Assembly: GCF_964355755.1 (NCBI RefSeq)
Contig: NC_092672.1
Coordinates: 2,976,001-3,040,000 of the forward strand
From: Antedon mediterranea
Lineage: Eukaryota > Animalia > Echinodermata
Reading direction: 5' to 3'
Length of the DNA: 64,000 nucleotides
Shown here: positions 1 through 64,000 of the stretch, piece by piece
Layout: every line of letters starts with the position of its first letter
How positions within the stretch are numbered: the stretch's first letter is position 1
Translations under genes and position numbers: made by a program
Notes under the pieces: generated by a model
What the model was told of the DNA's origin: nothing
Seen by the model: only the letters and a program-made list of their open reading frames with translations
Databases searched by the model: none

Positions 1-298
1 ATGTGAGTGAGCCTCGCCTCTAATTACGAATCAATCAGTAAATATTTATATAGACATTCAGTATTTATACTTTATTCTATTAATTTATTATGAAAACATA
101 TTATTATATATTGTACTTTCAAAACGATTTCCGTCGGTAGTGACGTGATAACTTTTTTTTGTGGATTTCTTTACTCTATTCTGATTGGTTATTTGGTTCA
201 CTTCCCCTGGCTCAATAACCGTCATACACATTTGTGATAGAAATTCACGGAGTCAGAACTGGGGGTTCACTGCAGTCGAGATTGAGCATTGGGAAGGT

Positions 299-7732
<7,434 letters not shown>

Positions 7733-9317
7733 ATAACCATTCCTTTTAAACATTGCAATACCTGTTTCGAGTTCACTTTTAGTGACATTAATTCTTAATT
7801 TTGATTTTTATTATTTTGTTTTTGCTTTGATTCATCAAGCAACATGATTACAGGGTACGGATGCAGGGTTACATCCTATATTAGACACATTCAAACTGCG
7901 CATGCGCATTGGTAAATTGTTTATACGTCATTCAGACTTTTAGTTTGAATAGCGATTGTGTTAATAATAGATGTAAACAGTAATTCACATACAAAATAGA
8001 ATAAGTTGTGCATTCACACTACTATTCAACTAATACTTTTCATTTAAATAAATATAAGTATAAATTTAAAAAAAACTGTGTTTGCATCGATTGCTTTCAA
8101 AATGATGTAAATAGTTTGTATGTATTCTGAGATTATGTAAAATAACATTTCTACTTAAATAAATCTATATATAATTCTATATATTTCTATTTATATAAAT
8201 TACCGCATGTATTTGTTTGACTTTGTATACGGAGGATTCAGTATTTGTTCTTTTCATTGTATTTTTAAATTGTTGAATAAAATTACAAGTTCTTAAAATA
8301 CTAAGGTGTACGTATTTTTTTGTTTTATTTTGCACGACAAGATACCATCAGCTTGTAACAAGCTGTATGTATGTAATAATTGTGATATTTTATCATTGTT
8401 GAGTGAGTATTAATTGACTAGTAATGTCTTCCAAAACTTTCAACCAATCAGATACCTGAACGTAAAATCCTTGTTGTACATAAACGCCCTCTAACGTCAA
8501 ATTATTCACTATAAACAAAGATGGTGTACTTTGCTATAAATATAAAAGTATACGTTGCGCCCTCTAAAAATATTAGCCTAACATAGCAATAGTAGATAAA
8601 GGCAATTGCATTATCTTACCCTGTCCTCAAGAAATTTAATGGTGACTTAAGTTAGGAAGTTTCTAATTGTCTCATTGACCAGAGAATACGGTAGATAATT
8701 TTTTAAATGCCATTTAACAAATTAAAATGCGTGGGCAAGTGTACATCCATACACAAATGTCAACAACGTTTTATAAAACGCATTCCCTCGTGTGCGATCC
8801 CATATCCGCATTTAATAAAAAGTCACAATGAGTTTGAACGCGTGGGCACATGTTTAAAACGCGTCATCTTCACTGGAAATTAGATGATAATTTTTACTGG
8901 TGTAAGTAGTTTCGAATTGTAAATTGGTCGATGTCTGTGATTATTTTTTCCACTTTTATTAAATTTCGGAAATGTTCTTATTGGGTATAACAAATTAAAT
9001 CTTCAAGAAAGGTACGAAAACGTAGTGAATAATGGAAGTGTCAAAGTTCAAAATTGTTCACAATCTGATAATTTCCCGTGAAAGATGAAATACAGGATGA
9101 CACGCTCCTTTGAGAATCATAATAGTAGTCTGCTTCTTTCTTTTACGATAATTCTAACCGCGCCATTAAACACTCATAATCAACAGCAGTATCTGCATGC
9201 CTGATTTAAAAATAAAGACATACTGCAGTCACATAAGTTCAACATTCTTTCAATTCAGGCTAGCATACCAAATGTGACTGAATCATGACTGAAGGTGTAT
9301 ATGTATGCTAGCTGTGT

Positions 9318-9445
9318 AAAGCATTGTCTACACTCAAAGTGTATGTGACAAAAAATATGATGTGCCCATATATGGAATGATGATGTCATATCACTATACC
9401 ATATTTGGGTATATCACTACCATATTTGGGCACATCACACACATA
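9318..9445. mobile_element. MITE family B, partial copy
   Basis: tgtctacact...tgatgtgcccatatatgg...cactaccatatttgggcacatcac, shared with 53101-53626 and 54178-54392. Confidence 0.65.
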
Positions 9446-12019
9446 TAGTCCATAGATTTATGGTAATCAGGACTTTATAGCAATTAACACTTTAATTAAC
9501 ACATGGAAGAGTGAATCCTATCTATCATACCTCGTTTTAAAGGAAACATGAACTTCATAGAGATACCGCGCTATGACGTCATTCACCCTCCAAATTATGA
9601 TAATAGCAAATAATTTCCATTTCCAAGATTAGAATAAGGAGGACAGTTAGTAAGAAACGTTAAAATGCTGTTACCCTATTTTATAAAATGAATGTTGAAT
9701 AATGACTTGATCATTAACCTATGACGTCATTTTCACTGTGAACATTAGGGTTACGTAAGGGCCAACGACGCATTAAGAATATCAGTAATTTTTTAAACTC
9801 GGGAGTTTAAAATTGTATTAAAGAAATCGAAAGCATTATAAGTTGACGGGTGTCTGGAGTACAAAATAGCAACCCCTCACTATAGCATTTCCTTATAGAG
9901 TCTTATGTACTAATTGAACATTTCCTGGGACATTGGAACTGAGATGAGGAGAGAAACGTAAAATGAAAGTAGTGGGCTGTGGATGGATGGATGGATGGAT
10001 GGATGTCACCTGTGATGTAATAAAATATAAAGATAAAGAAATAGGTTAAGTCGGAAAAAAGGTACAAATCTGATGTTACCTTTTTTGGCAATTGAACCAG
10101 GCATAGTATAGTGAAATAAAGAATTGTTGATAAAAACGCTGTTGATTTGCTTTCTCACGTTCTGACTTCACTCGTTATGGTTGAAGAGGCTTACTTCTTA
10201 TTTACAATGTTAAAAAAAAACCAAAATTAGATCATAAAACTTTTCCTGAATGATATTTGCAAGAATCGACCAAATTGTCATGTCATTTTTTTGTTTTGAA
10301 CCATGTATGAATTGTTCCATTTAGTCATAAAAACGTGCCGCCCAATTAAAAAGACATCATTGCGATAAATGTAGTCATATTTCTGTGTTTCTTATTACAA
10401 TTGCCCATATTTGAAATGATTACTTCCAGTGGGTGAAACCCAATAGGCTAAATTATGCTACGTAACTAAGATAACTATGACGTAGGTGCAAACATTGACC
10501 AATAACAACCGATGATTCGTGATTTGCATCTGCTTTGCAACCAAAAACAAATGTTTCTTAAATTTTCGACTGACACCGTTTTAAAGAACATCTAGGGTCA
10601 ACGATTTGTTCGATTATAGTCTATATGTATTTAATTTAATAGTATGACAATACTTCCGGTATTTTCCAGGAATTGTTCCAGTTGGACTAATTATACTACC
10701 AATTCCAACCAGGTTATATATACAAATAAAGTAATATAGTAGCATCATTAATGGTTTCTAAAAACTGCATCAATGGTACTCATTGTTTAAATAACTATTA
10801 TGATTTTAAAAGAAACCTTTCCTTTCCGCTGATCCTCCCTAATGTGGTTTAGAAAAATCCATTTAAAGTTCAAAGATCTTTCTGTAATATTGTATTGTTT
10901 CATGCTCTGTAATTTGTAATTGTACTTTCTAATCCGATACTTTTATATTGATTGCAATATAGGTTATTTCAATTTGGAGATGCCTTGATACATCTGTTTT
11001 AAAATTGTGTTATGAAATAACAGATTACATCTATATTTAGTTTGTAGGCGAATTACTTTTGTGTATTGGAATATTTGAGCCAATGAAGTCCATCTAAAAA
11101 TTGGGAGGGACTACTATGTAGTGTGAGGTATTCAACGATATAGGGCTACGGTTGATAATGCATACGTTTCAAACGACTCTTCAGTAACCTTTTTACTGCG
11201 GTGCACTATGGGTAATATTCTTTTCCGACGATCCACCACCAGTGATTGCACAATTAATTAAAACAATGATGAGAAAATGTAAGGTCATTCAGTATATCTG
11301 CGTCATCAATGAATGGAATACACACGTAATGCTTTTCAGTTCCGAAGTTCAATAACCTATTTAAGAATTCTAGAAGAAAAACATGAAAAAAAAGCACCTC
11401 ACAGGGCATTGTAAAGTACGCGGATTATACTCACTTAAGTGACTTATTTGGAAGGCAGAATAAGCATTTATTCACAACAAACAACACGTAAAAAGAATAT
11501 ACAATAAATAAGATTGTGGACTAATATCATAATGATATTAATTATTACCCATTGATATAGGAGAGAGGTATCACATGTCGATAAGTGAGGAATTCATCGT
11601 CCCTGGACACCCAACAAGAAAACACATAAACTCAGAAACCAGTAAATGTGTGTAAATCTATGTTTGTAATTTTACAAATGTGTGCATTATAGTATGTCAT
11701 TACACCTAGACTAGTTTCTAGATGACTTGCAATAGTCAGTCAGAATCTATCTAGTTACAGTTGCAGAATCGGGTGTATTATCGTCATCCCAACAGCTGAT
11801 ACATGTCGTAATGTATGTATAGATATTGATTTTTCTGGAAAAGATTATTATTCATAATACTTAAGATACTGTTAATGAATCTTTCATCAAATGTTCATCC
11901 CTTCCCAATATTTTAATATGTCTATAAAAAGCTCTTCACTATCAAACTTTCCATTATTGTTTAAATCTTTGAAGGAAGTAAATAAATGTTATTTTGAATT
12001 GAATTGAATTTAAATTATT

Positions 12020-12131
12020 TGACACAAAAAAAAATGTGATGTGCCCATATATGGACATGGTGATGTTATAACACTACCATATTTAAGCACAACTTTATTG
12101 TCTTCAAACTAGTTTGATAGTGTAGACAGAC
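12020..12131. mobile_element. MITE family B, partial copy
   Basis: gatgtgcccatatatggac...aaactagtttgatagtgtagacag (family B right TIR). Confidence 0.6.
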
Positions 12132-12173
12132 AGGTTCCGATGCCACTAATGTACTGTAACATTTTCTAAAATT

Positions 12174-12362
12174 ATGTTATTCTATATGTACATTATTGTT
12201 ATGTTATTCTATATGTACATTATTGTTATGTTATTCTATATGTACATTATTGTTATGTTATTCTATATGTACATTATTGTTATGTTATTCTATATGTACA
12301 TTATTGTTATGTTATTCTATATGTACATTATTGTTATGTTATTCTATATGTACATTATTGTT
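12174..12362. repeat. 27-bp minisatellite x7
   Basis: Perfect tandem ATGTTATTCTATATGTACATTATTGTT. Confidence 0.95.
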
Positions 12363-12885
12363 TTAACCGTTTATAAGAAGAATTTAAAAAAAAAACAGTA
12401 GACCTCGAATAACTGTCCATCTCTTTTTATTTGCTCATATCTAAATAATAAACACGGTCTTACCACCTGGACCAAAAATTAAATGACTGGGCATTACATA
12501 ACCATGGTCATTGTATCTATCCGTGATATAACTACATACGTACAACCATCAATATAGCTCTGCCGCATTTCCGTTTTGATTATTTTTTTATATTCCAAGC
12601 GACTTGACTCCAAATAATATAATAATTTCAAGGACAAAAGGATTACAGCTTGATACGGATAATCCTTGTCCAATAGGATTTAGAGATCCGATTTCTGTCT
12701 CGTTAATTCGAAAGTCCACTTATAATAACTGATTAACCTAAATATGAGATGTAAATGAACGCAAAACTGCATCCTACATTTCTATTTTCTGTCTTTTTTA
12801 ATCATGCTTTGGATTTAACACAGTTGCTTTCATGGAACGGAAAACCGCGACGTTTGTTGTTTCATGTAACCTGGAGAAATATTTG

Positions 12886-13141
12886 ATTTCCACTAGGACG
12901 CAAGACAATGACGTATAAAGCGCACCGCAAGTATTGCCCAATGACGCTTAACGCGATGGTGGATGATTGGTTCTTGTGCGTTGTGCTTGCGCCCTTAAGC
13001 TTGGCAACGCAAGGACGTAACGCAACGTCAGTGATTTGACCAATCACAAGCGATTGATTATTCGAACAGTGGCTTGTCATTGGTCAACTCGTTTGCGTTG
13101 CGCGTACGTCCTTGCATGGCGTCTCCTGTGGGAACCACGCT
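12886..13141. mobile_element. MITE family A (Harbinger-like), diverged
   Basis: ttccactaggacgcaa...tgaccaatcacaagcga...gtgggaaccacgct followed by tta. Confidence 0.65.
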
Positions 13142-14832
13142 TTAACATGGCATCGCCGTGAAAAACGTAGCTTATGATAAAAAGTATTTTTTAATTATTA
13201 CAATTTAAAAAAAATTGCTTTTTATGCCTGGGCGGTTGGACATAATATATGCTAGACCTAGTGCTTCACAATATTCAAACAAACTACATTTGAGTAGAGA
13301 ATATTATATTCTCATTCTTCAATCACGTTTTTGGTTTCTGAATAATTATGTTTTGCCAAACTGTCTTTTGATTATCCAGAAAGTTCATGCCATCACCACT
13401 GATGTGATGAGTTTCTCTAAAGAGATTTCTAGGCCGACTGAATATTGGCGATTGTAGCCTGCCGATATGGTCTTTCTTTATCCCGATTCCCAATACATTA
13501 AGACGTACATGGCTTAGCTGTTACTGTACGCTCGAGTTTCAAGAAATGACTTTCGTGGTCTTAAAAAAAAGAACACGTCAGTCTCGTTGTAAAATCGGTT
13601 ATTAGAGTTTATCTTTAATCCGAATACATCCAGACGTTAAACATACATAAATCACAAAACACAAATTATTATAAATTCATATCTAAAATGTGTTTATTTT
13701 CGACAATCTTTTTCACTTACTATTTTACATATAACAATATATAATATGGCATCATTTGATGAAGCCATGTTAGATATTGAACCATTTACATACTATGGTT
13801 TTATAACTTATAAGACAACAAAATTATTTTATTATTTAAAAATAAGGAATAATTATTGGAAAAGGCAAAGCTGGCGTGGAATAACAGCTATTTAGATAGC
13901 AAAAAATGCATAGGTTTTATAAATATTTAGAGAGATGAAAAGTCTGGAGTTCATAAACTCGCTTCACCCACCAATTGTTGACAGTGTAAATAATCCTAAA
14001 CACAAATTGAATGATCAAATTCAATTGTTATTCAACAACAACAACAAAAGTAAATTCATTTGTAATAACGAATGAACATACATTAATTGTAGGCCTATCA
14101 ACATAAATATAACAATAAAATAATAATCTAATATTTTACATTGAAATAATTATCCGTAATGATTTACCTACCATACAAAAGAAACACTAAATGTGCGCGT
14201 ACATAAACCTTGCGCGTAGCAAGTTATTACTAAACTGTACGCGCAACCTTGCGCGTAGCACTGTACGCGCACATCATGACGCACATACTGCAGAATTAAG
14301 CATGTGCTTATGTTGGCGATATTATATCATAAATGTACACATACAGTTTATTTAGGAATACTGTATTTCTAAAGCTACCTCGTATACATAGTGCATGGGT
14401 CCCGCCCTTGCCAATACATTTTAGAATGTTTTTCTAACATAAATAGTTAATAAGTTACTAAAATTCGTATATGGCTAATATTTTTTAATAACGTCAACGA
14501 TACACAAAGATATGGAATATCTCAGTGTATTGTTACATTGAAAATACATAATATTTAAAAAATAACTAATAATTACTTATAATTTCATTACGAATATTGA
14601 ATAGTTTCTTATGTAATCTAAAACGTGTCTATTATAACACGATTTTCATTCATTTTTTGTTCATTCATTATTGGTAAAGGTTACATACTTATGTAGTATA
14701 AAGAAACTATTATCACTTATACAACGTAACTGAGGAATTCAATTTTGCTTTAGTTTACCAAAACCCATCTTCGCAACGACAGCAGATTAAGCTATTTTAC
14801 TTTGGTTTGACACGTGTAGCAATTACAATTTT

Positions 14833-25152
<10,320 letters not shown>

Positions 25153-27260
25153 TATTGTATCTTTGTTTCGAAGATCGCCTGTAAAACTTGATGATAAATG
25201 GAACTTCCCGACTCGTATGCCTGTTAAATATGACTTATCTACTAGGATGCAGCCTCTTCTTTACCACTCCGAGCACAATGGAGTTCTTGTTAAAAACAGA
25301 TCGTTTAAAAAAAATGCGGAGTAAGACGACTTGAGGTTTGTGACCGGTGCACTTTCTTTGCCAGTAGCCAATTTATTGTTTCACGATTGTTTGATTTTCC
25401 AGGATCGCCTACAGGAGCTGATGACGTAATTGCCCATTGATGCGTTTAGTTGGTAACGTGACCTGAGTATGAGTCACTATTATTTGAACATTACAATGCA
25501 CTCCTGAGGGGAATTTTGGTAATGTTACGGAATGACTGGCCTGCACACGCGCACGTAACCTTTAAACCCGCCTTTAAGACAAAACGAAAACTTAATTAAT
25601 TAATAAAGTGCACTAGTAACTTCATTATCATATCCGTTCTAATTATGAACTATTGACCAAATGAATATTCATAAGATGAGATCATCTGAACTTAAGCAGC
25701 TTGCCTTATATGGTGTGCAAACGGAAACGAGATTTGTTTAACTATACAATATATTTTATTCGACAATAAACGGATAAAGGAAAGATCCGTTGAAAAGATT
25801 AACGCGTGTAAAGAATAATTGAATAAAAGAAATAATATAGTGTGTGACCTCAAATATTCATTTCGAAGCGTATGTTTCGATTCGTATTGAAATATATTAT
25901 CATGTCAGTTTGTCTGAGATCACTTAATATATGCCAAAATAATCAATGGAGTGCGTAATTGACAGATTTATACTAAAACACATTGCCTTCTTTAAGAACT
26001 ATATAACCTTTACCTAATTTACCCACTTACCCATGTTGCTAATAATAGTGATTTTACATCACGTTTATTTTTCATTTTCATTGTATATTTATAATTTAAT
26101 ATTTATAATTTAAGTTTCTATTACCATAGAAGATTTGATTTGAAGTATTTGCGAATTCAGATCGTTAAAATAAAGATTTATAATTAATTTATAATACAGT
26201 AAATATATATTTTTATTATTATTTATTATCTATACAATTCCATAACTAGATCCCCCTAAATTTTGTAACGTGCGATTTAAAAGGACAGGACATATATTAG
26301 GTTAAATGCACTTTATTTTATATTAAGTCTTGCCTAACCCTCTTCCCTTATTTTAAGAACGTCTGATGTGGACATTATATAAACCGCTAGCAGGGTCCAT
26401 TTTCTCTATACAATACAAGCTATCGAAGGAAAGTATATGATATTCAGACGATTAAAAAAAAACTTTTTGTAACCGCAAGGTTAGTGACAATAATGAAACA
26501 ATTAAAGCGAAGTTTGTTTTACCAAGATCATTTTATCATTACTACTTGTGTAGGAATGTGAGGTAATTATTAGAACAAAAGGTCCACTTTATTGGCACAG
26601 TCAACTTATAGGTTATGCTTATTGTGGTTTGCCTGACCGGATCGTAAAGCTAACAAGATCTCATAACTTAATATTAGTCATTCAATTCACCTGGGTACTT
26701 CATAAGACCTTCATTGTTTTTATGATGTTTACCTTTCCTCATATCTTATTTGTATTTGGTGAAGAAAGAAAATGTCTAATATTAAATAAAAAAGTATTTA
26801 CATATCCAGAGAATTTAAACTAAACGCTCATTTTAAATTATCTTAGGCTATATTGCCTGCTTAGAGGTGAAATATAAGATTTAACATCCCCGAGGGAATG
26901 ATATTTTGCTCGAGGGAACTGATATTTCCCGAAGCGATTTTATGGAAGAACGTTAAACTTGTATATAAGTTTACACTTTATAGAAACACGTACAAGGCCG
27001 CAAGTCGTTAACCACACCCCACTACCTAGTTCAAGGGAGGCGTACGTTACGCCAGCCATACGTCTTACGTGTGAACAAACCCTCATTGCTCAACTGAAAA
27101 ACCCTGACAAAAATTATTAAATTGTAATGTTTTAGCATTTTATAATACAATTTATAGAAATAAAAACGTTGAGTTTGCGCTATTTATGATGAAAAAGTTT
27201 TTAAAATATAACCGCCAGAGGGCGCTTATTTAGAAAAACTTAAAATTAATCTGAATGTGT

Positions 27261-30200
27261 CTATAATTTAGACTGTGTATACATTTCCCCGTTTGTTGCT
27301 TTGATCTTCCCAGCATGTAGATTTTCTCCTTCTTCCATAGTTTCAGGTAGTGGTCTATTTCGTGTTTCTGGAAGTATATATACTGCCAGGCAAGCCATAG
27401 CCGCCAACACTCCGAATAAAATCTCTACACCACCATCGTAGTGTGAGTTCTACGAGAAAATGTAGAGATATGCCTATTACAATATATTAAAGACCTTTTC
27501 TTCAACTTTACTTTAGTTTATATGCTTTAAACAATGTGGTTATCTATCGCATGTAATTTAAAGAATCCCTTTAAGACCCATTTACACTAGGGCGATAACG
27601 ATCGACGATAAAAGGATAAATATGCATTTTTCATACCTGAAACAAAAGAATTTTTAAAAGTTTCATCCTAGAACTATAGGATTATCATCTATGGTGCCTT
27701 TGATGAAAATAATATTTCCACACGTCCAATCAAATAACATCATGATTAGTAAGAGCAATAATATCGTTACAATACAACGATTTTATTGTTTTTATTGATC
27801 ATGACGTCATTTGATTGCATTTTCAAAAACAATAATTTTATCAAATACACACTGTAAAAATAGTGTTTAGATCTTAAACATGTATTTTGTACCCACTTTT
27901 TCCACACATTTAGCCTTAAACATGTTTAGATGTGAAACATGTTTAGGTTCTAAACACATTCTAAGCATGTAGTCTGTATCCAACTCAACACATCAGTGAC
28001 GTATTGATTGTTAAACATGTGGAGCAATATGAAGACAAGTTTAGGTTTTAAACGTGTTTAATTTGCCATGATGTGGAGCTCATGTGTGGAGCTTTTTTCC
28101 GCCACAGTAAAATCGTATGCACGCAACGCTAAACACACACCTAAACATTTTGACTGCTAAACATGTGGAGTAATTGAACATAATATTGACATTAGTCAAG
28201 TGGAGGAAAACAACATGTAGCTATAAACACGCTTAGCTTTTAAACACCCTAAACATGTAACTCGTGTCTAAAAGCTAAACGTGTGGAAAAAGTGGGTACA
28301 AAATATAGGTGTTTAAGATCTAAACACTATTTTTACAGTGCAACATATATGATTATCATATAGTTTCTAGAAAGAAAACTGTTCTTTCGTTTTATCCAAC
28401 AAAAATGTATGTTTATCTATTTATTGTTGTCGCCCTAGTGTAAATGGGCCTTTAGAACATTTTAATTGTAGTTGAATGAATTAGGCAAAGTTTTCATACC
28501 AATGTCAAGAAAAATGGTGCAATGATAGAACCTATTCTTGCAGCGAATGAACACGTTCCAAATCCTGTATTCCTGCAAATAAAAATTCAAGTTGTGTGTC
28601 TTATCATTGCAAACATTCTATATGGAAGAAAAACTACGGTACAAGACGAGCAAATTAAGTAAACACTTCGAGGCCTACATCAATATTTTCGCAGATGAAT
28701 ATCGTCGTACGTCATATTTTGGCCACGCTTCGTGGTATTAAGGTAAGAAGACGAGAATAATACTGTAGGCGCAACCATTGTAATACCTGAGTTCTGTGGG
28801 AAATATTTCATTTCCATAAAGCCAACCAGTTCCAAATGCTGCCACAATTGCACATTTTCCCAAGCATGCTGACGTCAGTATGATTGGAAATAGATTTGTA
28901 CCGTCACCTGGAAATCAACAAAATATATTGTAAAGAATAATCTAATCAGAGTAGCTTTAATATAGGTTCTCACTTCGACGCAATCGCAAGTACTTAGCGC
29001 ACCGCAAGTAATTTGACCAATCACGACGCGATGGATTATTCGAATTGTCATTTGTGATTGATCAACTTTAAATAAAGGATACTTACTCGACGTTAAAGGT
29101 GTAAATCCGGAAATGAAAGAAAATAACGACGCTGCAATAAGAAAGACAGAGAGTAACAGACGTCTATTATACCTGCAAGTAATACAAATTAATAATGTTA
29201 TTGGCGCATGTAATGTGTGCAACACTAAAGCGTGGTTCCCGCTATACTAGAACGCCGCAGCGCAGTGACGTATTGACACACAGTGATGTATTGCGTAATC
29301 ACCAGTGGGAACCGACGACGCAACAGTGCTGCAAAAATCGCAGGTTTGATTTCGCGCAGGCGGAGCAAAACACAATTATTGGAAGTGCATTTGTTCGTAC
29401 GTTGCGTAGGTTGCGTTACGTTGTGTCGCTAGTAGGAACCAAGCTAAAATCATCTTGTTTTACCGCGTACGGATCTTTTTATCGGCGGCTGCGGAGTTCA
29501 GAGTCAGTTTACCATTATATTGGTCATCTCTTTTATCAATATCTTGTCTGTGCTTTCATCATACAGTACTCCCACCTTTCAACCTTCACTTAACAACTTA
29601 CCACCACCTTATGTCATCTGAAGCTGCCTGCACAAGTAATCGATAAAAATTATGATTGATTTAAAATTAGAATGTCTGGATATGGCCGGGTGTTTTAGTT
29701 ACTCTCTTCTTTTTTACAAAATTGTTTAAAAAAATGATGAAAATAAAATTTTAAAAAAAGATTATAATTACCTCGGTAATAAATACACAGTAATAATTCC
29801 GCCTGGTAAATCAACCAAACAGACCAAGAACATGTTGAGATACTTATCACCATATAGATTAGAACTGTTTAATGCCATACCATAGTATACGAGGCTATTT
29901 ATCATACTATATGATGAAAGCAATTTGAAATAGATAATGAATAGGACAGAAGACTAGATGATTAATTAACGAAATATACAATAGATTATCTATATCATTC
30001 CTATGTCAGCAACGTAGCATAACTAGTTTACGCTATATCTGTAAACTAGAAAAGATATTATTTATTTATTTATTTATTTACATTTATTTACCCAGGGTAG
30101 CCCAAACAGTTAAAAACTGGTTTCCATTGGGGCCCTGCATTTCAGGTTTTTTTTTTTTCATTACGGTATTATTATGGCAAACAAAATGGCATAAAGAATA

Positions 30201-32827
30201 AGTATGTTTAATCAATACGTTTTCTATCTAATTATTGCTATAGTTATTTTGATAAGTTGATAATTTGATAAGTAAACTTACAATATACAGTAAGTAATAA
30301 GCGTATTTCTCAACATCCTTGGTCTACGAAATACGTCAATCATTGTATAGGTTCGTTCTTTTGCCACGTCTGATTTTGCTGAGCCAGTGACGTCGTTTCT
30401 CTTCTGGAGAGACATGCTTTCATTGGATTCTTCCCTCTCTAAATTGGTTTTTATGTTAAAATCTTTAGGAATTGCATCAATATATACGTTGCTTTCGTCT
30501 AATTTGTTGAATTTGGCAATTTTACGAAAGACGTTGTTGGCATCGGTCAGACGTCCTTTTGATATCATCCATCTTGGAGATTCGTAAACAAACCTGATAC
30601 AAAAGATTTAATTTGCTGGTCATCATGGATATTGCAATTTACATAATATTAATATTATGTGAATGATGGAACAATAACGGTTTCTGTGACAATTAATCAA
30701 CTGCAGTGAATCCAACTGCGGCACTTTTACACATAATGCAGGTGGAAATAACCACATATGTTTATGACCAAAAAATGTTCGTTAAAGCAGTTCACTCTGA
30801 GAAGTGATTTTATAACAAGCGTCAGAAAGAGCTAAATACATGGCCGGATCCATACATACCACCAAAGAAATACTGCTGTTAGACAAGGTGCAGAAATAGC
30901 AATCTGCATGTGTCTCCAATCACGCAGAAGGTAAGCATACAGGGGCAGAAAGGCAATAGCCACACCCCATGACACGTTAGAAAGACAACCTGCAGCAGTT
31001 CGTTTTTCAGGCGGAAACATTTCCATTAAAAGCACGAATGAGGGGACATTTATACACTGAAAAGATACGATAAACTATATTATCTTCATATCAAATTTTG
31101 CTATATAATGTAAGTTTGTTTTTTCATGGGCCCGTCCCACCTTTACTGTCATATAGCAGAATGTTAACATATACTTTAATAACATTATATTGGTATGGTT
31201 TGTATTAAAATATAAATATAAATATAAGTGACAGTAACTATTTTATTAGATTTTTTTTTTCTTGCTTTTACGACAGCCGTCAACTAAATCGTTGGCAGCC
31301 GTTAACGATTTAGGGAAAACAGAAACATAAAATTAAATCTAAATTAATCTTCCACGTTAAATTTAATCGACAAAATGATTTTTAATGGTTGTGATTGTTT
31401 TATAACTTTTTTTCCGATCTTGCGGCGATACAATTATATTACTGTATTTATAAGCAAGCGGTGATTACAAAACAAGGCAAGAAAAGTCCCAGATAATAAT
31501 AATACCGGTACTGACACATTATGACTGCAGGGCCATATCAGAGAGATTCTGGAAATTCATCAACGGAGAAGTGAGAACAATGGCGATTTGATTATTGAAA
31601 CTTTCATATAATTTGTCCTAGAAATATAACAATTTAGGTATTTGTATAGCGCCAGTATCAATTAAACCGAAATAAAAATCAAAGGCGCTTGTATTAGATG
31701 TTAAAAGGTTGCGTTTTAAGTTCTTTAAAAAAAATAGCAATAGATGTTCATTTAGTAATATGTCGAGGGAGCGAATTCCAAAGAGAAGCAGCAGAGAACA
31801 TAAAAGACCTTTGTCTAGGAACAACCAGTAGGTTTTGATCAGCCGAACGAAGAAAAGCAAGAGGGGTGTAGGGAGGAAGAAGATAAAGAAGATAAACGCA
31901 TTAAAACATACTTGTTCTATAATGGCTGTAAAGAACCACACAGCAGCGAATGAGTAGAAAGACGTAGTAAAAGTCAATGCTATTCCAGTTATACCAATCA
32001 AAAAAGTAGCTGCTAGAAAAACATTTCGTCTTCCGAAATAATCTGATGTTAGCCCTGATACTATGGATCCAACGAGAACACCACAGAAGTACACCGACAC
32101 AACGGTGTTTGCCATTAATTTCTTGTCACATACCAAATCAAACTAAATTGAAAATGTTCATGAAGTTTCAGTGAGCATACATTTTTTTCTCTCTCTTTTG
32201 CAGCATGAACCACCACTTTTAATCTTTTTTTCATAATTAAATACATTAAAAATAATCAGTAACATTTGTCTTTTAGCTACACAACTTCTTATATGTTATT
32301 TCTTTAATCATATTGTTTTCCTCCTTGTTTCATTAATTACTTGTATTATTCTGCTAATTTATTTTTCTACGGAAGTGATTAACTTTGTTAAAACTACAAA
32401 ATGGCCTATTAAAAGTCTAATTTTATTGATCTTCATTTTTCATGTTTTTGGAACAACATTGCGTATGGCCAAAGATAGGCCTACTAACCTCATTGACAAC
32501 TGTCGATTCTCCAACAGTTAGCATGTACTCATTTCCATTCGGACAGCCTATCGTTTCATTTGTCAACGTACCATTGTCTATTTCATATATCAAACAGCTC
32601 TCGTACTCAACTATAGTATCACTGTGTTCCTTACTTATCGGAATAGCTTCTGATTTACTAAAACCTTCGTATGGTTTGCAGAAATGTGTAGGTGTATCCA
32701 CGATGAAGATGAAGGCAATGATATGAAGTGCAGGTACCATAGTCCCGTATACACACACCACCAACAGCAACAGTATTTGGTATCTTCCCCATGGCTTGAG
32801 ACTTCTTAAAATTTCGTCAATATCCAT
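27261..32827 (-). CDS. SLC22-family organic cation/anion transporter, 9 coding exons, 560 aa
   Basis: Exons 32827-32489, 32142-31912, 31056-30860, 30593-30282, 29906-29772, 29172-29087, 28907-28787, 28572-28500, 27449-27261; total 1683 nt in frame. Motifs WGRYQ, TVVNEFDLVC, SDYFGRR, ESPRW, EIFPTELR, LPETRNRPLPET. Confidence 0.93.
27574..28451. mobile_element. MITE family C (Harbinger-like foldback) carrying a nested insertion
   Basis: TIR agacccatttacactagggcga / tcgccctagtgtaaatgggcct, TTA TSD on both sides. Confidence 0.75.
27850..28340. mobile_element. Non-autonomous CACTA/EnSpm-like element (CACTG ends)
   Basis: 31-bp perfect TIR CACTGTAAAAATAGTGTTTAGATCTTAAACA extending imperfectly to ~70 bp; 2-bp TSD CA; many subterminal taaaca motifs. 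Confidence 0.8.
29229..29445. mobile_element. MITE family A variant (same subtype as 16310-16520, opposite orientation)
   Basis: agcgtggttccc...ctagtaggaaccaagct. Confidence 0.75.
31690..31830 (-). mobile_element. Decayed 3' end of a CR1/L2-group LINE ORF2
   Basis: Minus strand translates RSFMFSAASLWNSLPRHITK*TSIAIFFKELKT, resembling the 'RSF...LWNSLP...FK..LKT' ORF2 terminus. Confidence 0.5.
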
Positions 32828-34620
32828 CTAATATGATATATTTTAAAGATCAATCAATCAATCTTTTGTGGCGTAAACACCACTTTTATTCATATTAATA
32901 TCATCTTTCATGGCATCATCATAAAATCATCATATTATTTTCATTATTATTACATTTTTTTGTTAATTGTTAATGTTATCAATTTAATCAACTTCACCAG
33001 TAACATTTTTAAAGATCAATCAGTTACAGCAAAAACTACTATGCTTACTACAATAATAACGTACCATTTTAGTTTTAATGGTTAACACAAACATCTTGTT
33101 AAATATATTGTATAAATAATAAATCTATTGCAGTAACTGCAGTAGATTGGTCACCAGGTCACAGTACAATTCAGTACAGTTTTGTATATTATATTCGCAC
33201 TTGTAAGCAGAGGCCAAAACTAATGGTATTCTTATGAATGTAATTATAAAAAACATAATGTAACTACAACTCACCTTAGACATTTGTAATATTCAGGTGC
33301 TAAGTTTTGGTAACCTACTCTTAAGCCCCTTCACCTCGCAATGCAGCCTTTCCTTTGGTGCAAAAAGTGTCATTTGCAGGTAGCGTTATAAAAGGTCAAA
33401 TGATTACAATTTGAATAAAAGGGCTTAATAATATTTAATATTCGTATTCATCAAACGTATACAAGGTTTCCATTGGCTGCATGTAATATCAAAACAATTA
33501 TTGTCGGTATTGTTTTTGTTGTTTTTAAGAACAAATTAATATAGTAATAACGTATAATAATATTAATAACAAAGTAAAGCGGTTTGGAATATTACACTTG
33601 GGTTCAAAGCTGCCGTCAATTTAATGATAAATAAACAAAGGAGATTAATTGGAGCCGTTGAGGATAATTATTTAGATCATCCAAATACAGATTTATATTT
33701 ACTGTAGGCTTTAAAAAAATAGGAAACTTTGGACGCTGAAGCTGAGACGTGTTGATAGAATGTATGAGCCTTGTAACGTTGCCAATCTTTAGAAATAAGC
33801 TGAAGAAAAATATCAATAATGTGTGTTTATGATTTAGACTTTGTATTAATTTCTTCTTTCTGGCAAAAAGAGGTGGTGGAGATTATCTTGGCAAGAAGAG
33901 GTGGTGGAGATCATCTTGGCAAGAAGATCCTATAGTGGCACCTAGACAAAATAATTCGAAGCCTAAGATAAATAATCGAAAACGCATGTTTAGTTTATAA
34001 AAGATATTTCATATTGCTAGTTATTTTATTTCACAAATAAGTAAACTTACAATATATATTAAGCAATAAGCGTATTTCTCAACATTCTTGGTCTACGAAA
34101 TAAATCAATCATTGTATGGGTTCGCTCTTTTGTCACATCTAGTCTTGCTGAGCCAGTGACGTCATTTCTCGTCTGCTGAAGAGACAAGTTAGAATGGTTT
34201 TTATTAGCCTCTGATTCCTTGTTGCCTAAATCGGTTTCTCCATTAAACATTTTAGGTAATTCATCATCAAGACTATTGACTTCGTTTAATTTGTTGAATT
34301 TGGCAATTTTACGAAAGACGTTGTTGGCATCGGTCAGACGTCCTTTTGATATCATCCATCTTGGAGATTCGTAAACAACCCTGATACAAAAGATTAATTA
34401 ATTTTTTTAATATAGGCCTACCGTAAATCATGGATTTATATTCTAATTTGCATATCGTTTTTACTTTTTTAATTTGTATATTTTTTGTTATTTCTTTCAA
34501 ATAGGCCTAAAAACATGAATTTGTATCTTTACATACCACCAAAGAATGACTGATGTTAGACAGGGTGCAGAAATAGCAATCTGCATGTGTCTCCAATCAC
34601 GCAGAAGGTACGCATACAGA

Positions 34621-34800
34621 TAGACTTGCCCCAAGTCTGTATTTATTGTCTTTTTTTTATATTTATTTGTTTTTATCTCGACCGCGATTTTTCTCTGAAA
34701 ATATCCAAACTCAAGTAATACACGTATGAAACGCCATATGTGCAAAAATATTTATATTTTTACTAATATTAAGACAAAACTCCGTCTGGAGCCCAGACTA
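34621..34800. mobile_element. 180-bp non-autonomous DNA transposon with 9-bp TSD, inside a pseudogene exon
   Basis: TSD GCATACAGA (34612-34620, 34801-34809); ends TAGACT...AGACTA; the intact paralog shows the empty site. Confidence 0.85.
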
Positions 34801-35115
34801 GCATACAGAGGCAGAAAGGCAATAGCTACACCCCATGACACGTTAGAAAGACAACCTGCAAGCGCCCGTTTTTCAGGCGGAAACATTTCCATTAAAAGCA
34901 CGAATGATGGAACATTTACACACTGAAAATAATACAAACGGTATTAATTATGGTAGAAAACGGAGCTATAAGTTTTAGTTATAATATAATGCACTGATTC
35001 TAGAAAATAATGCCCTACAGCATTCAATGTGAAGGTTTGAAATGAAAGTCTGAAAGGATACATAGAGTTCTGCTTTAGAGTTCTTGTGGCGTCATGTTTT
35101 TTAGCTGCCAACTAA

Positions 35116-35247
35116 TTCTTAGTTCCCACTAGAGACTCAACGCAAGTTCGACCAATCACAAGCGATGGAATATTCGAACTGTAGCTTGTCATTGATCAAC
35201 TCGCTTGGTCTATGTCCTTGCGTATTCCTCCTAGTGGGAATCAAGCT
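35116..35247. mobile_element. MITE family A, diverged
   Basis: ttagttcccactag...ctagtgggaatcaagct followed by taa. Confidence 0.7.
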
Positions 35248-36099
35248 TAAATCGTGGGGTTAAGCTAACTCATCATTGGTCAGATGTTTTGCCCTACTAT
35301 GACGTAATTTGTACTTCATACTAAGTACATTTGAGTATACTTGGGAAAAAAAATCGCAAGTAATTCATCTGAACAATTACTCAACTCCCCGACGCAAAGC
35401 TACTCCACAGTAGTAGAATATAATTCATCATTCAAAAACTTATTTAATTTTGAACGTCATTTGACACCACCTATATAAAAATTAATGGCTTAATATTGTT
35501 TAACCGCTAAACTGACCTTCTAACGCTTGAGACGATGAAATTATACAAGTATAATTATATTCCTTTTTCTTAATTACGTAGGCTACAATTTACAAACCTG
35601 CAAAATCGGAAATGCTGAAATAAACATTAATGCCGATTTTTGGTCTACAGTGTTAAAACTCACCCAACCATGACCACGTTTTGCTTATCAATTATTTTCA
35701 ACTTCAACGTGAGTAGGCAAATTTTGTGTAAATTAATCAACAAATTGAAAAAAAAAACGAAGAAAGAAAAGAAAAATTATTAACAAGAAATATATTATAA
35801 ACATACCTGCTCTTCAATGGCAGTAACAAACCATACAACAGCGAATGAATAGAAAGTCAATGCTATTCCAGATACAGCAAGCAACAAATAAGATGCTAGA
35901 AAAACATTTTTTCTCCAGAAATAATCTGAGGCTATCCCCGATATTATGGATCCAACGAGAACACCACAGTACACCGACACAACGGTGTTTGCCAATAATT
36001 TCTTGTCACATACTAAATCAAGCTATAAACAAAATTGTTGATTCATTATATCAAAAACTTTTAATTTTGTCTTTAAAAATTCCCATTTTATTTTACATA

Positions 36100-36376
36100 A
36101 GAGACCAATTTACACAGACGAGCGGTGTAACGGAAAACGGAAAACCGCGTAGCTTGTCGCGCGTAAAATCTGTATCTATATCCTGAGCAGAAACCGCCGC
36201 CCGTCCGCTCCGTGTGTGTAATTTGGCCTTGATACTATTACGCAGAAACGCGTTGGTAGAACGAGAGAAGAGAGAGAAGATCAGTATTCTGTCTCAGTGT
36301 CCCCTACGGATTCGTACGTTGTGTGTAAATGGTCATAAAGAATAGCAAAGATTCTATTTGTCTGTGTATTGGCCTC
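36100..36376. mobile_element. Harbinger-like MITE(s), ggccaatttacacagacg family
   Basis: agaccaatttacacagacgagcgg...tgtgtaatttggcct plus a second right-arm fragment; related to 22140-22316. Confidence 0.6.
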
Positions 36377-36965
36377 AATAAACATTATGATGTATGGCGT
36401 GTTCTGGCACCATGGAGCGGACGTTTCAGCTCAGGATAGATACATATTCCTACGGGCTTGTCGGGCGGATCATTAATTTATGAATTTAAGTATCTCATTG
36501 TGTTTATTTGTATCTGTGTATCCCTGCGTAGCACACTTAAATAAGGAATAAAACAAATAAAGAATAAATGGAACCATCTTTCTATTATTACTATAATGGT
36601 AATTTCGAACTGACTGGAAATCGAATTCTATAGATGGAGACAAAGCAGATTAATTTTGAGAGTTCTAGGCCTAATGGCAGCAAATTAGCGAAATCTGTTT
36701 ATCTGTAGACTTACTACAAAGAATCTAACCTCATTGACCACTGTTGATTCTCCGTTGTTCAACATGTACTCATGTACATTCGGACAGCCTATCGTTTCAT
36801 TCGTCAACGTACCATTGTATATTCCATATATCAAACAGCTCTCGTATTCAACTATAATATCACTGTGTTCCTTACTTACGAAATAGCTTCTGATTTACTT
36901 AAACTCATAATAGTTTTCAGAAATGTGATGAAGATGAAAGCCACGATGTGAAGTGCATGTACCAT

Positions 36966-38330
36966 TTATTTATTTTATTTATTCAATTTCCAGGTATACA
37001 GACAACAACATAAACAAACGAAGTGTGGATGGAGTACCATGTGGATTGCCAACAGTGGAAGCACTATCAAAGTGGCTCTCCAATACTCCAAACCACATAC
37101 ATAAATCACATAAAAATTGAAGACACACATAAACTTTAAAATATATAAAATACAGATCAAAAGATCATAAATATGAAAACTAAAAAATGACATAAATAGT
37201 AAAAATTCAAAACAAAAAAGGCAAAAACTAATTGAGCAATCACCAATTATAAGAAATAATTGTAATTACACAAAGAAATGTACAATTTAAAGTTCAGTAA
37301 TAGTTGAATGAAGAGAATTTTTAAATTGGCTGAAGCTAAATAATAATCGGTCTTTGATGGGGTCAGGGATATTTTGCCAAATACGTGGAAACTGATTGAA
37401 TAACGAGAATTTTAGACAGTTGGTTCTTGCAAATTTGTGTTTAAAAATAACTTTTTCAGGGTGTCAGGGTTAAAATCAATATGACCATAAAAACACTTAA
37501 CTACAAAAATAATACTGAGATACTTTAATCTCTGGTCGATCGAAGGCAACTTTAACCTAAGTAATCGCATCTCGTAACCACCAGGAACACATAACTTGGT
37601 GACTCGACGAAGGGATTTATTAATAGCAGTAATGTGCTGCTTTTGATGTGGAACCCAAACGGGGGCAGCATATTCCAGTATTGGTCTATACATAACCCAT
37701 TAAAAAGACGAAGCATAATATCCGAGTCATTTACTGACACAAAGCGTTTAATAAACCCAAGAATTTGGAGCGATTTAGTAGAGACGGCATTAACATGCTT
37801 GGACCTAGAGGTCAGAAAAGAAATGGATACCAAGGTATTTGTGGGAGGAAACAGGAGAGAGTTCAACAGAACGGATACTATAAAAATTGTGGATGGGATT
37901 TCTCCTACGTGTAATATGAAGAACCTAGCACTTAGCGGCATTCAACTTCATGGCATTGTTTTCACACCACTCATCTATGCGATTTAAATCATTTTGGAGA
38001 GAAACCACATCAACATTAGAGCATATTGGCCGAAATATGACTGTATCGTCAGCATACTGCCTGAGTTTGGAGATGACAGACATTGGAAGGTCAAAAACAA
38101 ACGCATTAAATAGGATGGGGCCCAAAACAGAGCCCTGTGGAACCCCGGAATTGACATCATTCCATTCGGACACCTGACCATTAATGAGGACATGTTGCTG
38201 CCGACCTGAAAGAAATGAATCTATCCAGCCTCTAGCATGTGCCCACACACTCCGAAATCATGGAGTTTATGAAGAAGCTTAGAGTGGCTGACGCGATCAA
38301 ACGCCTTTTCCCAGTCCAGAAAAATAGCAT
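36966..38330 (-). mobile_element. 5'-truncated, frameshifted non-LTR retrotransposon (CR1/L2/Jockey group RT)
   Basis: RT motifs DWKKAFDRVSH-like, WIDSFLSGRQQ, GVPQGSVLGPILF, QYADDT, RPILEYAAPVW across several frames; (AAAT)n-like tail at 36966-36985; inserted at CAT in pseudogene exon 1. Confidence 0.9.
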
Positions 38331-39093
38331 CATAGTCCCATATACACATACTACCAACAGCAACGTCAAGTGATATCTTCCCCATGGTTTAAGACTTCTT
38401 AAAATGTCGTCAACATCCATCTATATGATGAATATCGTGTATTTTAGTGATATTTTAAAATTGTTCTACTGCAGTTACTGCAGTCATAACTACATTTTAA
38501 TGTTTGTTTTTAATGTTGGTTCGATTTAATTCATTGGATGGACCGTGCAGAAAGGAGGCTTTTTGAATAGCGCGCGAACAAACGTACAAGCTCTCTCGTT
38601 TCCCTCTTTCTCTCTCCCTAATTTAGAAAATAGATTACTAATGTAACTACTACTAGGCCTACCTTAGACTTTTCAGCTGCTACGTTTTAGTACTTCTTGC
38701 GTTCGTCTCAAAATGTTTACCCTCTATACCCTTTGGAATCGAATGCTATATTGGCTTACGTCTGTGTCATCATGATGTATATAAATGAGGATATGAAATA
38801 TAATGAGCTAATAATATTTAATATTCAAAGTTAAATGTCTTGTGTACTAGTTACTACTCGCAATACATGTAGTTAACCAAATGGTTGTGTGCGTTTTTTT
38901 ATGACCATCCAATATTTTTATTATTTTTAGAATCACACAGGCTCAGATAACGATGTAACGATCTGTATCTTCAATAGGCCTCCATAGTTTTTACTTTATC
39001 ATATGCCTGTATTTTATTAATGGCAAACGTCTATTTTGACAATCGAATGATGAGTACAATTATGTGTGTAAAATCCTTATATAGGCTTTCTAA

Positions 39094-39258
39094 AGCTTGG
39101 TTCCCACTAGAACGTAACGCAACGCAAGTGAATTGACCAATCACAAGCGATGGCTTATTCGCTTTTGATTGCTAACTGTCTATAACTTCGCTTGTCATTG
39201 GTTAAAACGCTTGCGTTGCGTTTACGTCCTTGCGTTACGTTCTAGTGGGAACCAAGCT
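39094..39258. mobile_element. MITE family A (PIF/Harbinger-like), intact copy
   Basis: Perfect TIR AGCTTGGTTCCCACTAGAACGTAACGCAA with TAA TSD (39091-93, 39259-61). Confidence 0.9.
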
Positions 39259-39609
39259 TAACACTGGTACACTTTTTATTAGATTAGAATCTATTTTAAG
39301 ATTGAGGGCGCTCTGTCTAAATTTTCGTATTTTATTATTGTGTCATCGATCATTTTGGAAAAACCACGAGCTCATCTCTCTCACCCTCAGGACTAGCTTT
39401 TTTGTAAGAAGTGCAGAAATCACAATTTATTAGCTTGCTTTATTACGTAGTTTTAAGTTTATCATTATGTATTTATTCAATCTGTTTCGGTTATCTTTAA
39501 TTAGAGCCAGTGCCTGACCTAGGTTGTCTTCCTCTTTAGCTTAGTTACCAGACTGTCACTCTCTGCGTACACACTACACTACCAGCCAGGAGAGCGGAGG
39601 TCAGGTAGG

Positions 39610-39929
39610 TAAAGAGACTGTTTATGTTTACTTATTAACCTAGGAGGACAATTAAGTCTCTTCGGTGTAACTACACACTCATCGTTTGTACTCACCTAAT
39701 CCTTTCTAGGCTGGTACGTGATGGGTATAGTTTGTGTCCTTCTTTGGTTGTGTCTTCGCTTCAAGAGATCGAGTTTTGCCTCTCGCACATTCAACGCCCG
39801 GGGCTGGTCGTGACGTATCTCGCCACTGGCCAGTCCCAGGGCCGGATTCGGGGGTTGAGTGCGCGTAGGCCCGGCGATTGGCTGTGACGTATAGATGACG
39901 TAACCAATAGCCAATCGCCAGGCACTACA
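39610..39929 (-). repeat. 3' LTR
   Basis: Base-for-base identical to 51600-51919 on visual comparison; reads TGTAGTG...CTCTTTA on the minus strand. Confidence 0.97.
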
Positions 39930-39950
39930 ATCCTCCTCGTTTTATTTTCT
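39930..39950 (-). other. Polypurine tract
   Basis: Minus strand AGAAAATAAACGAGGAGGAT directly abuts the TGT start of the 3' LTR. Confidence 0.75.
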
Positions 39951-40039
39951 TTGTTTCCTGCCCCCCTGACTATTCTCTGACTGGTCTTCCCAAGGGAGAC
40001 AGGCGCATTTTAGTTCACCGTCAGTGTCTGACATTGCTG

Positions 40040-40210
40040 TTCAATTTGATATTGGATTTCAAGTTCATTTGGAAGTTCTTTTGATTTCCAGTTCCTTTTA
40101 AAGTTCATTTGATTTCAAGTTCATATGAAAGTTCCTTTGATTTCCAGTTCCTTTTAAAGTTCATTTGATAGTTCCTTTGAAAGTGCATTTTGATTTTAAG
40201 TTCATTTCTC
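40040..40210. repeat. Short degenerate tandem repeats in the element 3' UTR
   Basis: About ten copies of (a/c)agttc(a/c)ttt(g/t), alternating with gatttc. Confidence 0.75.
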
Positions 40211-41267
40211 CATGGTGGGTCCTCCACTCCTTCCTCTTCTTTCTTTTATTTTTTTTTTTTTTTTTATTTTTTTTTTTTTTAACATGTAACACAACGGGGG
40301 GCACAGCCCCAACAAGAACAGGATTTGAAAAACGGAACACCAGAACGTCAAGGTGGGGGAATTACCCCAACAATTTGAACATATGACAGCCAACAGGGGA
40401 CTAAAGAGTCCCGAATAAAAAATGTTGCCATAACAATCGAACAATGGGCAATACATACGAACAGTTGAAATAAAGAAACAAGAAAATCAAATCCCTTCAA
40501 GCCATGTGGCATAGGGTATACATCGGGTTGCTGCCCGGCACCGTGTTCCAGGGAACATTGGCACCTGACAGCCCCCCGGAAGAGAAAAAATCTGAGGAAC
40601 ACCGTTCTAGGGGTACAGAATTACAGATTTGAGAAAAGAAGGCACAAGCCTATGGGGATTGGCAAAAATTTAGCAAACAACAGTAAAATTTTGTTCTGGA
40701 ATTCCAGTATATAGGGCTGACTGTTTGCGTGTATACAAAATATTCTAATTAGATGAGAGAAATCGTCAAAAAGAGACCGCACTGACAATCGTAATTGAAA
40801 CAAGGGACTTACGGTCCCAGCTAAATAAGTAGAGGACATGTTGGACCTCAAATTTTGGGGTGGGAAGAGGATTTGCTCTTCGCCAACTTTTGGGCGTGCG
40901 GTGACTAAGGACAGACAATTGTCCTGGGGTACAAAAATGTTATACGCAAGTACACCAAGAAGGGGTGTACTGTATTCAAGTGATTTAGAACGGTGTGGTA
41001 TATAATAATCGTTTTGAAGAATTGAGTCCTGTTAAAGAATTGAGTTCTTTTACTCTCTTTTCATACTAACCGTAGCGCCCCTGGGCGGTGCGGCCAGTCA
41101 TGTTGATTTCATTGGTCCATTTTTTTTTTTTTTTTTCTTTTAAATGTGGTTCCCATACTAACCGTAGCGCCCCTGGGCGGTGCGGCCAGTGATGAAACTG
41201 TGTTGATTTCATTGGTCCAATTTTTTAATTTTTTTTTTTTTTTTTTTTTATATAGTCCAGTGGCACT

Positions 41268-42992
41268 TCAGGCGTCCAACTCCTCTGCGAGGGTCAGCTG
41301 CTCGATGCACACGCGGTGCATGCGGGCGGCCGCCTCTCGCAGGGCGCTGCTGGAGGATGACAAGGCTGCTGCTGCCAGTCGTTGGTTCGCAGTATACGCC
41401 TCTCTCAGCAGTCGGCGGGCTTCCTCATCTAAAGCTTCCGCTGCCCGCTGCGGTGTTGTGGAGGACTGTTGAGGGAGCTTCGGAGATCCCATACTAGCCG
41501 TAGCGCCCCTGGGCGGTGCGGCCAGTGATGAAGATTCCGGTGCCGGTTCCATTGGTCCTGGAGCTCTCGACGATGGCGGAGGGCATGAGGGCAGGCCTCC
41601 GTACTTTTCGTTGAGTTCATGAAGTCGTTTCGGGTTAGCCCTCATGGCCTCTGCCAGCAGTGGGCACAGACAGAAAGGGTGCAGCATCACCAGGGCGGTG
41701 ACCTGATTTCTGATGTCCCTTTCCATTGACGGCGCCTTCCAATTTACTGCCTGAGCTGTAAGCGTGAGTTGACGCAACCACTTGTTGCCCAGGCCGCAGG
41801 CTCCGGGCCTCAGGAAGTACTTTCTCAAAAAATCAAAAGCCTTCCTCAGAGTTGAGAGACCATCTGGAAGCAGGGGGATCAGTTCTTGAAGGTATCTCCA
41901 GGCTGTCCTCATCTTATGGTTGTCTTGATGGTGTACATACTTTGCCACAACCTCTGGAGCATGCACATTGAGGTGGTCCATTGCCGAGCCTTGCAGACCG
42001 CAAGCTGGCACTGGGCACGCATACCCCGTTCCCTTCTTTGCTGCGGGAGTGGCAGGGTGCCGCGAGAAATCTGATTGTTCTCCTGCTGACGGGTCCACGA
42101 CCTCCGCCGGAACGACGTAAGGTTTACGCCTTGATGATTTTGATCGGGGCGAAGGTTTAGTCCGCTCTGCCGCCCTGGCAGCAGGCCGACCCCTAGCGTC
42201 CCTTGATGACTTTGACCGGGCCGAAGGTTTAGTCCGCTCTGCCGCCCTGGCAGCAGGCCGACCCCTAGCGTCTCCGGACGGGTTCTTCAGCCTGAAGTCC
42301 TGACAAATAAAAGTTGTTTTGCTTGCCTCGTCTCTTAGGAAACGCGTCATGAGCTCCCCCACCGTCTCTGCCCTAGGCGGAAACGGATGGATAGAACAGA
42401 TGATGCGGTCCGGTCCGATTGTGGATACCACCTTCGATTGAAGCAGAACACCCTTCCTGGCTAGGCTTTGAATCTCACAGCGAGCATCCGACGAAAGGTC
42501 CGACCCAGGAGGCCGCGGAACGCCAGCCACCTCTATATTGGCACGAAACATCTCTGCATCCTCTGGTGATAAGGCCACCATACCATCGAACGCACCCCTG
42601 CCACTCACTCCCGAGATCCGCCGGATCCACAAGACTTGGCCCAGCGCGACTCGAGGCTGTGAAGGGGACAACATGGATGGTGATGGGGGGCGGAGAGGCG
42701 ACATCGGATCTTCACGCTCCATCTCCTTTTCTGCTTGCTGGGGGAACGACTCTGCCCCTGGGGGCAAGAGAAGCGCCGCCACAGCCGGTATGTCAGTGGG
42801 GACCGAGTCCTGCACTTCCCCATGGGGTCCGTGCCGGGGCTCGTCCTCGGTTGTACCTACCACTACCCCAGGGGGTAGTGGAGTGGTCGCCCTCTCGGAG
42901 GCCCGGGCAGGGGCCGGCAGAGAAGGGAACTCCCTCTCCACTAGCTCTGCCCAGTCCATTGGCGTCACAGCTTCTGAGTAACTCTTTTCCAT
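41268..42992 (-). CDS. Retrotransposon ORF3, unknown function (574 aa from ATG 42992; 588 aa from 43034)
   Basis: Long uninterrupted ORF after pol on the same strand. Pro-rich, 24-aa basic tandem duplication, CPVPAC-x8-HLNVH, C-terminal Ala/Arg/Glu helix. Confidence 0.8.
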   Translation of the reverse strand: MEKSYSEAVTPMDWAELVEREFPSLPAPARASERATTPLPPGVVVGTTEDEPRHGPHGEVQDSVPTDIPAVAALLLPPGAESFPQQAEKEMEREDPMSPLRPPSPSMLSPSQPRVALGQVLWIRRISGVSGRGAFDGMVALSPEDAEMFRANIEVAGVPRPPGSDLSSDARCEIQSLARKGVLLQSKVVSTIGPDRIICSIHPFPPRAETVGELMTRFLRDEASKTTFICQDFRLKNPSGDARGRPAARAAERTKPSARSKSSRDARGRPAARAAERTKPSPRSKSSRRKPYVVPAEVVDPSAGEQSDFSRHPATPAAKKGTGYACPVPACGLQGSAMDHLNVHAPEVVAKYVHHQDNHKMRTAWRYLQELIPLLPDGLSTLRKAFDFLRKYFLRPGACGLGNKWLRQLTLTAQAVNWKAPSMERDIRNQVTALVMLHPFCLCPLLAEAMRANPKRLHELNEKYGGLPSCPPPSSRAPGPMEPAPESSSLAAPPRGATASMGSPKLPQQSSTTPQRAAEALDEEARRLLREAYTANQRLAAAALSSSSSALREAAARMHRVCIEQLTLAEELDA

Positions 42993-43089
42993 ATTCGATC
43001 TGAAAGACATAATGAAAAGCACCTTTCCAATCATGGTGAATGTGAATTACAGTGTTAGTCAGCCCGGGGTGAGACGTTTGAATGCGGAT

Positions 43090-46000
43090 CTACTCGGCAC
43101 ACTTGGTACATTTAAATCGATCGATATCGATAGCTTCCGCTGGAGTAATGTTGACGCATGCTCCATGGTACCATTCACCGCACAGATCGCACTCGATCAT
43201 AAAACGCCCCTCCCATGGCTTCCTACAAGTACAGTAAATGCCGTCATCTTCGGCATCCCCGTCGGGGTCGGAATTCGTCAGATCAAGGTTGGTGATCCAA
43301 TTTGGCAAATCCCGATCCCGGCAGAGCTTCAGTTTATCGTGGTGGATTACAAATACTTTATTACGGAGGCGTACACGGAAGGCGTACGGGGCCAGCACCT
43401 CAGTGACTACCCCCGGACCCTTCCATGGCGCATTCAATTTCTTGTTTTTCCCCTTTATTTTGGTCTGGTCGAACACATAGACTTTGTCCCCAACTGCGTA
43501 TGTACGCTCTAGTAGCTTAAGGTCGTATTGATACTTATTGCGCTTTTGCATTGATTTTAGATGTGTTCTTGCAATATCGTGCGCTAACTTCATATTTTCT
43601 ACTAGGCCAGTGGTGTATGAATATGGATCAGTAATTGTTGTGCCCCCTGAAGAGCCGAACATGAGGTCGGGTGGTGTCGATACCTCCCTGCCCAGCATCA
43701 TCAGGTTTGGTGTAGATTGGGTACTTCGGCATACCGTGGCCCTAATTGCACTCGTTATCTGGGGCAGATATTTATCCCAGTCCTTTTGTTGTTTTCCCAC
43801 AAAACACCGGACCGCATTCATCACAGTCAGATTGTAACGTTCTACCTGACCGTTAGCTGAAGGACGGTACGGCGTGGTGTGGGTCTTATTAATGAGGAGA
43901 ATCTTGCAGAGCTCCCCGAAGAGATCGCTCTCAAAATTCGGACCCTGGTCCGAGTGCAATTGCAGCGGCATACCAAATCTGGAGAAGAATTCCCTTACCA
44001 GTACCTCGGCAGTCAATTGTGCAGTCTGCCGGGGTACCGGGTAGGCCTCTACCCACTTTGTAAATTGATCCACTACCATCAATACATACAGATTCCCACT
44101 ACTGGACTGAGGAAATGGTCCTGCAAAGTCTATGTGAACCCTTTCCATTGGGGCTCCCGAGTGGTAATTAATCTGTTCCGAGCGGCCTTTCTTATTCCCC
44201 CTCTTGTGGCTGTTACATATGGGACAGCCTATGACATATCTTTCGATATCCCCGGCCATCCCAAACCAGTAGTATCGTTGTTTAAGACGGAGCTTAGTCC
44301 GTTTGATACCTTGGTGGGCGGCCGATGGGAGATCATGATAAGCTTGCATTGTTGTTTTAATCAATGACTTCGGAAGAACAAGAAGGTCCTCCTCCCCCTG
44401 TTTATCTTGAATGAATAACACCCCGTCTCGCAAGCACATCCTTTCCTTACTCAACCAATAATGTTTTGTTGCCGGGCTAGTAGCGAAAAGCTCATTTGCC
44501 GAAGGCAGCGCGTCACCCTTAAACCAGAGTAACACGGGCCCCAGCTCCTGGTCTTTCCCCTGAGCCTCTTGGATTTCCTGGGTAGAGAAACCCCAATGAG
44601 ATTGCTCCGCCCTTTCCGTGGTTAGTTGATGAACATGTTGGGAGGGCAGGAAAGGCTGCGAGATAGGTTGATTTTGATGTGCGTGCACACCCGTCAGCGG
44701 AATGACGTCATCAACCTGGTCGATGAACGCCCCCCATTGCTGGTGCGCACGTACACAGTACTTACACCCCTTGCAAGGTAAATCAGATAATTTCACCCCA
44801 TGTTTGTAATGATTAGCCATTTCAGGTGCCCGTGACAATGCATCGGCATTGACATGTTTTTTACCAGGGCGGTGTTCTACTATCATTACATACTGGCTAA
44901 GTTCTTCTATCCAGCGGGCCAGTTGCCCTTGGGGTTCCTTGAACCTCAGAAGCCAAGTCAGGCTACTGTGGTCGGTGCGAACCTTAAATGGTTTACCCAG
45001 CAAGTAGTGTCTAAATTGACGTGTGAATTTCACAATCGCCAACAGTTCTTTACGGGTGGTACAGTAGCGTTGCTGCTCTGATGTTAATGCTAAACTAGCA
45101 TAAGCAATCACACGCTCCTGACCCCCTTGTAATTGGGACAATTCACCTCCGATTGCCTGATCTGATGCATCGGTATCAAGGACGAACATGTCATCAGGAT
45201 TCGGAAGTGACAAAACTGGTGGTTGTGTCAATTTAGATTTAATTGAGTGAAATGCATCTATTTGAGGTTTGTCCCATCGGAACTCCCCCTTCTTTGCAAC
45301 TGCATAAAGAGGTCTTGTTAATTCGGCAAAGTGGGGAATGAATGCCCTATGGTAATTTGCTAGGCCAAGGAAGCGTTGAGCCTCCTTGTAGTTCTTAAGA
45401 TCAGGCCACCCACACACTGCCGCGATATCGGTATCGGACATCTCGAGAGTGTTGCGGGAGACCATACGGCCCAGAAATTCCACTTTCCTCTGGAAAAATA
45501 GACATTTCTTTGGTTTTAGTTTCAGATTATATTGTCGGAACCGACCTAGGGCCTCCCTTAAGTTATTGCTGTGGTCTTCAAATGATTTGCCCAGGATAAC
45601 CACGTCGTCGAGGAAAGCCAGAGCAGTCTGCCAATTTAGACCACGCAAAACCATATTGATGACCCTAGAGAAGGTTGCCGGACTATTACACAGGCCAAAG
45701 GGCATTTTTACAAACTCGAACAGGCCATATTTGGTGACGAAAGCGGTCTTTTTGCGATCGTCGGCATTGAGGTTTATTTGCCAATAACCAGAAATGGCGT
45801 CCAATTTAGAGAACCATTGATTACCCGACAATGTGTCGAGGCAATCCTCTAAAATTGGTAATGGATATACATCCTTTACCGTGATGTTATTTAAAGCCCT
45901 ATAGTCTATGCAAAATCTGACGTTTCCATCCCTTTTCCGGACTAGGACTGGGGCGGAGGACCATTCAGAATTGGACGGCTGAATGATACCCCCCTCCAGC

Positions 46001-47016
46001 ATTTTATCCAGTTCTTTGCGTTCTTCATCGGCAAAGTGTAACGGGGTACGGCGAAGTCGGTGTCTCACTGGTGCTGCATCAGACGTATCTACCCGGTGAT
46101 CAATATTAGGGACCTCCCCAATATCGAATTGATCCCTGGCAAACACATCTGCGAACTCAGTAAGCATCTCCTTCACCACCCCTGCCTGATCTTCCGATAA
46201 ATTGGTAATAGAATTTTCATAAGTTGTACGCATGTGATGTGGCAATGCGTGTGTGGCCGGAGAGGTTTCCCCCGGATGGGTGAAAACTTCCCCAGCTACA
46301 CAGGATTCTATTTCAGATGCAAACCCAATTTCTAAACCTGCTTTGACAGTTACGTATTTGTTGGTTGTATTGACCATGCAGATCACAGGCGATTCACCTG
46401 CGGTGTGCACAGTTCTAGGAATTGTTAGGTTATTGTGGCCATGAGGTTCTACAATGTAGTCATGCAATTTGGTATCTAACTGACAGGAAACATAGGCTAT
46501 TGATGTAGGTGGTATCACACGCCGCTTGCATGTGATTATTCTGCAGCTAGAGGGCGTTGAGGGCGCCATACCATTTTGTATTAATGGGACAGCAACCCCA
46601 CCGACCTTTAACAGCATTTCGCCTATGTTGACATCTGCGTTTGTGCCCCTCATGAAATCCAAACCTAGTAGCATTTCGTCTTCAATCGGTGCAACATAGA
46701 CATAAGTGGGGTAGATGTTTGGCCCAATTTTGAGTTGCACCGGACCTATTTTTCGCCCTTCCATCGAACTACCCTTACCCGCCATGAATAATTTAATAGT
46801 ACCCACGGTGGGCGGAGTAGGGGTAATTGAATGGTATAAGCTATCAGATATAATAGATACAGTCGCTCCACAGTCGACAACAGCGTCAACTTTAACGGAT
46901 GCGACCGTAACTTTAGTGTAGAGTAATGAATTAGATTTCACTCGCTGTACAATAAGTGATTCAGTTGGGTCGCACTCTGGAGTGAACAATTTGGAGTCGA
47001 CCCCTAGTCGTTTAAA
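43090..47016 (-). CDS. pol: Pol polyprotein: protease, RT, RNase H, integrase, C-terminal PHD finger
   Basis: VVDCGAT protease; RFCIDYRALN, MPFGL, FLDD RT; LDTDAS/ELLAI/RTDH RNase H; H-H-C-C plus HIDFAGP, SDQG, VER integrase; C4HC3 PHD. The frame is open up to the slippery site at 47016. Confidence 0.97.
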   Translation of the reverse strand, partial: FKRLGVDSKLFTPECDPTESLIVQRVKSNSLLYTKVTVASVKVDAVVDCGATVSIISDSLYHSITPTPPTVGTIKLFMAGKGSSMEGRKIGPVQLKIGPNIYPTYVYVAPIEDEMLLGLDFMRGTNADVNIGEMLLKVGGVAVPLIQNGMAPSTPSSCRIITCKRRVIPPTSIAYVSCQLDTKLHDYIVEPHGHNNLTIPRTVHTAGESPVICMVNTTNKYVTVKAGLEIGFASEIESCVAGEVFTHPGETSPATHALPHHMRTTYENSITNLSEDQAGVVKEMLTEFADVFARDQFDIGEVPNIDHRVDTSDAAPVRHRLRRTPLHFADEERKELDKMLEGGIIQPSNSEWSSAPVLVRKRDGNVRFCIDYRALNNITVKDVYPLPILEDCLDTLSGNQWFSKLDAISGYWQINLNADDRKKTAFVTKYGLFEFVKMPFGLCNSPATFSRVINMVLRGLNWQTALAFLDDVVILGKSFEDHSNNLREALGRFRQYNLKLKPKKCLFFQRKVEFLGRMVSRNTLEMSDTDIAAVCGWPDLKNYKEAQRFLGLANYHRAFIPHFAELTRPLYAVAKKGEFRWDKPQIDAFHSIKSKLTQPPVLSLPNPDDMFVLDTDASDQAIGGELSQLQGGQERVIAYASLALTSEQQRYCTTRKELLAIVKFTRQFRHYLLGKPFKVRTDHSSLTWLLRFKEPQGQLARWIEELSQYVMIVEHRPGKKHVNADALSRAPEMANHYKHGVKLSDLPCKGCKYCVRAHQQWGAFIDQVDDVIPLTGVHAHQNQPISQPFLPSQHVHQLTTERAEQSHWGFSTQEIQEAQGKDQELGPVLLWFKGDALPSANELFATSPATKHYWLSKERMCLRDGVLFIQDKQGEEDLLVLPKSLIKTTMQAYHDLPSAAHQGIKRTKLRLKQRYYWFGMAGDIERYVIGCPICNSHKRGNKKGRSEQINYHSGAPMERVHIDFAGPFPQSSSGNLYVLMVVDQFTKWVEAYPVPRQTAQLTAEVLVREFFSRFGMPLQLHSDQGPNFESDLFGELCKILLINKTHTTPYRPSANGQVERYNLTVMNAVRCFVGKQQKDWDKYLPQITSAIRATVCRSTQSTPNLMMLGREVSTPPDLMFGSSGGTTITDPYSYTTGLVENMKLAHDIARTHLKSMQKRNKYQYDLKLLERTYAVGDKVYVFDQTKIKGKNKKLNAPWKGPGVVTEVLAPYAFRVRLRNKVFVIHHDKLKLCRDRDLPNWITNLDLTNSDPDGDAEDDGIYCTCRKPWEGRFMIECDLCGEWYHGACVNITPAEAIDIDRFKCTKCAE
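46962..47016 (-). promoter_or_regulatory. -1 programmed ribosomal frameshift signal
   Basis: U UUA AAC at 47016-47010 in the gag frame, 6-nt spacer, then stem GGGUCG-ACUC...GAGU-G-CGACCC; pol is in the -1 frame. Confidence 0.88.
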
Positions 47017-49214
47017 GAGTCTTCTTCATCTACATCGAATTCATGTTCGACTAGATTTAGCCTTCTGTTTTGCTTGAAGTTTGATTTATTATTATGTGGT
47101 CTATTTGAATTATTGGGAGTCTTGGTGGGGCATTCCCTTGCGAAATGACCCTCCTCACCGCAGGAGAAACAGCCGGCCCCTCTCTCTGGAGATCTACGTC
47201 GAGCCGGGGATGGTTGCCTCTCACGCGGCCTATCAAGGCGATCTAATACCTTGTCTAATTTCGAACAAAGGGCCGAGACCTGTTCTTGCAATTCGTTTAT
47301 TCGGGTGTTGGAAGCATGAACAGATTCCCGGTCCAGAGAACGATCTCGATATCGGGCACCATGGGGCGATTGCGGACGTGCAAAACGCACCACGCGCCGT
47401 TTATCCTCCCTTTTAGTTATTTCATTAATCCGCCCAAAGTCACCCTCAGCCTGCAAGTTGCACTCCTGAACACTAGGTTCTGGGTACACCTGGCAGACAG
47501 TGGATGGCTGGGGTGGAGTTTCTGGCAGATGTGTAGTTGGTGTTGAGGCCAATTTAGGTGTTATTATTGGTTCATCGTTGACACTCTGGTGCCATTCGAT
47601 AAGTCGGATAGCTTCAGGAATTGTTTTGGGGCGCTGCAGGCTAGCAAATTTGCCGCTTGGCCTATCAACACACCCACGACAAAACTTTAAAGCTGCCATT
47701 TCTTGGATCCAATGATTGGTGGCCCCTTCACCCCCTTGCGTTCTATACGCCTTGGCTGCGGCTTTAAGCACTCTGGCTCCCCACTCACGTAGGGACTCCA
47801 GGTCTTTTTGGAAAAGTTTTTCGAATTTTGCAGCCAGAAGAGATTGGTCTTGGGCGGAGCCAAAGTATTCGTTAAAACTAACGATGAGCCTCTCGTAAGA
47901 GACTGCACTACCATGCAAGGTCAGCAACGTTTGTAAGTACGCGGCTGCCTGGCCCCTCATGCTCATGTGGAAAGCTTCCTTGCGTTCGGCCCTAGACCAT
48001 CCATTAATCTGGGAAAATCCCTCAAATCTATCATGGAATATTCCCCAGTCGTCATCCCCACCGTGGAATTCTAGATGTTTTTGCGGCCTGAAAGGCTGTT
48101 GACCCCGATGATCACCGCGGCCCCACTCGTCCCGCAAGGGTAGGCGGTCAAGCCTATTCCTCTCGGGGCGAGGAGGTCGAAGGAATCGTCCGAGATCGTG
48201 CTCATAATTTTGATGATCATTTCTCCCACCATAATCACCCATCTGATAATTATCTCGGTTGATGTTTTGTAAGGGTAGTGGTGGTTGATTATAATTCATT
48301 CCAGTGGCGGAAGGATGACGAGGACGATAGCAATCGTTGTCCAGGTACCCCCGGTTGTAATTATCACCTCCGTACCCATGGTCACCTTGAGGGTAGGAAG
48401 GTCGAGTTCCCCATGAGGGGTCTCGGTTCTTATTTTGAGCAGTAGGGCGTTGAGGTAGGCCATGTTCAACAGCGGCATCCCCCCGTCCTACGTTGGTGTT
48501 ACAATTTATTTCTTTTTCTCGATCCGAATGATCGGGACGGTAGCCGTGTTCTACAGCTGGATAGCCATAAAAACCAGCCCCAACCCGGTCATAAGGATGG
48601 GCGTCTTCGTTTCCCCCAGCTCCCGTGCGAGCACGTGTACTAGGAGACGGTGAAGTATCCACCATGTGCACTCCAGAACGATCAAGAGATCTACCCCGAC
48701 CAGCAGCAACAGGGCCGCTGGTCGCAGTGTCACCCCTTCTCATTGGAGTACGCGGAAAAACCTCATCGCCACCCATATCGCCCGCCCGGTGGTTGTTGTG
48801 GAGCGTACGGGAATCTAGGTTGCTAGGCACGCTTGCCTGGTCTGCATAGCGTTGATCGCCTCCGGCCCCCGGATGCAAGGATGGGTCGCTCGGCAAAGGT
48901 GGTACGGGGGTGCAGGCCTGCTCGTGAGCTTGATCGTGCTCTCCCGAACCGTTACCCACATCTCCATACCCCCCAGTCGGCGGTCCCATTCTCACATACC
49001 GAGAGTTAATGGCATAGTCCATGTTAAAGGACAAAAAGTCGAACGAATTATCGCCGACTGCCCGTGCTAGATCTTGTGGGTTTGTGATATTCCCATAATT
49101 ATCCCTGTAGGCCCTGATTTTCTCGGCCAAGGGTGGGGGTAAACCCTGTGGGAAATCTTTCGCCCTACGGACAAAGTTGATCTTAAAAGGTATTGGTTCG
49201 ATGGTTTTTGGCAT
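47004..49214 (-). CDS. gag: Gag, 736 aa
   Basis: Capsid-like region (DWGIFHDRFE...NGWSRAER), coiled coil, zinc knuckle CFSCGEEGHFAREC; lies upstream of pol. Confidence 0.93.
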   Translation of the reverse strand: MPKTIEPIPFKINFVRRAKDFPQGLPPPLAEKIRAYRDNYGNITNPQDLARAVGDNSFDFLSFNMDYAINSRYVRMGPPTGGYGDVGNGSGEHDQAHEQACTPVPPLPSDPSLHPGAGGDQRYADQASVPSNLDSRTLHNNHRAGDMGGDEVFPRTPMRRGDTATSGPVAAGRGRSLDRSGVHMVDTSPSPSTRARTGAGGNEDAHPYDRVGAGFYGYPAVEHGYRPDHSDREKEINCNTNVGRGDAAVEHGLPQRPTAQNKNRDPSWGTRPSYPQGDHGYGGDNYNRGYLDNDCYRPRHPSATGMNYNQPPLPLQNINRDNYQMGDYGGRNDHQNYEHDLGRFLRPPRPERNRLDRLPLRDEWGRGDHRGQQPFRPQKHLEFHGGDDDWGIFHDRFEGFSQINGWSRAERKEAFHMSMRGQAAAYLQTLLTLHGSAVSYERLIVSFNEYFGSAQDQSLLAAKFEKLFQKDLESLREWGARVLKAAAKAYRTQGGEGATNHWIQEMAALKFCRGCVDRPSGKFASLQRPKTIPEAIRLIEWHQSVNDEPIITPKLASTPTTHLPETPPQPSTVCQVYPEPSVQECNLQAEGDFGRINEITKREDKRRVVRFARPQSPHGARYRDRSLDRESVHASNTRINELQEQVSALCSKLDKVLDRLDRPRERQPSPARRRSPERGAGCFSCGEEGHFARECPTKTPNNSNRPHNNKSNFKQNRRLNLVEHEFDVDEEDSLND

Positions 49215-51587
49215 CCCTGGAAGATAAGAAAAATCCTTCCCAATTAGTTTTATTCTTCATTTATAGGCCTGGTAAGTACTCCCGTCCCCCCGTGCATCCA
49301 ACCAGCGAGCGGAGGTAGCATCGGTCTGATGCTGTTTCGATGATTATTTTTGCGTCTCACTCGTTGGGTGCCCAGAGAGAACAGGGGTAGTACCAGCCCA
49401 ATACACACCTAGCGCTAATCACAGTTCAATTAAATATAATTACAATGTAAGGGTTACCTCCCCCCATCACAAAAATTTTAGCTAATTATGTGTACATATA
49501 ATGATTTATGGGCACTCACATTATGCCACGAAAATAAAATAAAAGGACTACACAAATAGTACAGGTTAATGAAAAGAATATATGATATACAAGGCATGTG
49601 ATAAGAGATACAGATCGTTACCAGATGTTATTGTAGCCAAGTGTCAATGACATGGACAAAACAAAACATTACAGATTACACACTGTGACAGTTAAGAATC
49701 GAAATTCATACAAGACATGTTGAAAAACAATCATGATAAGAAAAAGATCATACAAGAACATGCGAAAATAAATGAGACAAGACACGGAAAAAATTTTATT
49801 TTGAAAGAAAAAGGCATACAAGACATATAAAATAATTCTAGGCAAAAACCTAAGATAATCAATAAATAAATAAATATGCCTAAAGTATCAAAAAATAATA
49901 TTCGAACCAAAAATCAATAAATATAATAATAAAATAAATATAGGTACCGGCCTAGCCTGTACACTAAAAAATATTTCAATTTTAAAAAATCTATGCTAAA
50001 TAAAGACATTCTAAAATAATAACAATAAACAGGAATAATTAAGCCTATGCATAATTACCCAAAAAATAAAAATAATTCATGAAAATAATAGGTAGGAAAT
50101 TCCACTAGAATAACCACCTAATAAATAAAACATCGTCTAACTAAAACAATAAAAATTTACTAATAATTTTACGTCGAAAATAGTTCAATAAAAATAAAAT
50201 AAATCAATCGGAAAATAACTTAATTCCAAGCAATCAATATACACGAATGAATAAATAAATAAATAATAATCCTAATGTCATTTCCATCCAAGTGGGAGAG
50301 ACAAAATAACTATAATCTAACTACCCCGCGATAGCACAGGCCAGAAAATTCCAGCCCGTCTATCGTCAGGCCATAAATCAATCCAGACAATACACAGACC
50401 GGGAGACGAGCTCTCAGTTCTGCATAAAACTAAAATCTAAAAATAGTAAGGAGTATCCCTATATTATTCTACCAATCAGAATACAGTACTCACCTAACGT
50501 CATCATCGAAAGTCGTAAACAACTGTTGACCTCGTTGATGCAAGCAGCTATCCGCGAGGGTAGCAAGCGAATGCGTGCTCGCGATTGGCTAGCGATGAAT
50601 CACACGTGAGAAGACTGATAGGCAGAAAGTTGTTGTTTGACAAGGCGAACCGCTCAGGAATGGCGGCATTCTCAAAGCAACGGCAGTGTAGATAACTACT
50701 GTTTAACCCCGTTGTTCGTGAACACAAGTCGCCAAACCAGAGTCGGATTACCCTAACAAGCAACACCCTCCAATAACCTCGTTCTGTTGGTCGTAGGTTA
50801 TGGTAGTGTAATTTAAGGATTAAAAATAATGATAATAAAAATCGTGGATTTGAATAAGCTAATAAATAATCAAAATACGCGAGAGATGCCAACCACAAAA
50901 AATGGCGTCACTCACTAAAAAATTGTTTCGAAATTAAATTTAATATTTTTCCTACAAATTATAAATTTGCTAATTATTATGTTTTGTACATTTTTCCAAT
51001 AATATTCTGAATCACGGGCCAGACATATTCATTGTTCTGGAATCACGGGCCCAGTGCGTTAAACATACAATAAAAAACGCTGTTCCATGTTCACGTGCAT
51101 GGTATGTACGTAGCTTCGGCTAGGTCACGGGCCCAGGGCAGGGCCCAGCCACATCGCTACACACACTAATATCTTTTTCGGATCATTAGGAAATAAAAAA
51201 TGTACCTATCCGAAGAATCAGAGTACAAATGGGTCCCCCATAAATATACTGTCTGACAATTCGGATTACGGCACAAATCCAAGACGGAGAAATAATAATA
51301 TAATTTACTATAAACAACTCCCGACGGCTCGACCCCATCGATCGGACGAAACCTGCAGGCACGACAGCAGATTTCGGCCGCGAGACGGAGACGAGTCGTT
51401 GACGAGGTGGGAGATGGGTAGTGGGACGTGCTGCCCAGCAAACACAGAGGTCGTTCCTCCAGCATTGCCTCTGGGCAACACCACAGGGCGAAACGAGATG
51501 TGCGAACTAGAACAACACTCCTACCTTCCCAAACAGCTACACGCGGTTGACAGTGTCCCCCGCCGAGGCAAAAGGAACACCAGTTTA

Positions 51588-51598
51588 CCTCGTCGCCA
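51588..51598 (-). other. Primer binding site, probably tRNA-Ser(GCT)
   Basis: TGGCGACGAGG 1-2 nt inside the 5' LTR; complementary to the ...CCUCGUCGCCA 3' end I recall for metazoan tRNA-Ser(GCU). Confidence 0.75.
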
Positions 51599-51599
51599 T

Positions 51600-51919
51600 T
51601 AAAGAGACTGTTTATGTTTACTTATTAACCTAGGAGGACAATTAAGTCTCTTCGGTGTAACTACACACTCATCGTTTGTACTCACCTAATCCTTTCTAGG
51701 CTGGTACGTGATGGGTATAGTTTGTGTCCTTCTTTGGTTGTGTCTTCGCTTCAAGAGATCGAGTTTTGCCTCTCGCACATTCAACGCCCGGGGCTGGTCG
51801 TGACGTATCTCGCCACTGGCCAGTCCCAGGGCCGGATTCGGGGGTTGAGTGCGCGTAGGCCCGGCGATTGGCTGTGACGTATAGATGACGTAACCAATAG
51901 CCAATCGCCAGGCACTACA
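51600..51919 (-). repeat. 5' LTR with CCAAT boxes and CRE half-sites
   Basis: Identical to the 3' LTR; three CCAAT/ATTGG and three ACGTCA motifs in its first ~120 nt. Confidence 0.97.
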
Positions 51920-52539
51920 TAGGTGTGTGGAGAGAGGTTTACTATTATCTAGGGTAAGCCTATGCCTAGGCCTAGGTCTACTGGCACTAGCACTATCAAG
52001 TTTTTTCGCCCTTATTATCTAGGCCTATAATGTGATTATCAAACGCTATTACCTGTATCCAATTAAACTTAATTAATTCATGTAATAACTAATATATTGC
52101 TGATTGTAGATACCAGCATAATCAAAATGCATACCATGGTCCATACCACTTCACTTGCACAATATAAGTACTAAAATGTGCATTTATGTATTTGAAAAGG
52201 GATGCAATTTAAGCAGTGGCTGATCTGTGAAGTACAAAATAAGTATGTAGGCCTATGTATGTAATTGTTACCTGTCTTGTCTTATTTTGTAATGCAACCA
52301 AATTATCTAAGTTACCGCTCTGTATGTTATATTTTTTATACCGAAATAGATAATTTAATTAATTAAATAACTTCAGATTGTGCTGTTTCGAAGAAAAAAG
52401 GCAATCAAATAATATATACAGACGGTAGTATGCCTCAATAAATAGTGGCCTAAATAATAGTAGCCTAGTTCTGAATCAGAAACATAAAATATGTATATTC
52501 TATTTTCTCACAGATATCTGATTTTACAATAAAGTAAAG

Positions 52540-55500
52540 ATGGGCCTCGAAGATGGTCTATTGTCCGATGAGGGCGGGTTTGAATTTAGTGATCAGGATA
52601 TCCGCAAGTGTAAGTATTATAGTGAAATCCAGATTTTGGATGAATCTGACCACACATTTTTTACGTTAATTTCATTAATCTATTTAGTTCTGACATTTTG
52701 AAACAATTTTTTTTGGACTGTTTTAGGTTTGACATATTTCCATAAAAATTAAACAAAAACAGATAATGATATAATAATAAATACTTTGAAACATCTCTTT
52801 TACTTTGCAAATATTTTTTCATTTACAGTATAACTGCTTGCCACCTTCCAGTTTCCAACCCTTAACATATGAAATTATTAATACATAAACTATTAAAGTA
52901 AATATTCTTTGATATTGTTTAACCAGATATCAGGTTGATATTGATACCTTAATTTTAGTTTCTGAGTAAAAGATAAGTAAAAAGAAATCTAGGAATGATA
53001 ATAATTTTCTTTTACAAGAAATTAAATGAATGGGAAAATTCTTACTATGATTTAATGTTGTAAAACGTAGAACCTCAAATATAATGGAAAGCCTACATTA
53101 AGCTCTTTCTACACTATCAAACTAGTTTGACAAAAAAAGTGCCCAAATATGGTAGTGATATGCCCAAATATGGTAGTGATATGCCCAAATATGGTAGTGA
53201 TATGCCCAAATATGGTAGTGATATGCCCAAATATGGTAGTGATATGCCCAAATATGGTAGTGATATGCCCAAATATGGTAGTGATATGCCCAAATATGGT
53301 AGTGATAAGCCCAAATATGGTAGTGGTATGCCCAAATATGGTAGTGGTATGCCCAAATATGGTAGTGATATGCCCAAATATGGTAGTGATATGATATCAT
53401 CATGTCCATATCTCTATCTGCACATAATTTCTCTGAAATTGCAATTATTCTGTAGTCAGATTTTACTAACAAATTTTACAAAATCTGATGTGCCCATATG
53501 TGGACAAGATGATGTCATATCACTACCACATTTGCGAATATCACTACCATATTTGGAAATATCACTACCATATTTGGGCACATCACACCTTTTTTGTCAA
53601 ACTAGTTTGATAGTGTAGACAGAGCTTTAAGGAATAGTCAACATATCTGCAAAGGATAAATTCATGGTTTAATCATGGAGGTTTACGGGATGTGAAAAAA
53701 ATAAAAAAATAGTGGGATCGATAGATGAAATACAATTACTATTTTTTGCAGCATTTATCCGTAAGGTGTATGGCATCCTTTGTGCTCAACTTCTGCTTAC
53801 TATTGGTATTATGAGCATCTTTACATTCAGGCAAGTCAATACAGTTTATAATAATAATAAATAATGAATGATGTATTAATAATAATATTAATTGGTAAAC
53901 GCTTTACTAAAAATATAATTGATATTGTTTGATTCTACAGTGAAGGTGTGAAAAAATATGCATTTGAAAATTCTTGGCCTTTCTGGGTAGCTTTGTGAGT
54001 ATATTTAAATTACCCAATTTTATTATTTTTTGATTATTAATTAGTTTTTTGCAGGTTGTGGTAGCTTTTACAAATGTCTTATATAACTCAAAATATTTAC
54101 TATGTTTATTAAAAATTAATTTTTAAAATTAAAAATACAGTAGTATTTTACATACTTGACGCCATTCAAACATTTAAAGCTCTGTCCACATTATCAAACT
54201 ATTTGACAAAAATAGTGTGATGTGCCCAAATATGGTAGTGATATGACCAAATATTGTAGTGATATGACATGATGATGTGCCCAAATATGGTAGTGATATG
54301 ACCAAATATGGTAGTGATATGACATCATCATGTCCATATATGGGCACATCATCATTTTATGTCACATAAATGTTGATAGTGCAGACAGAGCTTTAAGGAG
54401 AAGAGATTTACTTCATTACTTCAGTACAGTACGTTTGTTTATTGGATATGTATGTTACTTGTATATTTTTTTATATGTACAATATATATTGAGACATTAT
54501 TTCTCGAATGCTGTATATGATGTTTTAAATTAACTTGGTGCTGGAAAACTAGTGGTACTGTACTTTTTTACTAGTGGTACTGTACTTTCTTACTAGTGGT
54601 ACTGTACTTTTTTACTAGTGGTACTGTACTTTCTTACTAGTGGTACTGTACTTTTTACTAGTGGTACTGTACTTTTTACTAGTGGTACTGTACTTTTTTA
54701 CTAGTGGTACTGTACTTTCTTACTAGTGGTACTGTACTTTCTTACTAGTGGTACTGTACTTTCTTACTAGTGGTACTGTACTTTTTTACTAGTGGTACTG
54801 TACTTTCTTACTAGTGGTACTGTACTTTTTTACTAGTGGTACTGTACTTTCTTACTAGTGGTACTGTACTTTCTTACTAGTGGTACTGTACTTTTTTACT
54901 AGTGGTACTGTACTTTTTTACTAGTGGTACTGTACTTTTTTACTAGTGGTACTGTACTTTCTTACTAGTGGTACTGTACTTTTTTACTAGTGGTACTGTA
55001 CTTTTTTACTAGTGGTACTGTACTTTTTTACTAGTGGTACTGTACTTTTTTACTAGTGGTACTGTACTTTTTACTAGTGGTACTGTACTTTTTTACTAGT
55101 GGTACTGTACTTTTTTACTAGTGGTACTGTACTTTCTTACTAGTGGTACTGTACTTTTTACTAGTGGTACTGTACTTTTTACTAGTGGTACTGTACTTTT
55201 TTACTAGTGGTACTGTACTTTTTTACTAGTGGTACTGTACTTTCTTACTAGTGGTACTGTACTTTCTTACTAGTGGTACTGTACTTTTTACTAGTGGTAC
55301 TGTACTTTTTTACTAGTGGTACTGTACTTTTTTACTAGTGGTACTGTACTTTTTACTAGTGGTACTGTACTTTCTTACTAGTGGTACTGTACTTTTTTAC
55401 TAGTGGTACTGTACTTTCTTACTAGTGGTACTGTACTTTTTTACTAGTGGTACTGTACTTTTTTACTAGTGGTACTGTACTTTTTTACTAGTGGTACTGT

Positions 55501-58500
55501 ACTTTCTTACTAGTGGTACTGTACTTTTTTACTAGTGGTACTGTACTTTTTTACTAGTGGTACTGTACTTTCTTACTAGTGGTACTGTACTTTTTTACTA
55601 GTGGTACTGTACTTTCTTACTAGTGGTACTGTACTTTCTTACTAGTGGTACTGTACTTTTTTACTAGTGGTACTGTACTTTTTACTAGTGGTACTGTACT
55701 TTTTTACTAGTGGTACTGTACTTTTTTACTAGTGGTACTGTACTTTCTTACTAGTGGTACTGTACTTTTTTACTAGTGGTACTGTACTTTTTTACTAGTG
55801 GTACTGTACTTTCTTACTAGTGGTACTGTACTTTCTTACTAGTGGTACTGTACTTTTTTACTAGTGGTACTGTACTTTTTTACTAGTGGTACTGTACTTT
55901 CTTACTAGTGGTACTGTACTTTTTTACTAGTGGTACTGTACTTTCTTACTAGTGGTACTGTACTTTTTTACTAGTGGTACTGTACTTTTTTACTAGTGGT
56001 ACTGTACTTTCTTACTAGTGGTACTGTACTTTTTTACTAGTGGTACTGTACTTTCTTACTAGTGGTACTGTACTTTCTTACTAGTGGTACTGTACTTTTT
56101 ACTAGTGGTACTGTACTTTTTTACTAGTGGTACTGTACTTTCTTACTAGTGGTACTGTACTTTTTTACTAGTGGTACTGTACTTTCTTACTAGTGGTACT
56201 GTACTTTTTTACTAGTGGTACTGTACTTTCTTACTAGTGGTACTGTACTTTTTTACTAGACCACAGGCAAAAAAAATATTTGGTAGCCCAGAGTGATTGA
56301 ATTACTAGATATTAGTGTGCCAGACTAGACTAGATTTGCTAATAGAATAATTTGCTTATTTTAACTTTACAGCGCCGTTACGTTTGTAATTATCATTGTA
56401 TTGTCATGTTGTCCTGATACCAGAAGAACCTCTCCTATTAACATAATTTTATTGGGGATATTTGTAAGTATAGTGTGTCAAATTGTACATATCTGTCGGT
56501 CTGTATTTTTTCCTGTGTTCTCGTAAAATTTGCATGAATTTGGTACATTATTTGAAAAGAGTTGGAGATTAATTTAAGGTGTGCTTGATAGGTGCTGCAC
56601 TGCTGCCTGGTAAATAGACTGCCTAAGGTGCTGCACTGCTGCCTGGTAAATAAGCGGCCTAAGGTGCTGCACTGCTGCCTGGTAAATAGACGGCCTAAGG
56701 TGCTGCACTGTTGGCTGCCTGGTAAATGGAAGGCCTAATCCGAATTTCAAATTATTCAATTTCAGTCAAACATAAGGATGATTCTACAATTACACTTTCA
56801 TTTAAACATAAAACATTATTGCCTGTCAATTTTGGTTGATTTTTAACCCACCTCTTATTTCTTTTTATGTATTAATTTATTTGTACTATTTTGATAGTGT
56901 TTCTTTTAAATAAATGGTTCAGTATTGTTTATAGCTTGCCGGTTAAGACCCACAGTGAGGAGCGAACCAAAAATTCACCTGTGTCATGCTTGAGTGCACA
57001 GTAAAACACCAGGGGCCGGATTTATCAAACTTGCTTAGCAAAAAAATCGTCTTAACTTTGCCTTAAATCCTTGATTTTGCCTAAGTCAGATTTATCAATA
57101 TATCTAAGCAAAAAAATTTGCTTAATTTTGTCTTAAATCTAAGACGAACAGCACCCTGCCTTAAGATGAAAAATTTCGTCTTATCTCATTTCTGCAACAG
57201 AAACATTCTTTTTTGACAACGCGAGCGCGCTAGGCCGGAACATTGAACATTCGGAAAGGCTACGCTAGTGCGTTTTACGCTGTACTACGGACGCTAAAAT
57301 AATGATATCGATCTTCATAAAGATGGCCTAGAAATTGGACGAGCAAAACTAATATTTTCGGGATAGGTACGACCCAATTGACTAGCTTTTAGAAAACTGT
57401 ATCGGCTGCCAAGGGTCGCTGTCATTGATAAAAATAAATAAATGTTGATTTGATTTAAGTTTAGAGCGAATGATTTTCGTATGTATTTCCGACTGTTGTG
57501 CTCTTTCTCTATTTCAAGTAATAAAAACAATAGTAGCCAGAATACGCCCTCTCTTGTTGGGAGTGAAAATACTCTTTTCTGCTAAGACATTGCTAAGACG
57601 GTTTGATAAATAAGATTAAGTTATTTGCTTAAGCACTTCTTAAATATTTCAGCTTAAGCAAAAATATAAGCAAATATTGATAAATGCCAACCCAGTAAAA
57701 TTAAAAACACCAGACTACAATTAACTGTAGTAGACCTGTGTTATTTTAATGTTATCTTTTCCCATCAGACGGTTTGTGAGGGCGTTCTTCTTGGAATGGC
57801 GTGTGCAACGTTTGACACGACCACTGTGTTGATAGCTGTCGGCATTACAGCTGTAAGTTGCAAGATGTCATTTCTTTATTGTGAATTGTTAACGATATTT
57901 GATAGAGGAACAAATATTATAAGGCAGCCGTAGTGTGTGGTTTCAGGGAGTTTACATTGATCAAGTTATCACATCTGAAAGTGTATACGAAAATGCTGTT
58001 GCAAGAATTAAACTGATTTTCTGTGTCATAAAAGAGGGTTAAAAGATTAATAGCGATGCTTCACTGAACCATACAAGTCAGTAATGATATTTTAGATAAT
58101 TAGTTTTTTGAACTTTTCGTCCTACAGCTGTATTTCTGCCATAGTTTTTAATATTCAATTTTATTCACAGGCACTCGTTTTGGCCCTCACACTGTTTGCG
58201 TTCCAGACGAAGGTAAGATGCATTTTTAATGGTGTTCATATTTTTTGGATGATAAACAGAAACAACAAAATTTCAACTGGAATTTTATTTATATTTTACT
58301 CCATTACGCTATAAAGAATTGGTATTACTGAAATTTAAATTAAAAGTGTTGTGTTTTTTATAGGTTGATTTTACAGTATGCAATGGAATCATGTTTGTCG
58401 CCCTCATTTGCCTGATCATTTTTGGACTTTTTGCGATTATATTTCAGAGTAAGGTATGTATTAAATAATTGTGTACTAAAAGTAATTTTATTTTTTAAGC

Positions 58501-59166
58501 AGGAATGTAAATAGTGTTTTCTCCATTCCTAAGCAGACTGGCTGATTTTAGGATTTTTTACACCCACCCTTAACTTTTGGTCACGTACCTGCTAGACTTC
58601 TCAGGTTTTATCTCTATTATGCTCCCTATACAAAAATATAATACAATTTCTTTATTTATAGGTTTTGGATATTCTGTATGCAAGTCTTGGCGCTTTGGTT
58701 TTTGGTATTGTAAGTATAGCTGACATAGTTTTTTCAAAAGTGAAAAGTTTTCTTATTTTTATATATACTGTATATATGTTAAGTGTTTGTATTAAGGGTA
58801 TATTTTTGTTGAGACCCAACAAAATGTCTTCTGTTAAACCATATATGTTTGTTTCCCCTGTAACATCATATCCTAATAAAGGTGTCCCAAAGTAGGAGTT
58901 TTACTGTAGTTTAATCATGTGTTAGAACTGCAGATGAAAAGCATTTATTATTAATTAAACATTTATTGAGGTTGTTGTTATATTCATTGACTTTTTCCTA
59001 ATTTTATTTTCAGTACATTGTGATAGACACGCAGCTTATGATGGGAGGTAGTCACAAGTACTCGCTGTCTCCGGAAGAGTACATATTTGCTGCCCTCAAC
59101 CTTTACCTTGACATCATCAATTTGTTCCTATATGTGCTCATGCTTGTTAACAGTGCACGCAATTAG
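52540..59166 (+). CDS. TMBIM/Bax-inhibitor-1 family protein, lifeguard-like, 9 coding exons, 236 aa
   Basis: Exons 52540-52609, 53752-53830 (GC donor), 53941-53994, 56373-56463, 57769-57852, 58171-58212, 58364-58453, 58662-58709, 59014-59166; total 711 nt in frame. Motifs FSDQDIRKSFIRKVYGIL, LFAFQTKVDFT, DTQLMMGG, SPEEYIFAALNLYLDIINLF. Not visible in the ORF track. Confidence 0.93.
53101..53626. mobile_element. MITE family B with an internal 21-bp minisatellite expansion
   Basis: TIR agctctttctacactatcaaactagtttgacaaaaa / tttttgtcaaactagtttgatagtgtagacagagct, TTA TSD; (gcccaaatatggtagtgatat) x12 at 53141-53392. Confidence 0.9.
54178..54392. mobile_element. MITE family B
   Basis: agctctgtccacattatcaa...ttgatagtgcagacagagct with TAA/TTA flanks. 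Confidence 0.8.
54548..56259. repeat. 1.7-kb minisatellite, 21-22-bp unit, roughly 78 copies, in a TMBIM intron
   Basis: ACTAGTGGTACTGTAC followed by TTTTTT, TTTTT or TTTCTT. Confidence 0.98.
56588..56737. repeat. 36-bp tandem repeat x4
   Basis: aggtgctgcactgctgcctggtaaatagacggccta. Confidence 0.9.
57010..57695. mobile_element. Probable non-autonomous DNA element
   Basis: Imperfect ends caggggccggatttatcaa / ttgataaatgccaacccag with many subterminal cttaa/ctaag motifs; no clear TSD. Confidence 0.55.
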
Positions 59167-59566
59167 TTAACATATATTAGTTAACATATATTAACATATA
59201 TTAGTTAACATATATTAGTTAATATATATTAACATATATGTATTAGTTAACATATATTAGTTAAAATATATTAGTTAACATATATTAACATATATTAGTT
59301 AACATATATTAGTTAACATATATTAGTTAACATATATTAACATATATTAGTTAACATATATTAGTTAACATATATTAACATATATTAGTTAACATATATT
59401 AGTTAACATACATTAGTTAACATATATTAGTTAACATATATTAACATATATTAGTTAACATATATTAGTTAACATATATTAGTTAACATATATTAGTTAA
59501 CATATATTAGTTAACTTATATTAACATATATTAGTTAACATATATTAGTTAACATATATTAGTTAA
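59163..59566. repeat. AT-rich 14/10-bp tandem repeat starting at the TMBIM stop codon
   Basis: (TTAGTTAACATATA)n mixed with TTAACATATA. Confidence 0.95.
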
Positions 59567-60108
59567 AGATGTATTGTCCCTTGAAACACAAAAAAATGAA
59601 GGTCAAAATATTCTAAAATTAAATTGGCCATATCAAAGTAATATTAAAGTTATTCACTTAAAGTCGAAAATTCGAGCCAAAAACAACAAGTTTACGTAAT
59701 TAACAGGTAAATTAATTTGATTACATTTGTCTGGAAAATCGTCTCGAGCGAAAGTAAACAAAGATTTCAAACCACGAGTACGCATTATGCATATGCTAAT
59801 TAGGATTGTTTACAACTCGTCACAGTTCAGAAGGTATTTTCACACAGATCGTGAGGAAGTTTTATGACTATGCATACAGAGTAGCCAAACAAGCGCGTTT
59901 CATTATGGGATATGTTTTGATTGAAAACTTTGACTGGAAGTCAAGTTATTTTTTAACAAAAAAACGTCTGTATTTCAGTTAAATGATTTTTTTTCGACAA
60001 ATTTTTGGTGATAGTTAATAACTATTATGATACTTCAAAATGACTCACCTTTTTTCGAAATCTTTTATTTTTTATTTTTTTAGAATTAGTCAAAGGGACA
60101 ATACATCT
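59567..60108. mobile_element. Non-autonomous Kolobok-like DNA transposon
   Basis: TIR AGATGTATTGTCCCTT / AAGGGACAATACATCT, TTAA TSD (59563-66, 60109-12); termini start RR rather than the piggyBac YY. Confidence 0.8.
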
Positions 60109-60916
60109 TTAACATATAATATTTTATCCCATTATTTTCTCTCTTTATTAAAATCCTAAACCATACACACTTTTGTGTACTACAATATGTAAAATATTCC
60201 TTTACTGTATATTAATTATAGATTAATGTGATAAATTAATGTATATTCAAATCAAGTGATCAGAGACTGTGCTTATTATATATTAATATTTAATAAACTC
60301 TACTGATATACAGGCCTCTATGTAACAAAATGTGTTTATTTTGTGCATAGACTACATACAACAGTATTATCTTCATGCGGTGAAGTGAAGTGCGATACCT
60401 AGCTGTAATTCTTGTTGTAAATATTAATATCCATAGTAATTATATAACATAATCATTTATGTGTACTTGGAAATCAGAGACTTCAATATTTAATTTTTGA
60501 TAATTTAAAAAAAATTCAGCAACATTATTATTACTAACATACGAATATTATATACCGTACGTTTATTACAAATAAAAATAGATTTAGGCCTAGACTTATT
60601 TTATCGCATATAAAACCTCTCTGCGCTTCAAATATTTTATGTTTATTTTGTTATAAAAAGAGTGTTAAGGGTTTACTTCATTGTTATTTAATTGTAAAGT
60701 AATTTTAGTTTTAAGATTAAAAACACCAAATATTATGTTCCTTCTTTTAACTTAAGTGTAGATATTGTAGTATGTTACTTTATTGAAGTGTACTGCAAAT
60801 TATTTTTAGTTTCAATCCTGTCTGAGTAATGTGATCTGATTTCGGGTGAAAGATGACTTAATTGTGCAATTAATTTTTTCATTCAAGTTATATATTAGTT
60901 TAGTAGGCTACAGTTA

Positions 60917-61044
60917 AGGCCAGTTTACACAGTCGACCGGTAAACGGTGGCGGAAAAACCTATGGAGCTTTTCCAAAATACTGTATAATCTGTATATATA
61001 TGTCATGATCGTGTTTTTCGTTTACCGCTCCGGTAAATTGACCT
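60917..61044. mobile_element. Harbinger-like MITE
   Basis: tta aggccagtttacac...gtaaattgacct tta. Confidence 0.55.
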
Positions 61045-62291
61045 TTAGGCTAAGGAATGCGACACAAATACAATGTAAATTCAAGATCTTTTTTTTAGTC
61101 TTTTGTGAGGTTGATTCACCTTTATTTTCATTTAAACAATAATCCTTTTTTTCATTCTTTGTTGATATAAAGTTTGCGGTACACCCTGTTAAGTTCAGAA
61201 AAGAACTATTGAGTTTCTCCAGAACTATATACACTTGGTGTATTTGCTTGTAGAGTATAGTATGGCAAGCCAAGTCCGCCAAAAGTCTAATAGCATTATT
61301 AACATTCGTTACGTTGTCTTCAATGTAACATTCCTTCTTTGTGTTTTTTTCTTATTTAATAACTTGCACGATTTACATTTAGACCCATGTACAGCATTTA
61401 GTTTATTTACAGTTACTTGCATATAAAAAAGGAGTAAAAAATATACAAAATTAATCAGTCTATTAATAAAATACATCCATGGAATGCTCCGGTGTGAGTA
61501 TATTTTTAAACATGATTCATGAGTTTTTACAGATTGGCAGTATTTAATTCTGACTATGTTAATTTTGTAGAATATAGAGCAAAAATGAGCATAGCTTATT
61601 CTTTATGTTGCATTCTCAACCAAAAACTTCAAAAGAACAGTTACTATTATTAACATTTTAATATCATTTACCTTTTCCAAATCTGTTGATATTAAATATA
61701 TATTTAACATATATAATATTTATGTTTTATTTGAATGGATGTTAGCTTATTAAAATTTTACTAGTCATGTTAATGTCCATCTGTATAAAATATCGTTGGA
61801 ACAAAAACACCCAGCCCTCTCATTTCATTTTCGTAATGGAAACCAAACCTACCGGACCCGACTGTTTTATTTTGAAGAGGTCTAATAGCTGAATTCCGCT
61901 ACTTGACAACCTTAACAACTCGGTGGTTGATGTTAGAGACCAAATTAGAAAGTAAGTGTTTTCTTTCGATTGTTGTTTGATTGTAACCCAACTATAAGTT
62001 CGTTGGTTTATTTTAAAATATGCTGTTAGTAGGTTTGCTTAATTTAACTAGGCCTACAGTAGCATAGTTGGTACAATAATACAACAGATTTTTTTCTTTT
62101 GCATATGTATACTGAATAAAAAAAAAATAAAAAAAATACAATAGATCCGAAGTAATAAATACAAAATAACACAAATATAAATATCAATAGGCACGACATC
62201 ACTTTTATTTAAAGACCATAAGCCTACGTGCCTATTATAAGATACTGTAGTGTCTGATTTCGTCTCGGCAGTATATACAATTCGAATCAAG

Positions 62292-63868
62292 ATGAGTAAA
62301 ATTAAAGAAAATCGAGAGAATGAACCAATATTGAAGCAGGACGGTAAGATTAAGTTATACTTACTTAGTTATACGTTGAAGATGAATATCTTTCTTTTAT
62401 TTTTCCCATGTATTTATACGATGATTTGAGGACGAATTGTATGCCACGTTGAAGAATAATTCTAGGTTATATCAGGGAAGAGTACATTTCACTCTGGTTA
62501 ATTTCACTCTTCCCTGATTAATTTCACTCTTCCCTGGTTAATTTCACTCTTCCCTTGTTAATTTCACTCTTCCCTGGTTAATTTCACTCTTCCCTGGTTA
62601 ATTTCACTCTTCCCTGGTTAATTTCACTCTTCCCTGGTTAATTTCACTCTTCCCTGGTTAATTTCACTCTTCGAATTGACATACCATTGTTACCTTTTAT
62701 TTCTATGGTTGAATAATTGTTCTACCATTGTATACTATACAGATGCGAAACCATGGTTGCAAGTTCGATACGTAATGGTCTTTCTGTGTTTCACAGCAAA
62801 CACACTGAATTTCATTCTTAGAACAAACTGGAGTATTGCCATTTTACCTATCGTAAGCAACAAATTTGTCTGGATTGTTAGTGTATCAAAATACTAAATC
62901 ATGAAATTGAATTAATGAACTATATGAAAATAATAAATATTTGACATATAACAATAGTAAAATTAAATTCACAATTTAAACACTGATGATTGTAAGTGTT
63001 AATATTGTGTCCAACGGAAACTTACAGTTTTGAGAGAAAAAAAACAATCAACTTTTAAACCTACACTTGGTATATATTACGATATCGTACTTAACTATCA
63101 ACCAAATATTACAGTAAAGTATAATCTATTCGTAAACATGCCGTTAAAAAAAAACTTTTTTTAGGCTAGAGAGTTCAACTGGGAAATCCAAAAGCAACAA
63201 AACATCTTAGCCACATTTTTTATTTCCAATTCATGCTCACCTCTTCTCGGAGGATGGTTGGTTGGAAAATACGGAGGTTTTCGGGTTGTGTTGCTTATGC
63301 TATGATTTCATCATTTACGATGGCACTATTAACTCCGTTTGCTGTTAATACAAGCGTTACTCTATTGATAATCAATAGACTCGTCGATGGTTTCGGACAG
63401 GTAGGCCTAATTTGTTTTTTTTTAAATTGTTGTTTTGCCAAAAGAAAAAAAATAAATTAAAATAGCAGCACTTGTAATCTGTGGTAAAACTGTATGCATT
63501 TGTATACATGTGTCGAAATCAATGATATTATATAGCCAAAGGCTTATTACATCTCTCTGGTAGAAATACATGTATTTATATTCCGCGCGTGCGCGCTCCT
63601 AACATTTGCGATCCGAGTTTTTATTTTTTGTTGTTGTAAACATTAAGGACACACGAAAGTTGTGAGTATAGCTAAATCGTTGTATCTATTATTTTTGCTT
63701 GTTTGTTTGGTCTGTCATCTTTCATTCCCTACAGCAATATAATTTTATCAATGAAATACAGTACATTTAATTTTTGTCAGGGCATGGTGATGACAGGATC
63801 CGTGGGTATTATAAGAAGATGGTCAATATTAGATGAACGCAGTACATTTATATCGATTACAACGTCAG
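62292..63868 (+). pseudogene. SLC17/sialin-like MFS transporter, 5' part, with a frameshift (pseudogene or sequence error); runs off the window
   Basis: Exons 62292-62343, 62743-62852 (or 62876), 63165-63400, 63781-63868. Motifs VRYVM, LRTNWSIAI, FNWEIQKQQNIL, GGWLVGKYGG, LLTP, RWSILDERS. The frame breaks at ~63288. Confidence 0.7.
62488..62672. repeat. 20-bp minisatellite x9
   Basis: ATTTCACTCTTCCCTGGTTA. Confidence 0.95.
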
Positions 63869-64000
63869 GTAATAATTTAGACCTTGGTGCATTTCCATTT
63901 TTTCCATGCCTCCATGCCAGAAAAGCGGTAATTCTAAAGTTCTGAGGTCGATCAGAAATATGAAATAAAGTAAAACAATGCCATATTATAAAGTAAGAAA

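What the first reader, a model, noticed from the sequence alone, without database searches (positions are those of the whole stretch)
39500..51960. The element appears to sit in the first non-coding exon of the TMBIM gene, as PHD targeting would predict
Seen: removing the element joins two GC-richer flanks (...accagccaggagagcggaggtcagg TAGG tgtgtggagagagg...ctagg|GTAAG). These end in a strong donor at 51954. The TMBIM ATG exon starts at an acceptor (52512-13) only 26 nt before the ATG, so an upstream exon is expected. The divergent SLC22 duplicate starts ~1 kb to the left. Inference: the target was a TSS-proximal region, and this allele separates TMBIM from its promoter by 12 kb.
Basis: inference. 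Interest (0 to 1): 0.75.

Follow-up and report, generated by a model that had tools for sequence, protein, structure and literature searches.

The report
Histone-reader retrotransposon in promoter-proximal intron
A young jumping gene, whose insertion enzyme ends in a finger predicted to read the histone mark of active gene starts, sits about 150-200 bases inside the first intron (not in the first exon) of a membrane-protein gene, so it likely leaves the promoter attached and is one hint, not proof, that the finger steers where copies land.

Summary
The element is real: a 12,310-nt Ty3/Gypsy retrotransposon on the minus strand, with identical 320-nt LTRs, a TAGG target duplication and an integrase ending in a PHF2-like PHD finger. 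It is not in the first exon of the main TMBIM transcript. Spliced contigs from two runs of two studies join exon 2 (52514) to sequence ending at 39403 or 39456, skipping both GC-rich flanks and the 51954 donor. The element lies in intron 1, 149-202 nt below the first donor and 232-255 nt below the contigs' 5' ends. Promoter and exon 1 stay joined; intron 1 grows from about 0.8 to 13.1 kb. Depth arithmetic points to an empty allele in the same sample. 'TSS-proximal' therefore holds, but one site is weak evidence for PHD targeting: chance is about 3-14%, and LTR elements favour promoters anyway. The neighbouring SLC22 copy is a pseudogene. The scan noted this PHD-integrase clade before in another genome (e1-9099856).

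The parts
39351..39403 (+). TMBIM first non-coding exon, short form (donor GTAAGA at 39404); left end = contig end, not a mapped TSS
   Evidence: X9 contig: 53 loose letters before 52514, last 30 match 39374-39403 at 27 of 30 (compared by eye); bin depth 27.17 computed vs 27.2 seen
39374..39456 (+). TMBIM first non-coding exon, long form (followed in the window by a weak donor, GTTTAT at 39457)
   Evidence: X8 contig: 83 loose letters before 52514, last 30 match 39427-39456 at 29 of 30; explains 25.6 of 26.3 bin depth
39404..52513 (+). TMBIM intron 1: 796 nt when empty, 13,110 nt with the element (743 / 13,057 from the second donor)
39540..39604 (+). Exon-like stretch not used in the two contigs: acceptor-like AGs before 39540, 39545, 39552 and donor-like CAG|GTAGGT at 39605; possible minor cassette exon
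   Evidence: 11-13 of 16 pyrimidines; donor 8 of 9; none at 8 of 9 in 4173 nt of other TMBIM intron; no ATG
39606..39609 (.). Left target-site duplication TAGG
39610..39929 (-). 3' LTR, 320 nt, TG...TA ends
39931..39945 (-). Polypurine tract
41268..43046 (-). Third open frame (592 aa stop to stop), no family found
43090..47025 (-). pol: protease, RT, RNase H, integrase (H2C2 + core), C-terminal PHD
43099..43233 (-). PHD finger with Y/W/M/W at the four PHF2 cage positions
47004..49256 (-). gag with CCHC knuckle
49000..51100 (+). A-rich stretch with 24 AATAAA on the TMBIM sense strand (28 in the whole element)
51588..51598 (-). Primer-binding site starting TGG (tRNA-Ser assignment recalled, not tested)
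51600..51919 (-). 5' LTR; CCAAT and TGACGT motifs cluster at 51867-51905, at the end facing exon 2
51920..51923 (.). Right target-site duplication TAGG
51951..51959 (+). Donor-like AGG|GTAAGC (GT at 51954), not used in the two contigs
52514..52609 (+). TMBIM exon 2 with ATG at 52540
   Evidence: both contigs cover exactly 52514-52609 and go on with exon 3 letters
52540..59166 (+). TMBIM / Bax inhibitor-1 family coding region, 9 exons, 236 aa, one GC-AG intron
34037..38420 (-). Divergent SLC22-like duplicate: frameshift and stops in coding exon 1, split by a ~1.37-kb insertion (about 36966-38330), no match to the 3' exons of the intact copy; pseudogene
39090..39261 (.). High-copy inverted-repeat element just upstream of exon 1

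Best explanation
A young Ty3/Gypsy retrotransposon with a PHD-tipped integrase sits antisense in intron 1 of the TMBIM gene, 149-202 nt below the first splice donor; it is likely present on only one allele and is predicted to be spliced out with the intron, so it would lengthen intron 1 without detaching the promoter. Shown: element anatomy, target duplication, exon 1 to exon 2 joins in two runs. Inferred: the second (empty) allele, from de Bruijn branch and depth arithmetic; that contig 5' ends lie near the TSS; that the site lies on an H3K4me3 nucleosome just downstream of the TSS. Mechanism I commit to for site choice: the integrase PHD tethers the integration complex to H3K4me3 nucleosomes, biasing copies to the first few hundred bases of active genes, and survivors are those in the first intron in antisense orientation (about 0.4 for this step alone; neither binding nor bias is shown). 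Likely cost to the host allele: some loss of full-length mRNA through the 24 sense-strand AATAAA at 49000-51100 (untested).
For:: X8 record 24 (862 nt, depth 171) and X9 record 28 (845 nt, depth 33.6) cover exactly 52514-52609, go on with exon 3 letters, and enter from letters matching 39427-39456 (29 of 30) and 39374-39403 (27 of 30). Their remaining lengths (683, 696) fit 641 nt of CDS plus a short 3' UTR. Bin depths fit the whole loose parts lying in 39270-39823. X1: a flank contig starts exactly at 51920; the LTR-flank junction has depth 136.5 against 257-292 for the flank; a further unlisted contig of depth 221.5 ending at 51949 reproduces the bin mean (361.75 vs 361.7). X7 (organism B): a 1007-nt contig aligns 52594 to 51920 and goes on for 279 letters that do not align to the LTR. 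LTRs identical over 320 nt, ORFs open. PHD closest to PHF2, KIAA1718, PHF8 (E 8.5e-15 to 1.9e-13); PHF2 cage Y7/Y14/M20/W29 (PMC9898751) aligns to Y/W/M/W; Y-or-F, M and W kept in 109 of 112 homologous PHDs.
Against: Contigs cannot show a start, and drop rare isoforms (tool notes). Only the last 30 of the 83 and 53 loose letters were seen. X8 is only guessed to be RNA and X9 has no kind on record; their splicing is the evidence. The X8 join needs a weak donor (4 of 9) and differs from the window in its last letter. The genotypes of X8 and X9 at this site are unknown, so splicing across the filled 13-kb intron was not observed. The letters of the empty junction were not displayed in X1 or X7. 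The second cage wall is aromatic with the other three in place in only 41 of 112 homologues.
Confidence: 0.72

Rival explanations
1. One reading: the joined flanks (39550-39609 + 51924-51953) are the first non-coding exon, and the element cuts TMBIM off from its promoter.
For: Left flank unusually GC-rich (57%, top 0.7% of host windows); donor 7 of 9 at 51954; exon 2 needs an upstream exon.
Against: Both spliced contigs join 39403 or 39456 straight to 52514; X8 and X9 have no depth at 51942-52105 and no joint is listed; leftover depth in the 39270-39823 bin is about 0 for X9 and at most 6.5 against 171 for X8.
Confidence: 0.05
2. The target is a minor or tissue-specific 5'-UTR exon (cassette or alternative first exon) inside intron 1, ending at 39604, 51922 or 51953; the element sits on its donor or in it, for that isoform only.
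For: Three acceptor-like AGs with 11-13 of 16 pyrimidines before 39540-39552, and donor-like sites of 8, 7 and 7 of 9 within 50 nt of the empty site, against none at 8 of 9 in 4173 nt of other TMBIM intron; contigs drop rare forms.
Against: No contig listed with such a join in either RNA-like run (12 loose-end rows and 32 piece rows were not shown); crude consensus scoring only.
Confidence: 0.2
3. The position owes nothing to the PHD: open promoter-proximal chromatin attracts LTR integration generally, and selection spares antisense intronic copies.
For: De novo Drosophila LTR insertions are 1.94-2.28-fold enriched in promoters (PMC10018349, section read); Springer favours first and second introns of active genes (bioRxiv 10.1101/2025.10.13.681963); young antisense intronic ERVs show no splicing (PMC1794541); chance 3-14%.
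Against: The PHD is kept at the integrase C-terminus across a wide clade with M and W in 112 of 112, which suggests a chromatin-binding use.
Confidence: 0.5
4. On the filled allele the 5' LTR fires outward (antisense to the element) and splices from the latent 51954 donor to exon 2, giving TMBIM a new LTR-driven first exon.
For: CCAAT and TGACGT motifs at 51867-51905 lie 50-90 nt from the donor; the only ATG there opens a 2-codon frame; an LTR-end-plus-flank contig from another site is present in RNA-like run X8 at depth 4.18.
Against: No LTR-51953-52514 contig listed; no RNA known from a carrier; the Springer precedent concerns forward-oriented copies; the X8 contig may be DNA or read-through.
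Confidence: 0.12

Closest known systems
Chromoviruses (Ty3/Gypsy with an integrase C-terminal chromodomain; as summarised in PMC6673714, passages read)
   Same: Histone-reader module at the integrase C-terminus, proposed to steer integration.
   Different: Reader here is a PHD of the PHF2/BPTF type, predicted to bind the active mark H3K4me3 rather than heterochromatin; steering not shown.
Drosophila Springer (bioRxiv 10.1101/2025.10.13.681963; abstract and sections 6, 10 read)
   Same: [quoted passage not shown]
   Different: Springer targets an AT-rich motif and rewires hosts from forward-oriented copies; this copy is antisense, has a TAGG target in a GC-richer patch, and carries a PHD.
Fission yeast Tf1 (PMC3553992, search listing only)
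   Same: LTR element integrating at Pol II promoters.
   Different: This site is downstream of the TSS in intron 1; Tf1's upstream, nucleosome-free targets and its chromodomain are recalled, not checked here.
CopiaMBD of arthropods (PMC6673714) and Ginger1-9_HM transposase with C-terminal PHD (PMC2836005; passages read)
   Same: Mobile-element proteins carrying a captured chromatin-reader domain; a Gypsy-like integrase with a C-terminal PHD in Ginger.
   Different: Copia with MBD reads methyl-CpG; Ginger is a DNA transposon with Ulp1 plus PHD, not an LTR element.
PHD-integrase Gypsy clade noted earlier in this scan (e1-9099856)
   Same: Same architecture; homologues in molluscs and a sea urchin.
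   Different: Here an insertion site is placed against spliced transcripts of the host gene.

Membership tests
Ty3/Gypsy LTR retrotransposon | Two direct LTRs with target-site duplication | tested here: met
   320-nt identical LTRs, TAGG on both sides
Ty3/Gypsy LTR retrotransposon | gag then pol in the order PR-RT-RH-INT | tested here: met
   Pfam positions 37-125, 361-518, 583-711, 884-1054; CCHC in gag
Ty3/Gypsy LTR retrotransposon | PBS after the 5' LTR and PPT before the 3' LTR | tested here: met
   tRNA identity recalled only
Ty3/Gypsy LTR retrotransposon | Canonical TG...CA LTR ends (recalled as usual, not universal) | tested here: not met
   LTR reads TG...TA; a variant end, not a bar to membership
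Ty3/Gypsy LTR retrotransposon | Placement in a named clade by RT tree | not tested
   no reference RT set fetched
Chromovirus | Chromodomain at integrase C-terminus | tested here: not met
   PHD (PF00628), no chromodomain among 9 Pfam families
H3K4me3-reader PHD (PHF2/PHF8/BPTF type) | C4HC3 zinc ligands | tested here: met
H3K4me3-reader PHD (PHF2/PHF8/BPTF type) | Cage residues at PHF2 Y7, Y14, M20, W29 | tested here: met
   Y, W, M, W in this copy
H3K4me3-reader PHD (PHF2/PHF8/BPTF type) | Binding to H3K4me3 peptide | not testable with these tools
   needs ITC or pull-down
Promoter-targeting retroelement (Tf1- or Springer-like) | Family-wide enrichment of insertions near TSSs | tested here: inconclusive
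   one mapped site; no genome held; no usable host flanks among 80 related loci (4 showed terminal repeats, all at contig ends)
Insertion in first exon of TMBIM | Transcripts contain 39550-39609 joined to 51924-51953 | tested here: not met
   2 of 2 spliced contigs skip both flanks
TMBIM / Bax inhibitor-1 family | Pfam Bax1-I domain in an open reading frame | tested here: met
   1 of 3 exons scanned passes the cut-off (38.9 vs 34.1 bits), 2 give weak hits in the right order; open 236-aa model; subfamily not assigned

The most novel reading that the evidence does not exclude
A widespread marine-invertebrate Gypsy clade uses an integrase-borne H3K4me3 reader to land on the first nucleosomes downstream of active promoters, the mirror image of chromoviruses, and survives by sitting antisense in first introns. 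This segregating copy, 150-200 nt into TMBIM intron 1 and leaving the overlapping CAG|GTAGGT donor-like site intact, would be a direct example and a natural allele pair for measuring the cost.
Probability: 0.33. Interest if true: 0.8.

Novelty: new variant of a known kind. Interest (0 to 1): 0.45.

Why it matters
If the PHD steers integration, this clade would be an animal LTR element that reads an active-promoter histone mark by itself, without a host adaptor, and a steady source of regulatory mutations at gene starts. Four paper searches returned no paper describing a Gypsy integrase with a C-terminal PHD that targets H3K4me3; the library lacks most subscription journals and Repbase, so this is not proof of absence. 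The locus itself is an ordinary antisense first-intron insertion; its value is as one well-placed data point and, being apparently heterozygous, a ready allele-specific test.

Tried and rejected
No genome is held for this window, so other copies could not be mapped to TSSs. No RNA holder was listed as such; X8 is a guess and X9 has no kind on record. Related loci in metagenome contigs (best 80 of 489) gave no insertion with usable host flanks. Flanks of other insertion sites seen as 30-letter loose ends could not be placed. CpG o/e around the site is not informative (0.3-1.7 per 100 nt). TAGGC/GCCTA motifs are denser in host intron 1 (10 in 796 nt vs 102 in 50,890 nt), but I did not show that they mark promoters, so this is not used as support. 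The third ORF has no Pfam family, no usable Atlas hit and no match in 0 of 80 related loci. The last TMBIM exon had no PDB match. No earlier notes exist for this genome. The 'divergent promoter' argument from the SLC22 copy was dropped because that copy is a pseudogene of unknown activity. No structure or complex prediction was run. Supplementary files were not opened for any paper; lists of element domains there could bear on the novelty claim.
Full report
1. The element. Repeat search and a direct comparison give two identical 320-nt LTRs at 39610-39929 and 51600-51919, each flanked outside by TAGG. The element is 12,310 nt and lies on the minus strand, antisense to TMBIM: PBS beginning TGG at 51598-51588, gag 49256-47004 with a CCHC knuckle, pol 47025-43090 with protease, RT, RNase H, integrase and a C-terminal PHD, a third open frame 43046-41268 without any family, and a polypurine tract before the left LTR. 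The LTR reads TG...TA. Identical LTRs and open frames mark it as young.

2. The host gene. A nine-exon model from the ATG at 52540 to the stop at 59166 gives an open 236-aa protein with eight AG-ended introns, seven GT and one GC. Of three exons scanned, the last passes Pfam Bax1-I and two give weak hits in the right order.

3. Where exon 1 really is. No genome is held. The run search listed 11 runs, none on record as RNA; I laid 4 of them twice. On 51860-53075, X8 (organism A, another sample and study than X1) and X9 (organism B) each have one main contig that covers exactly 52514-52609 and goes on with the first letters of exon 3, so both are spliced. Before 52514 they carry 83 and 53 further letters. 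The last 30 of these match window 39427-39456 at 29 of 30 (X8) and 39374-39403 at 27 of 30 (X9), compared by eye with the print. After 39403 stands GTAAGA; after 39456 the window has the weak GTTTAT, and the X8 letter at the join differs from the window, so that individual's donor may differ. The bin depths fit the whole loose parts lying in 39270-39823: 27.17 computed against 27.2 for X9, and 25.6 of 26.3 for X8. Neither run has depth at 51942-52105 and no joint is listed. Exon 1 is therefore about 39351-39403 or 39374-39456. The target site is in intron 1, 202 or 149 nt below the donor and 255 or 232 nt below the contig ends. Limits: contigs show no true start and drop rare forms; 12 loose-end rows and 32 piece rows were not displayed; whether X8 or X9 carry the element is unknown.

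4. What the GC-rich flank is. 39550-39609 is 57% GC, in the top 0.7% of 5163 host windows; 51924-51953 is 40%. Acceptor-like AGs precede 39540, 39545 and 39552, and donor-like sites stand at 39605 (8 of 9), 51923 (7) and 51954 (7), against none at 8 of 9 in 4173 nt of other TMBIM intron. It could be a minor cassette exon; no displayed contig uses it. The duplicated TAGG is +2 to +5 of the 39605 site, and the LTR's first base restores +6, so that site is unchanged on the filled allele.

5. Empty allele. In X1 a flank contig starts exactly at 51920, which needs two different letters before it. The LTR-flank junction contig (51890-51949) has depth 136.5 against 257-292 for the flank. Total depth at 51944 is 649.9, leaving 221.5 for an unlisted contig; letting it end at 51949 gives a bin mean of 361.75 against 361.7 seen. 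I read this as the empty junction, so sample S1 is likely heterozygous or mixed. In X7 (organism B) a 1007-nt contig aligns from 52594 to 51920 and goes on for 279 letters that did not align to the LTR. In neither case were the empty-site letters displayed; this step is inferred.

6. Consequence for TMBIM. Promoter and exon 1 remain joined; intron 1 grows from 796 to 13,110 nt. The claim of a 12-kb separation from the promoter falls. On the TMBIM strand the element carries 28 AATAAA, 24 of them at 49000-51100, two strong acceptor-like sites (41256, 47417) and two donor-like sites of 8 of 9, so partial premature ending is plausible but untested. Young antisense ERVs in human introns showed no splicing events in PMC1794541 (section 12 read). 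The 5' LTR's CCAAT and TGACGT motifs at 51867-51905 face the unused 51954 donor; an outward LTR-driven first exon is a long shot.

7. The neighbour. The divergent SLC22-like copy starts at 38420, 931 nt left of 39351. Its first coding exon has a frameshifting deletion and stops and is split by an insertion of about 1.37 kb; it shows no match to the 3' exons of the intact copy. It adds little to the promoter argument.

8. PHD targeting. The PHD's best solved relatives are PHF2, KIAA1718 and PHF8 (E 8.5e-15 to 1.9e-13; 37 sequences at E up to 0.001). The PHF2 cage is Y7, Y14, M20, W29 (PMC9898751, passages); this copy has Y, W, M, W. A search with pol residues 900-1310 found 534 proteins among 2423 candidates; of the best 120 listed, 115 carry PF00628 (counted by eye; the query held the PHD, which favours such hits), with named records from molluscs and a sea urchin. 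112 of 120 match a strict PHD pattern; M is kept in 112 of 112 and W in 112 of 112 (the pattern allowed W, Y or F there), three walls in 109 of 112, four in 41 of 112. That H3K4me3 peaks on the first nucleosomes after the TSS is my own knowledge; the site fits it. But with 5-7 gene starts in 51.7 kb of host DNA, a random site falls this close 3-14% of the time, and the finding was picked afterwards. LTR elements in Drosophila favour promoters about twofold (PMC10018349, abstract and section 21), and Springer favours first and second introns of active genes (bioRxiv 10.1101/2025.10.13.681963, abstract and sections 6, 10). Related loci gave no host flanks. Targeting stays an open hypothesis, about 0.35-0.4.

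9. Known and new. Reader domains on retroelements are known: chromoviruses, CopiaMBD, PHDs in non-LTR elements (PMC6673714, passages) and in a Ginger transposase (PMC2836005, passages). Searches listed no paper on a Gypsy integrase PHD targeting H3K4me3; supplements were not opened and most subscription journals are absent. The scan noted the clade earlier in another genome (e1-9099856), an AI note and no independent support.

10. Verdict. Observation partly confirmed; interpretation partly supported. The exon and promoter-separation claims are wrong for the main transcript; the TSS-proximal position is right and now rests on spliced contigs. New variant of a known kind; interest 0.45.

Noticed in passing
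window 41268-43046 (-): Third ORF of 592 aa after pol with an internal repeat; no Pfam family, no usable Atlas hit, no match in 80 related loci.
   Followed up: partly
window 39610-39929, 51600-51919: LTRs end TG...TA instead of the usual TG...CA.
   Followed up: no
window 39601-39610: The target duplication is +2 to +5 of a donor-like CAG|GTAGGT, and the LTR's first base keeps the site unchanged.
   Followed up: partly
window 53830-53831: GC-AG intron in TMBIM between coding exons 2 and 3 of the model; not checked against RNA.
   Followed up: no
window 34037-38420 (-): SLC22-like partial duplicate, frameshifted and split by a ~1.37-kb repeated insertion ending in a TAAA-type tail, probably a LINE fragment (LINE label inferred, no Pfam hit).
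   Followed up: partly
window 63233-63400 (+), ATG near 62294: Next gene looks like an SLC17-type transporter (recalled resemblance, no Pfam hit) with an apparent frame change near 63290; pseudogene or assembly error.
   Followed up: no
window 7057-7437 (+), 15316-18574 (-): Two convergent matrix metalloproteinase genes (Hemopexin, Peptidase_M10).
   Followed up: no
window 39090-39261: Very high-copy inverted-repeat element 90 nt upstream of exon 1, with copies at 17813, 13000, 29000, 35140.
   Followed up: no
run X8, contig laid at window 51879-51919: 313-nt contig (depth 4.18) joining the LTR end to another flank that begins CTAGGCCTAG: a second insertion site whose target resembles TAGG.
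   Followed up: no
run X9, contig laid at window 39697-40134: A related LTR and adjacent 3' region at depth 104.5 while pol has no cover in that run: a relative may be expressed in organism B.
   Followed up: no
window 54541-56260, 53120-53400, 59167-59565: Tandem arrays of 22, 21 and 14 nt inside TMBIM introns and 3' UTR.
   Followed up: no

Follow-up and report, generated by a model that had tools for sequence, protein, structure and literature searches.

To our knowledge, little is known about the export of intron-retaining RNA by LTR retrotransposons other than those of insects and yeast. Two cis-acting elements of retroviruses bear on the subject: the CTE of MPMV/SRV sits in the 3′ region, and the RRE of HIV is absent from fully spliced RNA. 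As described in PMC3856414, the CTE binds NXF1 via a stem-loop, while the direct repeats (DR) of RSV are linked to the cytoplasmic accumulation of unspliced RNA and to assembly, one copy being enough in src-less strains. Among accessory proteins, CERV of the Cer1 element of C. elegans is produced from a spliced mRNA, is required for export of the genomic RNA (gRNA) and is a multi-domain protein with a Cys-rich, putative RNA-binding finger; a term search of the same paper gave no mention of a response element for CERV (PMC10309623). In Gypsy-type elements of bdelloids, a third reading frame encodes enzymes (a DEDDy exonuclease or a GDSL esterase) in place of env (PMC5408684).

The repeats described here lie within the window, i.e., the whole stretch of 64,000 nucleotides of Antedon mediterranea DNA that was analyzed, in an intact 12.3-kb Gypsy LTR retrotransposon situated on the minus strand and surrounded by AT-rich host DNA (Table 1). 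This element has the two LTRs, the target-site duplication (CCTA on either side), the primer-binding site after the 5′ LTR and the purine tract before the 3′ LTR expected of a Ty3/Gypsy element, as well as the gene order of gag followed by pol with PR-RT-RH-IN. The primer-binding site presumably matches tRNA-Ser(GCU). The two LTRs are identical, indicating a very recent insertion; their termini read TG...TA rather than TG...CA, provided that the CCTA duplication has been read correctly, and they contain two CCAAT boxes, ACGTCA motifs and a strong splice donor. The 5′ UTR (49257-51599) is very long, about 2.3 kb, with a GC-rich part followed by an AT-rich part. Just before the polypurine tract, the 3′ UTR contains a 28-nt tandem array of 5.7 copies (40051-40207) and another long A-run (40240-40280). 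No assignment of this element to a clade was found in PMC6238403, PMC6673714, PMC2836005 or PMC5408684, and a term search of PMC12440569 on the clade was without match. No description of this family or of the repeat was found among titles and abstract openings of openly available papers.

Table 1. Features of the retrotransposon and of its repeats (positions in the window)
Feature	Positions	Strand	Remark
5′ LTR	51600..51919	-	320 nt; predicted splice donor at 51687
Primer-binding site	51588..51598	-	from sequence
Predicted splice donor, 5′ UTR	50487..50497	-	donor at 50495
gag	47004..49256	-	open frame with CCHC knuckle
pol	43090..47025	-	protease, RT, RNase H, integrase, C-terminal PHD finger
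Predicted branch point and splice acceptor	43000..43061	-	branch point 43061-43054; acceptor AG 43001-43000, 7 nt before ORF3 ATG
ORF3	41268..42992	-	574 aa
Unit in ORF3	41487..41558	-	72 nt; 9-mer common to all units, then a diverged spacer and a conserved core of 46 nt
Hairpin copy 1	41490..41530	-	inside ORF3; encodes part of SSLAAPPRGATASM, predicted disordered linker
A21 run	41229..41249	-	before UTR unit 1
UTR unit 1	41151..41218	-	68 nt; counterpart of ORF3 unit
Hairpin copy 2	41154..41194	-	3′ UTR; G9-U34 wobble
A17 run	41120..41136	-	before UTR unit 2
UTR unit 2	41059..41118	-	60 nt; second counterpart, tandem duplicate, spacing 92-100 nt
Hairpin copy 3	41062..41102	-	3′ UTR; substitution at the bulge, 8 nt deleted upstream
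3′ LTR	39610..39929	-	identical to 5′ LTR

Several features indicated that ORF3 is likely to be expressed from a spliced RNA. These were the predicted branch point and acceptor, the two predicted donors, of which the one in the 5′ UTR is identical to the LTR donor over 12 nt, and the start of a database protein (P0004) at the post-acceptor ATG, bypassing two in-frame ATGs upstream. The full-length RNA would, therefore, retain an intron and have to escape nuclear retention. As all of the hairpin copies are located downstream of the predicted acceptor, they would be present, if the splice is real, in spliced and unspliced RNAs alike, rather than being confined to intron-retaining RNA as in the Rev/RRE system; hence, an element of the CTE or DR type fits better than an RRE or a selective packaging signal. 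With the RSV repeats this locus shares short direct repeats beside an accessory reading frame near the 3′ end, but the former are 115 nt in length and flank src, whereas the cores found here are of 41 to 46 nt and one is within a reading frame (compare PMC3856414). No relationship in sequence is expected between the two. Similarly, the CTE is a structured cis-element of a retroelement whose RNA occurs in spliced and in unspliced form, as predicted here, but has a larger stem-loop than the candidate hairpin, for which there was no Rfam match (compare PMC3856414).

Three copies of a 41-nt RNA hairpin, one inside ORF3 and two in the 3′ UTR, were described in an earlier note on this DNA, and all three proved to be real. 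When up to 3 mismatches were allowed, a 26-nt core was detected three times in the 64 kb, as compared to no occurrences in 100 shuffled sequences. Only two sites differed among the copies of the window, and both differences were structure-neutral as originally described, involving a bulged base (position 4) and a G-C versus a G-U pair (position 34). The motif GCCCNNGGGC was confined to the three copies, an observation that is not independent of the repeat itself. A scan of 39500-52000 against Rfam with E values of up to 10 produced nothing at the repeat and one unrelated match elsewhere, and there were no matches to the exact core in viral contigs or metagenome contigs. A degenerate pattern matched once in prokaryote genomes; this match, a palindrome of high GC content from a bacterium, was taken as chance because its flanks were unrelated.

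The predicted fold was as previously drawn for all three copies, with a centroid consisting of 3 bp, a bulge, 8 bp, a 3x3 internal loop, 4 bp and a tetraloop. Energies for the sense strand were −19.7, −17.2 and −17.2 kcal/mol (z of −2.6, −1.7 and −2.0), while those of the reverse complements were −22.4, −18.3 and −18.2 kcal/mol (z of −3.4, −2.1 and −2.3). The reverse strand was, thus, as stable as the sense strand or more so, also with DNA parameters, which contradicts the proposal that good folding is limited to the transcribed strand and means that the G-U pairs yield no energy-based strand argument. Position 34 stays paired on the sense strand only. Stability was modest: when 936 segments of 41 nt with matching GC content were taken from the element, 2.2% and 7.8% of them folded equally well on the sense strand. 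When pairing spans were restricted to 80 nt or less, all three hairpins formed with a probability of about 1.0; with spans of at least 120 nt, the UTR copies paired with each other and the probability of each forming its own hairpin was 0.06 or less. No complement of at least 9 nt was detected between the repeat and the LTR, the primer-binding site or the rest of the element.

The 41-nt repeat is the conserved core part of a duplicated unit of 60 to 72 nt, longer than was initially stated. All three units open with the same 9-mer, which contains CCAAT, is located outside the hairpin and is identical throughout. Divergence of the adjacent duplicated sequence was confirmed by comparing the ORF3 unit with UTR unit 1: the spacer exhibited 6/13 changes and a 4-nt gap versus 1/46 changes in the core, a contrast with a Fisher p of 2e-4 for borders that were set post hoc. 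The conserved block stops 2 to 3 nt from the base of the hairpin on either side. Each UTR copy is indeed preceded by an A-run, located 35 and 18 nt upstream, respectively. Elsewhere in ORF3, the basic linker contains a 72-nt in-frame tandem duplication with 3 differences (window 42129-42272).

Relatives of the pol protein exhibited 44 to 56% identity, included mollusc and sea-urchin records and mostly had a PHD finger. The core was detected in 0/78 loci with such relatives, allowing up to 7 mismatches. A structure with the same topology (stem, 3x3 loop, 4 bp and tetraloop) occurred once per strand behind pol in 36 loci, totaling 129,224 nt and few of them containing a full UTR, which is the level expected by chance (0 to 2 in 20 shuffles). 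Dispersed or tandem duplications were common in these post-pol regions. The peptide encoded by the hairpin was not kept in three relatives of ORF3 (P0005, P0126 and P0127), while the domains on either side of it were kept in P0005 and P0126. These results indicated that the hairpin is lineage specific. Absence of the repeats from related elements had been named at the outset as evidence against a functional element, and this absence is found for distant relatives. A second organism, termed organism B, retains the hairpin.

Variation was examined in contigs of public sequencing runs, X6 and X7 being from organism B and X1, X3 and X5 making up the remainder. The placement of contigs favors similar ones, changes near contig ends are unlisted, bins 41123-41216 have no cover since repeats were skipped in placement and read depth is a hint only, giving no copy number. 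The main repeat contig of organism B differed from the window at 1/49 nt in both X6 (record 17) and X7 (record 20). The ORF3 contigs of this organism diverge by 8 to 18%, and pooling of four such contigs from X6 gave a background of 130/996 differences (13%). The probability of observing 1/49 is 0.009 with a 13% background and 0.09 with one of 8%. Such keeping of the core across organisms points to function. In both X6 and X7, a contig for the ORF3 tail begins at 41507 with nothing joined upstream, so that the ORF3 copy of organism B may be diverged or the upstream contigs may have been filtered out. Summed depth peaked on the repeat in X3 (997 versus 116), X5 (60 versus 4 to 6), X6 (2069 versus 555) and X7 (546 versus 43 to 125). 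In X1, a 623-nt UTR contig with a depth of 652 begins within copy 3, ORF3 contigs having depths of 87 to 170, so that, as far as depth can serve as a hint, most UTR-bearing sequence there continues directly from a hairpin and many elements without this ORF3 retain a UTR hairpin.

Three substitutions were detected in these contigs. The first, at 41521, is in a UTR-type copy and breaks pair 10-33 (depth 38 of 727 in X3 and 8 of 34 in X5). The other two, both at synonymous third positions of ORF3, are located in the same single X3 contig (depth 38): a CpG-type transition at 41499 breaks pair 11-32, and a change at 41502 falls in the internal loop. A depth of near 38 suggests that the X3 contigs concerned are single loci. 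Loose contig ends further indicated one copy from which the hairpin is deleted (41542, in X3 and X5) and one in which it is cut (41517, in X3). Of the five substitutions known from the window and the contigs, three are structure-neutral and two are stem-breaking, compared to a neutral expectation of 40 to 53% (P of 0.3 to 0.6). Two of the neutral changes are in the window or in contigs of high depth, while the two stem-breaking changes and the two deletions are in contigs of low depth, possibly representing dead copies. The earlier note had specified beforehand that stem-breaking substitutions would count against the hairpin; this was borne out in part, stem-breaking or deleted copies being present at low depth. 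There were no compensatory changes among the few repeat variants of the contigs and the window. This pattern fits with conservation of the UTR copy and drift of the ORF3 copy as coding sequence. One contig of X5 skips 825 nt (window 40838-41662), a stretch that covers the tail of ORF3 and each of the three hairpins, but is weak as the ends are not GT-AG and the short side is only 30 nt.

Three relatives of ORF3 were found among 1.8 billion representatives, two labelled Antedon mediterranea and one Anneissia japonica, which makes a crinoid host likely. No Pfam match, TatD domain or enzyme domain was detected in ORF3, which consists of a beta barrel (about residues 110 to 220), a basic linker, a CCHH knuckle with a helical domain (323 to 466) and C-terminal helices. 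The knuckle, next to the helical domain, is conserved, and the net charge of +11 derives mostly from residues 226 to 466. The resemblance of the barrel to S1/OB RNA-binding domains is weak (best E of 2e-3 and TM of about 0.4, only a single model of the five being confident), and an AlphaFold model placed the hairpin-encoded peptide within the disordered linker. No usable match was obtained with residues 315 to 574 in the ESM Atlas, no ORF3 loci were present in viral contigs and there were no shorter proteins carrying the ORF3 tail among 5175 candidates. A profile of four ORF3s matched reading frames downstream of pol in relatives (best E of 2e-21), and 18 of the 22 third reading frames scanned behind pol of relatives end in TatD, the others being one GDSL, one gag and two with no match. 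ORF3 is, hence, a TatD-less member of an old, clade-wide family. P0004 and P0005 are identical over residues 1 to 41 (window 42870-42992) but only 38% identical over the remainder, which is a sign that members of this family have recombined and gives ORF3 the appearance of an exchanged cassette, with the junction directly behind the splice acceptor.

The charge, knuckle and weak S1/OB likeness are circumstantial evidence, based in part on modeling, that ORF3 and the hairpin could form a pair of the Rev/RRE kind, the proposed logic being the same in that a basic accessory protein would meet a structured RNA (compare PMC10309623). ORF3 differs from Rev, however, in having 574 aa of mostly unrelated build. 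Like CERV (PMC10309623), it would be a multi-domain accessory protein of an LTR retrotransposon, with a putative RNA-binding finger and made from a spliced mRNA, the splice being predicted, but its family usually ends in TatD and no homology to CERV was found. A specific form of this proposal is that the crinoid ORF3, after loss of the clade's TatD nuclease, is a Rev/CERV-like factor whose OB-like barrel and knuckle bind the hairpin, with the site in the coding sequence and the UTR copies constituting an autoregulated export switch. If true, no protein-RNA export pair would have been defined earlier for a retrotransposon of an invertebrate deuterostome. We consider it improbable; the ORF3 family elsewhere does without the hairpin, which weakens the case for a dedicated pair.

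Our preferred, though tentative, reading, to which we assign slightly less than an even chance, is that the hairpin is a lineage-specific cis-element in the RNA of the retrotransposon, similar to the RSV DR or the CTE. The hairpin would form co-transcriptionally, may recruit a host export factor or a protein of the element and would aid export or packaging of the intron-retaining genomic RNA. One UTR copy could be the working unit and the others redundant, as for the RSV direct repeats. The extra copies would have arisen by template switching of the reverse transcriptase at the A-runs, and the ORF3-embedded copy is likely to be either the one that was duplicated or a remnant of that event. The suggestion of a cis-element, for which the earlier note had argued, is favored by the core/spacer contrast, the conservation in organism B and the splice signals, while its action at the level of RNA rather than DNA is presumed, the lack of strand asymmetry and of compensatory changes and the predicted cross-pairing of the UTR copies at equilibrium being points against it. 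A-runs or other homopolymers and stem-loops increase template switching (PMC3187697), so that amplification requires no selection, and the repeats may, alternatively, be functionless: a GC-rich segment of the ORF3 linker was duplicated into the UTR and the hairpin, as a pause and homology site for the reverse transcriptase, was copied, deleted and homogenized. The mechanism is documented (PMC3187697), the UTR units are bounded by A-runs, the 72-nt tandem in ORF3 and the 28-nt repeats in the UTR are further duplications of this element, and such events are common behind pol in relatives. Moreover, deleted, cut and recombined forms converge at the repeat, and the substitutions are consistent with a neutral expectation. 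Homogenization within a genome would, however, leave unexplained the 48/49 identity in organism B, whose ORF3 contigs are so much further apart, and the ending of the conserved block at the hairpin base. In addition, direct repeats change in number or vanish quickly, those not under selection usually being gone within a few cycles (PMC3187697). Absence of function is, on balance, unlikely, but with an appreciable chance of being correct. If neutral, the locus would be a clear natural example of template switching driven by A-runs and hairpins.

Equal folding of both strands, and conservation of the primary sequence, loops included, without covariation, would also be expected of an element acting as DNA. 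The palindrome CGCCC-AG-GGGCG, which we take to resemble a site for an AP-2/COE-like factor, could be bound by a dimeric transcription factor and form, with the CCAAT-like 9-mer and the A-tracts, an internal enhancer or insulator, the Su(Hw) array carried by Drosophila gypsy being an insulator analogue. The identity of the CCAAT-containing 9-mer in the three units despite its location outside the hairpin points in this direction, as does the restriction of GCCCNNGGGC to the three copies insofar as it is separable from the repeat. On the other hand, a block of 41 to 46 nt with 15 predicted pairs far exceeds one factor site, and one organism B contig has a dissimilar sequence at the position of the 9-mer. 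A CTCF site was rejected, as no match to the 14-nt core consensus was present in the repeat even when 2 mismatches were tolerated. There is, in our estimation, little likelihood of a DNA element. A further explanation is RNA pairing, in which the near-palindromic hairpin opens into an extended duplex between genomic RNAs or tandem copies and promotes co-packaging and recombination. The computed gain for self-dimerization was −12.4 kcal/mol, which ranks at the 5th percentile when compared with 162 stable hairpins of 41 nt from the element, the global fold has the UTR copies paired with each other and the shared N termini of P0004 and P0005 are a sign of recombination. The extended duplex was, however, the sole favorable dimer form, and such a duplex is open to any hairpin; the CAGG loop is not self-complementary, unlike that of a retroviral dimer initiation site, and so allows no kissing step, and the repeat lies at a great distance from the 5′ leader and would also be present in spliced RNA. 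Dimerization is, accordingly, a very doubtful explanation. Under the preferred interpretation of an RNA cis-element, a 41-nt hairpin that is repeated three times, conserved across two organisms and located beside a predicted spliced accessory gene provides a compact target for reporter and binding tests.

Several other observations were made on related elements and on the window. The third reading frames with a C-terminal TatD nuclease domain are possibly more interesting than the hairpin. They encode 540 to 1080 aa, many with a CCHH knuckle upstream and many in elements with a PHD integrase, and were detected in loci L001, L002, L005, L006, L008, L009, L011-L013, L015, L022, L027, L028, L051, L054, L057, L058 and L064. 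A search of openly available literature for a TatD reading frame in gypsy retrotransposons gave one unrelated paper; a description may exist in Repbase or in closed papers. As in the bdelloid elements, a GDSL reading frame is present in one relative, but the clade of the window element mostly has TatD and the ORF3 of the window has no enzyme domain (compare PMC5408684). The GDSL lipase in question (L014, 3514-4680) also contains a CCHH knuckle. In one pol relative, P0103, a KptA-type domain is fused to pol. Outside the retrotransposon, a small inverted-repeat element with 30-nt perfect arms was detected at 39093-39259 and 17813-17969. It has relatives at other sites of the window and is likely to be a host MITE.

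Follow-up and report, generated by a model that had tools for sequence, protein, structure and literature searches.

A Ty3/gypsy element of the crinoid Antedon mediterranea with a non-envelope third gene that lacks the TatD domain of its relatives

The element and its third gene

The window analysed here is a stretch of 64,000 nt from the genome of Antedon mediterranea. A complete Ty3/gypsy LTR element of 12.3 kb lies on its minus strand, with an LTR pair, a target-site duplication (TSD), a primer-binding site (PBS) and a polypurine tract (PPT), and holds a third open reading frame, ORF3 (Table 1). Pfam matches placed gag first and then pol, with the domain order PR-RT-RH-IN. The insertion is young and complete; its LTRs are identical, and all three ORFs are open. 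The LTR terminus is TTA instead of the usual CA (window 39610, 51600), alongside a 4-bp TSD. The PBS we take to be of the tRNA-Ser type. The TTTAAAC heptamer at the end of the gag ORF also closes 7 of the 10 gag ORFs found in relatives.

Table 1. Positions in the window of the features of the element
Feature	Position	Strand	Remarks
5' LTR	51600-51919	-	320 bp, 100% identical to 39610-39929
3' LTR	39610-39929	-	320 bp, pairs with 51600-51919
Target-site duplication	39606-39609 and 51920-51923		4 bp
Splice donor in 5' LTR	51680-51688	-	consensus AG/GTGAGT; exon end 51686, intron GT from 51685; upstream of PBS
Primer-binding site	51588-51598	-	tract starting with TGG, one base past the LTR
gag ORF with zinc knuckle	47004-49256	-	first ATG 49214; predicted splice acceptor 2 nt ahead of the ATG
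TTTAAAC heptamer	47010-47016	-	predicted -1 frameshift at the gag/pol boundary
pol	43090-47025	-	protease, RT, RNase H, integrase, PHD finger (Pfam)
PHD finger	43099-43233	-	C-terminus of the integrase (Pfam)
ORF3 splice acceptor	43000-43019	-	pyrimidine tract and CAG, 7 nt ahead of ATG 42992
ORF3	41268-42992	-	574 aa, non-env, without TatD domain
First 41 codons of ORF3	42870-42992	-	protein identical to the second ORF3 type, P0003
Predicted OB-fold beta-barrel	42384-42656	-	residues 113-203; also in P0003 and P0005/P0006
Tandem 72-nt duplication (basic 24-mer)	42129-42272	-	disordered linker; 96% identical
Conserved core	41583-42041	-	residues 318-470; zinc finger 41961-42017 and helical domain; undescribed family
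C-terminal helical hairpin	41271-41429	-	common to four crinoid proteins
Export-signal-like motif	41289-41312	-	end of the hairpin
GC-rich hairpin motif, three copies	41487-41532, 41151-41196, 41062-41102	-	about 45 nt; first copy in ORF3, the others in the 3' UTR
Polypurine tract	39931-39951	-	from sequence

The PHD finger at the C-terminus of the integrase marks a large clade. PF00628 was found on most of the pol relatives P0007-P0126, among the matches listed. No description of this PHD-integrase clade or of its ORF3 was found among the papers listed in a literature search. One pol relative, P0108, carries PF01885, whose source name is RNA:NAD 2'-phosphotransferase (Tpt1/KptA family).

The three copies of the GC-rich hairpin motif showed folding z scores of -1.4 to -2.5, computed on the element's strand. 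The motif may act as a response element or may have arisen by local duplication. No credible Rfam match was obtained for it, and many relatives carry 3' repeats of other, unrelated kinds.

The ORF3 frame (41268-43046, minus strand) runs for 592 codons without a stop and immediately follows the stop of pol at 43090. The intact ORF of 574-588 aa downstream of pol that had been proposed from the letters of the sequence was thus recovered. The 574-aa form starting at ATG 42992 is likely, since the predicted intron contains both in-frame ATGs further upstream and the 574-aa form is present in the protein collection.

ORF3 had also been described as having no convincing signal peptide or transmembrane (TM) anchor, and the hydropathy scan agreed. 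The best 19-residue value was 1.68 and fell within the folded core, the maximum at the N-terminus was -0.07, and no TM-grade segment was seen outside the core. The N-terminus is acidic and Pro-rich. ORF3 contains no N-glycosylation sequons and has no match in Pfam (at E ≤ 1) or NCBIfam, its core model has no viral-fold match, and a search of the Atlas with the whole protein gave no usable match. A match to a known env would have spoken against the original prediction; the homologues of ORF3 are themselves non-env ORF3s. An env identity was dropped, as signal peptide, TM anchor, sequons, Pfam match and viral-fold match were all missing.

The core domain and the TatD-linked family

The zinc finger of the core has the spacing C-x4-C-x8-H-x3-H, and its four ligands are kept in 41, 37, 41 and 42 of 43 aligned cores. 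The C2H2-like motif noticed earlier is therefore present and conserved. It departs from the classical PF00096 spacing (C-x2-4-C-x12-H-x3-5-H) with core spacers of 8-10 residues, and PF00096 matched 1 of 37 cores (E 0.036). A beta-beta-alpha topology is predicted for the finger regardless of the short spacer. The AF2 model of the core reached a pLDDT of 86 and a pTM of 0.82. The expected helical core was predicted, and the C-terminus was also predicted helical, but as a two-helix hairpin and not as the one long coil that had been suggested.

Foldseek with the core model returned nothing at E ≤ 0.001 in PDB or BFVD, an absence that does not prove a new fold. The best VIA match had a Z of 3.8, which is noise level, and the lowest-grade rows include helix-turn-helix controllers. 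The core profile had no sequence match in PDB, and the shared core had none in Pfam. In the Atlas, the core of a relative gave a best score of 0.87 with an unnamed C2H2 cluster, which is a lead at most.

Single-protein searches with ORF3 recovered one relative by a word-based method and three by full HMMER, all of them crinoid; a four-sequence profile added none. Its closest homologues carry the species names Antedon mediterranea and Anneissia japonica. The three crinoid homologues share 25-41% identity, have open frames and come from two genera. All four zinc ligands are kept in the four TatD-less crinoid proteins. P0003, P0004 and P0006 presumably also sit in elements.

The wider ORF3 family was reached solely through pol-linked loci. 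A search by way of pol turned up 128 loci. Animal-type retroelement DNA in metagenomes and bacterial bins accounts for most of them. The named relatives of pol are from molluscs and a sea urchin, and viral contigs yielded 6 distant integrase loci and nothing more. Most loci with sufficient downstream DNA have a long ORF on the same strand right after pol. At E < 0.001, 22 of 183 such ORFs behind pol matched the profile of the four crinoid cores, and 0 of 183 reversed ones did. Compared with the family profile, the crinoid profile gave a probability of 98.4% and an E of 6e-15 over 142 columns. The window's copy alone scored 7.5 bits against the family profile, and P0004 and P0006 scored 65-69 bits. 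By sequence, the window's copy is an outlier whose link to the family runs through these two crinoid intermediates. A Trp that is invariant across the family is missing from all four crinoid cores, which group together with an SH-aLRT of 94 (core tree, 4 truncated rows left out).

Dozens of animal-type gypsy elements (L081-L122) occur in bacterial bins (Sedimenticola, Thiodiazotropha, Rubritalea, SUP05) and are likely host DNA. More distant gypsy loci (L066, L103, L109, L061, L112) have other long post-pol ORFs without core or TatD; a Pfam scan of three such ORFs gave no match.

The core follows pol in 46 of the 128 loci, and 41 of these 46 also carry TatD. TatD_DNase was matched by Pfam at the end of 30 of the 36 relatives' ORFs scanned, and in an alignment of 28 of these domains each of the six ligand columns of TatD is conserved in 27-28. 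An HxH motif characterises the TatD group with YcfH and TATDN2/3, according to the available text of PMC10085689, and the relatives' TatD carries this motif. While the ORF3s of relatives bear a domain of this group (YcfH, YjjV, TATDN2, TATDN3; PF01026, TIGR00010), the window's ORF3 has neither the domain nor a remnant: a search of the window in six frames found none (best E 2.4). TatD was also not found in P0003, P0004 and P0006. Among the five core loci without TatD, four run out close to the end of a contig, and the ORF3 of L039 has a clean end behind the core. L039:3514-4680 is a second TatD-less ORF3 on a distant tree branch, with a likely PPT and LTR after the core. The linker between core and TatD varies from 9 to 308 residues. 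Since the core stands without TatD in L039 and the linker varies so much, we consider the core a module of its own.

By these sequence criteria, ORF3 is a nuclease-less member of a family that otherwise ends in TatD. The original prediction had included neither this family nor the beta-barrel and the splice sites. In an integrase tree from a quick search (93 of the 128 loci, those with complete matches free of stops), the element was sister to the other PHD-clade rows with an SH-aLRT of 99, and elements with core and TatD also occurred outside this clade. From these positions, the simpler reading is that the crinoid branch lost TatD. That TatD was lost there, rather than never present, is supported but not proven.

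Among the open-access papers listed in a literature search, judged by title and opening lines of the abstract, none dealt with TatD-encoding retrotransposons or with the ORF3 core; Repbase, Dfam, subscription papers and supplements may contain such a description. TatD is not mentioned in the accessible portions of PMC12440569, PMC6238403 and PMC5408684. The TatD-linked ORF3 family is apparently unpublished, and the nuclease-less branch, the core domain and the swapped ORF3 types would be new additions.

Two further predicted domains belong to the crinoid branch, and neither the beta domain nor the C-terminal hairpin had a homologue among the TatD-bearing loci. An OB-like barrel was predicted in three of the four crinoid proteins and is absent from P0004. 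Its AF2 model, built from 4 sequences, had a pLDDT of about 60-80. Foldseek listed S1/OB rows at E 0.015-0.1. With VIA, the beta domain aligned to the OB (non-Tudor) part of the TDRD1 extended Tudor (Z 8.3, rmsd 3.4, 88 aligned), and K3L (Z 6.7), SSB (Z 6.2) and S1 were also among the matches. The OB match, with 10-13% identity, is at the edge of significance, and the fold matches as a whole stand at 4-13% identity, near the level of unrelated models.

In the alignment, 4 of 4 crinoid proteins have an export-signal-like pattern at an equivalent C-terminal position, although shuffled tails match in 22-76% of cases. Under the class spacings of CRM1 export signals, the pattern is class 1a in three crinoid proteins and class 2 only in the window's copy. 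The Rev export signal is of class 2 (PMC4596688, in part).

The basic 24-mer that the original prediction had singled out is indeed duplicated, as two 72-nt units, but the duplication is specific to the copy and not a conserved feature. It is absent from the ORF3 homologues, and a contig of run X1 has the 72-nt unit only once, as do loose ends in X6 and X7. A functional role for the duplication was dropped because it is not conserved.

Expression and variation of ORF3

A joint between 51686 and 42999 with GT..AG ends was found in one contig of run X1, with a short side of 28 letters, below the threshold of 31. The joint was not present in runs X2, X5 and X6. Run X1 has no record of being RNA, and its cover of gag and pol is patchy (23 of 30 bins with any depth). 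Contig depths were not used as evidence. The leader is common to both ORF3 types, so the joint cannot be assigned to the window's copy. An acceptor-like site precedes the first ATG in 15 of 36 relatives' ORF3s, compared with 10% at random places. ORF3 is probably expressed through splicing of the 5' LTR to ORF3; the joint supports this and is not proof. As the donor precedes the PBS, any spliced RNA would be without the PBS, and we infer that only unspliced RNA can serve as the genome.

The gag gene has a strong acceptor 2 nt ahead of its ATG (49214-49236, minus strand), and the leader of 2.47 kb contains 40 ATGs. A second donor-like site at 50493 (50488-50496, minus strand) shares 12 identical bases with the LTR donor. 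Gag-pol may come from a spliced message of its own, without the primer site. The gag acceptor is not general and was found in 1 of 10 relatives.

The changes among copies of ORF3 comprised 20 synonymous and 20 non-synonymous ones, on 442 and 1280 sites. The 40 changes scored were 38 from the best 40 of 241 rows and 2 others. The neutral expectation is about 1:2.9, so synonymous changes were over-represented about threefold. The resulting ratio of about 0.35 is rough, because it comes from the best-supported rows, each scored singly. In pol, 20 of 21 changes were synonymous and 1 was non-synonymous, and the ratio of ORF3 is far higher. As judged from these counts, selection on ORF3 is purifying but relaxed.

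Neutral evolution or disruption of ORF3 in related copies had been named as evidence against a functional gene. Neutrality was not borne out at this ratio, but disrupted copies do exist. A 1-nt deletion at 42571 occurs in contigs of runs X1 and X3, that of X1 being of the window's ORF3 type, and a copy in run X7 has a stop codon within ORF3. In a contig of run X6, a joint (40738-43096) connects the pol end to the 3' UTR and leaves out the whole of ORF3, so that copies without ORF3 exist. The view of a non-env accessory gene kept by selection nevertheless gained from the absence of env features, the open homologues, the 20:20 changes and the likely spliced message.

P0003, the second ORF3 type, matches ORF3 exactly over the 41 N-terminal residues, with an identity of 38% over the whole protein. 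In X1 and X3, loose ends at 42873 continue into the P0003 type. This indicates two ORF3 types behind one leader, as after a cassette exchange.

Possible functions of ORF3

To our knowledge, few non-env third genes of LTR retrotransposons have an assigned function. Complex genomes with accessory genes are usually viewed as a retroviral trait. The bdelloid elements Juno and Vesta encode non-env ORF3s with a DEDDy 3'-5' exonuclease and a GDSL esterase (PMC5408684, in part). They resemble the present case as Ty3/gypsy elements with a non-envelope post-pol ORF, theirs being typically expressed from spliced messages, and their exonuclease parallels the TatD of the present family in the same slot (both from the available text of PMC5408684). 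In contrast, the nuclease here is TatD and not DEDDy, it is linked to an undescribed zinc-finger/helical core, and the crinoid branch has no enzyme at all. Selection on the window's ORF3 is purifying, whereas the Juno/Vesta study, in its available part, found no departure from neutrality (PMC5408684). The errantivirus env genes (F-type and gB-type; PMC13524379, in part) occupy the same slot and have an LTR-to-ORF splice logic like the one predicted for ORF3, but ORF3 lacks their signal peptide, fusion peptide, TM anchor and fold match.

CERV of the C. elegans element Cer1 is a zinc-finger protein made from a spliced mRNA and needed for the export of genomic RNA (PMC10309623, available text). 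Like ORF3, it is an element-encoded multi-domain protein with a putative zinc finger; a candidate export signal, weak in ORF3, and a spliced mRNA, likely in ORF3, would be further likenesses, as would genome RNA that keeps usable splice sites. Their domains differ: CERV combines a C4 loop with G-like and M domains, and ORF3 has predicted OB-like, C2H2/helical and hairpin domains. Export has been demonstrated for CERV (PMC10309623, same portion); for ORF3 it is argued by analogy.

The predicted OB fold, the zinc finger and the basic linker make it plausible that ORF3 is nuclear and binds nucleic acid. We tentatively favour, at somewhat less than an even chance, a non-catalytic adaptor similar to Rev and CERV, which would bind the unspliced RNA of the element and aid its exit from the nucleus. 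HIV Rev and HTLV Rex are export adaptors to which ORF3 may be likened. Default splicing would yield the ORF3 message, and the basic linker would take the protein into the nucleus. There, the OB fold, zinc finger and linker may bind unspliced element RNA, perhaps at the thrice-repeated hairpin. The C-terminal hairpin would connect the RNA-bound protein to CRM1, as in Rev and Cer1 CERV, and the RNA bearing the primer site would thereby leave the nucleus, as CERV achieves for Cer1. All of these steps past splicing are inferred. The export reading is supported by the CERV precedent, the splice joint, the OB prediction and the export-like C-terminal pattern. Against it are the weakness of that pattern, a joint from one contig, the low score of the window's copy against the family profile, the loss of the invariant Trp, broken copies, a ratio far above that of pol, an OB match at the edge of significance and the lack of this domain in P0004. 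The TatD-bearing majority also argues that the ancestral job was nucleolytic and not export.

The same domains could serve against silencing or otherwise interfere with the host, with ORF3 binding element RNA or chromatin, or acting as a decoy for a protein of the piRNA pathway or of translation control. We consider this somewhat unlikely. The beta domain is matched best by the OB portion of extended Tudor domains (TDRD1, Krimper, Papi; Z 8.3, 7.6, 6.7, 6.2), and the eIF2-alpha mimic K3L also matches it (Z 6.7). The shared 41 N-terminal residues on ORF3 types only 38% alike, the PHD finger on the integrase, and changes much faster in ORF3 than in pol, as an arms race would predict, point the same way. 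However, the OB fold is common, the identity of 4-13% lies near the level of unrelated models, SSB and S1 score alike, and the Tudor barrel itself is absent. OB folds of the SSB type also bind ssDNA, which would suit a helper on the DNA side. Its core would target cDNA, RNA:DNA hybrids or integration intermediates, as it would on behalf of the fused TatD of relatives, and here either recruit a host nuclease or shield the substrate. The company of an HxH-group TatD in 41 of 46 core loci favours such a helper. TatD enzymes are 3' exonucleases or AP endonucleases, which also counts for it. TATDN2 degrades the RNA of R-loops (PMC10711561, in part), a further point in its favour. It is still quite unlikely: intact Gag, RT, RNase H and integrase should be enough, a spliced message of its own would fit a regulator better than a particle component, and the Trp invariant in TatD-linked cores is lost here.

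Frameshifts, stops and outright absence of ORF3 among copies, together with the ratio of about 0.35 and the lost family-invariant residues, would all be expected if ORF3 were a decaying relic, dispensable after TatD loss and drifting. This is improbable, as four TatD-less proteins of 25-41% identity from two crinoid genera keep their frames, zinc ligands and a shared new hairpin, and the window's copy has identical LTRs, three open ORFs and a roughly threefold excess of synonymous changes. A DNA-binding LTR transactivator similar to Tas or Tax would make use of the zinc finger, the basic linker and the acidic, Pro-rich N-terminus, and helix-turn-helix controllers do appear among the weakest fold rows of the core (Z 3.8 or less). 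But these Z values are noise level, there is one zinc finger only, and the family context is fusion to a nuclease, so that this role is decidedly improbable. We give almost no credence to a divergent envelope or fusogen. The position after pol and the env-like splice pattern would suit one, but ORF3 has none of the env features listed above, and the available text of a survey reports no Ty3/gypsy elements with env from Echinodermata (PMC13524379).

We also speculate on a broader picture, which is unlikely as a whole. The clade would be a widespread, unpublished group of marine-invertebrate gypsy elements whose regulatory third protein swaps effectors (an active TatD in most, nothing in some, OB plus export-signal hairpin in crinoids) on a new zinc-finger/helical fold. 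The crinoid form would have become Rev-like independently, binding the repeated RNA hairpin of its element, and cassettes would be exchanged in an arms race with the host.

The family offers a defined, foldable domain without a match in Pfam, PDB or BFVD, and a natural comparison with and without a nuclease, in a host phylum reported to be without env-carrying gypsy elements (PMC13524379, in part). Two questions become testable: how the unspliced genome RNA of an element with a donor ahead of its primer site escapes nuclear retention, and of what use a TatD nuclease is to a retrotransposon.

Elsewhere in the window, 15316-18574 and 31618-32142 (minus strand) presumably hold host exons, resembling a matrix metalloproteinase (catalytic, hemopexin) and an SLC22-type transporter. 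The window also contains a duplicated block at about 30268-32637 and 34037-36878.

Follow-up and report, generated by a model that had tools for sequence, protein, structure and literature searches.

A young Ty3/gypsy element with a third open reading frame

The window, the whole 64,000-nucleotide stretch of Antedon mediterranea DNA that was analysed, contains a retrotransposon on its minus strand. Its two 320-bp LTRs (TG...TA), at 51600..51919 (5′) and 39610..39929 (3′), are identical and are adjoined by a 4-bp target duplication (51920-51923 and 39606-39609). The sequence directly 3′ of the 5′ LTR is the predicted primer-binding site (PBS; 51588..51598), presumably a match to a serine tRNA, and the polypurine tract (39931..39950) has an AATAAA inside its A-rich part. 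The gag frame (47004..49214) encodes 736 aa with a zinc knuckle, a capsid-like PNMA match and a weak N-terminal helix-hairpin-helix match; a word-indexed search returned nothing for Gag, and a HMMER search matched the capsid/knuckle half only. A slippery heptamer (47010..47016), in phase with gag, predicts a −1 frameshift into the pol frame (43090..47025), and a hairpin downstream of the heptamer was not significant (z = −0.67). The pol frame carries a protease motif (recognized by eye), then RT, RNase H and integrase (by Pfam) with a C-terminal PHD finger, which is the domain order of Ty3/gypsy (Metaviridae) elements. Both LTRs, the PBS, the polypurine tract and the target duplication are all present, and the element is an intact, young and recently inserted Ty3/gypsy retrotransposon; it is called young because the LTRs are identical and an empty-site allele is seen in DNA contigs (joint 39571>51920).

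Downstream of pol lies ORF3 (41268..42992; 574 aa). It matches no Pfam family and has no usable match in the ESM Atlas, and the only homologue found is the ORF3 of a sister family. Its middle domain (zinc-finger/helical) is weakly common with the TatD-bearing ORF3s of relatives, scoring above all 600 shuffles, but by Pfam the TatD nuclease of those relatives is absent from the Antedon protein. With no Pfam family, ORF3 is not the F-type envelope glycoprotein that would mark an errantivirus, and no likeness to CERV, or other homology hinting at a Rev-like export role, was found. The end of ORF3 and the 3′ UTR contain three copies of a ∼45-nt hairpin-forming unit (41062..41558, minus strand), which belong to local duplications with A-runs. 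The first-pass annotation had suggested this unit as an export element. The suggestion gains no support: the unit has no Rfam match to E = 1 and folding z-scores of −1.1 to −2.4, it would occur in all transcripts of the element, and DNA variants exist without 40984-41516. Scans of viral contigs gave nothing useful.

Predicted splice sites abut the starts of gag and ORF3

Four predicted splice sites were considered, all on the minus strand, and the letters and coordinates that the first-pass annotation had given for the acceptors and donors all agree with that strand. The first donor (51678..51689; GT at 51685-84) does lie inside the 5′ LTR as had been claimed, 87 nt before the PBS, and the 3′ LTR carries a second copy of it (GT at 39695). 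The second donor (50486..50497; GT at 50493-92) has the same AG/GTGAGT consensus and the same 12-mer, a shared word of a length that arose in 19 of 500 shuffles. The gag acceptor (49217..49249) comprises a branch-point-like motif 33 nt before the exon, a pyrimidine tract and the AG at 49218-17; the exon would run from 49216, with the gag ATG at 49214, 2 nt after the acceptor. The ORF3 acceptor (43000..43060) has branch-point-like motifs 61 or 36 nt before the exon, a pyrimidine tract and the AG at 43001-00, giving an exon from 42999 and an ATG at 42992. Two in-frame ATGs (43034, 43010) upstream of the ORF3 start lie within this pyrimidine tract.

Sites were scored with rough weight matrices that were not trained on this host. 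By these scores the ORF3 acceptor ranks first and the gag acceptor second among the 673 sense AGs of the element, and three AG/GTGAGT sites share first rank among its 656 GTs. When the 218 ATGs of the element are ranked by the best acceptor within 20 nt, the ORF3 and gag starts come first and second, and the chance of this under random placement is 2/(218 × 217), or ∼4 × 10−5. For AGGTGAGT, 2 occurrences were observed against 0.17 expected, with at least 2 in 4 of 500 shuffles. Acceptor strength alone is unexceptional, since 0.37% of 5,186 AGs in the host flanks score as high, and on the antisense strand of the element two acceptors score higher and one donor slightly higher. Thus, it is the placement of the sites, and not their strength, that goes beyond chance. 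A resemblance between the two acceptors beyond consensus was modest, with 4 of 6,555 other AG 40-mers reaching the same score or a higher one, and is given no weight. The best acceptor before pol is weak, at rank 24 of 673.

The LTR donor and the ORF3 acceptor are conserved across the clade

In a FastTree tree of 31 Pol sequences the Antedon element is sister, with support 1.0, to the rest of a clade marked by a PHD finger on the integrase and a TatD-bearing ORF3; one fragment (L016) is misplaced in this tree. Beyond the Pol grouping, the element shares with the clade the PHD finger at the integrase end and a helix-hairpin-helix-like Gag start. The relatives occur as sister pairs, so that the counts given below overstate independence.

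All eight relatives with a readable LTR-PBS junction have a donor 14-58 nt before the PBS. This donor is the best of the whole contig in four of the eight (Fisher P = 5 × 10−7, uncorrected for kinship), and a comparable score is reached within 100 nt after the PBS in only one. The LTRs themselves barely align, the best pair scoring just above shuffles. The ORF3 ATG is among the top 5% of ATGs for an upstream acceptor in 14 of 18 PHD-type relatives, and the gag ATG reaches this level in none of the 9 PHD-type relatives tested and in 1 of 17 relatives overall. The LTR donor and the ORF3 acceptor are therefore conserved across the clade, and the gag acceptor is family-specific. Candidate gag acceptors do occur 96-247 nt upstream in long-leader relatives (strong in L086, middling in L080, weak in L081 and L087), and L082 has a strong candidate followed by one ATG, in each case in AT-rich DNA.

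The LTR donor is more paired than with shuffled flanks in seven of nine LTRs (combined P = 0.02; Antedon LTR alone, P = 0.10). The Antedon LTR has no clear TATA box. [quoted passage not shown] The only poly(A) hexamers of the Antedon LTR are variants, 17-23 nt before the LTR end, and no hexamer is consistently found downstream of the donor in seven relatives.

For ORF3, the public databases offer a further indication. The NCBI/UniRef protein record starts at 42992, passing over the two in-frame ATGs further upstream, and the databases have no entry for the longer frame that opens at 43034; a start at 42992 would follow from an annotated exon whose first base comes right after the ORF3 acceptor. 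Readthrough into ORF3 is ruled out by its different frame and by a stop at the head of the ORF3 frame. Because the LTR donor and the ORF3 acceptor are found clade-wide and the protein record starts just after the acceptor, ORF3 is very probably made from a spliced LTR-to-ORF3 message.

The leader and the expression of gag

Between the PBS and gag lies a leader of 2,384 nt with 38 ATGs, the last of them 45 nt before gag. Sense ATGs are not significantly depleted (observed/expected 0.80, P = 0.09). The gag start at 49214 is the homologous one, as relatives L003, L005 and L035 have the same N-terminal match. Splicing from the LTR donor to the gag acceptor would remove a predicted intron of 2,469 nt (49217..51685, minus strand) containing the PBS and 40 ATGs. 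The gag acceptor is the best of 90 AGs in the leader. Of the seven relatives with a whole leader, by contrast, six have a sense ATG observed/expected ratio of 0-0.49, and these six lack an acceptor at the start of gag. A spliced gag-pol message fits these features, since the leader has so many ATGs and no significant depletion of them, and in the Antedon family we give it about an even chance.

The first-pass annotation had also described a leader in which U-rich, intron-like tracts alternate with GC-richer blocks. The alternation is real (GC of 0.18-0.35 against 0.45-0.64 in 100-nt windows), but exons and GC-rich blocks do not coincide, and a single block, the one that reaches 50494, stops at a donor. 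Nor does U-richness discriminate, for the leaders of relatives that lack a gag acceptor are AT-rich too. Its central claim, that gag-pol and ORF3 are both translated from spliced mRNAs lacking the PBS, is well supported for ORF3 by conservation and by the public protein start; for gag-pol it is plausible in this family only and is not conserved. Loss of the PBS does not follow for the junction 50494>49216, which removes only DNA downstream of it.

Five sequencing runs were listed as containing the stretch, none of them on record as RNA. Among the contig joints listed for four runs (15 of 17; for run X1 alone, 12) none falls at the predicted splice sites. Contigs of run X1 cover the leader and flank and have most of their deletion joints in common with the DNA-like runs, so that this result speaks neither for nor against splicing. 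Likewise, no intron-less DNA copy appeared among the contig joints listed, in contigs that drop rare variants.

Weighing the possible messages

The reading that we favour, with a probability of roughly 0.55, is that the LTR donor upstream of the PBS is joined to the ORF3 acceptor and, less surely, to the gag acceptor, giving messages that lack the PBS. Transcription would start upstream of the LTR donor. The short LTR exon, joined to 42999, would in all likelihood give ORF3, and the same exon joined to 49216 could, at even odds, give Gag and frameshifted Gag-Pol mainly from a spliced message. Unspliced RNA might then, with the same evenly balanced chance, serve mainly as genome, and the messages without a PBS could not serve as templates for reverse transcription. 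Some RNA might perhaps escape splicing because the donor is partly paired in a hairpin. A stronger form of this reading would have every protein, Gag and Gag-Pol included, come from messages with the PBS spliced out, and the unspliced RNA act purely as genome, never translated and packaged in trans; the donor in the LTR would be an old clade-wide device for ORF3, reused for gag once the leader had reached 2.4 kb. We hold this form tentatively, and rather doubt it.

The LTR donor could instead serve ORF3 alone. Gag and Gag-Pol would then be translated from genomic RNA that has not been spliced, through internal entry, shunting or reinitiation, and the acceptor at gag would be of minor use or there by chance. 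The lack of conservation of the gag acceptor points this way, as does the frequency with which acceptors of such strength occur among host AGs (0.37%). L088 is a counter-example: its leader of 1,465 nt holds 30 ATGs and shows no depletion of them, yet the 69 nt immediately preceding gag contain no AG, and such an ATG-rich leader need therefore not be spliced. Precedents are also reported: foamy virus has a donor in R and yet translates Gag from RNA that is not spliced (PMC2761275), the gag-pol RNA of Cer1 appears unspliced (PMC3315495), and Drosophila MDG1-group elements, which have ORFs in long leaders, show no splicing in long reads (10.1101/2025.03.14.642691). The foamy virus and MDG1-group cases weigh against spliced gag-pol. 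However, the Antedon leader, with its 38 upstream ATGs over 2.4 kb, goes far beyond the 445-nt leader of foamy virus, and its best acceptor, which includes a branch-point-like motif at −33, stops 2 nt short of the gag ATG. We consider exclusive use of unspliced RNA for gag unlikely, though a serious contender.

An internal promoter in the leader is less probable again. Its transcript would have a short first exon that contains two in-frame ATGs, runs up to 50494 and is spliced to the gag acceptor, and the LTR donor would be left to ORF3. The second donor repeats not only the 12-mer of the LTR donor but also, ∼95 nt upstream at 50590, the 10-mer CCAAT box of the LTR; the stretch from one donor to the other lacks a strong acceptor (best 2.5) that could mark out an inner exon; and internal promoters are reported for the env of Tor elements (PMC4402516). 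Splicing would bring the ATGs just before the second donor (50506, 50503) into the frame of gag and not into that of ORF3, although such a fit has a one-in-three chance, and no equally strong leader donor was found in the seven whole-leader relatives (best 4.1). Least probable by far is that the sites, lying in an AT-rich leader, resemble splice sites but go unused, or that the acceptors take a trans-spliced leader and not the LTR exon. In Cer1 the acceptor before the initiator ATG is reported to take SL1 (PMC3315495), and high acceptor scores arise easily in T-rich DNA. A cis donor conserved across the clade in LTRs that barely align, together with a conserved ORF3 acceptor, speaks against both forms of this idea, and we know of no trans-splicing in echinoderms.

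Relation to known systems and significance

Retroviruses and LTR retrotransposons are described as normally giving a single unspliced RNA two roles, that of genome and that of message for gag-pol (PMC10309623), and an LTR-internal donor has been termed peculiar to foamy viruses among retroviruses (PMC3694450). As reported, foamy viruses have their major donor in the R region of the LTR, upstream of the PBS and in both LTRs, express downstream genes from spliced PBS-less messages and control access to the donor through RNA structure (PMC3694450, PMC5035957, PMC2761275, PMC3185757); their Gag comes from unspliced RNA by shunting and their Pol from its own spliced message. The Antedon element differs in being Ty3/gypsy, in its predicted −1 frameshift joining pol to gag, in having an acceptor at the gag start and in having no env. 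A separate spliced message for Pol is not indicated, given the in-phase slippery heptamer at the gag end and the poor rank of the best pre-pol acceptor.

Errantiviruses, Tor3a and Athila (10.1101/2023.08.03.551782, PMC4402516, PMC7197481) are reported to have an acceptor just before a third ORF, located after pol, and a subgenomic message from the 5′ LTR promoter, as proposed here. Their donors are described at positions before, at or within gag and often give the start codon or a peptide, whereas the Antedon element has its donor inside the LTR, and its ORF3, which does not resemble env, brings an ATG of its own. Cer1 of C. elegans and CERV (PMC3315495, PMC10309623) are similar, according to these accounts, in being Ty3/gypsy, in a consensus acceptor before an initiator ATG and in a spliced accessory protein from a post-pol ORF, and Cer1 and the Antedon element would have the same need to export unspliced RNA. 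Apart from the trans-splicing and apparently unspliced gag-pol of Cer1, CERV differs in reportedly having exons in common with Gag. In the Ty1/copia element BARE1 (PMC3735527) the translated RNA is likewise reported not to be reverse-transcribable and to be separate from the packaged RNA; the BARE pools are set apart by start site, cap and poly(A), and in-ORF splicing yields Gag only, whereas in the Antedon element removal of the PBS by splicing would keep the pools apart. In the literature covered, which lay outside most subscription journals and repeat databases, no Ty3/gypsy element was found whose donor lies within the LTR or whose gag-pol message is spliced in the leader.

As far as the predicted sites go, the Antedon case combines subgenomic splicing of the env type with a donor placed as in foamy viruses, and the LTR-internal donor is here a conserved trait of a marine-invertebrate gypsy clade. 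Should ORF3 alone be spliced, this would be a modest variant of env-type expression. If gag-pol is spliced as well, message and genome would be fully uncoupled by one splicing choice, and genome selection, the export of intron-containing RNA and the mobilisation of defective copies would become testable with three junction primers.

The retrotransposon and its reading frames

The window carries a complete Ty3/gypsy retrotransposon on its minus strand (51919-39610). Its two LTRs of 320 bp are identical, a 4-bp duplication lies on both sides, and the empty site is present in DNA contigs from two runs; the insertion is therefore young and polymorphic. The gag frame (49214-47004, minus strand) is joined to pol by an in-phase slippery heptamer, so that passage by −1 frameshifting is predicted. 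The last domain of pol, at the C-terminus of the integrase, is a PHD finger (43090-43230), common to the clade and possibly a chromatin-targeting module where a chromodomain would sit; in a Pol tree of 31 sequences the element is sister to the PHD-bearing group. The Gag N-terminus (49214-49060) resembles a helix-hairpin-helix domain (a weak Pfam HHH_3 match), as in the related loci L003, L005, L035 and L080-L088. Because the same weak match opens Gag in the three relatives scanned, the ATG at 49214 is taken as the true gag start.

ORF3 (42992-41268, minus strand) gave no match in a Pfam scan, and its sole homologue in a word-indexed search was a protein recorded for the crinoid Antedon mediterranea. 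The first 40 residues (42992-42873) are identical to the database protein P0002 and the remainder is 38% alike, and DNA contigs diverge from the window's sequence at 42866-42873, within ORF3; these two boundaries suggest that sister families swapped the body of ORF3 and kept a common start. ORF3 of relatives (L001, L002, L003, L005, L035, L080-L090) ends in a TatD nuclease domain, identified by Pfam in five of the seven first-set ORF3 pieces scanned and by motif in L080-L090. By this comparison TatD was lost or replaced in the window's family. Among the matches listed, no paper had TatD in an LTR element in its title.

Several other features were seen. In eight elements a NATAAA word stands immediately before the purine tract (39940-39946 in the window; PPTs of L002, L003, L080-L083 and L085). 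It may belong to the tract, or it may serve as a poly(A) signal yielding an R-less, translation-only RNA. The 5′ leader holds a stop-free frame of 151 codons (51621-51166) with an ATG at 51465 (99 codons). Tandem arrays with units of 14-36 nt lie at 53077-56720, 59068-59632 and 62454-62713, some with inverted ends resembling non-autonomous DNA transposons.

Predicted splice sites are distinguished by their placement

The first-pass annotation had placed donors at 51685, in the LTR, and at 50493, and acceptors directly before gag and ORF3; each was confirmed in the sequence. Sites were scored with rough weight matrices built on metazoan frequencies rather than trained on the host. The ORF3 acceptor ranked first and the gag acceptor second among 673 sense AGs, and the two donors shared first place with the 3′ LTR copy among 656 GTs. 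When 218 ATGs were ranked by acceptors within 20 nt, the two best were those of the ORF3 and gag starts, and branch-point-like motifs accompany both. Acceptor scores this high occur at 0.37% of 5,186 host AGs, and the antisense strand, owing to A-runs, reaches higher ones; it is the placement of the sites that is rare, not their score.

A very stable inverted repeat (z −7.3) takes up the opening 65 nt of the LTR (51855-51919); it is built of CCAAT boxes in opposed orientation with CRE-like half sites between them. A contig from sequencing run X1 matches just a 31-nt block around the donor (51661-51691) and rejoins at 51790, which suggests a diverged LTR subfamily keeping the donor block.

The LTR donor and ORF3 acceptor in relatives

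Relatives were host-derived copies of the clade from scans of metagenome and bacterial-genome contigs (79 and 67 loci). Two bacterial genome bins labelled Sedimenticola (L080-L099 and more) contain dozens of intact animal retrotransposon contigs, which are host contamination of the reference collection. In all eight relatives whose LTR-PBS junction can be read (L003, L080-L083, L086-L088; the remaining clade loci stop short of it), the 100 nt preceding the PBS contain a donor. These donors, 14-58 nt from the PBS with scores of 2.7-7.3, are the contig's best in 4/8 and rank among the top 5% of windows in 6/8. The LTRs barely align, and since the eight include three sister pairs, they represent about five independent lineages.

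The ORF3 start was defined as the first ATG in frame downstream of the pol stop, and the frameshifted L090 was excluded; ranked for an acceptor within 20 nt, this ATG was in the top 5% of the locus's own ATGs at 14 of 18 PHD-type loci. The exceptions are L009 and L093, where a weak site lies 3 nt upstream of the ATG; L015, a decayed locus in which the start was picked by eye; and L081. In L081 an acceptor precedes the third in-frame ATG (rank 7/222), which corresponds to the start in the sister locus L080, an ATG skipping like that in the window. Five loci outside the PHD group gave ranks of 1/195, 3/44, 12/171, 14/169 and none.

No run catalogued as RNA was found to contain the element. In the public protein record ORF3 begins at 42992; the longer frame that would open at 43034 is absent from records, although the ATG there has A at −3. 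Two in-frame ATGs passed over by the annotation fall inside the acceptor tract, and the annotated start is an indirect hint of an exon beginning at 42999. Our main reading, with a probability of roughly 0.85, is that the LTR exon spliced to 42999 would be the ORF3 message, in old, clade-wide use.

Whether gag is also spliced

Gag-pol, like ORF3, had been proposed to come from spliced mRNAs. The ORF3 half is supported by a donor and acceptor kept across the clade, but the gag half does not extend to relatives: an acceptor ranking in the top 5% precedes the gag ATG in 0/9 PHD-type relatives and 1/17 overall. The leaders of L003 and L083 are short and ATG-free, and the long ones of L080, L081, L082 and L086 have sense ATG observed/expected ratios of 0.27-0.49, with antisense ratios at 0.82-1.02. 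Both patterns are consistent with unspliced RNA being scanned. The window has the longest leader (2,384 nt, 38 ATGs, ratio 0.80, P 0.09), in which the highest-scoring AG lies 2 nt upstream of the gag ATG. The L088 leader (1,465 nt) is undepleted in ATG and its final 69 nt before gag lack AG, a counter-example to the splicing of ATG-rich leaders; that of L087, known in two pieces, is intermediate. Splicing from the LTR to 49216 probably gets some use in the window's family; that it is the main gag-pol route we regard as an even bet, and a family-specific prediction.

The claim that such messages lack the PBS would hold for the LTR donor joined to 49216; the second donor (50493), used on LTR-started RNA, leaves in the PBS and 14 leader ATGs. 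It carries the LTR donor's 12-mer, the CCAAT 10-mer of the LTR recurs upstream of it, and two gag-frame ATGs come just before it, which suggests that it may instead be fed by an internal promoter in the leader.

Under LTR-started splicing, transcription from the 5′ LTR would yield a first exon that is short and holds no more than a single weak ATG. L088 has a TATA box and initiator 145-169 nt before its own donor; the window's LTR has CCAAT and CRE-like boxes only. Joined to 42999, this exon would give the ORF3 message; joined to 49216 in the window's family, it would shed 40 ATGs and the PBS, giving a Gag/Gag-Pol message unable to be primed and leaving the genome role to unspliced RNA. RNA folding predicts partial pairing of the LTR donor (region z −3.3; compared with shuffled flanks, P is 0.10 for this LTR and 0.02 across nine LTRs), a weak hint that pairing may let some RNA escape splicing. 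Every element that splices its ORF3 message must export unspliced RNA. Nothing connects the repeated hairpin, earlier put forward as a possible export element, to this step, and ORF3 itself, by analogy with CERV, would be an equal candidate.

Relation to known systems

Deltaretroviruses also have an LTR donor. Foamy viruses, in the cited passages, have theirs in R, upstream of the PBS as here, but translate Gag from unspliced RNA, unlike the spliced gag proposed here (PMC3694450, PMC5035957, PMC3185757, PMC2761275, PMC7828637). Within the material cited, fly errantiviruses, Tor3a and Athila as a rule express ORF3/env from spliced messages (10.1101/2023.08.03.551782, PMC4402516, PMC7197481); Cer1 has an acceptor before the start codon, a spliced export protein and unspliced gag-pol RNA (PMC3315495, PMC10309623); plant pararetroviruses splice from donors in the leader (PMC5902531); BARE1 keeps translation and copying pools separate (PMC3735527); long ORF-bearing leaders of MDG1 elements can remain unspliced (10.1101/2025.03.14.642691); and spliced gag is described for Copia only (10.1101/2024.04.02.587720). 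Judged from sequence, the LTR-internal donor with an ORF3 acceptor is conserved in this marine-invertebrate gypsy clade, and the layout would constitute a new form of env-type splicing.

Follow-up and report, generated by a model that had tools for sequence, protein, structure and literature searches.

A Ty3/Gypsy retrotransposon of Antedon mediterranea with a predicted H3K4me3-type PHD finger at the end of its integrase

The stretch of Antedon mediterranea DNA analysed here (64,000 nucleotides of contig NC_092672.1; hereafter the window) contains a complete and intact minus-strand Ty3/Gypsy LTR retrotransposon of 12.3 kb at 39610-51919. Paired LTRs, a target-site duplication, a primer-binding site, a purine-rich tract and a gag gene followed by a pol gene of the order PR-RT-RNase H-integrase place it in this group (Table 1). 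The primer-binding site TGGCGACGAGG presumably matches the 3' end of tRNA-Ser, and a similar motif is also located upstream of gag in one relative (L016). Pol is in the -1 frame relative to gag, and the TTTAAAC heptamer in their overlap, a motif type which we take to be a frameshift heptamer, is likely the ribosomal frameshift site. The LTR pair is 100% identical across 320 bp. The element is very young and its insertion very recent. The AT-rich leader between 5' LTR and gag (49260-51590) is unusually long with 2.3 kb. Donor-like GGTGAGTAC motifs occur in the LTR and the leader, and spliced ORF3 or gag messages are possible.

The surrounding host DNA harbors SLC22-like transporter copies in tandem on the minus strand (28000-38420), and a LINE RT fragment (approximately 37000-38330) lies within the first exon of the copy that begins at 38420. 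The interval 6100-19100 contains two or more matrix-metalloproteinase genes (Peptidase_M10, hemopexin) in opposite orientation. A very abundant, MITE-like short palindromic repeat is found at 39090-39261, which is about 120-270 bp upstream of the Bax1-I first exon, and near 6905, 13000, 17800, 29013 and 35147. Minisatellites are located at 53140-53393 (21 bp), 54541-55900 (22 bp), 59068-59618 (14 bp), 62454-62713 (20 bp) and 12145-12416 (27 bp).

Table 1. Features of the retrotransposon and of the adjacent host genes (positions in the window).
Feature	Position	Strand	Remarks
5' LTR	51600..51919	-	320 bp; starts TG, final letters TA or TT according to the TSD length
3' LTR	39610..39929	-	320 bp
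Target-site duplication, left copy TAGG	39606..39609	.	5-bp TAGGT fits equally well
Target-site duplication, right copy	51920..51923	.	
Primer-binding site	51588..51598	-	
Purine-rich tract	39930..39960	-	adjoins 3' LTR
gag	47004..49214	-	736 aa from first Met; helix-hairpin-helix-like N-terminus, PNMA-like capsid, CCHC knuckle
TTTAAAC heptamer	47010..47016	-	within gag/pol overlap
pol	43090..47025	-	1311 aa stop to stop; PR-RT-RNase H-H2C2-integrase core-SH3-like CTD-PHD
Integrase core (rve)	43861..44154	-	aa 958-1055
C4HC3 PHD finger	43093..43245	-	Y1264, W1271, M1276, W1285 (putative cage) and D1280
ORF3	41268..43034	-	588 aa; CxxxxC..H..H zinc finger, helical region, predicted long terminal helix
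Bax1-I/Lifeguard first exon, non-coding	39374..39456	+	3' end mapped; 5' end inferred from 83-letter contig end
Bax1-I/Lifeguard exon 2	52514..52609	+	ATG 52540; spliced to exon at 53752
SLC22-like transporter copy, start	38340..38420	-	ATG 38420; divergent; interrupted by LINE fragment

Contigs from four runs cover the bin of the PHD finger, and in three runs contig coverage of the element is several-fold above that of the flank, a measure of depth and not of copy number. Among the 30 best-supported differences listed for pol (909 further rows follow), 26 are at third codon positions. The closest match to the element is an A. mediterranea protein with 95% identity (P0011).

The gene to the right of the element is on the plus strand and has a match to Bax1-I (Lifeguard-type), which stems from a short exon and is below the cut-off (E 0.0015). 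A contig of run X8 matches exon 2 exactly, between AG and GT, and continues in the exon at 53752. It carries 83 letters upstream of exon 2, the last 30 of which match 39427-39456 at 29 positions. This contig was read as a spliced transcript from exon-exact joins only. The transcript is thus spliced across the insertion point and the element is located in intron 1, which would have 743 bp when empty. The first donor lies 153 bp before the insertion, and the 5'-most base of the contig, which need not be the true start, about 236-240 bp before it. On the other side, the divergent SLC22-like start is 1.2 kb away. Contigs of runs X1 and X7 match from exactly 51920, and their 367 and 279 extra letters do not follow the LTR; likely these are empty alleles and the insertion is polymorphic. 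The 367 extra letters of the X1 contig would extend to the small repeat at 39243-39261. CpG observed/expected is 0.08-0.58 over 51920-54400, and this CpG-poor host gene body suggests constitutive expression.

The insertion is thus likely promoter-proximal in an expressed host gene. Estimated post hoc for one site, and with 51.7 kb of host DNA containing five or six gene starts, such a location has a probability by chance of roughly 3% (up to 300 bp downstream) to 12% (up to 500 bp on either side). The earlier note had proposed a promoter-seeking element. One promoter-proximal insertion agrees with this idea, a single site cannot show a bias, and binding by the PHD finger is predicted. Splitting of a splice donor at 39604 by the element was considered and rejected, because the X8 contig uses the donor at 39456/39457. 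The empty site (39590-39610 joined to 51920-51930) resembles the strong donor CAG/GTAGGT and may be an alternative first-exon donor; a first exon ending at 39604 was not seen in the one spliced contig. Counts of the CTAGG/TAGGC motif near the site are not clearly distinctive.

Downstream of pol, relatives of the element (loci L001-L058, e.g., L014:2691-5018 and L016:8546-10990) possess an ORF3 of 590-1095 aa in which a zinc finger is combined with a TatD nuclease domain at the C-terminus, including the TatD motifs DxHxHxD, GExGLD and ETDxP. Pfam TatD was above the cut-off in 12 of 18 scanned relative ORFs, and the TatD part is present in 19 of the 23 loci that extend 2.4 kb or more beyond the PHD finger. 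The window ORF3 has a helical tail at this position, and no TatD remnant was found elsewhere in the 64-kb window. A family profile made from 13 of the 23 long loci matches the window ORF3 with E 1e-8 at positions 263-539 of 807, that is in the zinc-finger and helical part only. As judged from this match, ORF3 is homologous to the zinc-finger/TatD ORF and the element is not an env-bearing Gypsy of the errantivirus type; a Pfam match to env was not found in the element. The C-terminal half of ORF3 was poorly modelled by single-sequence folding (pLDDT 53.6). In contigs of organism B, 40738 is joined directly to 43096, so that ORF3 is skipped while the PHD finger is kept through its last Cys. At the Gag N-terminus, a helix-hairpin-helix (HHH_3) is matched in seven of eight relatives (e.g., L014:5649, L027:228, L020:235), two of them above cut-off, and weakly in the window Gag (48900-49214). 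Such a motif is unusual for Gag and may have a role in DNA binding.

The peptide with which Pol had been reported to end is identical in every letter to the end of the minus-strand pol frame, and a single open frame spans integrase and PHD finger with neither a frameshift nor a stop between them. The finger is a complete C4HC3 domain, as had been claimed: Pfam PHD matches aa 1265-1309 of Pol (E 6e-8, 33 bits, cut-off 24) and none of the eight zinc ligands is missing (C1265, C1267, C1279, C1282, H1287, C1290, C1306, C1309). The closest solved structures by sequence are KDM7A (E 4e-15), PHF2 (E 1e-14), PHF8, PPS, BPTF and Cfp1. An AlphaFold model from 48 sequences reached a mean pLDDT of 89.9, with a linker between integrase and PHD finger that is predicted to be disordered. 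The modelled PHD finger superposes on BPTF, PPS, KDM7A, PHF2 and DIDO with 0.8-1.3 Å over 47-54 columns, and the proposed H3K4me3-type class agrees with both sequence and fold (about 1 Å rmsd). Y1264, W1271, M1276 and W1285 align with Y, Y, M and W of KDM7A and PHF2; we take these residues to form the cage, assuming the exact roles of their host counterparts. The cage residues listed in the earlier note are therefore all present. Going by the alignment, D1280 is presumably the acidic residue of the Arg2 pocket, and W1285 is at the position of the invariant Trp that separates the K4me3 pocket from that of Arg2. H3K4me3 readers also hold H3 Ala1 in a pocket of backbone carbonyls; here the superposition covered the domain as a whole.

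Protein homologue searches with the last 181 residues of pol yielded 169 proteins. In 81 of these the integrase tail is followed by a PHD finger, 78 have the tail only (many of them truncated), nine the PHD finger only and one neither. The named hosts are Antedon, Anneissia, Babylonia, Mytilus, Patella and Haliotis. The PHD fusion is a family trait in crinoids and molluscs. Its absence from other copies would have spoken against the earlier note, and it is present in P0011 and in dozens of diverged relatives. Mean identity among 76 non-redundant PHD-bearing relatives is approximately 41-42%; zinc ligands are conserved to 96-99%, compared to 11-29% for neighbouring positions. The cage M is found in 70 and the cage W in 72 of the 76, a conservation nearly equal to that of the zinc ligands, position I is aromatic in 70, and an acidic residue occupies the D1280 position in 62. 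Wall II is aromatic in 28 and Asp/Glu in 44. An aromatic and an Asp wall are the two solutions of BPTF and TAF3, according to the accessible text of PMC3241642 and the title of 2ri7. Because the query itself carried the cage residues, they were recounted in the 30 proteins whose integrase tail alone scores at least 88 bits (the search cut-off), with M in 28 and W in 29. The PHD finger ends at most 15 residues from the C-terminus in 63 of the 76 relatives, and the linker has a median length of 16 aa. In a metagenome scan, the tail was followed by a PHD finger in 52 of the best 80 of 463 matches; as the scan patterns contain M and W, cage residues were left uncounted there.

The identity of the PHD fingers co-varies with that of the integrase tails (Mantel rho 0.45, 0 of 2000 permutations, 48 rows). 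A quick integrase-tail tree was built on 115 columns, with 60 rows left out (29 short, 25 with a tail below 60 aa, six cut inside the PHD finger). In this tree, 44 of 100 rows are PHD-less, including close relatives; thus the PHD finger is dispensable in the wider group. Some of these rows may be broken copies. The PHD label changes six times on the tree versus 32.8 times for shuffles and is therefore clustered, through gains or losses. No chromodomain match was obtained for the 44 PHD-less relatives at E 0.001. A tree of 45 element and 35 non-element PHD fingers (54 columns) gave no resolution (16 changes, three starred branches). A homologue search with the PHD finger alone matched solely P0011, and a search of viral contigs revealed no relative. 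An integrase-tail/PHD fragment from Haliotis rubra (P0037) is annotated as 'inhibitor of growth protein 4-like', hence fragments of such elements are mis-annotated as host chromatin genes.

In H3K4me3-reading PHD fingers the cage is made up of aromatic residues, two to four in number, and this cage together with an invariant Trp marks H3K4me3 readers and is missing from H3K4me0 readers, as described in the available part of PMC3241642. An acidic cluster before the first Cys is given there as a feature of unmethylated-H3K4 readers (PMC3241642). An acidic stretch precedes the first Cys in this copy as well and counts against H3K4me3 reading, though it is not conserved, since the linker is net acidic in 25 and net basic in 18 of the 76 relatives. 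The acidic linker pointed out previously is therefore a property of this copy and not of the family. With an aromatic cage present, and with an acidic linker in only a minority of relatives, the finger does not fall among the unmethylated-H3K4 readers. Judged by its sequence class, its modelled fold and the family-wide conservation of the cage, it belongs to the H3K4me3-type readers.

Sequence class and conservation make it very probable that the PHD finger binds H3K4me2/3. That it also tethers the integration complex to H3K4me2/3 nucleosomes just downstream of active promoters is the reading which we favor, with moderate confidence, because site choice by the PHD finger is the weaker step. 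After frameshifting and protease processing, the PHD finger would stay on the integrase and hang from the SH3-like domain by a flexible linker. It would bind the H3 tail in the manner of the BPTF and PHF2 fingers, and several PHD copies per intasome might add avidity. New copies would then land at the 5' ends of germ-line-active genes, where transcription is easier. As reported in the accessible text of PMC8149907, HIV-1 integration moved to start sites when the ING2 PHD finger was fused to the integrase-binding domain of LEDGF, which suggests that the tethering geometry is workable. Promoter insertion is costly to the host, which argues against tethering.

Alternatively, the PHD finger might bind H3K4me2/3 without choosing the site, either by chromatin retention or as an allosteric switch of the integrase, for which RAG2 provides a precedent; a promoter bias would then originate from open DNA or a host factor. 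Conservation of the cage reflects selection for binding and not for targeting, PHD-less relatives exist within the same group, and a generic open-chromatin preference would yield the same Bax1-I intron site, the only insertion site known. However, any H3K4me3-dependent integration step would itself shift sites toward promoters, and a tethered PHD finger alone can retarget an integrase, at least in the available portion of PMC8149907. We regard this alternative as unlikely.

The finger might also recognize a methylated non-histone partner or an H3-mimic, of the host or of the element, and serve in assembly, import into the nucleus or counter-silencing, perhaps jointly with ORF3. The PHF2 PHD finger was solved with a VRK1 peptide (PMC8166343), and such structures of PHF2-type fingers with non-histone mimics (VRK1 entries) count against a reading of H3K4me3 only. 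In addition, PHD finger and zinc-finger/TatD ORF3 co-occur in most of the long loci. Yet most of the closest structures contain H3K4me3 as their ligand, and the PHD finger is kept in this copy, where ORF3 lacks TatD, and in the ORF3-skipping variant, which leaves this possibility quite improbable. That the finger is a functionless captured passenger, or an accident of assembly or annotation, as the treatment of some such proteins as host genes (P0037) might suggest, is hardly credible given the unbroken frame between identical LTRs, the contigs from four runs, the recurrence of the fusion among retrieved proteins and metagenome loci, and a residue-specific conservation that already contradicts a passenger.

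Tethering by the integrase PHD finger can be extended to a broader picture, to which we give about even chances. The element would represent an undescribed and widespread Gypsy clade of marine invertebrates with a self-encoded H3K4me2/3 reader on the integrase and insertion just downstream of active promoters. This would be the first integrase in nature to locate promoters through direct reading of a histone mark. Two cage types (aromatic and Asp) would tune the preferred methyl state, and the reader would be packaged with a DNA-binding helix-hairpin-helix in Gag and a nuclease of the zinc-finger/TatD type. To our knowledge, the targeting modules that LTR elements encode themselves (chromodomain, MBD) point away from genes, and those promoter-seeking elements that we are aware of are thought to borrow host factors. 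If true, the element would be a natural version of the engineered tethering experiment, and it would give rise to regulatory mutations at the starts of genes in echinoderms and molluscs. It would also permit a direct test of transposon PHD function, a question open since these domains were first noted. Since PHD-bearing and PHD-less sister families share genomes, this is testable from existing assemblies.

The earlier note could not say whether this architecture had been catalogued. PHD fingers of transposons and the idea that they read chromatin are already published, as the accessible parts of these sources show (PMC6673714; PMC2836005; 10.1101/2022.06.16.496473). Retrotransposon PHD fingers are described as widespread and were suggested to read histone marks (PMC6673714, available text). 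They are also noted on Chlamys elements. In the literature searched, with subscription journals, Repbase and GyDB outside its scope, we found no animal Gypsy clade with an integrase-terminal H3K4me3-type PHD finger or a TatD ORF3. The accessible texts of PMC11980090, 10.64898/2026.05.21.726589, PMC4255032, PMC3286476, PMC5408684, PMC5890265, PMC13524379, PMC6238403 and PMC8557442 contain nothing on an integrase-terminal PHD architecture; their supplements may list such elements. The finding is real and conserved and would be a variant of reader-guided integration, to which this window adds the promoter-proximal site and the link of the PHD clade with the TatD clade.

Several known systems share parts of this arrangement, as far as the available portions of the cited sources describe them. 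Ginger1-9_HM combines a Gypsy-type integrase with a C-terminal PHD finger, but it is a single family of DNA transposons with terminal inverted repeats and without RT, in which the PHD finger follows a Ulp1 domain (PMC2836005); the window element has direct LTRs and RT and is therefore no Ginger1. CopiaMBD is likewise an LTR element of animals with a captured chromatin reader and a proposed insertion bias, whereas it is a Copia element that reads methyl-CpG and is steered to methylated repeats (PMC6673714). In MLV integrase-BET tethering and in the ING2-PHD/LEDGF fusions, an integrase is also held to promoter chromatin by a reader domain; in those cases the reader belongs to the host or was engineered, while here it is encoded on the integrase itself (PMC8149907). 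Gypsy-7a_cRei of Chlamydomonas is an active Gypsy with a PHD finger in Gag-Pol and non-random insertions, but it resides in a green alga and its PHD finger is listed between RNase H and integrase (10.1101/2022.06.16.496473). It is one PHD-bearing Gypsy with mapped new insertions, which are enriched in intergenic regions; 25 of the 86 lie in UTRs, and the accessible text demonstrates no mechanism (10.1101/2022.06.16.496473). This intergenic enrichment counts against promoter tethering. The host readers KDM7A, PHF2, PHF8, BPTF, PPS/DIDO and Cfp1 share fold, zinc ligands and cage positions with the finger described here, which in contrast to theirs is fused to an integrase. Chromoviruses are Ty3/Gypsy elements with a C-terminal chromodomain on the integrase (summarized in PMC6673714). 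They resemble the window element in Ty3/Gypsy Pol order, in a histone reader at the extreme end of the integrase and in a proposed site choice. Nevertheless, judged by the PHD finger in place of the chromodomain, the element is not a chromovirus, and its predicted mark is an active one (H3K4me2/3), in contrast to the heterochromatic mark of chromoviruses. An integrase that reads H3K4me3 would thus be the active-chromatin counterpart of the chromovirus chromodomain.
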